The notes under the pieces were generated by a model, which was given only the letters and a program-made list of their open reading frames with translations, did not search any database and was not told the DNA's origin. A DNA stretch of 64,000 bases, taken from assembly GCF_006345805.1 (NCBI RefSeq), contig NC_043025.1, positions 3,162,001 through 3,226,000 of the forward strand, written 5' to 3'. This document shows, in pieces, positions 1-64,000 of this stretch (its first letter is position 1; the number at the start of each line of letters is the position of its first letter). This DNA comes from Octopus sinensis (taxonomy: Eukaryota). The position numbers and the translations under genes were made by a program.

Positions 1-885
1 CATACATACGTGGAAACACGCACACATATACGCTCATATATAAACATATAAACTCCTACATTAATACACAGTATTAAAAACATAAAGTAGTCAACATATA
101 TATAGATATCCACAGAAATATAAATATATATAACACGCATCCCAATTTTATTCCAAGTATTATGATCAATCGCTTTTTCATCCTCCTCTTAGCGTCCTAA
201 ATCTCACCAACACACATCACAAATTTCTTCAAATTTTTGCAATTCAACCGCCTCTACTGTCATTTGACCCTTCTCGGCTCCAAGCAATACTTAACAAAAC
301 TCAACTACAAGAAAAATACCGACCCGATTCTTTGTACTGCTAACATTCTTAACCACTCCCTCGTACCTGAAATGTGTCCTGAAAAAAGACCACACTTGTT
401 ATAATTTGAGATGGAATTGCTGTTTCATAAGTGTACCAGCTATAATGGGATACTCCTTCAACATTCAGATGAATTACTTATTTATTTACATCGTTTACAA
501 TTAATCATACGTTATCTTCTAACTTTGAGATTTTGATTATGTGATTGTTTACTTTTAGAATAACTTTGCATGGTGGTTATGAAAGGGCTGATCTGTTCAG
601 TTTCAACAGAAAACAGGAAGAATATTTGGGCCCGACGTGGCCAGTGCCAATGCTAATGGGTTAACTGAAAATTACTGAAGTAAAATTAAAAGCATAAAAA
701 AACATTTTCGGTAATTTGGGAACAGAAAGTTATGAGGTCTTAACGGTGGAGACCCTTTTTATCCCATCCTAAATGCAGCTGAGGAGGCTGGACGATGGCC
801 AATAGATGGGTGATATAATATAATTAAAACCGTAACTTACCAATAAAATGGTTTTAGCCTCTGTTTGTAAGAGTTAGTGAATGTT

Positions 886-940
<55 letters not shown>

Positions 941-1020
941 CGTCATTTGTTTATTTACCATACATTTTTTCATTGAAGTAGCGGAACACAACGCACACAA
1001 TTATGCATATATATATATAC

Positions 1021-3520
1021 GACGTTATTCTCAACTAAGAGCTAATACGGCCTTTTGGGATTATCGCCTAACATCGGTTGAGGACTCTCACATACAGAAG
1101 AATTTAATATGGATGCATATCACATAGATTATTCTATGAAAAATATACCGATCCCATCAAAGGAATTTTACTCTAAAACACTTCTACAGAAAATTACTGA
1201 TGTAATTAAGCGTATGAGATGGAAGGCTTTTTTTTATGATACAGCAGCGGACACCAAGGAAAACATTTTCTATCGAATAAAATCCAAAAAATTCCCTCCC
1301 AGGATAAAAGGCTTGGAAGATTTCGAAGCGGACCTGCTGAAAATTATGAGCAAAATAAAATTTCGTAAGTCTTTTAACGATTTCCAACATAAATTGAAAA
1401 AAGATATTAATCATATAAAGAGCTCCAAGAAAAAAGCACTTTTTTCGGATAAAACCAAGAACTTATACCTGGTAGATAACAGCAAATACACACAACTCTT
1501 ACACAACAGCATCATTAATAATTATACTAAGGCTAGGGCACAGACATATAACGAAATCAATAAAGAAGCTAGCGTCATCGCCGCTAAACTTAAATTAGAT
1601 AAAAAAATAGAAGCCCTTCCCCAAAAAGAGGCCTTTATTACTATTAAAGATCATAAAGAAAACTTCCTTTCCAACCCTAAATGTAGGCTTATCAACCCAG
1701 CCAAGTCAGAAATTGGGATTATTAGCAAAGAAATTTTAGATAAAATAAATACGAAAATTAAGACCGATACTAGGCTAGTACAATGGTCCAATAGTATAGA
1801 AGTCGTAGACTGGTTAAAGCTATTAAGAATAAGAAAAAAGCGAGGTTTACACAATTCGATATTGTTGATTTTTATGCCTCTATCTCTAAAGAATTGCTAG
1901 ATAAAGCCCTCATCTTCGCTAGTGACTTCATAGAAATTAGTACCAATGATAAGGAAATAATCTTCCATGCTAGAAAGACCTTACTTTTCAGTGAGGACGC
2001 AAAGTGGGTAAAATACACCGACACAGAGGGCGATTTCGATGTGAGCATGGGTTCATATGATGGGGCAGACATCTGTGATCTAATTGGACTTTTTCTCCTA
2101 GATACTTTAGGTAAGACATTCCCTAACGTACATTTCGCCATCTACAAAGATGATGCCCTCGCCTTAACAGCTAATACAAATGGACCAGCACAGGATCGTT
2201 TTAGGAAGGATATTATCAAATTAATGAAACACTTCGGACTTAGTATAACTATAGATACTAACCTGACGGTTGTCAATTTCTTAGACGTTTCCTTAGATCT
2301 TAATAAGAATATTTATAAGCCTTATAGGAAGCCCAATGATAGACTAAGTTATATTAATGTAGGTTCATGCCATCCCCCTATAGTATTCAAAAATTTAGTT
2401 AAAAATATTAGTAAGAGGATTTCTAGCCTCTCATCTGATGAGAACATCTTTAATAGCGTTGCCCCAGTTTATAATAAGGCTTTAAAAGATGGTGGTTTTA
2501 GCGATAAAATAAAATATACACCTATCACTAGCCCAACAGTAAGGAAAGGAATAATAGAAATAGGAAGGTCATCTGGTTTACGCCCCCTTACTCACCCGAG
2601 GTGGCCTTCAATATAGGTAAATATTTCCTAGCACTGATAGATAGACATTTTCCAGTTAACCATACCTATAGGAAACTCTTCAATAGACACAATTTAAAAA
2701 TTAGTTTTAGTTCAACTACCAATTTTAAAAACATAATCAAACATAACATACAAAAAACACAACAAGAAAACAGCTGTTCATGCAGGAATAAAGAATTGTG
2801 CCCGCTAAATGGAGCTTGCATGTCCAAGACCATCATATATGAAGCTACCGTAAACTCTATAACCACTAAAGACACCGTTTCGACGAATAAATACGTGGGC
2901 CTTACAGAGGGTAATTTCAAGGCCAGGTTCAATAACCACACTTTGAGCTTTAGGCACTGGAACAAAAGAAAAGCGACACAATTGTCTAATCATATTTGGT
3001 CTTTAAGAGATAAAGGTGTCGATTATAAAATACAATGGAAGATTTTGGCCAGATATAAGCCCTATACTAACGGCAGCGGAAGGTGCGGTCTATGCGACAT
3101 GGAGAGATGGCTTATCTGAAAAAGCAGCTTAGACCTTACTACATGTCTAAATACAAGGACAGAGCTTTTCGGATCATGCCCACATGTGACTAAATTTCTG
3201 TTACGTTTTTGGTCCCCTAAAGAAAACGGATAGAACATGCTTTCTGTGTTATGTCCCAAGAAGAATTATATATTTTTATATATTTTTATATATTTTTATG
3301 TATTTTTATATAATTTTTATGACGAAAAATGCGAGCGATGTATAAGTACGCAGGCAAAGCAGAGTTATAACAGAGTAATTTCCCTTTATTTAACGGTATT
3401 TTTTCATAACGTTTTCAAATAGCCAGATAAACGAAGAGAGAGGGGTGTGTGGATTTCCACTTCGGCATCTGAAACTCAGAGTTATATTGACTACCGAGTA
3501 ATGTAACATATTGTATAGAT
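1021..3520 (+). mobile_element. Penelope-like retroelement (PLE), near full length, inserted in a (TA)n tract
   Basis: RT plus GIY-YIG ORF (next feature) flanked by (TA)n/(TG)n. The whole segment is absent from the paralogous block at 10460-10620. Confidence 0.92.
1109..3230 (+). pseudogene. PLE reverse transcriptase plus GIY-YIG endonuclease ORF with two 1-bp frameshifts and one in-frame stop
   Basis: RT motifs QFDIVDFYASISKELL (after restoring one T near 1813), SMGSYDGADICDLIG and YKDD. KVIWFTPPYS appears after restoring one A near 2545. CSCRNKELCPLNGAC, IIYEA..YVGLTEGNFKARFNNH, GRCGLCDME and CLNTRTELFGSCPH match the PLE endonuclease. TGA at 3117-3119. Confidence 0.92.
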
Positions 3521-3522
3521 AT

Positions 3523-3556
<34 letters not shown>

Positions 3557-4229
3557 AGTGTGTGTGTGTGTGTGTGTGTTTGTGTAGATATAGATTGGCG
3601 TCTTTATTTCTCATTATATGAATGCGATATGAAAAGTTTGCGTTAGCAGTCAAAGATGAGCGGTGATAGTGGAAGAGTGTAAATGAGAGAGGGGAAAGGA
3701 AGTGATAGAAAGAGAGAGAGAGAGAGAGAGACGGAGAAAGAAGACGAAGAGGGTTTTGTGTGTGTGTGTATGTGTTTGTGTGAAGCTATTAGCTACGTAA
3801 CCCTGTTCTAAGCATTTGGTGGGATTGATACATATTAATTCCCTTCACTTATCGGTATACACTCCTTCTCCGGCATCAGCATTCCAGCAGAAATGGAGAA
3901 ATGAAAATTATGTCACTGTCTGCTGGTGCTTGTGTGTATGTGTATGTGTATGTGCGCGCGTGTGTGTGTATGTATGTGTGTGTGTATATGCGTAACTGAA
4001 ATTAACTTGAAATAATCTAAGTACTATTTTTACAAATTGTGATATCTGTGTGTGTGTTTATATAATATATATATATATATATATACACGCACACACAGTT
4101 ATCAGAATTATATATATATGTATGTATTCATGTATATGTATATATATATATTATACATTCATGCACATTTGTGTGTGTGTGTGTGTGTGTGTGGTGTATG
4201 TATGTGTGCCGAATCACTGAAATCTGAAA

Positions 4230-4680
4230 TATAATTACAAGAAATTTACCAAAAGCTTTCAACCATGATAAAAAAATGAATGCCTTGCTGATGCCTTCCA
4301 TGAAATGGCACAAAAGACGCATATCTACATAGAAACACTTTATTCCCTTCTTACATACCAACAACAAAATGAGAACCAAAGCAGAACTCCGGAAACGGAT
4401 ATCCACAACCTAAATTCAACCACACAAAACGTACTGAAAGAATTGAATGAACTCAGCTTGGAAAAAGGAGACATACAAAAAGAGAAATCAAATGAAAAAC
4501 ATCCGGATTAAGATATTAAATAAAAGAAAACAAGCATATTGCAGAGCTGTAAACAATGAAAACCTAGCCAACACCTATGAACAGTGGAGGGGCAGAGAAG
4601 AAGTAATACTCTCAAGAAACTTTCGTATCAAAGAAATAACGTCAGAACCAAAGGAAGAAGCAAAAAGTATTTGAGAAAAA
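4230..4680 (+). mobile_element. Degraded non-LTR retrotransposon ORF fragment, family unassigned (second copy at 11100-11550)
   Basis: Coding-like KRKQAYCRAVNNENLANTYEQWRGREEVILSRNFRIKEITSEPKEE with broken frames and no splice signals. The resemblance to LINE N-termini is from recall only. Confidence 0.4.
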
Positions 4681-5624
4681 TCGTTTAAAAGCGACATTAA
4701 CCGGAAATGATCAAAATATTGTTATACGATCAGACGATAGATTTTTCATGTTTTAGAATCATCTCACTTTTGCTCGATAACTGTTGATCATCGATATCTT
4801 CCCAAATACTAGGTCTAAAGTCAACATTAAAATGAAGTACATTTCTGAATTCTTTGTTAGACCCTCCAGTGTTCACATTGTCATCCACCATTCTCTTTGT
4901 GAGGAATCTCTGAAGCTTAAGCTGGATGTGCTAGAAACAGCAGCCAAATATTTCCTGTGAGCAGACGATAGATTCATTTAACGTTAGTGTCACTTCAGAA
5001 AATCACGTTATCAATAACGATAATAATTTACATGGTATATATAATGATTGACATGGAAGCAAGCGATACAAATTCATTTAACAATAGTTCATTTCAGAAA
5101 ATTACGTTTGTAAAATAGAGTATATGATAGAGAAATTATAACAATTCTGAAGAGGAATTAAAGGTTTTAGCAGCTTTAAAGTTATGGGGAAAGAATTTTC
5201 GTTATCAAAGTAGCAATATTGTATACGAATGAAGAATGACAGGCGATGATTTTGTGGTGTGAAGGGTCTTCAAGTGTATATATCCTGATGGGTGTGTGTG
5301 TGTGTGTGTGTGATGCACTGAGATATATAAATCTGCCCAAGTATTGCTTTGATATAAAACGGAAGTGAACACCACATTAACGATTGTAATAATTGACACA
5401 TAATTATATTCAAAACTTCAACAGCTCATCTGTACCGAAAACTTCAATAGCTTGATGTCCTATTTTCATAGGAGTGAGGGGAAGAGGGAGAGGAAGATAT
5501 GCAGTGGCCTCCTAAACTGTTTAATGTATTTGTATCTCAGATAGTATCCAGTATTCTGGATGCCTTCTGCAAAAAGTGAAAGATAAAAATAAATTGAAAA
5601 TATAAAGCTAATATTCTGCCGGTA

Positions 5625-5670
<46 letters not shown>

Positions 5671-5819
5671 TGTGTGATGCACTGAGATACATAACCATGC
5701 TTAAGTGTTTCTTTAATATAAAACTGAAGTGAATATTAATGATAATATTAAATGATAATATTAAATGACATAATTTTACTGTGAAGGAGGTTTAGTCTTC
5801 AATGTTTTCAATCTCGTCC

Positions 5820-6800
5820 ACCCCACTACTTCTTTAGCCACCGGGCAGAAGAAACTGCTTTTCCTTCCCGGCCAAAAGAAGGTGGCAGGGCGATCTTTAC
5901 AATGAACTCGGCTCATAAACTGGACGAACGAGTGCATGCAGGACTATTTCATCGCCCTGCGCACATCCCCGACATATCCGTCCGACAACACTTTCGTATC
6001 TGTAGAGCTTGTCTTGAACCGGCTGAGCTCCCCGGTAGCATTGCCAGGCCAGGGATTTCTGTAAGTTAAAGACCAGTTAGTTGATTCCCTCCACCTACGC
6101 CCAGAATTTACCCCGATTTCGTCGTTGTTCTTTCCCCTCTACTAGTCCCCTATAGAAATCCATTGTGTAACTTTCAACGCCCGCGTTGCCCGACTGGCAG
6201 AAAGCTGTGAGAGCTTGTCGACACTCCAGGTGTCAAGCGCCCTTTCTTGGCCAACGCTTGACTCATTACTGTAGCTTCCTCAATGCGACGAGCTGCGGAA
6301 AGTCCCGCTTGAAAAACAGTCAATCCCCCATGCTCACCGTTAAAGAAACGCAGGAGATGTTGCAGCCTCAGCGCATGTCTGCGAATCATTAGCAACGGCA
6401 TGTCCAGTACTCCACTGAGAGATTGTTGACAGCAGATGGACCGTCTGATGAGCGGAACACGTCCCTTCTTTAGAAAGCGGAATAACAAACGCTCTAACTT
6501 TATCGGGCATGGGACTACATTCAGGCAGTCATAGATAACGGAAGCGATATACGCATCCACCACCTCTACTCGACCCTTCACGAACAGCTTCCTCTCTGCC
6601 AATTTCTGGGTGAGATCGACTAACCTGTTCGTCACCAGACCCCAAGCAGTTTAACCTGTCTTTCCGTTTAGCGCCCTACAAACAGTCGGTTGGTATGGGT
6701 CTGCCTCTCCATCTGCCGATTTGCAGGCCCTCCGACTTCTCTTGGATAAGCTTTGCTCCTATCACCGCTTCGTGGACAGTATTATGATGACGTATTCCGT
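5820..6800 (-). mobile_element. Tx1/L1-clade LINE ORF2 fragment
   Basis: KGRVEVVDAYIASVIYDCLNVVPCP..IKLERLLFRFLKKGRVPLIRRSICCQ..LDMPLLMIRRHALRLQHL is typical of the post-RT region of Tx1 ORF2. Frameshifted. Confidence 0.8.
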
Positions 6801-7298
6801 GTTAGCTGATACAAACATTCCACATCCTTAGACATATATATACATATATATTTTTATATGTATATGCCATCTGTATTTCTAATTATATAATTTCGATTTG
6901 AAAAGTTTCAGTCAGCAGTTTATGATGATTGGCGGTGGAAGTGGAAGAGCTAAAATGAGAGAGAGGGAGAGGGAGTGATAGTTTAAAGAGAGGAGGTGGG
7001 AGAAGAGTAGCAGGGTTAATATGTGCATGTGTGTGTATGTGAGTGTGTATGTGTGTGTGATGCAATTAGATACATAACCCTGCATAAGCTTTTCTTTAAT
7101 ATGAAACTGGAGGGAATATCACATTAACGATTGCATTAAATGACGTAATTTTACTGTGAAGAAGTGAGTGAAAAGTTTAGCCGGAAAAAATTTCCAGTAA
7201 CAATAATAATAATATTAGTGTTGTTGTTATTATTATTATCATAATCATTATTATTATTTGCCAATAGGGCCGGCATATAGGAGAAGATACAGTAGAGA

Positions 7299-7530
7299 AG
7301 GCGGTGAGAGCTGGCAGAATCTTTAGTACGTCGGGCGAAATACTTAGCGGTATTTCTTCTCCCGTTACGTTCTGAGTTCAAATTCCCTCGAGGTCGACTT
7401 TGCCTTTCATCCTTAAGGGGTCGATTGAAGAAGTACCATTTACGCACTCTGGTCGATATAATCGACTTAATCCGTTTGTCTGTCCTTGTCTGTCCCCTCT
7501 ATGTTTAGCCCCTTGTGGGTAGTAAAGAAA
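7299..7530 (+). mobile_element. Octopus-type tRNA-derived SINE
   Basis: ggcggtgagagctggcagaa...ctgagttcaaattcc..gaggtcgactttgcctttcatcc...gtttagccccttgtgggtagtaaagaaa. Same family as 28241-28473. Confidence 0.85.
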
Positions 7531-7559
7531 CAGGATACAGTAGACATGGAAAGTGGGGA

Positions 7560-8690
7560 TTTAACACAGGGACAACGAGTACACAGTTAAAAGAATAACA
7601 ATGATATCTAACAAAAGAATATAACAATGAAAGTTCGTAATAGGTGGAGTTGACTCAGGTACCCCCACCCCAATCCTGAACCACTCGACGCTTCGAGGGC
7701 ATCTGGGAAGAGCACTCTCCTGCCTCTCAAATTCACTAGCCCACAGGCGCGTTATTAGAGTAGGTCCACTCACACGTACCATTTTCGCTATTCATCCACC
7801 TTTTGGCAAATGTACTGGGAGGCAGCACTTCACTCTGCACCCTCATCTTCCTTTCCAAAGGAAATTTGAAAAAGTTGACGAGTGATTGGCCGTAGAGAAA
7901 AGTCTCTGCCTTTAGTCCTTTTAACCTGGTCCACAATACAGCCACTTTCGCTACTGCTATTAGACAGAAGTAAATTGCCTGACCTTCCGGACTGATGGAA
8001 AGCGGCTGATCGATCTTCACTACGGACTCGGCCGATAGCTAGAACCACCCTACACGTGATAACAGCTGTTCAACATAACTCCACATGTCTGTAATGCAAG
8101 GACACTGGACGAGTGCGTGCAGAACGCTTTCATCGCTCTGCGCACATCTCGGGTAGGTCGGTTAGACAGCACTTCCGTGCTTGTAGAGTTTATCTCGAAC
8201 CGGCAGTGCCCCCCGATAGCACTGCAAAGCAAGGGACTTCTAGAAGTTATCCATCGTCCCCGTCTTGAAAGTCCTCCTGAACAGACTGGTTAGTTCAATT
8301 TTGTCAACGCCTGGCGTCTCTCCAAGTGCTTTATTGCACTTTCCCTCCACTAACCCTCCATAGAACTCAAGAGTGGATTTTCCACTGATCGCATTGCCCA
8401 CCTGATAGAGAACAGTGAGTGCCTAGCAACATTCCAGGTGCCAATCACCCTTCCTCGGTCTCTTCTTGACCCAGGACTGCAGCTTAGTCATTGAGATGAG
8501 CCGTAGAAAAGCCTGTTTGACAAACGATGACCACACATGTTCACCGTTTAGGCAGAATGTTTGGAGATGCCGCAGCCCCAGTGCATGTCTGCCACAGCAT
8601 GCCCAGTGTTCCGGAAATTGGAATGCGAAAGCACAAAAACGAAAATGGGAAAAGGGAAAAGCAAAGACAGCATTTAAAGGTCTCCTCGTT
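7560..8690 (-). mobile_element. Tx1-like LINE 3' fragment (diverged relative of 5820-6800)
   Basis: 8040-8220 and 8460-8600 align with 5900-6080 and 6240-6400. The fragment extends to a 3' UTR-like end near 7560. Confidence 0.75.
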
Positions 8691-9740
8691 GGATCTTGAA
8701 TTATAAGGCTAAAAAGATATCAAAATATATTTAAACTTGACAACGACTGAAAATTCCTGACCTAGAGACCAATAGAGAATTAAGCATCTTAGATCTGAAC
8801 AGGATATGCATTCTTTCAGTTAAACAAAGCTTATATTTATTCGATCCATTAACATAAGTTATGGATTCTCAATTACATCCCATCCAGTCACATGTCGTGT
8901 TTCGTTTTCTTCCAAACTTAGCCAGTTTCGTAGCTTTACTTTTGTCCTATGTCCGAAGGGGATTATGTGATTGGCATAACGACTTTGAAATTCACCTTTA
9001 AATAAGCAAAAGAATAAAAGAATAAAAGATTATGTGTGTGTGTGTGTATGCATACAAAAATACACACACATACACACGGATATGTACATAAGCGCGCACA
9101 CACACACATATAGGCGTATGGATTATTGTTTCGGTAAGTTGTGTCCACGAGAAAGACACTTCCAATGCTCTCATCTGAAAAGTACCAGCATTAACCAGGG
9201 GTTAACATTGCGACAGACTGGTATCCTGTTCAGTCGGGTGTGTTATATCCTTGTGTGTTGAAATACGTTAGATACCGAGATATACTGGTGGCCTAATGAG
9301 CCTGTAGATCAGGCAGAGAATTTAGCATAATTCTAATCCCAAATCTAAACCTTTTCAATCTTTAGCAACACACATATACAACCTCAATTCAAAAGAATGT
9401 CCAATACGCTCCATCGTGGTCCGTAGTATATGAAGCTCCACTCTACAACACAAATATAGGGAAATGTATATTATGTATAAAAGGGTCATAAACTATTCTT
9501 CGCCTCCATAACTCCTCGCTGTTAAATTCTCTGACGTTATTTATTCATGGAAGCATAAATACTGACCGACATTCATGCACTTCACTAATTCTAAGAAATC
9601 CTATGGCAAGCCCCGAGGCCCATCAAAGCTGTAATGTAAAACAAGAGTCAACCTGACAATCGACAAGTGAACGCATTCCAAATAGCTTATATGTGTGTGT
9701 GTGTCTATGTATGCATATATGTATATATATATTATATATA

Positions 9741-9780
<40 letters not shown>

Positions 9781-9869
9781 TATATGAGCATGTGCAATGA
9801 ATCTGAAATATCCAAACTTGCATTTACAAATACATAATATATACATACAAGCTCTTACATACATACATG

Positions 9870-10487
9870 CAAACACACACACACATATACGCAGATATAT
9901 AAACATATAAACTCCTACATTAATACGCAGTATTAAAAACATAAAGTAGTCAGCATATATATAGATACCCACAGAAATATAAATATATATATAACACAAA
10001 TTTATTCCAAGTATTATGATCAATCGCTTTTTCTTCCTCCTCTCAGACTCCTAAAAAAACATCTTCTAACTTTGAGATTTTGATTATGTGATTGTTTACT
10101 TTTAGAATAACTTTGCATGGTGGTTATGAAAGGGCTGATCTGTTCAGTTTCAACAGAAAACAGGAAGAATATTTGGGCCCGACGTGGCCAGTGCCAATGC
10201 TAATGGGTTAACTGAAAATTACTGAAGTAAAAATAAAAGCATAAAAAAACGTATGTGGCCTAATCATAAATGCCGTTGAAGAGGCTGGACGATGGCCAAT
10301 AGATGGGTGATATAATATAATTAAAACCGTAACTTACCAAAGAAGTGGTTACGCCTCTCTTCGTAAGAGTTAGTGAATGTTTATATATATATGTACGCAT
10401 ATATATATAGAGATGTTGCGTCATATGTTTATTTACCACACATTTTTTCATTGAAGTACGGAACACAACGCACACAATTATGCATAT

Positions 10488-10564
<77 letters not shown>

Positions 10565-12156
10565 TTATATATATATATATATATACATATATGTGGGTGT
10601 GTGTGTGTGTTTGTGTGAAGCTATTAGCTACGTAACCATGTTCTAAGCATTTGGTGGGATTGATACATATTAATTCCCTTCACTTATCGGTATACACTCC
10701 TTCTTCTCCGGCATCAGCATTCAGCAGAAATGGAGAAATGAAAATTATGTCACTGTCTGCTGGTGCTTGTGTGTATGTGTATGTGTATGTGCGCGCGTGT
10801 GTGTATGTATGTGTGTGTGTATATCCGTAACTGTATGAGATGACTGTGCATCCGCGTAACTGAATTAACTTGAATAATCTAAGTACTATTTTTACAAATT
10901 GTGATATCTGTGTGTGTGTGTATATAATATAATATATATATATATATATATATAATATATATATATATACACGCACACACAGTTATCAGAATTATATATA
11001 TATGTATGTATTCATGTATATGTAATATATATATTATACATTCATGCACATTTGTGTGTGTGTGTGTGTGTGTGTGTGCCGAATCACTGAAATCTGAAAT
11101 ATAATTACAAGAAATTACCAAAAGCTTTCAACCATGATAAAAAAATGAATGCCTTGCTGATGCCTTCCATGAAATGGCACAAAAGACGCAATCTACATAG
11201 AAACACTTTATTCCCTTCTTACATACCAACAACAAAATGAGAATCAAAGCAGAACTCCAGAAACGGATATCCACAACCTAAATTCAACCACACAAAACGT
11301 ACTGAAAGAATTGAATGAACTCAGCTTGGAAAAAGGAGACATACAAAAAGAGAAATCAAATGAAAAACATCCGGATTAAGATATTAAATAAAAGAAAACA
11401 AGCATATTGCAGAGCTGTAAACAATGAAAACCTAGCCAACACCTATGAACAGTGGAGGGGCAGAGAAGAAGTAATACTCTCAAGAAACTTTCGTATCAAA
11501 GAAATAACGTCAGAAGCAAAGGAAGAAGCAAAAAATATTTGAGAAAAATCGTTTAAAAGCGACATTAACCGGAAATGATCAAAATATTGTTATACAAACA
11601 GACGATAGATTTTTCATGTTTTAGAATCATCTCACTTTTGCTCGATAACTATTGATCATCGATATCTTCCCAAATACAACGTCTAAAGTCAACATTAAAA
11701 TGAAGTACATTTCTGAATTCTTTGTTAGACCCTCCAGTGTTCACATTGTCATCCACCATTCTCTTTGTGAGGAATCTCTGAAGCTTAAGCTGGATGTGCT
11801 AGAAACAGCAGCCAAATATTTCCTGTGAGCAGACGATAGATTCATTTAACGTTAGTGTCACTTCAGAAAATCACGTTATCAATAACGATAATAATTTACA
11901 TGGTATATATAATGATTGACATGGAAGCAAGCGATACAAATTCATTTAACAATAGTTCATTTCAGAAAATTATGTTTGTAAAATAAAGTATATGATAGAG
12001 AAATTATAACAATTCTGAAGAGGAATTAAAGGTTTTAGCAGCTTTAAAGTTATGGGGAAAGAATTTTCGTTATCAAAGTAGCAATATTGTATACGAATGA
12101 AGAATGACAGGCGATGATTTTGTGGTGTGAAGGGTCTTCAAGTGTATTTATCCTGA

Positions 12157-12210
<54 letters not shown>

Positions 12211-12543
12211 ATGCACTGAGATATATAAATCTGCCCAAGTATTGCTTTGATATAAAGCGGAAGTGAACACCACAATAACGATTATAATAATTGACACATA
12301 ATTATATTCAAAACTTCAACTGCTCATCTGTACCGAAAACTTCAATAGCTTGATGCCCTATTTTCATAGGAGGGAGGGGAAGAGGGAGAGGAAGACATGC
12401 AGTGGCCTCCTAAACTGTTTAATGTATTTGTATCTCAGATAGTCTCCAGTATACTGGATGCCTTCTGCAAAAAGTGAAAGATAAAAATAAATTGAAAATA
12501 TAAAGCTAATATTCTGCCGGTATCTGTGTGTATGTGTGTGTGT

Positions 12544-12600
<57 letters not shown>

Positions 12601-13790
12601 TGTGTGATGCACTGAGATACATAACCATGACTAAGTGTTTCTTTAATATAAAACTGAAGTGAATATTAATGATAATATTAAATGATAATATTAAATGACA
12701 TAATTTTACTGTGAAGGAGGTTTAGTCTTCAATGTTTTCAGTCTCGTCCACCCCACGACTTCTTTAGCCACCGGTCAGAAGAAACTGCTTTTCCTTCCCG
12801 GCCAAAAGAAGGTGGCGGGGCGATCTTTACAATGAACTCGGCTCGTAAACTGGACGAACGAGTGCATGCAGGACTATTTCATCGCCCTGCGCACATCCCC
12901 GACATATCCGTCCGACAACACTTTCGTATCTGTAGAGCTTGTCTTGAACCGGCTGAGCTCCCCGGTAGCCATGCCAGGCCAGAGATTTCTGTAAGTTAAA
13001 GACCAGTTAGTTGATTCCCTCCACTTACGTCCATAATTTACCCCGATTTCGTCTTTGTTCTATCCACTCTACTAGTCCCCTATATATGGGGACTGGCAGA
13101 AAGCTGTGAGAGCTTGCCGACACTTCAGGAACCAAGCACCCTTTCTTGGCCAGCGCTTGACTCAGTACTGTAGCTTCATAAATGAGACGAGCTGCGGAAA
13201 GTCCCGTTTCACAAACAGTCAATCTCTATGCTCACGGTTAAAGAAATGCAGGAGATGTCGCAGTCTCAGCGCATGTCTGCGAATCATTAGCAACGGCATG
13301 TCCAGTACTCCACTGAGAGGTTGTTGACAGCAGATGGACCGTCTGATGAGCGGAACACGTTCCTTCTTTAGAAAGCGGAACAACAAACGCTCTAACTTTA
13401 TCGGGCATGGGACTACATTCAGGCAGTCATAGATGACGGAAGCGATGTACTCATTCGTCACCTCGACTCGACCCTTCACGAACAGCTTCCTCTCTGCCAA
13501 TTTCTGGGTGTGATCGACTATCCCGTTCGTCACCTCCCACCCGTTGTTGTCCACTTCGAGGTCTAGAGCATACGAGACCCCAAGCAGTTTAACCTGTCTT
13601 TCCGTCTAGCGCCCTACAGACTGTCGATTGGTATGGGTCTGCCTCTCCATCTGCCGAGTTGCAGGCCTACCGACTTCTCTTGGATAAGCTTTGCTCCTAT
13701 CACCGCTTCGTGGACAGTATTATGATGACGTAGTCCATGTTAGCTGATACGAACATTCCACATCCTAAGACATATATATATATATATATA
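9870..13790. repeat. Segmental duplication copy C2 (paralog of 1-6850, lacks the PLE)
   Basis: Colinear with C1, with its own deletions, and retains bases that C1 lacks. Confidence 0.93.
12740..13740 (-). mobile_element. Tx1-like LINE ORF2 fragment (duplicate of 5820-6800)
   Basis: ORF 13219-13554 has the same KGRVEV..CPIKLERLLFRFL..RRHALRL motifs. Confidence 0.8.
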
Positions 13791-14050
13791 AGAAAAAAGG
13801 AAATGAAGAAAATGCTGACAAAATAATTTAAGTAAGGGAGAGTGTATTTGATTAGGTGAAATTTCTTTTTACCGGTTGCGCATTTGTTATGCTTATCAAA
13901 AATCTATCAGAAAGGAACTCTATCTCTCTTAAAAAATATCTTTTGATAAGTATAACAAATGCGCAACCGGTAAAAATAACTCTCACCTAATTAAATACAC
14001 TCTCCCTTACTTAAATTATTTTGTCAGCATTTTCTTCATTTCCTTTTTTT
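13791..14050. mobile_element. Foldback/MITE-like element with ~110-bp inverted arms in (TA)n
   Basis: 13791-13901 is the near-perfect reverse complement of 13941-14050, with a ~39-bp spacer and TA flanks. Confidence 0.85.
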
Positions 14051-14116
14051 ATATATCACAATTCGTGTTCCACATCTCCTTTTTTAAATATATATATATA
14101 TATATATTTATATATA

Positions 14117-14159
<43 letters not shown>

Positions 14160-14204
14160 ACTCACACACACATACACACACACACGCACACACACGCACA
14201 CACA

Positions 14205-14995
14205 CTCAGAATCGCATATCCGGAAGAAAACCAAAACTTTCAGATAGAGACCGTCGGACTCTTACGCGAATTTTTAGAAAGGATCACAAAAGTACAGCTC
14301 CCAAAATTGCCACAGAAATTTATGACCACATCAAGCACCCGATTTCCACAAAACCTGTTTGGTGGCAGCTGCACAAAGCCGGATTTCACAGGAGGGCCGC
14401 AATCAGAAAACCGCTACTTTCAAAATCAAAAGCTGCAAAGCCTTTAGAGTGGAGTAAAAACCTACAGAATTGGTCCCTAGAGCAGTGGAAGAATGTTATT
14501 TTCTCAGACGAGTCATCCTTTACTTTATTTCCGACCAGCGGCCGAGTATGCGTGTGGAGACAGCCAAGAGAATCATTTGACCCATACTGCCTTCTTCCAA
14601 CTGTTAAACATAGAGGACTATCTGTGATGATCTGGTGAGGTATATCTTGGAAATCTGCCGGCCCAATGGTTTCCCTTCATGGTAGAATTAATAGTCAAAG
14701 CTATTTAAGCATTTTATCGCATCAAATTCAACCTATGTTTACGGAAATGTTTCTGGGGAGAAACGCAATCTTTCAGGATGATAATGCACCAATTCCCACA
14801 GGCAAAGTTGATACCGAATGGGCTGAGGAACATTCTAGTGAAGCTGAAAATCTTACCTGGCCATCACAGTCCTCAGATCGCAATATTATTGAACATTTAT
14901 GGTGCATTTTAGAAAAACAAGTAAGGAATCGATATCCTCCACCATCATCATAAGAAGCGGAGACTGTTTTAGCTGAAGAATGGACAACATTTTTA
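14205..14995 (+). mobile_element. Tc1-family transposase pseudogene, DD36E spacing
   Basis: GRKPKLS, WKNVIFSDES, TVKH..SVMIW(stop 14636-14638), FQDDNAP, WPSQSSDRNIIEHLW. There are 36 residues between D (14780) and E (14891). Confidence 0.93.
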
Positions 14996-15527
14996 GAGCT
15001 ATATCTAAGGTTATGATGGTGTGGAGCTGAATGGGAGAAAGATGGAAAGCGCTGGCCGCAAAATAACCTGCAGCCCAGAATTCGTGAGAACTGCTGCCTA
15101 GATGGTAACTCCCTGGCAAAGTTAATTGCATTCAGTGCCAAGGTTGTATGATACTGTGGAGATAAACCTAAAATATATATTGGGCAACGGAACTATCATT
15201 GAAACACCGATTTTATAAGCATAGACATTCATTGATCTGCACTTATAGAAAACGTACAGGAACAGGGGCTTCAAATAGTAGATGCAGTATGACCTTCGAG
15301 CGAAAAATTAAGAATTTTGTCTCAGCTTGTTATAGTTGGAACAAAGGAACGGAACAGTTAGCGTCTTGTATGCATGTAGCTAAGCATCCTTTGTGTAAAT
15401 ACCAGCAGTCTTCAATTTCATTCTGATTCAGAAAAAAATGTTGGCTTCAAAATATTTCCTTAATATAGGTGCATGCGTGGATAATGGACCTAAAACGAAT
15501 GAAAAACCAATACATATATACACGCGT

Positions 15528-15561
<34 letters not shown>

Positions 15562-15749
15562 GTGTATGTGTGAGTGTGTATGTGTGTATGCACTGCTGCA
15601 GGTGCCTACACACATATACACACATGCACACACGTATACACGCATCAAAATATCTTCCTTTATATTAACTGCAATACAATGTTCTTATTGACTATTAATT
15701 TGTGATAAATCTGGTGGTGGTGTTATATTAGGCAATAAATAACCCTTAC

Positions 15750-15933
15750 CAATGAAATCATTCTCGTTACATAAGCTTCCGACGCAACAACCAACACAGG
15801 AAATTCCACTGGCCCATTTAATGCATGTAAAGATATTGTCTCTCATAGCTTGAACACGTTTCCTGTATGTGCTGCAGGACTTTTCAGTCTTCAGTGTAAC
15901 ACCGTTCGTTGATAATGCGAACCGGCATACTGG
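15750..15933 (-). CDS. Displaced paralog (E4') of the second Ly6/uPAR-like exon
   Basis: ctaatattacag | PVCRFALSTNGVTLKTEKSCSTYRKRVQAMRDNIFTCIKWASGISCVGCCVGSLCNENDFI G | gtaagg. 184 bp, open, phase 0 to 1, homologous to 35449-35628. Confidence 0.8.
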
Positions 15934-17332
15934 CTGTAATATTAGATATGAAAATTATATACTACAAACACAATATATATTAGTACGACTACTGCTAACT
16001 ACTGCAACATCAACAGCAATAAGAACACTGGGGATGTTTACTATGTGAGAAAGTTTAATCACTGCTTCAAAATTTATCCAAAAGCAACAAATAAAACTGA
16101 AAACAACTTGTCGAATTGTTGAAAGTTAACAGCAGCAGAAAACCTCTGTAAAATTTATTGCCATTTACTACTTAAAAGTAATCTTTTAAATGCTTAGTGT
16201 CCAAAGCTCTCTGATCCCATATAGGTACGGCCATCAGATCACGGTCTATATCAAAACCGCATCACTTTGTCACCCACCACCAAACTTAAAATAGGTCAAA
16301 GAATCTGGGTAAAAATATATCAATTCGTCAAAATTTCTTCTTAATTGGGCAATGCACACGAGGAGTTTTTTTATAAAAAAAATTTACGAAAAATCACGCT
16401 TGCAAAACTCACCAAGAAGAGAAATTAAAACACCCTACCCAATGATGATAATTAAAAAAAATTATCAAACTGAACTCCTCAGTCCTAGCAAGAAACAGAA
16501 AATACATAAAATGGACACAAGAGAAATTTGTTTTTATTTTGCATCTATATTTTATGACCACGAAATGAAAATAGGATATACTAGAATAAAATGTGAAGAG
16601 AAAATAGCCAAGAGCGAACTGTATCATCGGATCCCAACAAACCAGCTAACTTAATAAGATAAATTCTGAAAACGAAAAATATCAGAAATTGAGAAGAATA
16701 TTTAAAGGGAAGAATGCATCACAACAAAACTACAATTAATGATTTCAACTACCTAAAAACAATAAATGCAATAGAAATGTACACCGCGAAGTTAAAAATA
16801 AGATATGTGTAGCCTTAATTTGAACCTGAAACACGTTTCTTTTAAACGAGGAAAAGTTCAGCAAGAAAATAACCAAATCTCTCAAACACACGCACCCGCA
16901 CACATACATACATACATACACACACACATACGTCCATTTCATATATTTTCTTTCAATTTATTTATAAAAATAAAATTGTTATGGATACAATTGCTTACAA
17001 AAATAGGGATTGACTTATAATTTTTTCTATGTTCATAATTAAATCGATGATTTAATGATTAAACAGAGGTCCAATAGAATAGCTCTCAGAAACATTACGT
17101 ACAAATTCGTTCTTCATAACACCTGAACCTGTTTTCTGACAATGAGGGGGATGTCAGGAAATGATCCTACAGCCGGAGGCTCCAATTGAAACAGGGGACC
17201 CAAAATGATAAGGTTGAGAAAGATTATAGTAGATTATGCCTAACAGGAAAACGATCACAGCCACATCATCCAAACAGACCGGGTGAAACCAGGCTTAGCT
17301 GCTAGTATGTATGTATATATATATATAATATA

Positions 17333-17385
<53 letters not shown>

Positions 17386-17629
17386 ATATCATAATGATAA
17401 TGTTAATGAATACATAGGGATTAATGTATAATTCCTAATAAACTCTAAGTTCTTCATATTACGTTTGAAATTTTGGAGTAACAGAATCCTTCGGTAAGTT
17501 GTGTTTTTATTTTAAATAATGTTGGTAAATAATTTTAGATTATTTATTGGTAAAATACGTATTATTATATAGTTGTTTGATATTTTATTTACTTTAGATA
17601 CATACCATTATTATTATTATTGCTATTAT

Positions 17630-18400
17630 TATTTTTATTTTTATTTTTATTTTTATTTTTATTTTTATTTTTATTTTTATTTTTATTTTTATTTTTATTT
17701 TTATTTTTATTTTTATTTTTATTTTTATTTTTATTTTTATTTTTATTTTTATAGCCTGCTTTTACTTCACTGCCGAGCGCAGCTCTGTGTACCTTGGGTA
17801 TGTGCCGTGATTTGTTGTGATGCTCTGATGGTTATTATATGGAAAGTGTTCTGTGTATGATGTGTGCAGTGCCTAGTAGTGCAATTCTCTGTATGTTATA
17901 TGTGTTTGTAAGTCCTGGTGTTTTTGTTATGTATTTGTCTGTATATTTTTTTATCATGCCTAATGCACCTACTATGATAGGAATACGTTAGCTAGTTTCT
18001 TAGGGTTCATTAGTCTAGTTTATTAGTCTATATTTATGTTATTTTCCTTCCATATTTTATATGCATGTGTTGTTGTGTTTTCATTCTTTGGGTAGAGCAC
18101 TGCTGTAAAGTAAGCGTGTAGAATAGAAATGTATTCCTCACGTGTCCATTTATGTCTTTTGGGTTTTATTTGCGGGACATGAGGAACAACGTCCGGCCCA
18201 TTATTTTGACGGTCGTCATTTTTGTAGGGTACCGGTCCGTTCATTTCTGTTGTCACATTGTTTTGCACGTGTAGTTTTTCGAACATTTTATGATATAAGT
18301 TTAAAGTACGTACTTCCCGATTGTTATTCTTGGGTTGAATAATATCGGTGTTATTCAATTTCTTTGTAGTATTTTTTTACATGGTGTTTGGGGTCGGAGA
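17630..18400 (-). mobile_element. Internally deleted R4/Dong-type LINE: N-terminal ORF fused to C-terminus, 3' UTR and (TAAAAA)n tail
   Basis: 18023-18358 encodes KRHKWTREEYISILHAYF. About 17860-17985 encodes PIIVGALGMIKK..IALLGTAHIIHRTLSI*. The hexamer tail is at 17630-17752. Confidence 0.75.
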
Positions 18401-18669
18401 TGATCTGGTGTTGATGGATCGTAATGTATCACGCATGTTTACATGTGTTGTGCTAGAGGTGGAGATGATATCGAGTTTAAATACATCATTTCGTTTCGAA
18501 AATAGTATTAAATTTCAATGAGTATTACTTACTCGGATATAGTCCAATCCTTTTTCAGTTAATTTTTGGCTCCATACGATGTCTTTGTTTTCGATCTTTG
18601 TGGATAGATTTCGGAGCACTGTTTTATCGTTCTCACATCTAAAACGTTCCCGATTATTATTATTATTAA

Positions 18670-18730
<61 letters not shown>

Positions 18731-18892
18731 CTACTATTATTATTGTAGAGCTTTGTAATTTTATTTTAAGTAATGTTGTTAATACTTTTAGATTATTTAT
18801 TATTGAAACACGTACTATTATATAGTTGTTTGAGATTTAATTTTAAGTTTAGATACGTATGTAATTTTAAGTTCAGATACGTGTGTGAGATA

Positions 18893-18946
<54 letters not shown>

Positions 18947-18964
18947 CATTATTGAGTTTATTGT

Positions 18965-19034
18965 AGACCTGAAGAGTGACTTTTTAGATTAAATAGAATT
19001 TAGTCCAAATATAGCCACGAAACGCGAGTAGTCT
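18965..19034 (+). ncRNA. Type I hammerhead ribozyme motif
   Basis: agac-CTGAAGA-gtgact..agccac-GAAA-c-gcga-GTA-gtct: stem I of 4 bp, stem II of 6 bp with one mismatch, minimal stem III with a GNRA loop, GUA cleavage triplet. Confidence 0.75.
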
Positions 19035-19168
19035 TTTAATCTTTTTTACCATTTATTGATTTGTAATTTATTGATTTTTGAATAGGGACTTTGGGATATG
19101 TTTGTTTTTCTAGATGTTTTAAGTGAATTTTTTCATGGTTGAATTTGTTTTTTTCTCTAAATTATATT

Positions 19169-19217
<49 letters not shown>

Positions 19218-19249
19218 GTATTATATATGTATATATGCATATGATATTT

Positions 19250-19450
19250 TTATAAGTGTGTGTGTTTGGATCTGTGTTTGTCCTACCACCATCATTGATT
19301 GACAACCGTGTTGGTGTGTTTGCGTCCTCGTAGCTTAACTGATTAGCAGAAGAGACAGATAAGATAAGCACCATGGGTCCATTTCAGCAACTAAAGGGCG
19401 ATGCTTTAGCATGGCCACCGTCAAATGACTAAAACAAGCAAAAGAATGAA
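19250..19450 (+). mobile_element. Octopus-type SINE
   Basis: ttgacaaccgtgttggtgtgtttgcgtcctcgtagcttaac...gactaaaacaagcaaaagaa. Reverse-complement relative of 39290-39510. Confidence 0.7.
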
Positions 19451-20105
19451 AGAATACCAGAGGAACTTTCCATACCATCAAACCAAGAAGGTTCTTTGAA
19501 TATGTACGATGTATTTTAAGGCTAAATAATAATTATGTTTACGTTTGTGGTAACGGAGATATTTTCGTTTAGTTATATAGTTGTCGGTTTTACACTTTTT
19601 CTATATTCTGTAACTGTCAGAATATAGACACATTTCTCATGACACCAACACACAATTTACATATGCTTACATTTTTTCGGTTTTCTGTGAATTTTTCATG
19701 GGTCCATTTAGTGACTGAAGTAGTTCGACGATCGAATAAGACGGAAACAGAATAATGCTTTAGTTAAGGCGTTGTATAAAGACTTCTAAAACCACAGGCC
19801 ACGCAATAGACAGACTTAGTAGTAGAATTGACTGAGCTGTGACGATACAAACTATATTTCATTTAACAAACACCAAGCAGAGTAGAAAAAAAGAAAGTAG
19901 TTGTGTTCCGGTTGACAAGAGACGACCAACAAAGTCCGGAAGACAGAAGAAGCTAAAAAGCATACACAAACACACACATATATATATATATATATACATA
20001 GATATAGATACTATAAGATATACATATAATAGATATATAGATATATATATACATACATATATATACACATATACATACATATACACTACAAAACAACATA
20101 CACAC

Positions 20106-20149
<44 letters not shown>

Positions 20150-20983
20150 ATATATATATATATATCTAATAATACTTATATACAGACAAGTAGACTATTG
20201 GCTGGGAGAGCTGGTCCACTTGAAAAAACACTTCCAATGCAACTCATCTGAGAAGAAATGCCAGCAAAACAGGGGGGTAAACTTGCAACAGACTGGCATC
20301 TCTTTAGTGGGATGTCTTCTATCCCGGGTGTTTGAATATGCTGGATACGAGAGAGACTGCGGCCTAAGGGCCTGATCTGAATAGCATGTAGAGCATATAA
20401 CTAAGAAACTACTTCAATGAAGACATTGAGGCGTGCGCAGTCTCGTGTTAGTGTAACATTGATGGAGTGAAAGTAGACATGAACGTGTAGAAGACAAATC
20501 TACGTCCGGTGTGCTTTGATTGGAATGTAGCTGTTTGTGAAATGTGATTACTTGAACAATGAAATGTTAGTTGAATGACCTGATAATACTAATTAGATAA
20601 ATGATCGTAAATCTAATCAACATGATACATTTTTGCAGTTTTAACATTTTAGTGGAATGTTTTTTAAAATAACAAACGGAATCAACGCCCCTTCTGCGGT
20701 GGTATTTGATCTTAGTCTGCGGTATTACAGTATTTCATCTAGAAAACGAACGGTAGCAACAGATCAGATTTAATCCTTTAATTAACAATTTTAAAGCTTA
20801 CATTGATTACATTAAATTTGCAAGAAGATATAATATCAATATAATTTCAAATCATGCATTATTTTCTGTTTCAAGCCATAGTGAGGCCTGAAAACTTGTG
20901 GAAATTACATTATGGTGGATTATAAGTCTCATGCATGCATAGTGTTGTATTGAAAGGTACAATTATAGTGTCGTTACAAGGTA

Positions 20984-21150
20984 AAAATATTTCATATTAT
21001 ATATGGAGAAAATATTATTTTATATTATATAAGCAGAAAATTAATTTTATATCATTTATGAAGAAAATATTATTTCATATTATATATGGAGAAAATTTTA
21101 TTTTGTATTATATATGCAGAAAATATCATTTTATATCATAAAATATCATC
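20984..21150. repeat. ~26-bp minisatellite
   Basis: Repeated unit gaaaatattattttatattatatatg(g/c)a, about 6 copies. Confidence 0.8.
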
Positions 21151-21186
21151 AAAGACGATTCTTGGAGGCTCTTTTTCGATTTTCAC

Positions 21187-21239
21187 TTAGAAGTTTGTTT
21201 CTGCTGCTCTATCCTCTGTTCCATTACCAGTACTTGAAC
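21187..21239 (-). CDS. Candidate terminal coding exon (xSSTGNGTEDRAAETNF*)
   Basis: Acceptor ttttttcattatgtttccag. The phase-1 frame is open to TAA at 21187-21189 and is phase-compatible with both E10 and E8'. There is no paralog in the window to confirm it. Confidence 0.45.
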
Positions 21240-21439
21240 CTGGAAACATAATGAAAAAACATAAAATATAAAATTTTAAGCACATTAATTACCGTATAAT
21301 ATTAATTTGTATATATATGTTTATTTCTTACTATTTGAACTGTTAGAGCTGTTTTCTCTATGTATCCAGTACAACCCTTAAACAATAGATCAGCGTATTT
21401 CAGTTTGTTACTTATTCACGAATATACCATGAATGACGA

Positions 21440-21720
21440 TGCCTTTCACGTTACTTCAGCCAATTGACAAGCGCTGATGGAAGAACTGTTCTGCTTTTAG
21501 ACAAACACACTGTCAACACAAAGGTCACATCCTGTTTACATGTAGGAACACTTTCTTAAAATCTATCTGTACATCTTGAAAATGGCCAGCGTGTATATTT
21601 CATAGAAGACAATGCTCGAAACGTAGATCTGAATCCATGAGAAATTACTTTGATAGCTTTCTTCAAATTATGCCAATGTGATCTGTTTGCCCGAACACTG
21701 TTGTACGTAGAGATCCCCGT
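21440..21720 (+). mobile_element. Helitron Rep/helicase fragment
   Basis: LSVHLENGQRVYFIEDNA..P*EITLIAFFKLCQCDLFARTLLYVEIP matches the conserved Helitron segment VHLENGQRVYF..TTLTAFF.LC..D.FA.TLLY.E.P. Confidence 0.8.
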
Positions 21721-22248
21721 GAACTCTACCTAGCAACACATATATATATGCACACATATATTTACATTTTTTTTTAAATAATAAATTAAATGACCATCCC
21801 GAAACATGTGTGTGTATATGTATCTATATTTTTACATTTTCTCAAGCAATATATAATTTGTTACGATGTTTGACTAGTAAAAATTCTACTGTCTGTTTCG
21901 CGGCCTCTATTGTTGCATTTCGTCAATATTGACCAATACTTAGACATACTGACCGGATGCGCATAAACCTCATTTATGCCGGAAATAGATAGACTTTATA
22001 ATGGTTTGTCAGTGGTAAAATGAAATGAATGGAAACAAAGTGAAAAAAATTATATCATTGTTCAGCAATGGGATATGCTTTGTTCCTCTTGTATATCTCT
22101 TAGAGATGAGTTAAAGCGTATAAGCTGTGTGTGTATCTATCGTTCCTTATTCAAAAATTAACATGATCACTTCGAACAAAATGAAATTCCGCTGAGGAAA
22201 ATTATTTGCAGCACTAAATATTTTTCCTGTTTAAATTAAAGCAAGTAC

Positions 22249-22296
22249 TGGAATTGTGTGAATTATTCTGCCCACTAGAGTCTGCATCTTCTACTT
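22249..22296 (-). CDS. Duplicated exon E8'
   Basis: ttattttgtatag | (K)VEDADSSGQNNSHNS | gtactt. 48 bp, phase 1 to 1. Confidence 0.7.
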
Positions 22297-22637
22297 CTAT
22301 ACAAAATAAGAAGAAAACATGTTTGCCCTCGGTTAATTAGTATAATTAAAAAGAAAATGAGCAAACACAAACAGTTCCGTAGGGACAAGAAACGGAAAAG
22401 CGCAAAATAAAATGCTGATTTATTGAAATTATCCAAGCTTTGAGAAAATGTAAATAAATAGTTGTATGTATGAGAAGGAGGGGAGAGCCTGTGTGCTTGC
22501 GTGCGCGAGTGCGTGTCCTAAGGTATCAGCCATTGTAGGTGATGATGACGACGATGATGAAGAGGATGGTAATGGTGATTGATGAAGCTAATTATGACGG
22601 TAATGGTGATAGAAATAAGAAGAAACAAGATACTTAC

Positions 22638-22741
22638 TTTCATCAAGGAATTTCGTGTGACTTTTCTGGACTCCTAAGTTAAGGAATGCCTGGGATTTGT
22701 TCAAAACTTGGGAGATTTTGCGCCGCAGTTCACTTTGAACA
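22638..22741 (-). CDS. Duplicated, 5'-shortened exon E7'
   Basis: atttctttaag | VQSELRRKISQVLNKSQAFLNLGVQKSHTKFLDE | gtaagt. 104 bp, phase 2 to 1. Confidence 0.7.
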
Positions 22742-23106
22742 CTTAAAGAAATTAATTGTTTTATTTCAATTATTTTTACATTCAAATATAGCATAGGATT
22801 CGGTCATCATAGTTAAAATAACAGCATTCAGCATGGTTGAAAACAGAATTAGCGAAGAAGGCTAGAACTACAAGCGGGTGACTAAAAGTTGGCCTTAAGA
22901 ACATATTCGTCCAGTACCGTGAGTTGCCCTCTTTAGCATGTAAGAAATCCACATGGTGGTCTGCTCTCCGTGTATAATATTTTATAAACAATTCATATAT
23001 ATATATATGTAATTTCCTGGTTGGTTTTAAATTGCTGATAACAACCTTAATTTATATATACACACTCATATATATATATATGTGTGTGTGTATATATATA
23101 TATATA

Positions 23107-23141
<35 letters not shown>

Positions 23142-23184
23142 GTACATATATATATACGTTCTTATATGTAAGTATATCGTATGT

Positions 23185-23225
<41 letters not shown>

Positions 23226-23248
23226 TGTATTTATTTACTTTTTTCCGA

Positions 23249-23316
23249 GTATATTCCACTGATGAAGACACACCATTTCTTATGCAGAGTCAGAAATCCG
23301 GAATCTAGAATTATAC
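23249..23316 (+). ncRNA. Type I hammerhead ribozyme motif in a ~280-bp element inside (TA)n
   Basis: gtatattcca-CTGATGA-agac..gtca-GAAA-tccgga-ATC-tagaattatac: extended stem I, palindromic stem III, AUC triplet, A.A mismatch closing stem II. Confidence 0.65.
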
Positions 23317-23509
23317 AGTAATTTTTTGCTAGTTTATTTTGTCTCTTCGTCTTCTCTCAAGTTAAGTTTTGACTGCTATTTCCGGCGTGGTGGTATCTCT
23401 TGGATACACTATATTATAATTTCAAATAAGGTTTTTGAAAGGTTTTTATTCCCATACTGGCCACCTGATAAAATAGGTATTTAAATATCGATCTTATCCT
23501 TATATATAT

Positions 23510-23556
<47 letters not shown>

Positions 23557-23868
23557 ATGTATGTGTGTATGTGTGTATGTGTGTGTGTATGCATGTATAT
23601 ATATATATGTATATATGTATAGATGTATATAAAGGTATGTATATATACATACACAGTTCTCTCTGTATATTTATATGGGTTTGTTTGTCGTTTGTATAAT
23701 AAAACTTTGAGAAAACACTTAAACATTTCATTGAATTATGAATTAGTATATTGTGGGTCACAAGTACAACACTGTTGATTATTGTGATATATAATACATA
23801 CGATAAAATCGAACGTTTTGAACAAAACCAAATAAATTTGAATAAATGTGTTAGAAGCTTTTGCTTAC

Positions 23869-23921
23869 CCAGGATATTCAACTCTGAATTTTCCAGTCAC
23901 GGTCAAAAACTCATGCTCCAT
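23869..23921 (-). CDS. Duplicated exon E6'
   Basis: ggcttttgcag | MEHEFLTVTGKFRVEYP(G) | gtaagc. 53 bp, phase 0 to 2. Confidence 0.78.
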
Positions 23922-24057
23922 CTGCAAAAGCCGGATGTATATATATATATATATAAGTTCAGCAAAAATTTAGATTCAAATCAATATGGTACTTAATTTA
24001 GATGCACCAGAATTCTGTATGGTATTATCCATAAAAAGCCGTGGGGTGATTATAATC

Positions 24058-24201
24058 AAAATAAGCAGCAAGAATGACTCCGGTAATTTGGTATGATCAT
24101 TTCGTACTACATCATTTTATCAAATGTTACAACATTTAATAAAATGATGTAGTAAGAAACGATCGTACCAAATTACCGGAGTCATTCTTGCTGCTTATTT
24201 T
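24058..24201. repeat. Near-perfect 144-bp palindrome (about 71-bp arms, 2-nt loop)
   Basis: aaaataagcagcaagaatgactccggtaatttgg...aaatgtt-ac-aacattt...ccaaattaccggagtcattcttgctgcttatttt, with about 4 mismatches. Confidence 0.9.
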
Positions 24202-24594
24202 TAGTATATATATATATAAATTAAATTCAAGGAACAAAGTTTGATTTAAAAGCGTTGAGATGTATTGAAAGATAGGGATAGGAAATAATTTCATTTTCAA
24301 ATCAGGATAATGATAATATAGTGTGAACAGAATAAAATATCCATATTTTGCGGCTAAGCAGTGAGACTGAAGCTCACATCCCTGTGATTACGCGTCAAGT
24401 GCTTTACCATTAGGCTAAACTGCCCGAACGACAATTCTGCTGCAAATTTAGGATATATAAATCTAACTTTAGAAATTGCTTAATCACAGGGATGTGAGTT
24501 CGAGGCTCATGACAGGTCGCCGACAGTTTTTATCCTGTTCATGCTATATCATTAACATTATACTGCGTTTGAGAAAAAATTATTTTCTCATCTG

Positions 24595-24679
<85 letters not shown>

Positions 24680-24922
24680 AATCGAATAGTAAAATTTTTA
24701 AGAGTAGAACATTAAAAATAAAAATAACAAAAGACAAGAGGACGTGTGCATGTAATATATTAGATGGACGCTCGGTAAAGTGGAGGAAAAGAAAGGGTTT
24801 TTAACGTTCCGAGCATAGCTCTTTGTCAGAAAAGAAAACAGAAAAGTTGAGAGAAGGAAAATATTACCAAAATGAAGTGTGTGGTTACATATGTACATAT
24901 GCGTGTGTGCGTGTCCGAGCAC

Positions 24923-24999
<77 letters not shown>

Positions 25000-25954
25000 G
25001 ACAAGATTAATGAATAATTGAGTGGGATTTCATTTACTGTCACAATCGGAAATTATATCACGGAATATATAAATGATGTTCATTGTGTGGACTTCTTTTA
25101 AAGACAAAATAGTGGATCGAACAGTCTTTTTATTGACCAGCAAAAATTCGGTGAGTAAAAAAGATTTTTTATGTAATAATTTACTATCAGTAAATGGAGT
25201 TGATTGTCTGAATTTCATGAAACCCAAATACAATTAATTCGCATTCCTTTACTACGGTCTACTGCATGTTCATGTCTCAGTATATTTACATGTCTGTATA
25301 AAAGTCTATATATACTTACATGCATACAAATTATGAACATATGGATTGCATTTGATTGTCAATGTTCAGTCCACAGCAGAACGAAGGTCTCAGCATACTC
25401 TCTATACCAACCCTGTCTGATGTGGAGGCCGTGTTTTGACCTCGAGAGTATACTAGTTCGATGAACCTAACAGATCACACTAGCTCAACGAAGCTTGGCA
25501 GTGGAGTAAATACTCATACAGAGGCGTAGTAAAAACGATTAAAGGATGAAAGGCAAAGTCGGCTGTGGTAGAATTTGAATTCAAAATATAAAATTACCGC
25601 TTATCATTTTGCCCGGCGTACAAACGATTTTTCCAGCTCGCCGCAGAATATGTAGGGAATCAAATGATAAATGAATACGCATATAATACTTAATTGTACA
25701 TTTGAATTTAATATGTATTTACATATATGTATGTATTTATGTGTTTAAGCTGATCAGGCTAAACTTTAAAATACCTGTTGTCATTTAACAAAATCGATAT
25801 CACTATCCACTAAACGTATTGAGGTCACTATTTAAATTGACGTTTTGCTTTTCTCCTCTAAAATATGTATGTATGTGTATGCATGTGTGCGCGTGGTCAG
25901 TGCGTGTGTATGTGTGAGTGTGCGGAGAAAGAGAGAGGGCAGATATCTACTCAC

Positions 25955-26037
25955 GGCTCTTGATACGTTCCCAGCAGGGATTTTACGTTCGTTGAACATT
26001 TTTAAAATCAAACGAAATGCGAAGGATTTGGTCCAGC
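25955..26037 (-). CDS. Duplicated exon E5'
   Basis: caatccatag | (G)WTKSFAFRLILKMFNERKIPAGNVSRA | gtgagt. 83 bp, phase 1 to 0. Confidence 0.78.
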
Positions 26038-26157
26038 CTATGGATTGATATAGAAAATAATCACTGCGTTTATAAATGAGACACACGTCATAGATGCACA
26101 CAAAACCCACATACGTAGATAAAAATACACAATCATAATCACAACTACACTTAAAAA

Positions 26158-26212
<55 letters not shown>

Positions 26213-26217
26213 TATCT

Positions 26218-26340
26218 GACGGGATTCTTTCAGTTTCCGTTAACCAAATCCATTCAAAAGGATTTGTTTGGCCCGAGGCTATAGTAGAAAACACTTACCC
26301 AAAGTGCCACGCATTGGGACTGAACCCGTAACCATGTGGT
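26218..26340 (-). mobile_element. Octopus-type SINE fragment
   Basis: tttcagtttccgttaaccaaatcc..cccgaggctatagtagaaaacacttacccaaagtgccacgc..gggactgaacc. Same family as 39550-39870. Confidence 0.8.
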
Positions 26341-26520
26341 AGCTTCTCCTCAGTCCACTTTAGTTTTGCAGCTTCATACCGAACTATTGCGACTGCGTGC
26401 AAGTTTATCGCCGAAATTATGTTTCTGACGTTCAGCTTTCAAACCCATATTTTGCTCACTCGCCAAAAGTGCTCTCTTTTACTCTTTTCCTTCGTGTCGT
26501 GGTGTTTGATTCCGTGTGTA

Positions 26521-26566
<46 letters not shown>

Positions 26567-26679
26567 TGTGGGAGAGAGAACATTGTAAACGATGAATAAA
26601 ATGAACATGAAATAACTAAATCGTGTAAATAAAAGGGCATAATCAAAGGAACAATACAGGTTTCAAATAGTGGTACGTG

Positions 26680-26870
26680 ACCAGCAGATTCGGTGTAGGG
26701 GTGAAGTTGATTACATTGACCCAGAGCTCAACTTGCGCTTATTTTATCGACACAGAAATTATGAAAAGCAAAGTCAATCTCGGCGGAATTTGAACTCAGA
26801 ACGTAAAGACGGACGAAATAATGCAAAGCATTTCTCCCGGACTACTAACGATTCTGCCAGCTTACCGCCT
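26680..26870 (-). mobile_element. tRNA-derived SINE
   Basis: aaagtcaatctcggcggaatttgaactcagaacgtaaagac...gattctgccagcttaccgcc, the reverse complement of the 28241 family. Confidence 0.8.
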
Positions 26871-26980
26871 AATTTAAGGATTAATATTGTTAAACAGACA
26901 GAAAATCACTCACAAAAATTACTTCTCATCCTGCTACTTCTACTACTGTAAAAGTCATTCAAAAACATTTGCTCACTCAC

Positions 26981-27150
26981 CAACATCAATGCCTTTGCTT
27001 TCGATATCCTTTAGTCCTTGAGTGGTCTGTTCTGCATTGCAACATTGAGACATGTCTGGTTCTTGCCAGATACCAGTAAACGGTGAACACTTTTGTGATG
27101 ACAAGTTTTGACTTGATGCCATTTCTGGATGCCCCATCGTTCTGGAAGAA
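26981..27150 (-). CDS. Adhesion-GPCR-like gene exon E10 (second half of HRM domain)
   Basis: atttattttttcag | (C)SSRTMGHPEMASSQNLSSQKCSPFTGIWQEPDMSQCCNAEQTTQGLKDIESKGIDV G | gtgagt. 170 bp, phase 2 to 1. Confidence 0.88.
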
Positions 27151-28240
27151 CTGAAAAAATAAATGTTAAATATTGTCAGTCGAGTTTATTCATTCTTCGG
27201 AGAATTTCATCAGTCTCAGAGGAATATAGGAAACCTTCGATCTGGTCGTGATTTGAACTCATAATTTAGTGAAAGAAGGATAACTGGTGTCTTGCATTTA
27301 GGGAAGAAATCTATAATTTACTCCTGACCCCTATCCTCAAACGTAATGTCAAATATCTTCTAACTAGAGTTCAGATATAAAAACAATATTCCTGCATCTG
27401 CTTTTATTTACAATAATTTGTTGTTTTTATGATTATTCAATACAAGATTAGTTGGAACGGTGTAGGTGATGCAATATTAAGGAACCAGGTTGTTAGTTCA
27501 AGTTAAATGGGGGAATTAGTTGCTAATATTTCGCCACCATAGACATCGGTAGCAACAGCGGCAGCAATGGATTTATGTATATTTTCCTACATATGCACAG
27601 ATTTGAGTGATTCCACCAGTTGGTCTTGTCTTAAAACTAATAAAGCTCAGCCTCTGGGAGGAACAATTTAGATGCTTAACCTGTGGAGTGACGTGGTAGA
27701 AATGAGAGAAGAGAGACCGTGTAACATAGTCTGTGATGAGTGAAATCCCAGGATGACCATCATGTACTAGCAAGATATATAGCTCTACAGTAATCATAAA
27801 ATTGAATAAATAGTATTAGCCTGAAACCAACAGAATCACCGATAGATTCTATTGGCTGTATCTAGGTATGTGCTTTCTTTCCTACAATTATTTTGTGAAA
27901 TTCTTAGAAGAATCTTTAAATCTTTGTATAATACTGATTTCAAATTTTGGAATAAGGCTAGATATTTTGGGATTACATAGATCGCCAGTGGTTAATTGGT
28001 ATTTATTTTATCAATCCGGAAAGGATGAAGGACAAAGTCGACCCTGGTGGCATTTGATCTCAGAATGTAAAGTCGGAAAAATGCTGCTGAGCATTTTGTC
28101 CGGTGCCATAACGATTCTGCCAGCTCTCCACCATAAAGACTTGTCTAATATTGGTTTCAAATTTTGGCACAATGCCAGCAATTTCAGGGGAAGGGATGAG
28201 TCGTTTACACCAACCCCAGTGCTCAATTGGTTTTTATTTC

Positions 28241-28473
28241 AACGGCGAGTTGGCAGAAACGTTAGCACGCCAGGCGAAATGCTTAGTGGGATTTCGTCTG
28301 CGTTACGTTGTGAGTTCAAATTCCGCCGAGGTCGACTTTGCCTTTCATCCTTTCGGGGTCGATAAATTAAGTACCAGTTACGCACTGGGGTCGATGTAAT
28401 CGACTTAATACCTATGTCTGTCCTTGTTTGTCCCCTCTGTGTTTAGCTCCTTGTGGGTAATAAAGAAATAGGT
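28241..28473 (+). mobile_element. Full-length octopus-type tRNA-derived SINE, in a cluster with partial copies at 27980-28130, 28145-28240 and 28475-28545
   Basis: ggcgagttggcagaaacgttagcacgccaggcgaaatgcttag...gagttcaaattccgccgaggtcgactttgcctttcatcctttcggggtcgataaattaagtaccag. Confidence 0.9.
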
Positions 28474-28795
28474 ATTTATTTCAACGACCTGAGAAAAAAT
28501 TAAACGCAAAGTCGACCTTAGCGGAATTTGAACTCAGAACATAAAAACCAATGAAATGAAAGCTTTGTATAATATTGGCGACAAAGCAAATCTAGGTAAT
28601 TAGGACAAGGCTAAATTATATCAAATAATGTATAAAATGTAAAAATGGTGGGACAAGAGATTGCAACCGATGGACGTTTAATTCAATCGTGTTAATCTAT
28701 AAAGCTGTTATCTGCTCTACCAAGTAACATTCTCTCACAATAGGATGGCGCTGAAAGCTTCAAACTTTGAGTAGACATAAATAATAGAAACGAAC

Positions 28796-28907
28796 CAATG
28801 CCTTGTGGCTACATTTCCATGACATGGGATCTCTGCAGTAGTTCCTATTTTTGTCATTGGCCAAGAGAAAGTTCCATCGTTAGTTGATGTGCTTTCATCA
28901 CAAAACA
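28796..28907 (-). CDS. Adhesion-GPCR-like gene exon E9 (first half of HRM domain)
   Basis: ccttatttttcag | FCDESTSTNDGTFSWPMTKIGTTAEIPCHGNVATRH(C) | gttcgt. 112 bp, phase 1 to 2, with the C..G.F.WP.T..G..A..PC...ATR.C HRM signature. Confidence 0.92.
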
Positions 28908-28943
28908 CTGAAAAATAAGGAAAATATGGACATGAGAGAAGCC

Positions 28944-29029
<86 letters not shown>

Positions 29030-29369
29030 CAGCAGTAGTTAACATTGGAAATATATTGTTTGGACCTGCTGGCTGATTTGAGGACAATGATACCTGAAGT
29101 GTTGCAAACATATACGGAGAGCATATATTCAAAATAGATTTCTACGTTTTCATTTAGTAGTTTATAGAGAGATAAATGATTTAGAAATGAATTACAATCC
29201 CTTACAACACTATGCCCCACCCCCAAACAGGCTCGATGCAATTCTTTGAAGAGTAGTCTATTCTTAACTAGAATAGCGACAACATGAATTTCTCTATCTT
29301 TTGCTCTGTTAAAATATTTGAGAAAAATTACATTAAAGTGTCCTACTTATTAAAATTCTATTTCTTTAT

Positions 29370-29453
29370 TTATGCAGCTGAAGATGGCATTACATTTAAA
29401 TTGATGTAATGATTCTATTGTTCAATTAAATTAAGCTGCTTGAAACTGCATAA
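29370..29453 (+). ncRNA. Defective hammerhead remnant (stem III and cleavage triplet missing)
   Basis: ttatgcag-CTGAAGA-tggc..gctt-GAAA-ctgcataa: a perfect 8-bp stem I abuts GAAA directly. Confidence 0.4.
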
Positions 29454-29471
29454 CTACTTGATATCCTGTAG

Positions 29472-29507
<36 letters not shown>

Positions 29508-29720
29508 CTTATATTAAACTTTTTAATTAAAAAAAATTAAAATTCATAAAGATTTATAAATATAAAATAATAATTTTAATTTTAATCTAAATAATTTAAA
29601 TTTTAAATTTTATATTTTATATTTTATATATTTTGTATATTATATTAATTATTTTTATTTTTATTTGGTTTATGTTTTTCACCGTTTGATTTGCCTAATA
29701 GTGGTTTTATCTCTAATTTA

Positions 29721-29788
<68 letters not shown>

Positions 29789-30338
29789 GTGTATATATGT
29801 ATATATGTATATATATATATGTATGTATGTATGTATGCTTCTAAATATATATTTACTTATATATTCTTGAAAAATTATAAATAAATTGCCATCCCGAAAT
29901 AGAGGTGTGTGTATATGTATATATATTTTTATATTTTCTCAAGCAATATATAACTGGTTACGGGTTATGACTAGTCAGAATGCTTGTCTGTTTCGCGCCC
30001 ACTATTGTTGCATTTCGTCAATATATTGATCACTCTTTAGACATACTGACCGGAAGAACAAAACCTAATGTATGCTATAAATAGGCAGATGTTATATTGA
30101 TTTGGCGGTGGTTAAATGAAATGAATGGAAACGAAGTGAAAATATAACATTGTTCGGCAATGGGATATACTTTGTTCCTCTTGTATATCTCTTAGACATT
30201 GGTTAAAGCGTATAAGCTGTGTGTATCTATCGATCCTAATGTAAAAATTAACTTGATCACTTCGTACGAAATGAATTTTCGCTGAGGAAAATTATTTGCA
30301 ACACTAAATATTTTTCCTGTTTGAATTAAAGCAAGTAC

Positions 30339-30386
30339 TGGAATTGTGTGAATTGTTCTGCCCAGTAGAGTCTGCCTCTTCTACTT
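30339..30386 (-). CDS. Adhesion-GPCR-like gene exon E8 (Ser/Asn-rich linker)
   Basis: cttatttcgtatag | (K)VEEADSTGQNNSHNS | gtactt. 48 bp, phase 1 to 1. Differences from E8' are conservative (D/E, S/T, one synonymous). Confidence 0.75.
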
Positions 30387-30680
30387 CTATACGAAATAAG
30401 AAAACATTTTTGCCCTCGGTTAATTAGTATAATTAAAAAGAAACTGAACAAGAACTGAAGTGCAAAATAAAATGCTGATTTATTGAAATCATCCAAGCTT
30501 CGAGAAAATGTAAATAAATAGTTGTGTGTGAGAGGGGGGAGTCTGTGTGTGTGTGTGTCCATGTGCGCGCGTGCGTGTTCTATGGTATCATCCACTGTGG
30601 TTGATGATGACGACAACGATGAAGAGGATGGTAATTATGACGGTAATGATGGCAAAAATAAAAAGAAACACAATACTTAC

Positions 30681-30835
30681 TTTCGTCAATGAATTTCATG
30701 TGGCTTTGCCTAACTCCTATGTTAAGCAATGCCTGGGATTTGTTCAAAACTTCGGAGATATTGCGCCGCAGTTGACTTTCAGTCATTTCGCTAAATACTG
30801 TACAGTAAATAGCAAATATTTTACTTCTGTCTGAG
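30681..30835 (-). CDS. Adhesion-GPCR-like gene exon E7 (SEA-like)
   Basis: atttttatttcag | (G)SDRSKIFAIYCTVFSEMTESQLRRNISEVLNKSQALLNIGVRQSHMKFIDE | gtaagt. 155 bp, phase 2 to 1. Confidence 0.87.
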
Positions 30836-30917
30836 CTGAAATAAAAATAAATACATACATGTATGTCGGTATGTATGTATGTAGAAACTAGCTAGATAGA
30901 TAGAAATATACATACAT

Positions 30918-30971
<54 letters not shown>

Positions 30972-31486
30972 TCGTTTAAAAGCCGCCCTATTGAACCTTG
31001 AGCCCAACAATGACACCATGCAATGAGTAAATATTAAATTTCATGAAACCTGAACAATATTTTTCAAGCAATGAACAATTTTTATCAAAGCAATGATATA
31101 ATTTGTCGACTTGGATCTTATTGCAAAGCTACATGTTAAACAACAGTACCACCACCATCGCCACCATATCTGCCATACACACGCCATCCAGACTTCTGAC
31201 GCCATCACCATCAATACTTTTCATCACGTTCCCCTCCACCACCATCACCACTGTCTTTCACATCGTTTTCTATCACTATATTCAAATATAGCTTAGGATT
31301 GGATCATCACAGCTAAAATAAGCGCATTCAGTATGGTTTAGAACAGAATTAGTGAAGAAGACTAGAACTACTCGCGGGTGATTAAAAGTTGGCCTTAAGA
31401 AGATATTCGTCCACTAAGAAATCCACATGATGGTCTTCTATCAATGTATAAATTTTTGTATTCACTTTATATATGCATATATATAT

Positions 31487-31539
<53 letters not shown>

Positions 31540-31697
31540 TATATAATTTCCTCGTTGGTTTTAAATTGCGTGTTAGCAACCTTAAATATTTTATAATCTT
31601 CACATTGCCATTTTGTGAAATCAATCACTCATTCTTATGGCATTCTCAGTGATATTGACAGGCGGGAGTTAGCCTCCACCAGCCGTAATGGAGTGAG

Positions 31698-31748
31698 CAT
31701 TGCTGATGAGTATTAACTTCCTATAAGAAATTACCATGCTAATCTAAT
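31698..31748 (+). ncRNA. Degenerate hammerhead motif
   Basis: attg-CTGATGA-gtat..ataa-GAAA-tta-ccatgc-taa-TC-taat, enclosed by outer helices ctcca/tggag and ccgtaa/ttacgg. Stem II closes G.A. Confidence 0.45.
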
Positions 31749-32260
31749 CCATCTCGCTTACGGTGGAGAATGTTATCCCCACTTTCAATGCAAAGAGACC
31801 ATATGTCTTTTTGTGGCTAAGGAGTCTATGACTAATATTTCTAACAATGCACTCTTTTCACACTTAGTGACTGTAAATTATTTCCTTGTTGGTTTCAAAT
31901 TGCCGATGGCCACCTCAATTTATATATATAGACACCCATATATGTGTGTGTATATATATGTGTGTATATATATGTGTGTATGTATATGTATGTATATATA
32001 TATATACACATATATATACAACAATTTAGTAAATGAAACATATGCATACATACATATATGTACATACCTACATCTATATGTATATACACAGGCATATATG
32101 AGTACAGGACACCACAAATAAACGTAGAACACAACGAGAAACGAAAACATAAGAACAAAACAAGGAAACGGACATTTTTAACAACGAAAAAACAGAGTAC
32201 AAGACAAACAATACAAGGAACATTCGCCTTTTTCAGCTGTCCCTGTTTCGACTCAACGCG

Positions 32261-32303
<43 letters not shown>

Positions 32304-32309
32304 ATGTGT

Positions 32310-32403
<94 letters not shown>

Positions 32404-32434
32404 TATATATATACATGTATATATATATGTATAT

Positions 32435-32466
<32 letters not shown>

Positions 32467-32477
32467 CATATATATAT

Positions 32478-32508
<31 letters not shown>

Positions 32509-32755
32509 CATATATATTATATATATATATATATACATATATACAAGTATATATATAGTTCTCTCTGTATCTTTATATGGGTTTGTTTGTCTTTTGTATA
32601 ATAAAACATTGATAAACACTTAAACATTTCCTTGAATATATGAATTAGTATATGTGGGTCACTGTTGATTATTGTGACGTATAATACATGCGATAAAATC
32701 GAATGTTTGGAACAAAAGGAAATAAATTTGAATAAATGTGCTAGTATTTGCTTAC

Positions 32756-32808
32756 CCACAGTCTTCAACTCTGAATGTTCCCGTAACGGTTGAAAGGTCA
32801 CGCTCCAT
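32756..32808 (-). CDS. Adhesion-GPCR-like gene exon E6 (SEA-like)
   Basis: ggcttttgcag | MERDLSTVTGTFRVEDC(G) | gtaagc. 53 bp, phase 0 to 2. Confidence 0.85.
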
Positions 32809-32826
32809 CTGCAAAAGCCGGATATG

Positions 32827-32893
<67 letters not shown>

Positions 32894-33453
32894 ATACATA
32901 CATTAAATTCAAGAAACAAAGTTTGATTTAAAAGCGTTGAGATGTATTGAAAAATAGATAAAGAAATAATTTTATTCTCAAACGCAGGATGATGCTAATG
33001 ATATAACATGAACCGGATGAAATATCCATAATTTGCAGAAAAGTCTGTCGGCGGCCAGCTATATGACTACAACTCACACCCCTGTGATTACGCTTTAAGT
33101 GCTTTACCATTAAGCTGAACTGCGCGAACGACAAATACTTCTGCAAATTTAGGCTATATATACATCTAGCTTTATAAGACGCGTTATCTGGCTGCCGAAA
33201 GAGTTTTCGGCAACAGGTGAATAGTTTATCCTGTTCATACTATGCTATTAGCATTATTCTGCGTTTCAGAGTATAATTATATATAAATATATTAGCTTGA
33301 CACTCGGTAAAGTGGGGGAAATGAGAGGGATTTTAATGTTCCGAGCATATCTCTTGTCAGAAAGGAAAACGAAAATGTTGAGAGAAGAAAAATATTACCA
33401 AAAGGAAGTGTGTGATTACATATGTTCTTGTGTGTGCGAGTGTGTGCGAGTGT

Positions 33454-33516
<63 letters not shown>

Positions 33517-33883
33517 CACAAGATCAGTGAATATTTGAGTAGGATTTTATTTACTGTCAGAATCGGAAATTATATCACGGAATATATAAAGACAAAATAG
33601 TGGATAGAACAGTCTTTTTAATGACCAGTAAAAATTCAGTAAGTTAAAGAAGAAAGTTTTATGTAATAGTTTGCTCTCAGTAAATGGAGTTGATTGTCTG
33701 AATTTCATGAAACCTCACTATATATTTGACGTTTCACATTTCTTCTATAATATATGCATGTGTGTGTATGTGTGCGTGAGTGTGTGTATGTGTATGCATG
33801 TGTGCGCATGGTCAGTGCATGTGTGTGCGCGCACGCGTGTCTGTGTGCGGAGAAAGAGAGAGAGAGGGCAGATATCTACTCAC

Positions 33884-33966
33884 GGCTCTTGATATGTTCT
33901 CAGCAAGGATTTTATATTCGTTGAACTTTTTAAAAATCAAACGAAATACGAAGGATTTGGTCCGGC
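33884..33966 (-). CDS. Adhesion-GPCR-like gene exon E5 (SEA-like start)
   Basis: caatccatag | (G)RTKSFVFRLIFKKFNEYKILAENISRA | gtgagt. 83 bp, phase 1 to 0. Confidence 0.85.
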
Positions 33967-34151
33967 CTATGGATTGATATAGAAAATAATCGCTGCATTT
34001 ATAAATGAGACACATGTCATAGATGCACATGAAACCCACATACGTGGATAAAAATATACTTTCATAATCACACATACACTCAAAAATACTATATATATAT
34101 TATATTATATTATATCACACTAGAGACATGTCTTTGGTGTGGTAATTGTAC

Positions 34152-34244
34152 GCGGCTGAAGAAGTCTTTTGATCTATCTGTTATATCAATTATGCATTGA
34201 TATAAGAATAAGTTGTTCAATAAAGACCGAAACATATGTACCGC
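34152..34244 (+). ncRNA. Type I hammerhead ribozyme motif in a ~230-bp element inside (TA)n
   Basis: gcgg-CTGAAGA-a-gtcttt..aaagac-c-GAAA-catatg-TA-ccgc: palindromic stem III (acatatgt), GUA triplet, and an internal 10-bp hairpin in loop II. Confidence 0.82.
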
Positions 34245-34355
34245 AATATCCTTTGCGTCCTGTTTTTCTTTCGATGCATATTTCCTATCACCTATACAGG
34301 TGCTTACATTTATCAAGTATTCACCCGGAATTTATATATATATATATATATATAG

Positions 34356-34388
<33 letters not shown>

Positions 34389-34929
34389 GCAAATCAAGGA
34401 ACGGCCATAATAGGCCATTCACCCACTAGAAATAACAGCCAAGGCTTCAACCGCAAAACAACATTAATTCCGTAAACCAGGAGAAAATTAAAAAAACATT
34501 TACCCTTGATTTTGCTGTTGAATTTATAAATGGTCTATGACTATTTAATTTTTTCCCACTAGGCCGCTGGTGGCAAAAAATTCTGCGAAATTTTTTGCCA
34601 CCCTATATTGATTATATATATATATATATATATATTATTCTTATTCTACCTATTATATACGTTTTTACTATTTTTTTTTTGCAATTTACTTAATCACTGA
34701 CATTTTATTGTTATTTTAATTTTTAGATTTCTATTATATGTAATTTTTTAGCTAGTGTAATTTAATTGTTCATTTTGAATTGATAAAAGGTGTTTTTTTT
34801 CTAATTTTTTATTTATATATTATATTGTGTGAAATTTGATTTAGTATTTCTAAATTGAATTTTTCCTCGTAAGTTTGGATTTTATTCCCTCAAATAATAA
34901 TTATTATATATATATATATATACACTTAT

Positions 34930-35130
34930 CAATCCCTTTCTTCTTGTCGCTCTCTTCATGTATCGGCTATCAATGTCTGCACGTGGATGATTGGGTCCAT
35001 ACATCATTAGGACCTTTCTTGACCTCCTGTCCATCTCCTTTAGCTTCTCCTCTGTCCACTTCAGTTTTCCAGCGTCATTCCGAACTACTGCGACTGCGTG
35101 CGAGTTTATCGACGAAATTATGTTTCTGGC
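34930..35130 (-). mobile_element. R4/Dong-type LINE RT C-terminal fragment (partial copy at 26340-26430)
   Basis: Frameshifted segment resembling RAVAVV..GKLKWTEEKLKEMDRRSRKVLMMYG.NHPRADID..YMKRA...GLISV. Confidence 0.7.
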
Positions 35131-35303
35131 GTTTAGCTTTCAAACCAATATTTTGCTCACTCGCCAAACGTGCTCTCTTTTGCTCTTTTCCTTCATGTCG
35201 TGCTGTTTGATTCCATCTGTGTGTGTGTGTGTTAGAGAGAGAGAGAGAGAGGGGGGAGGGAGAGAGGGAGAGAGAACATTGCAAACAATATATATATACA
35301 CAC

Positions 35304-35337
<34 letters not shown>

Positions 35338-35448
35338 GCATACACACATCAAAATATTTTCCCGTATATTAATTACTATAAAATGTTCTTATTAACTATC
35401 AATTTGTAATAAACTTTTTGTGTTATATTAGACAATAAATACACTTAC

Positions 35449-35628
35449 CAATGAAATCATTCTTGTTACATAAGTGCCGACGCAACAACCAGTACAAGCC
35501 GTGCATTCGTCCGTTTATTGCATGTAAGGGTATTGTTTCTCATTGCTTCAACACATTTCTGTATGTGCTGCAGACCTTTCAGTCTTCAGTTTAGCACCGT
35601 TCATTGATATTGAGAATCGGCATACAGG
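35449..35628 (-). pseudogene. Exon E4 (second Ly6/uPAR-like exon) carrying four 1-bp deletions relative to E4'
   Basis: ctgttattacag | PVCRFSISMNGAKLKTER.C.TY.KCVEAMRNNTLTCNK...CTGCCVG.LCNKNDFI | gtaagt. 180 bp against 184 bp for the paralog. Confidence 0.75.
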
Positions 35629-37581
35629 CTGTAATAACAGATATGAAAATTATACACTACAACCAAAATATTTATTAGTACGATTACTGCTAACTACAGC
35701 AACAACAACAGAAACAACACTACTGGGGATGTTTACCATGCAATTAAGTTTAATCATTGCTTCCAAATATCCAAAAGCAATAAATGAAACCGTAAAAGAG
35801 TTGCTGAATTGTTGATCGTTAACAACATATGTAAAAATCCGTAAAATTTATTGCCATTTAGCAGTAAAAAATAATCCTTTAAATGCTTTCAGTGTCCAAA
35901 GCTCTCTGATCACAAGTAGATATGGCCATCGGATCATCGTCTATAGCAAAGCCGCATCGCACTGTCACCCGTCGCCAAACTTAAAATAGATCAAATTATC
36001 CTAATAAAGATGTATCAATTCGCTAAAATTTCTTCTTACTGGAGGAATGCGCAAGAGGAATTTTTCATAAAAAATTTACGAAAAATCATGCGTACAAAAC
36101 TCATCAACAAGAGAAACTAATATGTCTTTACCCAAAGATGATAATGAAATAAAATTGTCAGATTGAACTCCTCAGTCGAAGCAAATGAAACAGTAAGTAC
36201 ATAAAATGAACACAAGAGAAACTTCGTTTTATTTTGCAAGTATATTTTATATGAAAATACGATATACTAGTATAAAATTTGGAGAGAAAACAAGCAAGGT
36301 CTTGTTAACTTAATGAGGGACATTCTGAAAACGGAAAAAATCAGAAATGGAGAAGAATATTTAAAGAAAAGAATCCATCACGAAAACGCAACTAATAATC
36401 GCAAACACCTAACAATAAATAAAAGCAATGAAAATGTAGATATTGAAGTTAGGAATAAGATTTGCATTGCCTTAGTTTGAAATTGATACTCGTTTCTTCC
36501 AATCTCGAAAATTTTTAGAAAGAAAATTGGATCTCCCAAACTGAGTGAGGATGTCACGAAGAAATAACCAATGATATTATCGGTAGGCTGGCGTCTTCAA
36601 AAGAGCCAATGGAGTCGGTGATTGCAAATGAATGAATCATTAAATAAACTAACTAAGCTTCAAGAAAACAGAAAGGTCTGAGATCAGAACAGACAATAAA
36701 ACAGACACCAGAATGCAGCCATGCTCTTATTTCACGCTCTATTCTCCTATATTCTCGTAGATCGGTTAATGTGAAGCATTGATCTGTGACATTACCGGTG
36801 TCTTTTATTGTTTCTCTTGTGTTTCTTTCACAAATGTACAACTGTGTATTCAGAGATATGCCTGACAATTTTAATTTGTGTTTTAGCTGCGTTTTAAAGG
36901 TATAGGTTTTACCTTTCTGTGAAACAATGTGACCCCTACCTATTATGTTCTGGAGAGCTTATTGTACTACTTGATGTGAGAGAAGATTTAATCTGTTTCG
37001 AATATTTCATAACTTCGAATATCAAACAACCTCTTTTGCTATGGAAAACTGTCATTTGCTTCTTAACTTATTCAATCCGCTCCCTGTAATGTTTGTGAGC
37101 TAGTAGGGCCAGGATCGACTTCCAGTTACCCCTCTAAGGTTAGTGACCCGAGGTCATTCGACAAGGAATCTTGATCCCAAGTTGACTTCTGGCCACATAC
37201 ATTCATGCATCCTACTCTAAGGACAGCCATGTTTATCGGAGAAAGGTCGTTCTAAGTTCGTGCGTTCGTTTCTTGAATAGGGATTCCTGGACAGGGTAGA
37301 ACGTTGTGTCCTTGAACAAGGCACTTCAATCCACTTTGTCCCAGTCTAATCAAGTGAAATGTGTCCCAACCTAGTGATGTTCATCTATTTCTCTCTTCAA
37401 TCGTCACATCCTTGTTGTCCCATTGAGTCATGAATAAGAAGACCGATAGGGTGTGTATGTCTACGCAGGCACATAAAAAAACTAGTGAATGTATAGTACA
37501 GTCTGCATGGTCTTAATGGCTTTCGAGTGACGGTGGTGGATATATTTTAACGAAAAGGAAGAAAGTAATATTCCAGTTTAC

Positions 37582-37673
37582 CTCTGCTCCTGGACAGCTT
37601 GTCACTTCTAAATCAGTACATTTCATTCCTGAACATGTTTGACACTGTAAATTCCGTTGAAATAACGAGTAAT
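37582..37673 (-). CDS. Adhesion-GPCR-like gene exon E3 (first Ly6/uPAR-like exon)
   Basis: gtattctgtag | (N)YSLFQRNLQCQTCSGMKCTDLEVTSCPGAE | gtaaac. 92 bp, phase 1 to 0. Confidence 0.87.
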
Positions 37674-38439
37674 CTACAGAATACAAGTAAATATCTGTAT
37701 TTATGAACCAAATAATGCAATGCACAGCAATAACAAGAAATATTTTCTTTCTGATGTAAAAAAAAAATGTGTACGTGTTAGTATTGAAATCAATACATGT
37801 TAGACATATAAAGCAAATTATTAACAAAGACTATAAACCTATTTTTATGTTCATTTGGAAATGTTTCAATAATGTCACAAATTCAACTGAGAGAAGCATG
37901 AAAGCCACTTGTTCTCCTTTTAGTATTCTGATGTAACAAATATGTGAAAATCGTTGAATAAATCAAATAAAGGGATGAAATTCTAAAGTTGCAAGCATTG
38001 TTGCAATGGGAACTCCTAATAAACCTGAGAATCTCATTTAAGTTATGTTGCAATGTCATATAGAATGTGAAGAAGGCCATAATATGTGAAGTGAGCAAAA
38101 CAATATTTGTATAAACAATAAAAAATATGATCACTAATATGGTGCTTCTTCCAATATATATACGTTTATGTGTGTATGTATGTATGTATGTATGTATGTA
38201 TGTATGTTTGTATGTATGTATGTATGTAAAGGTTGTAGTTGCCAATCCTGTAAAAGACATTATAGATATTTAGCTGGGCTAAAAAGTCACATTCGATCAC
38301 AGCACCAGTAACAGTTAAGCTTCGTGCAATGGCCATACTCGGTAACGAGGGGGCAGCCATAATAATGCATGTACGTATTATGTATGTATATATGTCATTA
38401 TTCACTGTTATTTCAAGATTTCTTGGCAATACTGAAAGA

Positions 38440-38870
38440 GAGAGTTTCTATCCTACATCTACGGCTCCTTCATTGGAATTTCAACAACATCAATGTTACC
38501 ATCATTTCGGAACTTTCTACCAACATATCCATGCATAATCTTATGTTCATAGATACTCATCCGTTCATCTAATGATACGTTGCGGTAGAATCGTGAGACT
38601 TCTTTGAGCACGTAGTCTATGTTATCAGATAAGGAATGTTGCTCAAAGAGCTGCCTTCCAAGTCATATGAATTATGCAAACTTGGTCAAGGGATGCACTT
38701 CGACATTTGTGGTTATGTTACCGAAAGGATATGATACGACATTCAAAGGCATTTGGCATCGATGTTAAGCCCCTGCCGCCTTGTTTTCGTTTTAGGGAGA
38801 GGGGGTCTACATCACCGTTTATGTGGATATTATGTGTACTTGTCAGTGTTTTCCGGGTTTTCACATAAAC
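38440..38870 (-). mobile_element. R4/Dong-type LINE fragment
   Basis: NIHINGDVDPLSLKRKQGGRGLTSMPNAFECRIISFR, the conserved D..RLY..R..GGRGL motif. Confidence 0.75.
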
Positions 38871-39289
38871 AGTTCGGATCTCATCAAGTGTCCAATAAAA
38901 CAGCCCAAATGTTAGTATGAGTAGTTGCATAGCAAACACGCCGTGGGCCAATGTTTTGTTGAATGCATAGATTTCTAAGGTCAAAATTTTATTAATTAGC
39001 TGTAATGTTCTTTGATTATACTTTAATGACACCTGTAACCTAATGGCACCTGTAACATAATGGCACCTGTAAAAAATACACTTTTTGGTCGTTACCCAAT
39101 ATTCATGACCACAGATAAGGATGGGCACGAAAACCAAACTGAAGACAGTGTGTTTGGTTTTGTTACCACGTTTTACTCTTCTGCTGATCGAATGCTGGAG
39201 CATTTTTAGTATCTCGGGAGGGTCATTATACCAATGATAAACACACGTACTGGTTCTATGTCACTTTAATATTCGTCACTTTTCTCTCT

Positions 39290-39870
39290 TTCTCTTTTCT
39301 CTCTTTTACTTGTTTCAGTCATTTGACTGCAGGCATGCTGGAGCACCGCCTTTAGTCGACAAGATCGACCCCAGGATTTATTCTTTGTAAGCCCAGTACT
39401 TATTCTATCGGTCTCTTTTGCCGCACCGCTAAGTGACGGAGACATAAACACACCAGCATCGGTTGTCAAGCAATGCTAGGGGGACAAACACAGACACACA
39501 AACAAATATACACACATACAATATATATATATATAATTATATATACATATACGACAGGCTCTTTCATTTCCGTCTACCAAATCCACTCACAAGGTATGGT
39601 GGCCCGGGCTATAGCATAAGACATTGCCCAAGATGCCACCAGTGGGACTGACCCGGCATGTTGTTTGTAGACAAGCTACTTACCCACAGGCCACTCCAGC
39701 ACCTCTATACATATATATACGACGGGCTTCTTTCAGTTTCCGTCTACCAATCGACTCACAAGTATTGGTCGCCCGGGGCTATAGCAGAAGACACTTGCCC
39801 AAGATGCCACGCAGTGGGACTGAACCCGGAACCATGTTGTTGTAAGCAAGCTACTTACCACACAGCCACT
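39290..39870 (-). mobile_element. Cluster of three octopus-type SINEs (39290-39510, 39550-39700, 39720-39870)
   Basis: tcttttacttgtttcagtcatttgactgc...; tttcagtttccgtctaccaa...gggactgaacccggaaccatg...gctacttaccacacagcc. Confidence 0.85.
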
Positions 39871-40345
39871 CCTACGCCTTTGTTAACAATTTGTTAACGA
39901 ATTAACTAAATGAATGTGTGATTAACCGTTTGGTTAACCTATCAACCAGTTATGGTTGGTAGAAACTTTTTGTCATTCGTTACCGCTTCAATAACATTTT
40001 TTTTGTAGTTATGAGTGAGAATGTATGTTTGAAGAGTATGTCTGTGTGCATATGTGTGTATATGTGAGCGTATTTTCATGTGTGCACTGTTGTGAATGTT
40101 TGTGTATGTGTATATGCGCGCGCGCCCGTGTGTGCCGTTGATGGTTTGTGTGAGACAGTTGAATCTTTAAGCTCTTTAGAGCGAAGATGTGAATGAAAAG
40201 CGTGCGAATGGTAAAACGTTTATTCCTCATATCTTTATCTATAGTTTCCCTTTCATAAGACATGATATTGTAAGCTCCAGAGAATAACCCGGATTTTTGT
40301 TCGTTTCAATAATAAAAGAAAAGAAGAAACGAGAATTTTACTTAC

Positions 40346-40500
40346 TTTGACATTGCAAATAATCCAGTATAGATATTCGTTTCCCCGAGCCTTCATGACA
40401 CGTGCCAGAGACAGCCACAGTTCTGTTATAGACTTTTTTAATATAATTTACGAAGGCTGGCAAGTGACATCCACACCTCAGGTTATTGTCTGGGAGGTAA
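40346..40500 (-). CDS. Adhesion-GPCR-like gene exon E2 (last LRR plus LRR C-terminal cap)
   Basis: ctttattattacag | (I)YLPDNNLRCGCHLPAFVNYIKKVYNRTVAVSGTCHEGSGKRISILDYLQCQ | gtaagt. 155 bp, phase 2 to 1, N.L.C.C.L...C...C pattern. Confidence 0.92.
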
Positions 40501-41179
40501 CTGTAATAATAAAGAGAACTCTGAATACCTTTCAGATCAACAGAGAAATTCCTATGTGATTTGACAAGAAACAAAGATTATAAAATTTGAGCAGGTTTAT
40601 AAACGTCATGACATTCATTTTACTAAGTGTTGTTAATAACATCAATAATGCGAAATGGTTTCTAGTAGAAAGTGGAAGCATTAAGGTTCTATTCACTTTT
40701 AGCTTACATATTGAATAATAAATTACCTTTAAATAAGATTACTAGCGACTTGAAACGATTTTATTTTATCGTAGTTTAGGGAGATTTTAGTGTCGGGAAT
40801 TTGGTGGTAGGGATCTTGCGCCGCTCTATCTGAGAAAACTCATTTAGACGGGCGGTTTTGGCGCTAAGAAGGTCGTGTTTATTCTATGTAGCAACTGGTT
40901 TTAAAACTAGAGACGTACCAGCGCAGAAACTGAGAGATTACAGTGTTGTACAATTATTGCTTGAGCGCACAGACATGTATATTAATAACTTAATTAAGAA
41001 GGGGGAAATTAATATTCAATTTTGATATATCAGTTTGAATTTTCAGTGTTTTTCAAAAAAGAGCAACAGCAAGAACACAGCAACACCACATCAACAAAAA
41101 TACAACAACAACAACAACAACAACAATAATGATGATAATAATAAATAATAATCATAATAATAATATAATGAGATTAATC

Positions 41180-41214
<35 letters not shown>

Positions 41215-41215
<1 letters not shown>

Positions 41216-41740
41216 GCCCTATGCAGTACAAGGCATTGGCTTCCCGGCTTCTTGTCTTAACTGATTGGAATTGGGTAGCATGTACATTTTTTGTCTTGGT
41301 ATAAAAGATGGGCTCTACAGCAAATATCTTCTCCAATACCACAGATTTGCTTGTTTAGTTGTTTGACCTTACCAGATGGGAATGTCTCTGATCACGAGCA
41401 GAAATAGTGGGGAAGCATCATAGCCATGTGTTGAGTGGAATTCCTTAAGATTTTAATAATTCACCTTTGGAAATACGTGTGTTTTGTTCATCATCCTTAA
41501 ACAAACCTAATTCGGGGACAGTTTGAAATGATGGGCTACTGAGCCTGAAGAAAATTCTAACTGGGCTCCACCTGCAAGATCATGCACTGTTTATCTTGAT
41601 ATAAGATTACCATGTTGCGCACATGTGGTCGTGATGCATATACCTGGTATACCCTTATCAGACAGGGAGTCATGATGGGTATATTGGGCTTCCTATATTT
41701 TACCCTAGTGTCATTTTGGTGGCATGCGCTGCTCTTTCAC
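41215..41740. mobile_element. Interspersed repeat (probable LINE UTR) inserted in (AAT)n
   Basis: A complex, more GC-rich segment bounded by (AAT)n on both sides. Recognised from recall as a common octopus repeat. Confidence 0.5.
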
Positions 41741-41957
41741 CCAATAATAAAAATAATAATAATAATAATTCTTTCTAGCGGAAGCACAAGTCCTCAAATT
41801 TGGGGGAAGGGACTAAGTCGATTTGATCGACCCCGGTGCGTAACTGGTACTTATTTAATCGACGCTGAAAGGATGAAAGACAAAGTCGACCTCGGTGGCA
41901 TTTGAACTCATAACGTGAACACAGACGAAATACCAATAAGCATTTCACCCGGTGTGC

Positions 41958-42007
<50 letters not shown>

Positions 42008-42144
42008 AATAATGATATATGAATAATGGTGATGATGTGATGATGATGATGATGATGATGATGATGGTGATTATGATAATGAATGATAATATAATATAAT
42101 AATAATAATAATAATATATAATAAAATAATAATAATAATAAATA

Positions 42145-42179
<35 letters not shown>

Positions 42180-42182
<3 letters not shown>

Positions 42183-43735
42183 GAACTAGACCCAGCGGAG
42201 AGCTACAAGTACCTAGGAGTAATTGAAGTGAAAGGAATAAGGCATTCAGAGATGAAGGAAAGGATCAGGAGAGAATGTTATCGAAGAGTGAGAGCAATAC
42301 TCAAGACAGAGCTGAATGCAAGAAACAGGATCGAAGCGATCAATGCATTAGCCATACCAGTCGTGACTTACAGTTTCAATATCGTTAACTGGTCAATTAC
42401 TGAAATATGTCAGCTCGACAGAAAAATACGAAAACTGTTGGCAATGCATAGAATTCACCACCCTAAGGCAGATATAGAACGACTTTATATACCAAGAAAA
42501 GAGGGAGGCCGTGGGCTTTTGCAACTGGCAATAACAATGAAGATTGCTACAATTGGCTTAGACACCTACCTGAAAAAGTCTGAGGACTGGATGTTAAAAC
42601 TTGTCTCAAAACACGAAAACAAGAAAGCATCATACTCAGTAACAAAACAGGCAAAGGAATATCTAAGTGAATTCCGAATACAACAAATTTCGGAATTAGA
42701 GATAGACATACAAGAAACAAGCACAGAAAAAGCTAGGCGCATGAAAACCGTGCAAAAACTGCGGCCTTAGATATTCTGAATAATAAATGGCAAGAAAAAA
42801 ACTCTCTAAGGCAAATACCCAAAGAAGCGAATAATACAGATATTGACAAAGCCCTGACCCATCAATGCTAATGGCCTCTGGCTTAAAATCTGAAACAGAA
42901 GGGTTTCTCATAGCAGCTCAAGATCAATGCCTACCAACAAGAAACTACCAGGCCAACATATTAAAGAACGGCAGTAGCCCAACATGTCATGTATGCCGAC
43001 ACACAAAATGAAACCATTGATCATGTTGCCTCCAAATGCAGTCTTCTTGCGCATACAGAGTATCTCAACAGGCATGATAGAGCTGCACATATATTCACTG
43101 GGTAATTTGCAAAAACCTGGATTTGCCCCATGAAAAAAAACTTGTGGAACACAATCCACCTCCAGTGCTTGGAAATGACCACATCTCACTCCTCTGGAGC
43201 TTCACCATTCAACTGACAGAAAGATAATGCAAATAGGCCAGACTCATATTGAAAGACTTCAGACAAAGAACATGTCCGCCTCATTGATATGACTGTCCCA
43301 ATCGATATAAACGTATCTGTCAAGACCTACCAAAAACTGAACAAATATAAAGATCTTGAAATAGAAACCAGCAAAATGTGGAAGCTGAGACTAAAACAAT
43401 ACCTGTTGTCATAGTGCCCTTGGAATGATAGCGAAAGGGGCTGATTGCTACCTAACTCAGATACCAGGAAACCCCAAAATGGCAGAAATTCAAAGATAGT
43501 GCTCATGGAACTGCTCATATCCTACGCAAATACTCTCTATGTAATCCCAAGGTTTAAAAACAAACTTTTTTTAAAATTTATTTATTAGACATTCACTAGT
43601 ACCACACCAAAAAACCCCAAATATAATGGCACACTAGACATAACAACAACGTAAACTTCCAACCTTTGTCTCTTGAGGTCTCTGGGTGAGACTTGGAGCC
43701 AACTTGTACAGACATAAGCAAAAGTCAAACATAGA
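42180..43735 (+). mobile_element. 5'-truncated R4/Dong-clade LINE (RT C-terminus, CCHC knuckle, restriction-like endonuclease) in (AAT)n
   Basis: YKYLGV, RNRIEAINALAIPVVTYSF, HHPKADIERLYIPRKEGGRGL, ETEGFLIAAQDQ, C..C...ETIDH..S.C, NRPD..L..F, IDMTVP, GTAHILRK. (AAT)n on both flanks; many 1-bp frameshifts. Confidence 0.92.
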
Positions 43736-45529
43736 ATAATAATAATAATAATATGATAATAATAATATACAATAATAATAATATAATAATATAATAATAA
43801 TAAAAATAATAATAATGATAATAAAAATAATAATATATAATGAATAAATAAATAATAATAATAATAATATAATATAATAATAATAATAATAATAATAAAA
43901 TATAATAATCTTTTGTTGATTTTATAAGTTATGTGATAGAAGATAACTTTTTCATTTTCATTTCAATTCATTTTAATATGTCTGTATGTCTTTGGGTCTG
44001 TGTCATTCGCTGTGTATTGGCCAAAACCAAATAATCCATTGATAAGGAGGTCATCAGGTAATCGCTAAAGCCAAAAACCTCTCAGTTCAAGTGTCTTATG
44101 CCTGAGTAGAAATTAGAGGGAAAATGAATAAAAGAAGGTTTAACCTTCTCATTTGACCCTTCAAATACAATCATAGACATCTTCATACACATTCAAGAAT
44201 GAATATGGTAGTAGAAAGTAAAGTTAGAGTTACAGAGAGAGAGAGGTGAGGGTATGAATGTAAGCCTTTCCCACCACTCTGTACTACATACTGCAGTAGA
44301 TTTATTAGAGAGGAGAATGAGAAATGATAATTAAAAATAACAGATACCAAATAAATCAGGTAGGATGGTGATAGAGAATCATAAGATGATATTCTAGATA
44401 TAGTTTTGAATCATAAACAAATATGATATAATAAAATGTATTGGGCAAACAGATTACTACAGCTGTCATAGGAGAAAGAGATGATATAAAATATATAAAT
44501 GGCATACTAATTTAGAAGATGACTAGATATAGATGATATCTAGATATAGATGATATTTGGACAGAATGACATACTATGATAGATTTAGATGATATTTTTT
44601 GAAAAGATACATACAAAATATGGATAAATCTACTAAATGTAGCTAACCTGCAATATATAGCTTACCAGCTACAAGATATTAGTGACATACGAGCAAAGGG
44701 TATTGTCATATAAGTGTTGTGGCAAAGTTGCTAGGTATTGCGAATTCGAAATATTGCTGAGTAAAATACCAGTTATATTTGACATGAGAGATTTAGCTGG
44801 ATAAGCATTCTAAATATAACTGGAAATTATAGCATATATATCTGAAATTGTAGGCATGGAATGTTTTTTTCCCTTGGCACTTCCTTTATTGAATATGATT
44901 TCAGAAGAGAATATTCTGAACCTTTTAGGAATTTTGCTACATCGTAATGCAATTCTATAATGTTCTGATAAATACAATTTTGAAATAGATCTGCTTGTAT
45001 ACCTCCCAACCTCTAATACTGCGCAAACGTTATTAGTTTTACTACTATTTATCTCCCTTAAAAGGTTCTCCATTCCAAGCAGTGTGGTTAAGCTTTAATA
45101 GGGATAGGATTGTGTTAAATTTCCCTCTCTTTCTTTCTGTACTTCTCTCTCTACGCACACACATGTATGTATACATGTGTGTGTGTGTTGTGTGTGTGTG
45201 TGTGTGTGTGTTTATGTATGCACATACGCATACACACACAGGAATCTTTATATATGTATGCATGAAGGTTGGTATGTAGGCCACTCTCTCGACTCCAGTT
45301 AATTATGTGTATTTATAAACATGGAGGAAACTAGATCAAACCAACCTTCTGATATTTGAACATAAACTTTTAGATAATAAAACACAATGCTCGGAAATCA
45401 TGTTGATGCGCTGAAATTTAAATCAACTCATTGTTGTTTATTACCAACATTTGACGAGGAATTGAGAATTTGATGACTTCATTTTATTATTTTCATTTTC
45501 CTATAAACAAAAAGAACTTGTTTGCTTAC

Positions 45530-45601
45530 ATTTCAACTATGCTGGGAAGGAATAAGAAAGCGCCATCTTCATAATGTTCTATTGGGTTGTCTTGCAAATA
45601 T
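45530..45601 (-). CDS. Adhesion-GPCR-like gene exon E1 in window (72-bp LRR exon)
   Basis: gtctctttttcag | YLQDNPIEHYEDGAFLFLPSIVE(I) | gtaagc. The canonical 72-bp phase-2 LRR exon, joining E2 in frame. Confidence 0.92.
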
Positions 45602-45929
45602 CTGAAAAAGAGACAAATATTACACACTTTAAAATAAGTAAAAGTAAATAAATCTGTTTACTCCTGTTCAGTACTAAACTGCGTTTTAGTCAACACTAAC
45701 AGGGTAAATGCTGATATTACACACTACAATTCTCTTTATAGTTATCCGGGAAGTGTTGTTTGAACAAGAATAGGTTCCTTCAATCTAACTTAATTGTCCT
45801 AAGAGAAAACCTGATAACAAAACAGCAAAAGATGGAAGAGGAGAAAATACAAAAATAACAAGGAGACTTTCTTATGTGCACAAAATGGGTTTTAGTTAAC
45901 ATTCTCATCTATGGTAGAAATATCATTCT

Positions 45930-46125
45930 CCATATAGGCATGGTTCTGTGGCAAGAAAATTACTTCTCACATCCATGGACTCTTTAGTCCAACTGTGTGG
46001 CACCTTGGACAAATAACATTTACTATAACCTTGGGTCACAAAGCGTTGTGAGTAGTTTGGCTGCAGGAGACTGTGTGGATTCCCCTTCGTATATATATGT
46101 ATACATATATATATATGTATATATA

Positions 46126-46180
<55 letters not shown>

Positions 46181-46410
46181 TATATATATATATATATGCT
46201 GTTCTTGTCTTTGTGTTTATCCCCACCAACGCTTGATAACCAATATTGGTTTGTTTACGTCCCCCGTAACTTAGTGGTTCTGCAAAAGGTAACCGGTTGA
46301 TTAAGTACCAGATTTTAAAAATTCAGTACTAAGGATGATTTGTTCGCCGAAATGCTTAAAGGTACTGCCCCAGAATGGCTGTAATCTGTTAACTGAAACA
46401 AGGAATAGTA
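45930..46410 (+). mobile_element. Two SINE remnants separated by (TA)n
   Basis: aggcatggttctgtggcaagaa...gcaccttggacaaa...gactgtgtgga; tttgtgtttatcccc..gcttgataacc..ggtttgtttacgtccccgtaacttagtggttc. Confidence 0.7.
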
Positions 46411-47039
46411 AAAGTATATACTCCAGTAGCAGTGTAATGATAAAAAGAGGTCTTCAAAACAATAAAATATTAATTATTGCAATAACATTGACCATCTTCA
46501 GACCAGTGCATAACTTTCAGAATCCTATTCAAAGTACATAAAACAATGCTCACCTTTTGGTAGAAGATATATACTGGGTACCTATAAATTGACTTTACTA
46601 TTTGAACAATTCAGAAGAAAATGAAAAACAAGGATAGCTCATCAAACTTTATTGGAAATCATTGGCAAACAAATATCAGAAGCATTAGAACACTTCGACG
46701 TGGATTCAGTTGTTACATACCAATTTTAAGTCGCTAAAAGCCACATTGCTTTTTTCTTGGTTGATTCTTTTTAACGGGATTTTCACTAAAAGAGTCTTCC
46801 CCATGAAGACATTCTTTTAAATCTGGTTAACCTACATATTTTCTTTGAAAATAACTGAGATATTTTGATTCAAAGTCACTTTTTCGCCTTACGCTGCCAT
46901 TTTTGACCTCAAAAATTTTGACATAACTGTTTCAAAGAACCAATTTCCAATTATTTCAGCTCCAAATGTAGCTTACAACTCGATCATCATTGCCAAAACC
47001 ATGCAATTAATTAGGTTGAGAACTGAATTACTAATTAAA

Positions 47040-47700
47040 TCATGTAATAGAAGTGGAAGAGCTGCACTCTGTTGTTCACAGTCTGTAAGTGAAGTTCAGT
47101 AACAAGGACGGGGAGTTCATTGTTGGGGTGCCGGGTGGGATAATCTATAGTCACCTTGACTATGGAGTTGGCTACTTGCTGGATGCTCTCCATTATGTTC
47201 CTCTCAGTTTCCACATTACCGTTACTTGAGCTGGTTTTAACTGTGATATTAATGCCATCTACATACCTACTGTAAAGTAGAAGAGTTGTGGATTGTTTTG
47301 CCAAGGATTGCTTAGGTTTTCTGTCCCGCCAGGTCAGGAAGAGGCCAGCAATATCTCCAGATACACCGACACAAATGGCTGCACCTTGAACCTGCATGTA
47401 TAGCTTCTAGTTAAACTTTACTCTGTGGTTCTTCAAGGTGATCCTTACGCTAGCTCCTACTGCGTGTGCAATCATTCCTCTCTCTTAATTGTTGTTCTCA
47501 GGGAGTTGAGTGGGTAGGGTCCAGCCACACCAGCGCTCACGGTGCTTTTCTTCACTGCTGAAGTGATGGTGGGTGGTCTAAGCATCTGTGATCTGGCGGG
47601 GCAGAATATACTGAGGTCAGGGTTGTCTAAATAGTCACCGTCGTAGCTTAGTCTAAGAACAAGACCCGCATCACTTATGTTGACATCACAGAACGACACT
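47040..47700 (-). mobile_element. Degraded Penelope-like RT fragment (a different family from 1109-3230)
   Basis: LLLYSRYVDGINI..MESIQQVANSI..VTIDYPTRHPNNELPVL, resembling PLE RT domains 5-7 (YVDD-like). Confidence 0.65.
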
Positions 47701-49842
47701 TCACTTTTCACAGATTATCTCATTATATTACACCCCAGAAAAATCTATGTCAATAGATGGGTAGAAAGAATCATGTCCATAGTGCCCACTACACAACATG
47801 TGAAGACCTTGGAGCGGCTGCAAATACTGATTTTATTGAGAATCTCCTCTGTGCTAACATAGACGAGAAGAAGAAGAAAGAAGTTGAAGAGGAAAAAGAA
47901 ATAGAAAGAATGTGAAGGGGAAAAAGAAGCAGTAGAACAAGAAGGAGAAGAAGAAGTAGTAGTAGAAGAAGGAGAAGAAGAAGAAGAAGAGGAGAAGAAA
48001 TAAAAAAAGAGTAGAAGAAGAAAAAGAAGAAACAGAAGAAGAAAAAGAGAAGAAAACGAAGAAAAAGAGAAGAAGAAGAAGAAGAAGACGAAGAAAAGAA
48101 GAAGAAGAAGAGAAGAAGAGGAAGAAGGGAAGATGACGAAGATGAAGAAACGAAGAAAAAGAAGTAGAAGAAGAAGATGAAGATGAAGAAGGAGAAGATG
48201 ACGAAGATGAAGTAGAAGAGAAGAAGAAGAAAAAGGAGGAGAAGAAGAAGAAGAAGAAAAAGGAGGAGAAGAAGAAGAAAAGAAGAAGAAGAAGAAGAAG
48301 AAGAAGAAGAAGAAGAAGACATTAATAATCGTAGTGTTCAAGAAGATGAAATAGAAAATGTAGTCAAAGAAATAACAGGAGATATTTTAGGGAGACGGAA
48401 GAAACGTTTGAGGGAGAGAACATGAAAGAAGAAAAATGAAGGAGGAGACTAAGGAGGCAAAGGAGACGAGGGCGAAAAAGAAGACGAAGAAGAGAAAGAT
48501 TTGGAAGATGAGAAAAAGAAGGATAAGGAGAATTAGAAGAAGAAGAAGGAGAAGAAGAAGAATGAAGAAGAAGAGAAGAAAAAGAAGAAGAAAAGAAGAA
48601 GAGAAGAGAAGAAGAGAAGGGAAGAAGAAGAAGAATGAGTAGGACACAAAGCAAAAGAACAAGAATAGGAGAAGACGAGGAGTAAGAGGGCAGCTTGAGG
48701 TGGATGAGGGGATTTGAAGGAGTGAGGAATTAAAATATATTATGAGATGGAGAATAGAACATTAGAGAGGGAGGAGAGGAGATGAGAGGGAGACGGGTTT
48801 TATTATATTGGACTTTGTTCATTGGCAGAGGATGTTGAGGAAGAGGAGATTCGTTGGATGAATGAGAATCAGGATAAGGAAGGAGAATTTGAAGAAGCCG
48901 AAAGCACGGAGTAATTTTATCAAAAAAGAGAATATGACGAAAAAGAAGGAGAAATGTAGAAGAAGAAGAAGGGAAGAAGAAGAAGAATGAGTAGGACAAC
49001 AAAGCAAAGAACAAGAATAGGGAGAAGGACGAGGAGAAGAGGGCAGCTTGAGGTGGAGGAGGGGATTTGAAGGAGGAGGAGGAAAAAGAAGATGAGGAGA
49101 GGGAGAAGAGAAAAGAGAGGGGAGGAGAGGAGAGGAGAGGGAGAAGGGTTGATGAGAGGGAGGGGATGGCAGAGGAGGTTGAGGAAGAGGAGATCGGGGG
49201 ATGAATGAGAAGTGAAGGATAAGGAAGGAGAAATGTGAAGAAGCAGAAAGCACGGGAGTAAGTTTATCAAAAAAGAGAAGAGGACGAAAAAGAAGGAGAA
49301 ATGTAGAAGAAGAAGAAGGGGATGACGAGGAAAAAGTAAAAGAAGAAAAAGAAGAAGAAGAAGAAGGAGAAGAAAAAAGAAGAAGAAGAAGAAGAAGAAG
49401 AAGAAGAAGAAGAAGAAGAAGAAGAAGAAGAAAAGAAGAAGAAGAAGAAGAAGAAGAAGAAGACATTAATAATCATAGTGTTCAAGAAGATTAAATAGAA
49501 AATGTAGTCAAAGAAATAAACGGAGATATTTTAGGGAGACGGAAGAAACGTTTGAGGGAGAGAACATGGCTGAAAACTCAGGGAATACAAATTTAATACA
49601 AATTTAAATACAAATCGTTGAAATTTGGGAATCCAAAATGAGTTAAAGTGTCAAGAATTGAAACAAAGCAACTGCAATAAAGGAACATTAAATTTGTCCT
49701 TTTATTTCAAATTCTCTCTCCATTCCTCCCTCTTTCTCTCATTGTGTCTTGCTCTCTTAATCCCACTTTGTATTTCCTAAATCATGTTCGGTTCCCGAGT
49801 TTGTTTACTGCAGTCCGAGAGTTTATACGGTTAAGAGTGTAT

Positions 49843-50870
49843 AGTTAGTTAGTTAATTTGGCTCAAAAGCAAATAGCAAGGCCATGTAGGGGGACATGGA
49901 GTTAAGTATAGGGTGGTGTTCATGTAAAGAATTCAGGCCACTTGAGGTCCAGGGAGGCTTTGAACAAAGCGGTCGTCGGCATCTTCACCATCTCGTCTGG
50001 CAGCTTGTTCCACGGATCCGCAACCCGGACGGAGAAATCTCCTGTCCTTCGATTAAGATGAAATCGTCGCAGGTAGAGCTTTTCGGAATGACTCCGCAGC
50101 CGACGCTCTGGAGCAGAGTGAAGACAGCTCTTTCGAGATGCTGTATGTCTTTGAGGAGATAAGGAGAAGAGGCTTGAATCCCATACTCCAATATGGGTCT
50201 CACCAGCGTGACATAGAGTGGTAGGAATATGGCTGCCGTGAGCATTCCGAATGACCGTCGAATCAAGAACAGAATTCCGCGTGCTTTGTTGGCAGCATGG
50301 ACGCACTGGGCCGAAGGCGAAAGGAGGAATCCACCCAATACCCAGGTCCTTTACCTGATCGGTCCTCTCCAGCAGCAGACGACCCGGCTCGAAATCAAGT
50401 TGAGTTGCAGGAGTAGAGCCGACAGGCAGATGACAGCACTTTGACACGTTCAACACAGGTCCCAATCGTTAGACCACTTCCAAATTTGGTGGAGGCATCG
50501 ACGAAGATCCTCTATATTACCGCGAGGAGCGACCAGTTTGATATCGTCGGCAAATAGAAGGGTGTGTTGCGTGAGGTCGTCGGGCAAGTCATTTATGAAG
50601 ACTAAGAACAACAAGGGCCCAAGCACTGAACCTTGAGGCACGCCACTGCTCGCACTGGAGACTTCGGACCGCGAACCATTACTTGGACTTGGAAGGAGCG
50701 ATCTGAGAGGAAGGCACCAACCCATCGTACAATATCCGATGGAAACTATATGCTTGAAACTTGACAAGTAATAGGCGGTGGTTTACCGAGTCAAAAGCTT
50801 TGGCAAAGTCCAATAAAACGATGTCAACAGCATCACTATCATCGAGGATGCGCGTCACCAATTCTTCCAT
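49843..50870 (-). mobile_element. CR1/Jockey-group LINE 3' fragment, copy 1, with (TAAC)n tail
   Basis: LDFAKAFDSVNH, GVPQGSVLGPLLFLVFINDLP, LFADDIKL, VKDLGI, LVRPILEY, PWNKLP. Confidence 0.9.
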
Positions 50871-53537
50871 TACTAGTATATATCATCATCAAATATTACT
50901 TCAAACAGAGTATCAGAAACTGAACGAACTTACAATGTCTTTAAATTCTTAACCGCGTGAATATACCTTGTTTGATGGTTGAAATGTTGTTGGCACCAAG
51001 ATACCTGTTGCAGTAAAGAACGAGTAAAAATTATTAAATGGGAAAATATTTGTGATACTACAAAAAGAAGAAGAAGAAGAAGAAGAAGAAGAAGGATGAG
51101 GAGAAGAAGAAGGAGAAGAAGAAGAAGAAGAAGAAGAAGAAGAAGAAGAAGAAGAAGAAGAAGAAGAAGAAGAATCAGGCGAAATTATTTCATGGAAGTG
51201 TGGACAAATAACCACACGGCACCACAGAATAAAGACAACAATGTGAAACAAACAACAGTAGAATATACATAAGTATTATATTAACACTGCAGACACACTC
51301 ATACATATATGAACATACACGTTTTCAGGAATAAACTTTTGATGCAGACAATTATCAACAGATAGTCATTGTCATGTTCAGACACAATCAAATAAATATA
51401 GCACGAATATGAAAAGTGATTATGACTTCAAGTAATAGGGAGTGAGAACAAATAGAAATCAGGGAATATTTAAATTAAAGACACATTATATTCCTCATGT
51501 ATAAACGACAACATTGAAAGGACTTACAGAGTTTCTAAGCTGTGAAGGTCTTGAAACATTACTTTCTCAATGTTCGAAATTTTATTGTTCTGAAGATATC
51601 TGAAGCAGGAAAAAATGTTGCTTATTTTGACGTAGTATGGAATTGCAATAAAATATGAAATATTGTTCTTTTTGTATAGGAAGAAAACCATAGGAAAATA
51701 AAATGACAAGAAGAAGATGAAGAAGATGAAGAGGAAGAAGAAGAAGAAGAAGAAGAAGAAGATGAAGAAAAAGAAGGTAGAAGAAGAAGAAGAAGGTAGA
51801 GGAGGAGGAGGAGGAGAGAAGAAGAAGAAGAAGAAGAAGAAGAAGAAGGTGGAGGAGGAGGAGGAGAAGAAGAAGAGAAGAAAAAGAAGAAGATGAAGAA
51901 AAAGAAAAAGGTACAGGAGGAGGAGGAGGAGATGGAGGAGGAGGAGGAGGAGGAAAATAAGAACCAGGTGGAGGAGAAGAAGAAGAAGTAGAAGAAGATG
52001 AAGAAAAACGAGAAGGTAGAAGAGGAGGAGCATGAGGTAAAGGAGGAGGAGGAGGAGGATAGCGATGATGCGAAGAAGAAGAAGAAGAAGAAGAAGAAGA
52101 AGAAGAAGATAAAGAAGAAAAGAAGAAGAATAGAAGATGAAGGAAGAGTAGAAGAAGAAGAAGAAGAAGAAGAAGAAAGAGCAGGAGAAGAAGGAGAAGA
52201 AGGAGAAGAAGAAGAAGAAGAAGAAGAAGCAGAAGAAATAGATGATTAAGAATAGTATTAGAGGAAGAAGAAGAAAAAGAGATGAGAGGTGTTAAGAAGA
52301 AGAAAAAGAAGAGAAGAAGAAGAAGAAGTAGAAGAAGAAGAAGTCGAAGAAGAATAAGAAGAAGAAGAAGAAGACGAAGAAGAAGAAGAAGAAGAAGACG
52401 AAGAAGAAGAAGAAGAAGAAGAAGAAGAAGAAGAAGAAAAAGATGATGACGAAGAAAAAGAAGAAGAAGAAAAGAAGAAGAAGAAGAAGAAGAAGTAGAA
52501 GAAGAAAAGAAGAAGAAGAAGAACAACAACAACAACAACAAGATCAAGTCGAACAAGATTATAAGAAGGAAACAAGAAGAAGATGTGCACTCTGAAAGTT
52601 TATTCGTTTCTGGGAGAAAATATATCAGCATCAAAGTATACATTTAGATAATAGTATTAAGAAACTGAACGAACTTACAATGTTTTTAATTCGAAATCCC
52701 CGTGAAGGTACCTTCTTCGATGGTTGAAATGTAGTTATCTCGCAGATCTCTATAGCAGTAAAGAGTAAAATAAATTATATGGAAAATATTTGTGATACAT
52801 CAAACATTGCGGCTTTACAATGAAAGAGGAAAAGAAAAAAGATAACGAGAAGAAAAGAAAAAGAAAAGAAGAAGAAGAAGAATAAGATTAGAAGAAGAAG
52901 AAGAGAAGAAGAAGAAGAAGACGAAGAAAGAGAAGAAGAAGAATAAGATAAAGAAGAAGAAGAAGAAGAAGAAGAAGAACAAGAAGAAGAAGAAGAAGAA
53001 GAAGAAGAAGAAGAAGAAGAAGAAGAAACAAATATAAACTAATGGATTGATTTAGTCACATTTCAAATAAAAATCGTTGAAATTTGAGGTGCAAAATCGA
53101 AGTGAAACAAAGCAACTGCAATAAAGGAACATAAAATTTTTCCTATTATTTCATGTTCTCTCTCAATTTTTCACACTTTCTCTCACTATGTCTCGCACTC
53201 TTTCTCCCTGTTTGTATCTTCCAAACTCCTGTTCGGTCCCCAAATTTGAATTGATTTTGCTTATTGCAGTCAGAAAGTTCATACATTTGTGAGTATATAT
53301 ATCAGCATTATTTATTACTTTCAGAAATTATTATCAAGAAACTGAACGAACTTACAATGTCGTCAAATTCGAAAGCCCATTGAATATACCTTGTTTCAAG
53401 GTTGAAATTTTGTTGCTGTCAAGATCTCTATAGAAGTAAAGAAAGAGTAAAATAAATTATACGGAAAATATTTGTGATGAAGCGTCAAACAATATGGATT
53501 TAGAATGAAAGGAAGGAAAAAAAGACATATACAGTAC

Positions 53538-53571
<34 letters not shown>

Positions 53572-54446
53572 AGAAGAAGAAGAAGAAAAGAAGAAGAAGA
53601 AGAACAACAACAACAACAACAAGATCAAGTCGAACAAGATTAAGAAGAAGGAAACAAGAAGAAGATAGTGCACTCTGAAAGTTTATTCGTTTCTGGGAGA
53701 AAATATATCAGCATCAAAGTATACATTTAGATAATAGTATTAAGAAACTGAACGAACTTACAATGTTTTTAAATTCGAAATCCCCGTGAAGGTACATTCT
53801 TCGATGGTTGAAATGTAGTTATCTCGCAGATCTCTATAGCAGTAAAGAGTAAAATAAATTATATGGAAAATATTTGTGATACATCAAACATTGCGGCTTT
53901 ACAATGAAAGAAGGAAAAAGAAAAAAGATAACGAAGAAGAAAAGAAGAAGATGAAGTAGAAGATGAAGAAGTAGAAGAAGAAGAAGCAGAAGAAGAAGAA
54001 GAAGAAGAAGAAGAAGAAGAAGAAGAAGAAGAAGAAGAAGAAGAAGAAGAAGAAGAAGAAGAAGAAGAAGACATTAATAATCATAGTGTTCAAGATGTTT
54101 AAATAGAAAATGTAGTCAAAGAAATAAACGGAGTTATTTTAGGGAGACGGAAGAAACGTTTGAGGAGAGAACATGGCTGAAAACTCAGGGAATACAAATT
54201 TAATACAATTTAAATACAAATCGTTGAAATTTGGGAATCAAAATGAGTTAAAGTGTCAAGAATTGAAACAAAGCAACTGCAATAAAGAACATTAAATTGT
54301 CCTTTTATTTCAAATTCTCTCTCCATTCCTCCCTCTTTCTCTCATTGTGTCTTGCTCTCTTAATCCCACTTTGTATTTCCTAAATCATGTCCGGTTCCCG
54401 AGTTTGTTTGGTGCCATGTCCGAGAGTTTATACGGTTTAGAGTGTA

Positions 54447-55495
54447 TAGTTAGTTAGTTAGTTAGTTAGTTAATTTGGCTCAAAAGCAAATTGCAAGGCC
54501 ATGTAGGGGGACATGGAGTTAAGTATAGGGTGGTGTTCATGTAAATTCAGGCCACTTGAGGTCCAGGGAGGCTTTGAACAAAGCGGTCGTCGATCTTCTC
54601 ATCACCATCTCGTCTGGCAGCTTGTTCCACGGATCCGCAACCCGGACGGTGAAATCTCCTGTCCTTCGACTAAGATGAAATCGTCGCAGGTAGAGCTTTT
54701 CGGATGACTCCGCAGCCGACGCTCTGGAGCATGAGTGAAGAACAGCTCTTTCGAGATGCTGTATGTCTTTGAGGAGATAAGGAGAAGAGGCTTGAATCCC
54801 ATACTCCAATATGGGTGTCACCAGCGTGACATAGAGTGGTAGGAATATGGCTGCCGTGAGCATTCCGAATGACCGTCGAATCAAGAACAGAATTCCGCGT
54901 GCTTTGTTGGCAGCATGGACGCACTGGACCGAAGGCGAAAAGGAGGAATCCACCAAGATACCCAGGTCCTTTACCTGATCGGTCCTCTCCAGCAGCAGAC
55001 GACCCGGCTCGAAATCAAGTTGAGTTGCAGGAGTAGAGCCGACAGGCAGATGACAGCACTTTGACACGTTCAGACACAGGTCCCAATCGTTAGACCCTTC
55101 CAATTTGTTGGAGGCATCGACGAAGATCCTCTATATTACCGCGAGGAGCGACGACCAGTTTGATATCGTCGGCAAATAGAAGGTGTGTGTTGCGTGAGGT
55201 CGTCAGGCAAGTCATTTATGAAGACTAAGAACAACAAGGGCCCAAGCACTGAACCTTGAGGCACGCCACTGCTCGCACTGGAGACTTCGGACCGCGAACC
55301 ATTTACTTGGACGTGGAAGGAGCGATCTGAGAGGAAGGCACCAACCCATCGTACAATATCCGGATGGAAACTATATGCTTGAAACTTGACAAGTAATAGG
55401 CGGTGGTTTACCGAGTCAAAAGCTTTGGCAAAGTCCAATAAAACGATGTCAACAGCATCACTATCATCGAGGATGCGCGTCACCAATTCTTCATT
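54447..55495 (-). mobile_element. CR1/Jockey-group LINE 3' fragment, copy 2
   Basis: Same motifs, same 5' truncation and same internal deletion as copy 1. Confidence 0.9.
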
Positions 55496-58400
55496 ACTAG
55501 TATATATCATCATCAATATTACTTTCAAACAGAGTATCAGGAAACTGAACGAACTTACAATGTCTTTAAATTCTTAAACCGCGTGAATATACCTTGTTTG
55601 ATGGTTGAAATGTTGTTGGCACCAAGATACCTGTTGCAGTAAAGAACGAGTAAAAATATTAAATGGGAAAATATTTGTGATACTACAAAAAAAGAAGAAG
55701 AAGAAGAGAAGAAGAAGAAGAGAGAAGAGAAGAAGAAGGAGAAGGGAAAAGAGAAGAAGAAGAGAAGAAGAAGGAGGAGGAGAAGAGAAGAAGAAGAAGA
55801 AGGAAAGAAGAAGAAGAAGAAGAGAAGAAGAAGAAGAAAAGAAGAAGGAGAAGAAGAAGAAGAATCAGGCGAAATTATTTCATGGAAGTGTGGACAATAA
55901 CCACACGGCACCACAGAATAAAGAGAACAATGTGAACACAAACAACAGTAGAATATACATAAGTATTATATTAACACTGCAGACACACTCATACATATAT
56001 GAACATACACGTTTTCAGGAATAAACTTTTGATGCAGACAATTATCAACAGATAGTCATTGACATGTTCAGACACAATCAAATAATATAGCACGAATATG
56101 AAAAGTGATTATGACTTCAAGTAATAGGGAGTGAGAACAAATAGAAATCAGGGAATATTTAAATTAAAGACACATTATATCCTCATGTATAAACGACAAC
56201 ATTGAAAGGACTTACAGATTTTGTAAGCTGTGAAGGTCTTGAAACTTACTTTCTCAACGTTCGAAATTTTTTGTTCTGAAGATTTCTGAAGCAGGAAAAA
56301 TGTTGCTTATTTTGACGTAGTATGGAATTGCAATAAAATATGAAATATTGTTCGTTTGTATAGGAAGAAAACCATAGGAAAATAAAATGACAAGAAGAAG
56401 ATGAAGAAGATGAAGAGAAGAGAAGAGAAGAAGAAGAAGAAGAAGAAGAAGAAAGAAGAAGAAGATGAAGAAAAAGAAGAAGAAGAAGAAGGTAGAGGTG
56501 GAGGAGGAGGAGGAGAAGAAGAAGAAGAAGAAGAAGAAGAAGGAGGAGGAGGAGGAGGAGGAGGAGAAGGAGAAGAAAAAGAAAAAGACAAAGAAGATGA
56601 AGAAAAAGAAGAAGAAGAAGAAGAAGAAGATAGAGGAGGAGGAGGAGGAAAAGAAGAACCAGGTGGAGGAGAAGAAGAAGAAGAAGTAGAAGATGAAGAA
56701 AACGAGAAGGTAGAAGAGGAGGAGCATGAGGTAAAGGAGGAGGAGGAGGAGGAGGATGATGATGCGAGGAAGAAGAAGAAGAAGAAGATAAAGAAGAAAA
56801 GAAGAAGAATAGAAGAAGAAGGAAGAGGAGAAGAAGAAGAAGAAGAAGGAGAAGAAGAAAGAGAAGGAGGAGAAGGAGAAGCAGGAGAAGAAGAAGAAGA
56901 AGAAGAAGAAGAAGAAATAGATGATTAAGAATAGTATTAGAGGAAGAAGAAAAAAAAGAGATGAGAGGTGTTAAGAAGAAGAAAAAGAAGAGAAGAAGAA
57001 GAAGAAGAAGAAGAAGAAGAAGACGAAGAAGAAGAATAAGAAGAAGAAGAAGAAGAAGAAGAAGAAAAAGAAAATGAAGGAGGAAGAGATGAAGGAGGCA
57101 GAGGAGACAGGGAGATAAAGAAGAATAAGAAGAAGAAGAAGAAGGAAATACGAAGAATAGAAGTACGGAGAAGAAGAAAAGAAAGAATTAGAAGAAGAAG
57201 AAGAAGAAGAAGAAGAACAACACAACAACAACAACACAACAATAACAAAACCACAAGAGAAAGGAGAAGGAGAAGAAGAAGAAGAAAAGAAGAAGAGAAT
57301 AGAGAAGAAGATTAGAGTATGAGAAGAAGACCGAGAAGAAGAAGAAGAAAAGAGTAAAACGGGGGGGATGAGAGAAGAAGAAGAAGAAGAAGAGGAAAAA
57401 GAATAAGAAGAAGAAGAAAATAAAATGAAGGAGGAGGAGATGAAGGAGGCAGAGGAGACAGGGATAAAAGAAATTAAGAAGAAGAAGAAGAAGAGGAAGA
57501 AGAAGAAGGAAGACTAAGAATAGAAAGATACGGAAGAACAAAAGAAAGAATTAGAAGAAGAAGAAGGAGAAGAGAAGAGAAAATAAGAAGAAGAGAAGAA
57601 CAACAACAACAACAACAACACAACAATAACAAAACCACAAGAGAAAGTCTAATAAGAATAAAAGAATATAGAATAAGAAGAAGGAGAAGACGAAGAATAG
57701 AAAGATAGGGAAGAAGAAAGAAGAATTGAAAATAAGAGTAGAAGAAGAATAAGAAGGAAAAAAGAATAGAAACAACAACAACAACAACAACAATACAAAA
57801 ACCACAAGAGATTGATGAGAAGAAGATAAGAAGAATAATAAGAAGAAAAAGAAGAAGGAAGAGGAGGAGGAGAAGAAGACCGAGAATTAGAAGAAGAATA
57901 AGAAGAATAAGAATAGAAGAAGTAAAACGGTTTAGGATAAGAAAATAATAGAAGAAGAATAAGAGAAGAAGAATAATAAGAAGAAGATAATAAGAATAAG
58001 AAGAATAAAAGAAGAGAAGAAGAAGAAGAAGAAGAAGAATAAGAGAATAATAATAATAAGAAGAAGAATAAGAAGAATAAGAAGATAAAACAATGTTGCT
58101 TAGTTTGACATATTATGAATTGGCAAAATATATTAAATATTGTTCTTTATGTATCAGGAACAATATTATACGAAAATATAAGAAAGATAAGATGAGATAA
58201 GAGAAGAAGAAGAAGAAGAAGAAGAAGTAGGAGAAGAAGAAGGAGAAAAGAGAAGAAGAAGAAGAAGAATAAGAAGAAGAGAAGAAGAAGAAGGAGAAGA
58301 AATAAGAAGAAGAAGAAGAATGGAAGAAGAAGAAGAAGAAGAAGAAGAAAGAAGAAGGGAAGAAGAAGAAGAAGAAGAATAAGAAGAAGAAGGAGAAGAA

Positions 58401-60555
58401 ACAAATATAAACTAATGGATTGATTTTGTCACATTTCAATAAAATCGTTGAAATTTGAGGTGCAAAATCGAAGTGAAACAAAGCAACTGCAATAAAGGAA
58501 CATAAAATTTTTCCTATTATTTCATGTTCTCTCTCAATTTTTCACACTTTCTCCCACTATGTCTCGTCGCACTCTTTCTCCCTATTTGTATCTTCCAAAC
58601 TCCTGTTCGGTCCCCAAATTTGAATTGATTTTGCTTATTGCAGTCAGAAAGTTCATACATTTGTGATATATATATCAGCATTATTTATTATTTCAGAATT
58701 ATTATCAAGAAACTGAACGAACTTACAATGTCGTCAAATTCGAAAGCCCATTGAATATACCTTGTTTCAAGCTGAAATTTGTTGCTGTCAAGATCTCTAT
58801 AGAAGTAAAGAAAGAGTAAAATAAATTATACAGAAAATATTTGTGATGAAGCGTCAAACAATATGGATTTAGAATGAAAGGAAGAAAAAAAAAGACATAT
58901 ACAGTACAAGAAGAAGAAGAAGAAGGAGACGAAATAAGACGAGGAGGAGGAGAGGAAGGGAGGAGAAAGGGGGAGGAAAAGAAGAATAAAATGAAGATGG
59001 AGGAGGAGGAGGAGGACGAAGAGGGGGAAGAGAAGAATGCGGGGAGAAGGAGTAAAATGAGGGTGAAGTAGGAGAGGCGAGGAGGAGAGAGAAGGAGAGA
59101 TGAGAGGAGGGGCAGAATGGGCAGGAGGAGGAGGCGAATGAGAAAAAGAGAAACAAGTAGAAGAGAAAGAAAAAGAAGGAGGAAATTAAAGGAGCAGAAT
59201 GTACGGGAGTAAGTTTATGAAAAAAGAGTAGAAGAAGAAGAAGGAGAAGAAGAAGAAGAAGAAGAAGAAAAAGAAAAGAAGAAGAAGAAGAGGAAGAAGA
59301 AAAAAAAAGAAGGAAGAGGAGGAGGAGGAAGAAGAAGAGGAGGAGGAGGAGGAGGTGGATGAGGTGGAGGAAGTGTAGAAGAAGAAGCAGGTGGAGGAGG
59401 AGATGAAAAGGAAGAAGACGTAGAAGAAGATGAAGAAGAAGAACGAGGAGTTAGAAGAGGAGGAGCATGAGGTAAAAAGGAGGGAGGAGAGAGGAGGGCA
59501 ATGATGCGAGGAAAAAAGAAGAAGAAGAAGAAGAAGATGAAGAAAAACGAGAAGGTAGAAGAGGAGGAGCATGAGGTAAAGAGGAGAGGAGTAGAGGAGG
59601 TAGAATTGCCGATGATGCGAGGAAGAAGAGAAGAAGAAGAAGAAGAAGATAAAGAAGAAAAGAAGAAGAATAGAAGAAGAAGGAAGAGGAAGAAGAAGAA
59701 GAAGAAAGAAGAAAGAGAAGGAGAAGAAGGAAAGAAGAAGAAGAAGAAGAAGAAGAAAAAGAAATAGATGATTAAGAATAGTATTAGAGGAAGAAGAAGA
59801 AACAGAGATGAAGTTTGTTAAGAAGAAAAAAGATAGAAGAAGAATAAGAAGAAGAGAAGAAGAAAAGAAAGAAGAAGAAAAGAAGAAAAGAAAAGAAAAG
59901 AAGAAGACGATAAGAAGAAAATAAGAAGAATAAGAAGAAGAGAAGACGAGAAGATGAAGAAGAAGAAGAAGCAGAAGAAGAAGAAGACATAGTTGAACAA
60001 GCAGAAGTATAAAGAAGAAATATTAGAAGAAGAAGAAAAAGACATGAGAGGAGGTAAAGAAGAAGAAGAAGAAGAAGAAGAAGAAGAAGAAGAAGAAGAA
60101 GAAGAAGAAGAAGAAGAAGAAGAAGAAAAAAAAGAAGAAGGATTGAAGAAGTAGAAGAAGAAGAAGAAGAAGAAGACATTAATAATCATAGTGTTCAAGA
60201 AGATTAAATAGAAAATGTAGTCAAAGAAATAAACGGAGATAATTTAGGGAGACTGGAGAAACGTTTGAGGGAGAGAACATGGCTGAAAACTCAGGGAATA
60301 CAAATTTAATACAAATTTAAATACAAATCGTTGAAATTTGGGAATCCAAAATGAGTTAAAGTGTCAAGAATTGAAACAAAGCAACTGCAATAAAGGAACA
60401 TTAAATTTGTCCTTTTATTTCAAATTCTCTCTCCATTCCTCCCTCTTTCTCTCATTGTGTCTTGCTCTCTTAATCCCACTTTGTATTTCCTAAATCATGT
60501 TCGGTTCCCGAGTTTGTTTACTGCAGTCCGAGAGTTTATACGGTTAAGAGTGTAT

Positions 60556-61850
60556 AGTTAGTTAGTTAGTTAGTTAATTTGGCTCAAAAGCAAATTGCAA
60601 GGACATGTAGGGGGACATGGAGTTAAGTATAGGGTGGTGTTCATGTAAAGAATTCAGGCCACTTGAGGTCCAGGGAGGCTTTGAACAAAGCGGTCGTCGG
60701 CATCTTCACCATCTCGTCTGGCAGCTTGTTCCACGGATCCGCAACCCGGACGAAGAAATCTCCTGTCCTTCGATTAAGATGAAATCGTCGCAGGTAGAGC
60801 TTTTCGGAATGACTCCGCAGCCGACGCTCTGGAGCAGGAGTGAAGAACAGCTCTTTCGAGATGCTGTATGTCTTTGAGGAGATAAGGAGAAGAGGCTTGA
60901 ATCCCATACTCCAATATGGGTCTCACCAGCGTGACATAGAGTGGTAGGAATATGGCTGCCGTGAGCATTCCGAATGACCGTCGAATCAAGAACAGAATTC
61001 CGCGTGCTTTGTTGGCAGCATGGACGCACTGCCGAAGGCGAAAAGGAGGAATCCACCAAGATACCCAGGTCCTTTACCTGATCGGTCCTCTCCAGCAGCA
61101 GACGACCCGGCTCGAAATCAAGTTGAGTTGCAGGAGTAGAGCCGACAGGCAGATGACAATTATCAACAATAGTCATTGACATGTTCAGACACAATCAAAT
61201 AATATAGCACGAATATGAAAAGTGATTATGACTTCAAGTAATAGGAGTGAGAACAAATAGAAATCAGGAATATTTAAATTAAAGACACATTATATTCCTC
61301 ATGTATAAACGACAACATTCAAAGGACTTACAGAGTTTCTAAGCTGTGAAGGTTTTGAAACATTACTTTCTCAATGTTCGAAATTTTATTGTTCTTAAGA
61401 TATCTGAAGCAGAAAAACTTTGACACCGTTCAGACACGTCCCAATCGTTAGACCACTTTCAAATTTGGTGGAGGCATCGACGAAGATCCTCTATATTACC
61501 GCGAGGAGCGACCAGTTTGATATCGTCGGCAAATAGAAGGGTGTGTTGCGTGAGGTCGTCGGGCAAGTCATTATGAAGACTAAGAACAACAAGGGCCAAG
61601 CACTGAACCTTGAGGCACGCCACTGCTCGCACTGGAGACTTCGGACCGCGAACCATTTACTTGGACTTGGAAGGAGCGATCTGAGAGGAAGGCACCAACC
61701 CATCGTACAATATCCGGATGGAAACTATATGCTTGAAGCTTGACAAGTAATAGGCGGTGGTTTACCGAGTCAAAAGCTTTGGCAAAGTCCAATAAAACGA
61801 TGTCAACAGCATCACTATCATCGAGGATGCGCGTCACCAATTCTTCCATT
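60556..61850 (-). mobile_element. CR1/Jockey-group LINE 3' fragment, copy 3, interrupted by a ~260-bp insertion
   Basis: Same motifs. 61159-61417 is a copy of spacer block S. Confidence 0.88.
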
Positions 61851-64000
61851 ACTAGTATATATCATCATCAAATATTACTTTCAAACAGAGTATCAGGAAA
61901 CTGAACGAACTTACAATATCTTTAAATTCTTAAACCGCGAGATATAACTTGTTTGATGGTTGAAATGTTGTTGGCACCAAGATACCTGTTGCAGTAAAGA
62001 ACGAGTAAAAATTATTAAATGGGAAAATATTTGTGATACTACAAAAAGAAGAAGAAGAAGAAGAAGAAGAAGAAGAAGGAGAAGAAGAATGAGAAGAAGA
62101 AGGAGAAGAAGAAGAAGAAGAAGAAGAAGAAGAAGAAGAAGAAGAAGAAGAAGAAGAAGAGAAGAAGAAGAAGAATCAGGCGAAATTATTACATGGAAGT
62201 GTGGACAAATAACCACACGGCACCACAGAATAAAGAGAACAACGTGAAACAAACAACAGTAGAATATACATAAGTATTATATTAACACTGCAGACACACT
62301 CATACATATATGAACATACACGTTTTCAGGAATAAACTTTTGATGCAGACAATTATCAACAGATAGTCATTGACATGTTCAGACACAATCAAATAAATAT
62401 AGCACGAATATGAAAAGTGATTATGACTTCAAGTAATAGGGAGTGAGAACAAATAGAAATCAGGGAATATTTAAATTAAAGACACATTATATTCCTCATG
62501 TATAAACGACAACATTCAAAGGACTTACAGAGTTTCTAAGCTGTGAAGGTCTTGAAACATTACTTTCTCAATGTTCGAAATTTTATTGTTCTTAAGATAT
62601 CTGAAGCAGGAAAAAATGTTGCTTATTTTGACGTAGTATGGAATTGCAATAAAATATGAAATATTGTTCTTTTTGTATAGGAAGAAAACCATAGGAAAAT
62701 AAAATGACAAGAAGAAGGTGAAGAAGATGAAGAGGAAGGAGAAGAGGAAGATGAAAAAGAAGAAGAAGAAGAAGAAGACGAAGAAAAAGAAGAAGAAGAT
62801 GAAGAAGAAAAAGAAGAAGAAGAAGAAGGTAGATGAGGAGGAGGAGGAGAAGAAGAAGAAGAAGAAGGAGGAGAAGGAGGAGGAGGAGGAGGAGAAGAAG
62901 GAGAAGAAGAAAAAGAAGAAGATGAAAAAAAGAAGGAGAAGAAGAAGAAGAAGAAGAAAAGGTATAGGAGGAGAGAGGAGGAGGAGATGGAGGAGGAGAT
63001 GGAGGAGGAGGAGGAGGAGGAGGAAAAGAAGAACCAGGTGGAGGAGAAGAAGAAGAGAAGAAGAAAAGAAGAAGACGTAGAAGAAGATGAAGAAAAAGAG
63101 AAGGTAGAAGAGGAGGAGCATGATGTAAAGGAGGATGAGGAGAGGATGGCGATGATGCGAGAAGAATAAAAGAAGAAGAAGATAAAGAAGAAAAAAGAAT
63201 AGAAGAAGAAGGAATAGGAGAAGAAGAAGAAGAAAAGAAGAAGAAGAGAAGGAGAAGAAGGAGAAGAAGGAGAAGGAGAGAAGAAGAAGAAGAAGATAAA
63301 GATAAGAGAAGAAGTTGATTGAAGAAGAAGAAGAATCAGTAGAAGAAGAGAAGAAGAAGAAGATGGGATGAGGAGGAGGAGGAGGAGAAGAAGAAGAGAA
63401 GAAAAAAAGGAGAAGATGAAGAAAAAGAAGAAGAAGAAGAAGAAAAAAAAGGTAGAGGAGGAGGAGGAGGAGGAGGAAAAGAAGAACCAGGTGAGAGGAG
63501 GAAGAAGAAGAAAAGAAGAAAAGAAGAAGAAGTAGAAGAAGATGAAGAAAAACACGAGAAGTTAAGAGAGGAGCATGAGGTTAAAGGAGGATGAGGAGGA
63601 GAGATGGCGATGATCGAGGAAGATAAGAAGAAGAAGAAGAATAAGAAATAAAGAAAGAAGAGAATAGAAGAAGAGGAAAGTGGAGAAGAAGAAGAAGAAG
63701 AGGAAGAAAAAGAGAAGAAAAGGAGAAGAAGGAGAGAAGAAGAAGAAGAAGGAGAAGAAGAAGAAGAAGCAGCATCAAAGTATACATTTAGATAATAGTA
63801 TTAAGAAAATGAACGAACTTACAATGTTTTTAAATTCGAAATCCCCGTGAAGGTACCTTCTTCGATGTTGAAATGGAGTTATCTCGCAGATCTCTATAGC
63901 AGTAAAGAGTAAAATAAATTATGTGGAAAATATTTTGTGATACATCAAACATTGTGGCTTTACAATGAAAGAAAGAAAAAGAAAAAAGATAACGAAGAAG

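What the first reader, a model, noticed from the sequence alone, without database searches (positions are those of the whole stretch)
15620..26590. Circularly permuted duplication of exons E4-E8
In the source the transcription order is A' (36480-35335, containing E4) then B' (35285-29860, E5-E8). In the copy the order is reversed: B (26590-21760) comes first and A (16830-15620) last. The upper end of B and the lower end of A both map to the same ~50-bp TA/CA microsatellite at 35285-35340 in the source. Complementary breakpoints with swapped order are what re-integration of a circular DNA intermediate would give. The alternative is one internally deleted period of a tandem gene array. The insertion point is only about 400 bp downstream of E10.
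Basis: partly seen in the sequence, partly recalled or inferred. Interest (0 to 1): 0.7.

Follow-up and report, generated by a model that had tools for sequence, protein, structure and literature searches.

The report
Decayed tandem receptor-gene array, not a circle
The two swapped blocks are real, but they are leftovers of separate copies in a tandem array of octopus adhesion-receptor genes, one of them now coding sequence, so this is ordinary gene-family evolution and not re-insertion of a DNA circle.

Summary
A (15630-16841) matches 35334-36498. B (21776-26590) matches 29872-35286. Both are on the same strand, in swapped order, with their ends meeting at the microsatellite at 35287-35334.

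The circle reading fails on four counts.
1. B is coding sequence of the same minus-strand gene, an octopus "adhesion GPCR G6-like" gene. The Octopus vulgaris models P0007/P0038 splice E10 into three B exons and a terminal exon at 21237-21190.
2. The B'/B arrangement occurs in three other loci from two species, so it predates these loci.
3. Neither block stops at the microsatellite. B runs 50 bp further, into intron-4 sequence that paralogues keep and this window's source copy lacks. A runs through the microsatellite for another 145 bp, matching intron 4 of a different paralogue, the full-length receptor in L006.
4. A is about 0.22 substitutions per site from every A' copy, and part of it is 96% identical to L006. 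B is 0.12-0.20 from B'.

The terminal exon and 3' flank match the last exon and flank of the full-length receptor gene. Best reading: a decayed tandem array. B plus the terminal exon are the remains of a second gene copy fused behind E10. A is an orphan exon-4 relic of another copy.

The parts
35334..36541 (-). Block A' ('source'): 3' part of intron 3, exon E4' (35628-35449) and the start of intron 4. E4' has four 1-bp deletions relative to all paralogous copies.
35287..35334 (.). TA/CA microsatellite in intron 4 where A' and B' abut. Sequence that A and B carry beside it, and that other paralogues keep in intron 4, is absent here.
29872..35286 (-). Block B' ('source'): three exons of a beta-alpha-beta-beta-alpha-beta module (33970-33881, 32808-32755, 30834-30682) with their introns.
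26976..28908 (-). Exons E9 (28908-28798) and E10 (27149-26976), which together form a hormone-receptor (HRM) domain. E10 ends at a GTGAGT splice donor.
21776..26640 (-). Block B: second copy of the module. Its exons 26038-25952, 23921-23868 and 22740-22636 are used in the annotated O. vulgaris mRNAs P0007/P0038.
26690..26875 (.). Short repeat, SINE-like by my reading, with other copies at 7308-7534, 27971-28129, 28244-28472 and 41807-41959. It lies between E10 and the start of B.
21187..21237 (-). Terminal coding exon (SSTGNGTEDRAAETNF, then stop) of the truncated gene. It is homologous to the last exon of the full-length receptor gene in L006.
17984..21186 (-). 3' flank of the gene, i.e. most of the 'gap' between B and A. 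It is colinear with the 3' flanks of paralogous genes in L001, L002 and L004 and with the 5'-side flank of L003. Its 20193-21032 part also matches the 3' flank of L006.
15365..16887 (-). Block A: orphan fragment holding the end of intron 3, an intact E4 (15933-15750), the microsatellite (15510-15645) and 145 bp of intron 4 beyond it. 16050-15833 is 96% identical to the O. sinensis full-length receptor locus L006.
14150..14950 (+). Decayed Tc1/mariner transposase (HTH_Tnp_Tc3_2 and DDE_3), next to the lower end of A.

Best explanation
The window holds part of a tandem array of octopus-specific adhesion-GPCR-G6-like genes on the minus strand. Their layout is LRR exons, an E3-E4 cysteine module, an E5-E8 alpha/beta module, an HRM domain, then GAIN, 7TM and a C-terminal exon.

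In an ancestor of one subfamily, non-allelic recombination or deletion between neighbouring copies joined intron 10 of one gene to intron 4 of the next (inferred). A further internal deletion removed HRM, GAIN and 7TM of that second copy (inferred). The result is a truncated gene: LRR, E3-E4, module, HRM, second module (B), C-terminal exon. It has no transmembrane part, so it presumably encodes a secreted ectodomain-like protein.

Shown: B's exons are spliced into annotated mRNAs, the arrangement occurs in several loci of two species, and the terminal exon is homologous to the last exon of a full-length receptor gene. The order and mechanism of the deletions are inferred.

A is a separate, more diverged orphan fragment of the exon-4 region of another array member, of the type found in L006. 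It sits in the intergenic stretch before the next gene. B followed by A is simply the order expected from consecutive decayed periods. The apparent shared breakpoint arises because this window's own intron 4 now lacks the sequence that once lay beside the microsatellite.
For: 1. The gene is identified. E9+E10 hit Pfam HRM (27.2 bits against a cut-off of 26.2). O. vulgaris P0007/P0038, named 'adhesion G-protein coupled receptor G6-like isoform X2', map exon by exon to the window. Those two proteins are 86-100% identical to the window outside E4 and the LRR repeat exons. After E10 they continue into 26038-25952, 23921-23868 (100%), 22740-22636 (100%) and 21237-21190 (100%).
2. Eight proteins of O. 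vulgaris and O. sinensis carry the terminal-exon motif, and most of them also show a second E5/E6 motif behind the HRM.
3. L001 (O. sinensis), L002 and L004 (O. vulgaris) are colinear with the window and carry both B' and B. In a neighbour-joining tree the B copies and the B' copies form separate clades, each with 99% bootstrap.
4. The E10|B junction region (26433-26893) is contiguous in L002.
5. 21275-21109 and 21032-20193 match the last exon and 3' flank of the full-length receptor gene in L006. The P0056 C-terminus ...DKATETNI compares with the window's ...DRAAETNF.
6. B extends to 26640 against L001 82946 and L003 74971.
7. A aligns to L006 from 16132 to 15365, through the microsatellite. 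15509-15365 is 83% identical to L006 and has no counterpart in any A' copy. 16050-15833 is 96% identical to L006 against 84-87% for the A' copies.
8. The first 33 residues of A's E4 match P0056 at 32 of 33 positions, against 26 of 33 for the source type.
9. A is 0.21-0.23 from every A' copy, while the A' copies differ among themselves by 0.02-0.09. B is 0.12-0.20 from B'.
10. The array context is visible. An ORF at 11798-11652 and its duplicate at 4930-4733 contain the first 20 residues of P0040. P0007, P0157 and P0004 have neighbouring accessions on one O. vulgaris chromosome. Tandem clusters of octopus-specific adhesion GPCRs are reported in PMC6408891.
Against: No locus preserving the intermediate state (two intact neighbouring genes before fusion) was found.

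No DNA homology links 21275-21776 to any intron, so the second deletion junction is not defined.

E9/E10 remnants are absent behind B. That fits deletion but does not prove it.

Whether paralogous loci also carry an A-like relic could not be seen. The 10-kb flanks of L001, L002 and L004 end too early or are interrupted by repeats, and L005 shows none within 10 kb.

Gene conversion is evident in this family (W_A' is closer to L001_A' than L002_A' is), so the relative ages from distances are soft.

The true orthologous locus (the P0007 gene) could not be fetched.
Confidence: 0.75

Rival explanations
1. Reader's model. A single segment A'B' was excised as a circle, opened at the intron-4 microsatellite and re-integrated about 400 bp downstream of E10, giving the permuted order B...A.
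For: Within the window the order is permuted and both outer ends map to the microsatellite at 35287-35334. Block ends coincide with microsatellites more often than chance would give.
Against: There is no circle junction. A's upper end and B's lower end are 4.85 kb apart, and that stretch holds the conserved terminal exon and 3' flank shared with paralogues and with L006. Both blocks continue beyond the supposed opening point, into intron-4 sequence of paralogues. A and B differ in divergence and in nearest relatives. B is shared by several loci in two species.
Confidence: 0.03
2. A replication-based complex rearrangement (serial template switching of the FoSTeS/MMBIR type, stalled at microsatellites) in the subfamily ancestor copied B, and separately A, from paralogous templates into the region behind E10.
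For: All detectable block ends lie at or next to microsatellites. The blocks come from different templates, as template switching allows.
Against: The terminal exon and its flank are homologous to the 3' end of a full-length gene, in the order expected of an array period. Deletion within an array explains this without extra switches. A is clearly more diverged than B. No microhomology junctions could be defined, because the ends are eroded.
Confidence: 0.1
3. Two unrelated dispersed duplications. B was copied from B' of the same gene as an intragenic exon-block duplication. A was inserted later, as a small segmental copy from a P0158-like gene.
For: Exon-block duplications are frequent in the family. 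The E3-E4 unit is triplicated in L003, and the E4 motif occurs twice in P0039 and three times in P0042. A's flank 16940-17295 has no homologue in any fetched locus.
Against: In the largest (E8) segment B is no closer to this gene's B' (0.146) than to the single module of L003 (0.085). The terminal exon's homology to a receptor 3' end argues that a whole gene tail came with B.
Confidence: 0.1
4. Assembly artefact: a mis-join or a collapsed or expanded repeat creates the odd order.
For: E4' in A' carries four 1-bp deletions within its 180 bp, plus a fifth just inside the adjoining intron. Three of the four exon deletions, and the intron one, lie in runs of two to four identical bases. This hints at locally poor consensus. 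The region is rich in microsatellites.
Against: The B'-E9-E10-B-terminal exon order is reproduced in three other loci from two independent assemblies and in annotated gene models. A is about 20% diverged from every other copy, so it cannot be a misplaced duplicate read pile.
Confidence: 0.02

Closest known systems
Fusion genes from unequal crossing-over or deletion in tandem arrays (haemoglobin Lepore type, opsin hybrids). Cited from general knowledge, not tested here.
   Same: Same-orientation tandem paralogues. The product has the 5' part of one copy (LRR to HRM) joined inside an intron to a 3' part of another copy (module exons plus last exon). The arrangement was then inherited by descendant paralogues.
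   Different: The junctions lie in non-equivalent introns (intron 10 to intron 4), so the product gains a repeated module instead of being a simple hybrid. A second internal deletion is needed. The intermediate state was not observed.
Octopus-specific tandem expansion of adhesion GPCRs with LRR N-termini (group 3 of PMC6408891)
   Same: The proteins here include members with LRR, GPS and 7tm_2 domains. Both studies deal with Octopus species. PMC6408891 reports tandem clusters of octopus GPCRs.
   Different: That paper worked on O. bimaculoides and C. minor. It did not describe truncated, 7TM-less members with a second module behind the HRM. Membership of this locus in that exact group was not tested.
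Vertebrate ADGRG6/GPR126 ectodomain (CUB-PTX-SEA-HormR-GAIN). Cited from general knowledge.
   Same: An alpha/beta module lies directly in front of an HRM domain, followed in full-length members by GAIN/GPS and 7TM. NCBI names these proteins 'G6-like'.
   Different: The N-terminus is LRR plus a cysteine-rich E3-E4 module, not CUB-PTX. Pfam SEA is not hit, and Foldseek gives only generic ferredoxin-like matches.
Duplicative translocation through circular intermediates (cattle KIT 'colour-sided' alleles). Cited from general knowledge.
   Same: The two blocks appear in permuted order relative to a contiguous source.
   Different: There is no head-to-tail fusion junction. The ends are not complementary once paralogues are compared. 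The two blocks differ in age and donor.

Membership tests
Circle-mediated (circularly permuted) duplication | The copy contains the fusion of the two ends of the source segment (head-to-tail junction). | tested here: not met
   A's upper end (16887, matching 36541) and B's lower end (21776, matching 29872) are 4.85 kb apart. That interval holds the terminal exon 21237-21190 and a 3' flank conserved in L001, L002, L004 and L006.
Circle-mediated (circularly permuted) duplication | The two outer ends of the copy map to one single point of the source (complementary breakpoints). | tested here: not met
   This holds only against the window's own source. B continues to 26640 (matching L001 82946 and L003 74971). 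A continues through the microsatellite to 15365 (matching L006 42321).
Circle-mediated (circularly permuted) duplication | Both halves have the same age and the same donor. | tested here: not met
   A is 0.21-0.23 from all A' copies and 96% identical to L006 over 218 bp. B is 0.12-0.20 from B' and clusters with the B copies of other loci.
Circle-mediated (circularly permuted) duplication | An empty target site exists in relatives that lack the event. | tested here: inconclusive
   All reachable relatives already carry B. The position of A lies beyond, or is interrupted in, the 10-kb flanks. L005 shows no A within 10 kb.
Tandem-array fusion or decay (unequal crossover or deletion) | Same-orientation tandem paralogues at the locus. 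| tested here: met
   An ORF at 11798-11652 and its duplicate at 4930-4733, both on the minus strand, contain the first 20 residues of P0040. P0007, P0157 and P0004 have neighbouring accessions on one chromosome.
Tandem-array fusion or decay (unequal crossover or deletion) | The distal part of the fused gene is homologous to the distal part of a complete family member, in the right order. | tested here: met
   The B exons are followed by a terminal exon and flank that match the last exon and flank of the L006 gene. The C-terminal peptides are similar.
Tandem-array fusion or decay (unequal crossover or deletion) | An intermediate or reciprocal product is observed. | not tested
   No such locus was among the six fetched. 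Octopus genomes cannot be scanned with the tools at hand.
Adhesion GPCR (class B2) | GAIN/GPS and 7TM are encoded by this gene. | tested here: not met
   P0007/P0038 stop at 21187 without GPS or 7tm_2. Full-length relatives (P0053, P0056) have both. The window's gene is a truncated, 7TM-less relative.
SEA domain | A sequence or structural match to SEA. | tested here: inconclusive
   Pfam gives no SEA hit. The AlphaFold model (pLDDT 88) has beta-alpha-beta-beta-alpha-beta topology. Foldseek against the PDB returns only generic ferredoxin-like folds with E >= 4e-3.

The most novel reading that the evidence does not exclude
The orphan exon-4 fragment A may not be inert. Its 218-bp tract at 96% identity to the full-length receptor locus L006, set in flanks of about 80% identity, suggests ongoing gene conversion between an intergenic relic exon and a functional receptor paralogue. 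Decayed array periods would then act as a reservoir of sequence variants for the ligand-facing cysteine module. Separately, an ancient circle-type or replicative event at the origin of the subfamily, since eroded, is not strictly excluded.
Probability: 0.2. Interest if true: 0.4.

Novelty: new member of a known kind. Interest (0 to 1): 0.2.

Why it matters
The finding removes a candidate case of circle-mediated duplication. It also shows how the pattern can be mimicked: two neighbouring decayed periods of a tandem array, plus loss of sequence at a microsatellite in the reference copy, look like complementary breakpoints.

On the positive side, it documents how an octopus-specific adhesion-GPCR family makes 7TM-less proteins, presumably secreted, with an extra module, by fusing neighbouring gene copies. 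That bears on the evolution of cephalopod receptor repertoires. It is ordinary in mechanism.

Tried and rejected
- Pfam on concatenated minus-strand ORFs of A'/B' gave nothing beyond a weak HRM hit. Exons were found only after homologues were fetched.
- The first protein search, with a spliced E9+E10 query, found one protein.
- I tested whether the terminal exon is a decayed E9. There is no DNA similarity above shuffled controls, so I rejected the idea.
- I looked for E9/E10 or other relic exons in 13800-21200. Only A's E4 and the terminal exon appear.
- I first read L003's three E3-E4 units as ending at the microsatellite. I withdrew this, because L003 carries further shared sequence after each microsatellite.
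- Look-ups of P0007, P0038, P0039, P0055, P0060 and P0056 found no record, so the true orthologous locus was not seen.
- L005 never reached the script folder. It was searched with patterns and sequence-only models instead.
- A search for a protein containing A's E4 found nothing.
- Single-sequence structure prediction of module-HRM-module was useless (pLDDT 41).
- The long ORFs at 1082-3116 and 42228-42770 gave no Pfam hit.
Full report
OBSERVATION. A (15630-16604 and 16647-16841) matches 35334-36290 and 36306-36498 at 81% and 78% identity. A colinear chain B (21776-26590) matches 29872-35286 at 80-90%. Everything is on the same strand. In the "source" the two blocks are contiguous as B' then A' on the + strand. 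In the "copy" A lies 4.85 kb to the left of B. Direct reading shows that B diverges from the source exactly where the TA/CA microsatellite 35287-35334 begins. A's similarity starts at the other edge of that microsatellite, and A has its own microsatellite at 15510-15645. The other two block ends also lie at microsatellites. Microsatellites cover 9.8% of 14-40 kb, and 16% of positions lie within 25 bp of one. Four ends at microsatellites is therefore more than chance. It is also what fast-evolving repeats do to any alignment.

THE GENE. E9 (28908-28798) and E10 (27149-26976), joined, reach the Pfam gathering score for the hormone-receptor domain HRM (27.2 bits against 26.2). A full HMMER search with the one close homologue found (P0001), followed by a search with P0007, shows a large Octopus vulgaris / O. 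sinensis family. NCBI names its members "adhesion G-protein coupled receptor G6-like". Full-length members such as P0053 and P0056/P0158 have LRRs, a cysteine-rich E3-E4 module (CC..LCN motif), the E5-E8 module, HRM, GAIN/GPS and 7tm_2.

The O. vulgaris proteins P0007 and P0038 (CAI9744517/8) map exon by exon to the window's minus strand:
- 24-residue LRR exons in the purine-rich tandem repeat at 48-64 kb
- 45600-45529, 40499-40344 and 37689-37582
- E4 in A'
- 33970-33881, 32808-32755 and 30834-30682 in B'
- E9 and E10

After E10 the models continue into 26038-25952, 23921-23868 (100% identical), 22740-22636 (100%) and a terminal exon at 21237-21190 (100%), followed by a stop. E10 ends at a GTGAGT donor.

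Three things follow. The "copy" B is coding sequence of the same gene, a second module behind the HRM. The "gap" between B and A holds the gene's last exon. The gene has no GAIN or 7TM part.

With an alignment of 20 family members the module folds confidently (pLDDT 88) as beta-alpha-beta-beta-alpha-beta. It sits where vertebrate ADGRG6 has its SEA domain (from general knowledge). Neither Pfam nor Foldseek (generic ferredoxin-like hits only) shows SEA membership.

THE ARRANGEMENT PREDATES THESE LOCI. Eight proteins from the two species carry the terminal-exon motif, and most of them also show a second E5/E6 motif after the HRM. I fetched six loci:
- L001: O. sinensis, the P0040 gene
- L002: O. 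vulgaris, the P0045 gene, 92-97% identical to L001 over their shared 3' flank, which I take as orthology
- L003: O. vulgaris, the P0051 gene, a paralogue with a GPS domain
- L004 and L005: O. vulgaris, the P0047 and P0046 genes
- L006: O. sinensis, the P0158/P0056 gene, a full-length receptor

The window is a colinear paralogue of L001, L002 and L004, at roughly 85-93% identity. All three have B', E9, E10, B, the terminal exon and the same 3' flank in the same order. In a neighbour-joining tree of three concatenated B segments, the B copies of the window, L001 and L002 form one clade and the B' copies another, each with 99% bootstrap. The stretch around the E10|B junction (26433-26893) is contiguous in L002. 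B was therefore placed behind E10 once, before these loci separated.

THE ENDS ARE NOT COMPLEMENTARY. Against L001 and L003, B's similarity does not stop at 26590. It runs on to 26640 (L001 82946-83239 at 84% and L003 74971-75243 at 79%). Those 50 bp lie directly upstream of the B'-homologous sequence in L001 and L003, and they are missing from the B' side of the window and of L002. L001 and L003 also share several hundred to about 1500 bp of further colinear intron-4 sequence between the microsatellite and B'. L001 has a LINE-like reverse-transcriptase insertion on top of that.

On the other side, A aligns to L006 from 16132 to 15365 (83% over 771 columns). That alignment runs through a microsatellite at the same position and continues for 145 bp (15509-15365). 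Over those 145 bp A is 83% identical to L006, and no A' copy has a counterpart.

Both blocks thus continue into intron-4 sequence that the window's own source copy lacks. The shared breakpoint is a property of the reference copy, not of the duplicated blocks.

A AND B DIFFER IN AGE AND RELATIVES. A is 0.21-0.23 (K2P) from every A' copy in four loci, while those copies differ among themselves by 0.02-0.09. B is 0.12-0.20 from B'. Same-type copies in different loci differ by about 0.07-0.17, depending on the segment. The A region does not evolve faster than the B region by the between-locus yardstick. On that yardstick A is roughly twice as old. Gene conversion is evident in the family, so this is soft evidence.

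The sharper result concerns relatives. The tract 16050-15833 (end of intron 3 and the first half of E4) is 96% identical to L006, against 84-87% for the A' copies. The first 33 residues of A's E4 match P0056 at 32 of 33 positions, against 26 of 33 for the source type. The P0056-type gene of O. vulgaris (P0157, CAI9744521) has an accession only three away from P0007/P0038, on the same chromosome.

A's E4 (15933-15750) is an intact 184-nt exon with AG and GT, but with a Cys-to-Arg change. No protein in the database contains it. No other relic exon lies between 21190 and 13800.

WHAT THE 3' END IS. 21275-21109 (82%) and 21032-20193 (75%) match the last exon and 3' flank of the full-length receptor gene in L006, at 75142-75311 and 75279-76135, where that gene ends at 75233. 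The peptides end ...DKATETNI (P0056) and ...DRAAETNF (window). The terminal exon is not a decayed E9.

MOST LIKELY HISTORY. The following steps are inferred unless marked otherwise. Same-orientation receptor genes stood in tandem. The array context itself is shown: an ORF at 11798-11652, with a duplicate at 4930-4733, contains the first 20 residues of P0040. Tandem clusters of octopus-specific adhesion GPCRs are described in PMC6408891.

A deletion or unequal exchange joined intron 10 of one gene to intron 4 of the next. A second deletion removed that copy's HRM, GAIN and 7TM exons, leaving its module exons and last exon. The product, LRR, E3-E4, module, HRM, module, tail, was then multiplied by further gene duplication.

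A is what is left of the exon-4 region of another array member. It is bounded below by a decayed Tc1/mariner element (HTH_Tnp_Tc3_2 and DDE_3 hits at 14150-14950). B from one period followed by E4 from another is the natural order in such an array. I put it at about 0.75.

RIVALS. A single re-integrated circle: about 0.03. It fails on the junction, on the ends and on the ages. Replication-based template switching at microsatellites: about 0.1. Two unrelated dispersed duplications: about 0.1. Assembly artefact: about 0.02, because the order is reproduced in two other assemblies and A is 20% diverged from everything else.

LIMITS. The true orthologue (the P0007 locus) could not be fetched. The 10-kb flanks of L001, L002 and L004 stop short of where A would lie. 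L005 shows neither A nor A's upstream flank within 10 kb. No pre-fusion locus was seen. The source species of the window was not determined.

VERDICT. The circle interpretation is not supported. The feature is an ordinary, if instructive, product of tandem-array evolution in a known expanded octopus receptor family. Interest 0.2.

Noticed in passing
window 35628-35449 (exon E4' in A'): Exon E4' carries four single-base deletions relative to all six other copies, and a fifth lies just inside the adjoining intron. Three of the four exon deletions, and the intron one, lie in runs of two to four identical bases. Either this exon is dead in this genome or the consensus is locally poor. The O. vulgaris model P0007 has an intact E4.
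   Followed up: partly
window 48000-64000: This is a purine-rich tandem repeat (GC skew up to 0.68) with units up to 95-97% identical. Embedded 72-bp exons each encode one 24-residue leucine-rich repeat of the same gene (for example 53426-53355, 55629-55558, 61402-61331). The number of LRRs therefore probably varies through repeat-unit gain and loss. P0038 has three more LRRs than P0007.
   Followed up: partly
window 16050-15833 against L006 41735-41952: A 218-bp tract of the orphan block A is 96% identical to the O. sinensis full-length receptor locus, while its flanks are about 80% identical. This looks like a gene-conversion patch between a relic exon and a functional paralogue.
   Followed up: partly
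window 1-6851 against 9858-13789: This is a roughly 4-7 kb direct duplication at 92-99% identity. Each copy holds an ORF containing the first 20 residues of P0040, at 4930-4733 and 11798-11652 (minus strand). Similar units occur several times upstream of the gene in L001. It is probably the duplicated 5' region of the next gene in the array.
   Followed up: partly
L003 55545-70015; proteins P0039 and P0042: The E3-E4 (cysteine-rich, CC..LCN) unit is tandemly triplicated in the O. vulgaris P0051 gene. The E4 motif occurs twice in P0039 and three times in P0042. Exon-block duplication is common in this family.
   Followed up: partly
L001 77118-82995 against L002 42137-42223: The O. sinensis locus has about 5.9 kb in intron 4 that its apparent O. 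vulgaris orthologue lacks. It includes a LINE-like reverse-transcriptase ORF and a PTYL-type minisatellite. Parts of it are shared with the paralogue L003, so presence or absence in this intron does not follow the locus tree. Ectopic exchange is one possible cause.
   Followed up: partly
window 14150-14950 (+) and 13786-14056: A decayed Tc1/mariner transposase (Pfam HTH_Tnp_Tc3_2, DDE_3) lies next to block A. Beside it is a 116-nt inverted repeat at 13786-13901 / 13941-14056, 94% complementary.
   Followed up: partly
window 1082-3116 (+) and 42228-42770 (+): These long ORFs look like retroelement remnants to my eye. They gave no Pfam hit at E <= 0.001.
   Followed up: partly
L006 82974-85233: Downstream of the full-length receptor gene in O. 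sinensis, on the opposite strand, lies the 3' end (flank, terminal exon and end of B) of a truncated family member, 91% identical to window 20184-22136. The two genes are therefore tail to tail there.
   Followed up: no

What the first reader, a model, noticed from the sequence alone, without database searches (positions are those of the whole stretch)
22249..26037. In-frame tandem reuse of a four-exon SEA-like cassette after the HRM domain
E5'-E8' form a symmetric phase 1-1 module that can splice directly after E10 (phase 1). All four exons are free of stops and frameshifts and keep GT-AG sites although the introns have visibly diverged, yet many changes are non-synonymous (RTKSFVFRLIFKKFNEYKILAENI vs WTKSFAFRLILKMFNERKIPAGNV). 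This looks like exon shuffling in progress, creating a SEA-HRM-SEA arrangement, or relaxed or diversifying selection.
Basis: partly seen in the sequence, partly recalled or inferred. Interest (0 to 1): 0.7.

Follow-up and report, generated by a model that had tools for sequence, protein, structure and literature searches.

The report
Duplicated SEA-like exons in octopus receptor-derived gene
An octopus gene descended from an adhesion receptor carries a second, truncated and apparently degenerate copy of its three SEA-like exons after the hormone-receptor-motif exons. The copy is real and is spliced in frame in the database gene models, but it is an older feature shared by a whole gene family, not exon shuffling caught in the act.

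Summary
The window is Octopus sinensis chromosome CM016887.1. The gene is LOC115226146, on the minus strand. The duplication is real: about 5 kb (21750-26600) matches 29845-35300 at about 86% identity. It carries in-frame copies of E5, E6 and E7 with AG/GT sites and phase 1-1. The E10->E5' junction (26981->26037) is present in both RefSeq isoforms, in the orthologous O. vulgaris gene, and in models from at least 8 O. sinensis and 4 O. vulgaris loci.

- E8/E8' are not exons. Their peptide occurs in 0 of 52 family proteins. The real last exon is 21239-21187.
- E7' lacks the first 51 nt of E7. Module 2 therefore lacks strand beta-3 and both cysteines, and AlphaFold gives it no fold (pLDDT about 50, against 77-91 for module 1).
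- The arrangement is fixed and family-wide. The B copies form one clade.

Exon divergence equals intron divergence between A and B (86.2% against 85.9%). dN/dS is about 1 for module 2, which fits relaxed selection; diversifying selection is not shown.

Full-length relatives are LRR-SEA-HRM-GAIN-GPS-7TM adhesion GPCRs. In this subfamily module 2 sits where the GAIN and 7TM exons would be, so the product has no 7TM domain. The window copy also has four 1-nt deletions in its upstream Ly6-like exon. Interest is modest.

The parts
35444..35631 (-). Ly6/uPAR-like exon 'Ly6b' (cysteine pattern ending CCxxxLCN; no Pfam hit). In this window it is broken by four 1-nt deletions, at about 35574/73, 35559/58, 35505/04 and 35477/76. 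The RefSeq isoform X1 start codon (35506-35504) exists only because of the third deletion.
   Evidence: Alignment with three paralogous copies, the extra copy in this window and an O. vulgaris paralogous copy, and with the O. vulgaris ortholog. Mapping of P0001 residues 1-21.
29845..35300 (-). Duplicated segment A (about 5.45 kb). It runs from a reverse-transcriptase-like transposon fragment (35196-34933) through E5, E6 and E7 to about 0.9 kb into the following intron.
   Evidence: Self-blastn, MAFFT blocks, transposon fragment.
33884..33966 (-). E5: SEA-like module 1, strand beta-1 and the start of helix alpha-1. Enters in phase 1.
32756..32808 (-). E6: module 1, end of alpha-1 and strand beta-2 (..FRVEDCG).
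30681..30835 (-). E7 as annotated (155 nt): beta-3, alpha-2 and beta-4 of module 1. Ends in phase 1. Its first 51 nt (SDRSKIFAIYCTVFSEMTE) have no counterpart in E7'.
30339..30386 (-). An open 48-nt stretch inside the intron, not an exon.
   Evidence: Peptide absent from 52 proteins. Donor is GTACTT. Identity to the paralog is 95.8%, against 95.9% and 97.8% for the flanking intron.
28796..28907 (-). E9: first half of the HRM/HormR.
26981..27150 (-). E10: second half of the HRM/HormR. The donor at 26981 is in phase 1.
   Evidence: Pfam HRM E=1.4e-4. Mapping at 100% identity.
21750..26600 (-). Duplicated segment B (about 4.85 kb). It has the same order as A. Relative to A it has a deletion of about 500 bp that removed the old E7 acceptor and the beta-3 coding part, and a 158-bp palindromic insertion at 24051-24208.
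25955..26037 (-). E5': module 2. Spliced to E10 in all annotated isoforms.
23869..23921 (-). E6': module 2 (..FRVEYPG; the cysteine is replaced by proline).
22638..22741 (-). E7': 104 nt, with a new acceptor (tttctttaag) in filler DNA. Ends in phase 1.
22249..22296 (-). Intron, not an exon.
21187..21239 (-). The real terminal coding exon (SSSTGNGTEDRAAETNF, then stop). It is homologous to the last exon of a relative that retains GPS and part of the 7TM domain (P0028 ends ...ENIAAETNF).
40344..40520 (-). Upstream exon of the same gene, LRRCT-like. The exon Ly6a lies at 37677-37582, and LRR exons lie at 45.5 kb and at 50-64 kb.
   Evidence: The O. vulgaris ortholog P0052 joins all of these into one 1060-aa protein.

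Best explanation
The window holds the 3' two-thirds of Octopus sinensis LOC115226146. The gene belongs to an octopus-restricted family derived from LRR-bearing, ADGRG6-like adhesion GPCRs.

Origin. In the ancestor of this subfamily, a DNA segment of about 5 kb came to lie between the HRM exons and the last coding exon. The segment carried an intronic transposon fragment, the three exons of the SEA-like module (E5-E7) and about 0.9 kb of the next intron. Full-length relatives carry their GAIN, GPS and 7TM exons at that position. The source was either the same gene or a neighbouring paralog, through recombination in introns.

Why the frame is kept. Every intron involved is phase 1, so the mRNA stays in frame. 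The product is signal peptide-LRRs-LRRCT-Ly6-like-SEA-HRM-SEA'-17-residue tail, with no membrane anchor. It is presumably a secreted protein consisting only of the extracellular region.

State of the second module. It is a damaged copy. A deletion removed the old E7 acceptor together with strand beta-3. Both cysteines are gone. It evolves at about the neutral rate and is not predicted to fold. It most likely acts only as an in-frame spacer between HRM and the tail, not as a second SEA domain.

Later history. The whole gene was then amplified, and the copies exchange sequence by gene conversion. The window copy has additionally suffered four frameshifting deletions in its Ly6-like exon and may be decaying.

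Shown: the duplication, phases, annotated junctions, orthology, family distribution, divergence figures and the missing residues. Inferred: the order of events, secretion, and the 'spacer' role.
For: - Identity of the locus: P0001 maps at 100% to the exons, and locus L002 equals the window.
- Duplication.
- Phases and splice sites.
- E10->E5' and E7'->terminal exon appear in P0001, P0002-6, P0051 and P0052. They were rebuilt from genomic DNA for the window, L001 and L003, with translations contained in P0001, P0002 and P0004; for L004 the 3' part was confirmed but the rebuilt E7 started upstream of the P0006 start codon.
- In-frame alternative joins show that all these introns are phase 1: LRRCT->E5 (P0004), E7->E5' (P0009), E7->GAIN exon (P0028), E10->terminal exon (P0010).
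- The ortholog locus L006 is collinear with window 48319-18162 at about 98-99% identity and has the same exon set.
- Eight O. sinensis loci and at least four O. vulgaris loci have the VEYPG-type module. It never occurs together with GPS.
- Relatives are LRR-SEA-HRM-GAIN-GPS-7tm_2. P0021 matches the GPR126 extracellular region 6V55 at E=4.7e-24.
- No GAIN, GPS or 7TM exon is found in the window by tblastn.
- B copies form one clade in a neighbour-joining tree.
- Module 2 lacks 18 residues and both cysteines.
- AlphaFold: module 1 pLDDT 77-91; module 2 about 50 in two separate runs.
- Selection: A-B exon identity 86.2% against intron 85.9%, p=1. Omega between paralogs is 0.8-1.3 for module 2.
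- Ly6b deletions.
- Mosaic identity: intron 9 is 99.9% identical to the paralog L001 but 93.8% to the ortholog.
Against: - No transcript reads could be examined. The junctions rest on gene models. The O. vulgaris annotation may have used O. sinensis proteins as evidence, so it may not be independent.
- The alignments given to AlphaFold were shallow (15-31 close relatives). Failure to fold module 2 is therefore weak evidence.
- Omega of about 1 from roughly 20 substitutions per pair, in a family with gene conversion, cannot separate neutrality from a mix of constraint and positive selection.
- All cassette-2 copies seen keep an open frame. The only indels seen are multiples of three (21 nt in E7', 27 nt in E10). 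Both cysteines were lost together. These points hint at some constraint, although annotated proteins are a biased sample.
- Between orthologs, exons outside the converted patch are somewhat more conserved than introns (5/886 against 171/13090 mismatches; one-sided p=0.026, two-sided 0.06). The gene as a whole may therefore not be neutral.
Confidence: 0.68

Rival explanations
1. The second module is a functional, independently useful SEA-like (or half-SEA) domain. It was kept because SEA-HRM-SEA' gives the protein a new binding or mechanical property, and its many amino-acid changes reflect diversifying selection.
For: - The open frame is kept in every copy seen.
- The indels seen are multiples of three.
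- Both cysteines of the putative disulfide were lost together, leaving none unpaired.
- Window against paralog L001: cassette-2 exons differ by 7.1%, against 4.3% in the surrounding introns (p=0.05).
- Ritschard et al. report positive selection in the parent octopus aGPCR expansion (PMC6408891).
Against: - The module lacks beta-3 of a four-stranded sheet and has no confident predicted fold.
- Omega is 0.8-1.3, indistinguishable from 1.
- A-B exon divergence equals intron divergence.
- The exon excess against L001 is explained at least partly by mosaic gene conversion. The window's E5' shares its differences with the P0004-type paralogs.
- Annotated proteins are pre-selected for open frames.
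Confidence: 0.12
2. The E10->E5' junction is an artefact of gene prediction. On this view cassette 2 plus the terminal exon is the remnant of a separate, truncated paralog, or has its own promoter, and is not normally spliced to the HRM exon.
For: - In other loci, models start just upstream of cassette 2. P0026 starts inside the transposon fragment. P0030 and P0031 start in a Ly6b exon.
- An orphan Ly6b exon and orphan terminal-exon copies lie downstream of these genes (window 15936-15748; L001 40714 and 44026). The region is littered with gene fragments.
- No read evidence was available.
Against: - The junction is in both RefSeq isoforms here and in several paralogs and the ortholog.
- The intron is short (944 nt), with a strong donor (GTGAGT) and an acceptor identical to that of E5.
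- Isoforms with frame-breaking skipping of E7' (P0008 and P0009 end ...VEYPGFKYW*) are the kind of model usually built from reads rather than from homology. This is an inference.
Confidence: 0.1
3. The window copy, and perhaps the whole subfamily without a 7TM domain, is a transcribed pseudogene family. On this view these are wreckage of adhesion-GPCR genes that lost GAIN and 7TM, with no protein function at all.
For: - Four frameshifting deletions and 9 mismatches are concentrated in the Ly6b exon of the window copy. RefSeq consequently starts the protein at an ATG created by one of the deletions, with no signal peptide.
- Omega is 0.5-1.3 across SEA, HRM and SEA'.
- Many fragmentary models exist.
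Against: - The O. vulgaris ortholog has an intact 1060-aa frame including a signal peptide and about 30 LRRs.
- Isoforms that skip the Ly6 exons in frame exist in a paralog (P0004), so the window copy could still make a protein.
- Ortholog exons are mildly more conserved than introns.
- Single-base deletions could be assembly errors in a long-read assembly.
Confidence: 0.25

Closest known systems
ADGRG6/GPR126 extracellular region (CUB-PTX-SEA-HormR-GAIN; PDB 6V55; Leon et al. 2020, PMC6954182)
   Same: - A ferredoxin-like alpha/beta domain of about 100 aa sits immediately N-terminal to HormR. As in GPR126, it is invisible to sequence profiles.
- HormR+GAIN of a full-length octopus relative (P0021) aligns to 6V55 at E=4.7e-24.
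- NCBI names the relatives 'adhesion G-protein coupled receptor G6-like'.
   Different: - The N-terminus is LRRNT-LRR-LRRCT plus a Ly6-like module instead of CUB-PTX.
- In this subfamily GAIN, GPS and 7TM are absent, and a truncated second SEA-like module follows HormR.
- There is no furin or GSVVV site. The beta2-beta3 loop reads CGSDRSK.
Octopus-specific adhesion-GPCR expansion ('group 3' of Ritschard et al. 2019, PMC6408891)
   Same: - LRR, GPS, 7tm_2 and, in one member, a Death domain (P0042).
- Co-localised paralogs that evolve quickly.
- Found in octopus only: all named hits in the word-indexed searches are Octopus, and the profile search of 1.84 billion representatives gave only 26 hits, for which the library records no species.
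   Different: That study collected members by their 7TM signature. The 7TM-less SEA-HRM-SEA' subfamily described here would not have been captured by it.
Classical phase 1-1 exon duplication and shuffling of extracellular modules (Patthy's rule; established knowledge)
   Same: A symmetric 1-1 exon set was copied through intronic recombination and inserted into a phase-1 intron, so the frame is preserved.
   Different: The unit is three exons encoding one domain. The copy lost part of the domain and shows no sign of constraint. It replaces the whole signalling half of the receptor rather than adding to it.
ADGRA2/3 (GPR124/125): LRR-LRRCT-Ig-HormR-GAIN-7TM
   Same: N-terminal LRR and LRRCT, followed by one small module and then HormR. 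The precomputed Pfam 'ADGRA2/3 GAIN' family (PF26588) hits relatives.
   Different: A Ly6-like module and an SEA-like module stand in place of the Ig domain. The GAIN and 7TM domains are lost here.

Membership tests
SEA domain | Match to the Pfam SEA profile (PF01390) | tested here: not met
   No SEA hit for either module at E<=10, nor for whole proteins at E<=1. The GPR126 SEA domain is also undetectable by sequence (PMC6954182).
SEA domain | Ferredoxin-like alpha/beta sandwich with a four-stranded sheet (beta-alpha-beta-beta-alpha-beta) | tested here: met
   This holds for module 1 only: E22-31, H41-52, E58-63, E70-79, H84-96, E111-114, with pLDDT 77-91. For module 2 it is not met: pLDDT about 50, no strands, and beta-3 deleted.
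SEA domain | Closest solved structures are SEA domains | tested here: inconclusive
   Foldseek against the PDB returns only generic ferredoxin-like folds (S6, ACT, de novo ferredoxins). The best E-value is 1.7e-3, and no SEA domain is in the top 50.
SEA domain | Cleavage motif (GSVVV, or a furin site) in the beta2-beta3 loop | tested here: not met
   The loop reads VEDCG-SDRSK in module 1, with a G-S pair but no canonical motif. The loop and beta-3 are deleted in module 2.
HRM/HormR domain | Pfam PF02793 match above the gathering score | tested here: inconclusive
   22.7 bits, E=1.4e-4, against a cut-off of 26.2. The homologous region of P0021 aligns with the HormR of 6V55 inside an E=4.7e-24 match.
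Adhesion GPCR | GAIN/GPS domain and a family-B 7TM domain | tested here: not met
   P0001 and P0052 have no GPS or 7tm_2 hit. tblastn with relatives that bear GAIN, GPS and 7TM finds no such exon in the window. Relatives do have them. This gene is derived from an aGPCR but is not one.
Symmetric phase 1-1 exon module | The module enters and leaves in phase 1 and its length is a multiple of three | tested here: met
   A: 83+53+155 = 291 nt. B: 83+53+104 = 240 nt. E10 ends in phase 1 and the terminal exon starts in phase 1.
Recent or ongoing (polymorphic or gene-specific) exon duplication | Present in this gene only, or younger than speciation | tested here: not met
   It is present at the orthologous O. 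vulgaris locus and in paralogs 1-2 Mb away and on other chromosomes. A-B distance is 0.156, against 0.013 between the species.

The most novel reading that the evidence does not exclude
The 7TM-less LRR-Ly6-SEA-HRM-SEA' proteins may be a functional, octopus-specific family of secreted soluble extracellular regions that act as decoys or ligands for the expanded LRR adhesion GPCRs of suckers, skin and nerve cord. On this reading the beta-3-less second module is a purposeful 'half-SEA'. It could pair by strand complementation with its own or another receptor's SEA domain, in the way the two fragments of a cleaved SEA domain stay associated.
Probability: 0.08. Interest if true: 0.65.

Novelty: new variant of a known kind. 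Interest (0 to 1): 0.3.

Why it matters
This is a clean, datable example of Patthy-type phase 1-1 module duplication. Introns, a transposon fragment and the breakpoints are all still readable. It also shows how an adhesion GPCR can be turned into a soluble protein made only of its extracellular region while keeping its original last exon.

It flags a subfamily that surveys based on 7TM signatures of the octopus aGPCR expansion would miss. If the proteins are made and secreted, they are candidate soluble partners for receptors expressed in suckers and the nervous system. If they are not, the locus is a useful case of how fast such arrays decay and homogenise by gene conversion.

For annotation, three points follow. 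The window copy has a frameshifted Ly6-like exon. RefSeq splits what is one 1060-aa gene in O. vulgaris.

Tried and rejected
- Pfam scans of both modules gave no SEA hit and only a sub-threshold HRM hit.
- Foldseek of the whole-protein model against the PDB gave only generic ferredoxin-like matches with E above 1e-3, so it cannot prove 'SEA'.
- AlphaFold gave the HRM region pLDDT of about 30, so nothing can be said about it from the model.
- A profile search of 1.84 billion representative proteins with the module gave only 26 hits. Ten of the new hits were scanned with Pfam: nine carry LRR, GPS or 7tm_2 domains and one (P0047) is unrelated, and there is no bridge to known SEA families.
- The second word-indexed profile search returned only 7 proteins.
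- Loci for P0003 and P0035 were not on record.
- ARAGORN found no tRNA genes, so the SINE-like repeats are not intact tRNAs.
- E8/E8' as real exons: rejected.
- Assembly artefact or collapsed haplotype as the source of the duplication: rejected. The copies differ by 14%, and both are present at the orthologous locus in an independent O. vulgaris assembly.
- Retro-copy: rejected, because introns are retained.
- B as a recent copy of the same gene's A: not supported. B is no closer to its own gene's A (0.132) than to the single copy of a relative that retains GAIN and 7TM (0.097), although that tree has no bootstrap support.
- Short ENA members of one cluster as possible transcript evidence: judged from their lengths (37-50 aa) to be single-exon fragments; their sequences were not examined, so they give no junction evidence.
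Full report
**Where we are.**
The window is Octopus sinensis chromosome CM016887.1 (assembly GCA_006345805.1), at about 3.15-3.22 Mb. A locus fetched for the best protein hit is the reverse complement of window 45506-11187, base for base. The gene lies on the minus strand and is LOC115226146. Its RefSeq isoform X1 (P0001, XP_029653000.2, 307 aa) maps to the window at 100% identity in its well-delimited exons (lower values in some one search hits come from alignments running past exon ends).

| Exon | Window coordinates (minus strand) |
|---|---|
| E4 | 35506-35444 |
| E5 | 33966-33884 |
| E6 | 32808-32756 |
| E7 | 30835-30681 |
| E9 | 28907-28796 |
| E10 | 27150-26981 |
| E5' | 26037-25955 |
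| E6' | 23921-23869 |
| E7' | 22741-22638 |
| terminal exon | 21239-21187 |

**Checking the observation.**
- Self-comparison shows a diverged segmental duplication: 21756-26593 against 29847-35289. Local identities are 75-87%, and E-values reach 0.
- In a global alignment the alignable, non-microsatellite blocks run from 35300/26601 to 29845/21750.
They are open, have AG/GT flanks, and encode the quoted peptides.
- E10 ends in phase 1. E5' begins in phase 1.
- Module lengths are 291 nt for A (83+53+155) and 240 nt for B (83+53+104), so both are symmetric 1-1.

Three details are wrong.
1. Their peptide (KVEEADSTGQNNSHNS) is found in none of 52 family proteins. The donor is GTACTT. Their conservation matches that of the surrounding intron, in A against B, in paralog comparisons and in ortholog comparisons. 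E7' is spliced instead to the terminal exon at 21239.
2. The annotated E7 starts at 30835. Its first 51 nt have no counterpart in copy B. There a deletion of about 500 bp, with about 45 nt of filler, removed the old acceptor, and a new acceptor (tttctttaag) inside the filler is used. All B copies in the other loci share this acceptor.
3. The copies are not tandem. The two HRM exons lie between them.

**Is the copy spliced after E10?**
I could not look at reads. However, the junction ...GIDVG|WTKSF... is present in:
- both RefSeq isoforms of this gene (P0001 and P0051);
- the O. sinensis paralogs P0002 and P0006;
- the O. vulgaris models P0003, P0004 and P0005;
- the O. vulgaris ortholog P0052 (CAI9744519.1, 1060 aa).

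I rebuilt the coding sequences from genomic DNA for the window, L001, L003 and L004. For the window, L001 and L003 the translations are contained in the deposited proteins; for L004 the 3' end matched, but the rebuilt sequence began upstream of the P0006 start codon, so the containment check failed.

Other annotated joins are also in frame: LRRCT->E5 (P0004), E7->E5' (P0009), E7->first GAIN exon (P0028) and E10->terminal exon (P0010). All these introns are therefore phase 1. Isoforms that skip E7' and so shift the frame (P0008 and P0009 end ...VEYPGFKYW*) look read-driven rather than homology-driven. That last point is my inference.

**What the gene is.**
More distant family members show the ancestral layout: LRR repeats, LRRCT, a cysteine-rich Ly6-like module, one SEA-like module, HRM, GAIN/GPS and a family-B 7TM domain. 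One member also has a Death domain.
- P0021 matches the crystal structure of the GPR126/ADGRG6 extracellular region (6V55) over HormR+GAIN at E=4.7e-24.
- In GPR126, a ferredoxin-like SEA domain of about 105 aa that sequence methods had missed sits directly before HormR. Its cleavage loop lies between beta-2 and beta-3 (PMC6954182).
- This is the octopus-specific adhesion-GPCR expansion with LRRs described by Ritschard et al. (PMC6408891).
- The module is very narrowly distributed. A profile search of 1.84 billion representatives gave 26 hits.

In the subfamily to which the window gene belongs, the second module and the short tail follow HRM, and GAIN, GPS and 7TM are missing.
- No protein has both the VEYPG-type module and a GPS motif.
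- tblastn with relatives that contain GAIN and 7TM finds no such exon in the window.
- The terminal exon (…AAETNF) is homologous to the last exon of P0028, a relative that retains GPS and part of the 7TM domain. Homology to that locus (L005) resumes about 60 nt upstream of the terminal exon.

The O. vulgaris ortholog has a hydrophobic signal-peptide-like start and no transmembrane segment (by inspection). The predicted product is therefore a secreted protein made only of the extracellular region.

**How old and how widespread.**
- The O. vulgaris locus L006 is collinear with window 48319-18162. It has the same exon set, including E5', E6', E7' and the terminal exon.
- The module-2 signature occurs in eight distinct O. 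sinensis loci and at least four O. vulgaris loci.
- In a neighbour-joining tree of E7 plus 600 nt of intron, the five B copies form one clade and the A copies another. The single copy of a relative that retains GAIN and 7TM falls between them. B is not closest to the A of its own gene (0.132, against 0.097 to that single copy). The source may therefore have been a neighbouring paralog (no bootstrap).
- Neutral A-B distance is 0.156. Between the two species it is 0.013.
- No O. bimaculoides protein among the hits carries module 2. That species' genome was not searched.

The event is therefore old relative to the sinensis/vulgaris split and predates the amplification of the subfamily. It is not 'in progress'.

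**Selection.**

| Comparison | Result |
|---|---|
| A against B, exon identity | 86.2% (188/218) |
| A against B, intron identity | 85.9% (1962/2284), Fisher p=1.0 |
| A against B, Nei-Gojobori dN/dS | 0.82 (24 of 77 residues differ) |
| Between paralogs, omega for module 2 | 0.8-1.3 |
| Between paralogs, omega for module 1 | 0.6-1.1 |
| Between paralogs, omega for HRM | 0.5-0.6 |
| Window against L001, cassette-2 exons | 7.1% different, against 4.3% for surrounding introns (p=0.05) |

The family is a mosaic, which weakens that last comparison.
- Window intron 9 is 99.9% identical to the paralog L001, 1.1 Mb away, but only 93.8% identical to the ortholog.
- The flanks show the reverse pattern.
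- The window's E5' shares its differences with another paralog type.
- Gene conversion is the likely cause, and it undermines simple rate tests.

Between orthologs, outside the converted patch and leaving out Ly6b, exons have 5/886 mismatches against 171/13090 in introns (one-sided p=0.026, two-sided 0.06). This is a weak sign that the gene as a whole is not fully neutral. Module 2 alone has no statistical power (1/157).

**Structure.**
Module 2 lacks 18 residues (SDRSK-IFAIYCTVFSEMTE). These are the beta2-beta3 loop, strand beta-3 and the start of helix alpha-2. The two conserved cysteines of module 1 are both gone: C->P in VEYPG, and the other lies within the deletion.

| Model | Region | Result |
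|---|---|---|
| Whole protein, family alignment | Module 1 (residues 21-116) | beta-alpha-beta-beta-alpha-beta, pLDDT 77-91 |
| Whole protein, family alignment | HRM | pLDDT about 30 |
| Whole protein, family alignment | Module 2 | pLDDT 36-56 |
| Module 2 alone | Whole model | mean pLDDT 53, no residue at or above 70, no strands |

Foldseek of the model against the PDB finds only generic ferredoxin-like folds. 'SEA-like' is thus supported for module 1 by topology and by position, not by sequence profile and not by specific structural hits. For module 2 it is supported only by descent.

**The window copy.**
Its Ly6-like exon (35631-35444) has four single-base deletions and 9 mismatches relative to all paralogs and the ortholog. 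The flanking introns are 98.5-99.3% identical to the ortholog. RefSeq therefore splits the locus. A 412-aa upstream model ends just before the 307-aa model. P0001 starts at an ATG that one of the deletions created. The copy may be decaying, the deletions may be assembly errors, or the exon may be skipped, as it is in P0004.

**Verdict.**
The duplication is real, in frame and annotated as spliced, and it follows the textbook phase 1-1 rule. It is a fixed feature of a family, with three exons rather than four. The second module is a truncated, apparently unconstrained remnant that most plausibly serves only as an in-frame bridge to the old terminal exon of a receptor that has lost its GAIN and 7TM half. 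The result is a new variant of known kinds (adhesion-GPCR domain architecture and exon duplication). It is of modest interest unless the secreted proteins turn out to be functional.

Noticed in passing
window 35444-35631 (minus): The Ly6-like exon of this gene has four 1-nt deletions and an excess of mismatches relative to every paralog and the O. vulgaris ortholog. One of the deletions creates the ATG that RefSeq uses as the start of isoform X1. RefSeq splits here what is a single 1060-aa gene in O. vulgaris.
   Followed up: yes
window 15748-15936 (minus); also L001 40714-40903 and 44026-44072: An orphan, intact-looking copy of the Ly6b exon lies about 5 kb downstream of the terminal exon, inside a 1.2-kb duplicate of 35318-36527. 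The paralog locus has a similar orphan Ly6b copy and a second terminal-exon copy downstream. These look like debris of further truncated paralogs.
   Followed up: partly
window about 23900-30300, compared with L001 and L006: Identity is mosaic. Intron 9 is 99.9% identical to a paralog 1.1 Mb away but only 93.8% to the O. vulgaris ortholog, while the flanks are 98-100% identical to the ortholog. This suggests recent gene conversion between paralogs across E9-E10-E5'.
   Followed up: partly
window 34933-35196 and 26340-26486 (minus): A reverse-transcriptase C-terminal-like transposon fragment, in sense orientation, sits at the 5' edge of both duplicated segments. In another locus (P0026, LOC115212069) a gene model starts inside this fragment and reads into cassette 2.
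   Followed up: partly
window 24051-24208: A 158-bp near-perfect palindrome (91% self-complementary), flanked by TA repeats, is present only in copy B (intron 5'). It looks like a MITE-type insertion. A similar 273-bp palindrome lies at 13784-14056.
   Followed up: no
window about 47800-64000: A satellite-like array of units of about 4.6 kb (85-96% identical) shows very strong G and A excess on the plus strand. Each unit carries 72-nt LRR exons on the minus strand and fragments of a reverse transcriptase (RVT_1). The LRR part of the gene appears to grow by tandem segmental duplication.
   Followed up: partly
window 1-6851 against 9858-13789; 14015-14950 (+): A second large direct duplication (about 91% identical) lies downstream of the gene. 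It contains long transposon-like open frames on the plus strand (1082-3116; no Pfam hit). A Tc1/mariner-type transposase remnant (HTH_Tnp_Tc3_2, DDE_3) is also present.
   Followed up: partly
window 26696-26870, 27971-28129, 28243-28477, 7299-7534, 41807-41959: Several copies of a SINE-like repeat of about 170-230 bp lie in both orientations in introns 9 and 10 and elsewhere. ARAGORN calls none of them a tRNA.
   Followed up: no
window 28945-29040 (minus): A long (TAC)n microsatellite of about 95 bp lies about 40-135 nt upstream of the acceptor of HRM exon E9.
   Followed up: no
L003 76645-76787 and 86375-86457; L004 13043-13185 and 30244-30326: One clade of paralogs has in-frame deletions of 27 nt in E10 and 21 nt in E7', and introns of 6-13 kb between E10 and E5'. 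The only indels seen in these exons are multiples of three.
   Followed up: partly
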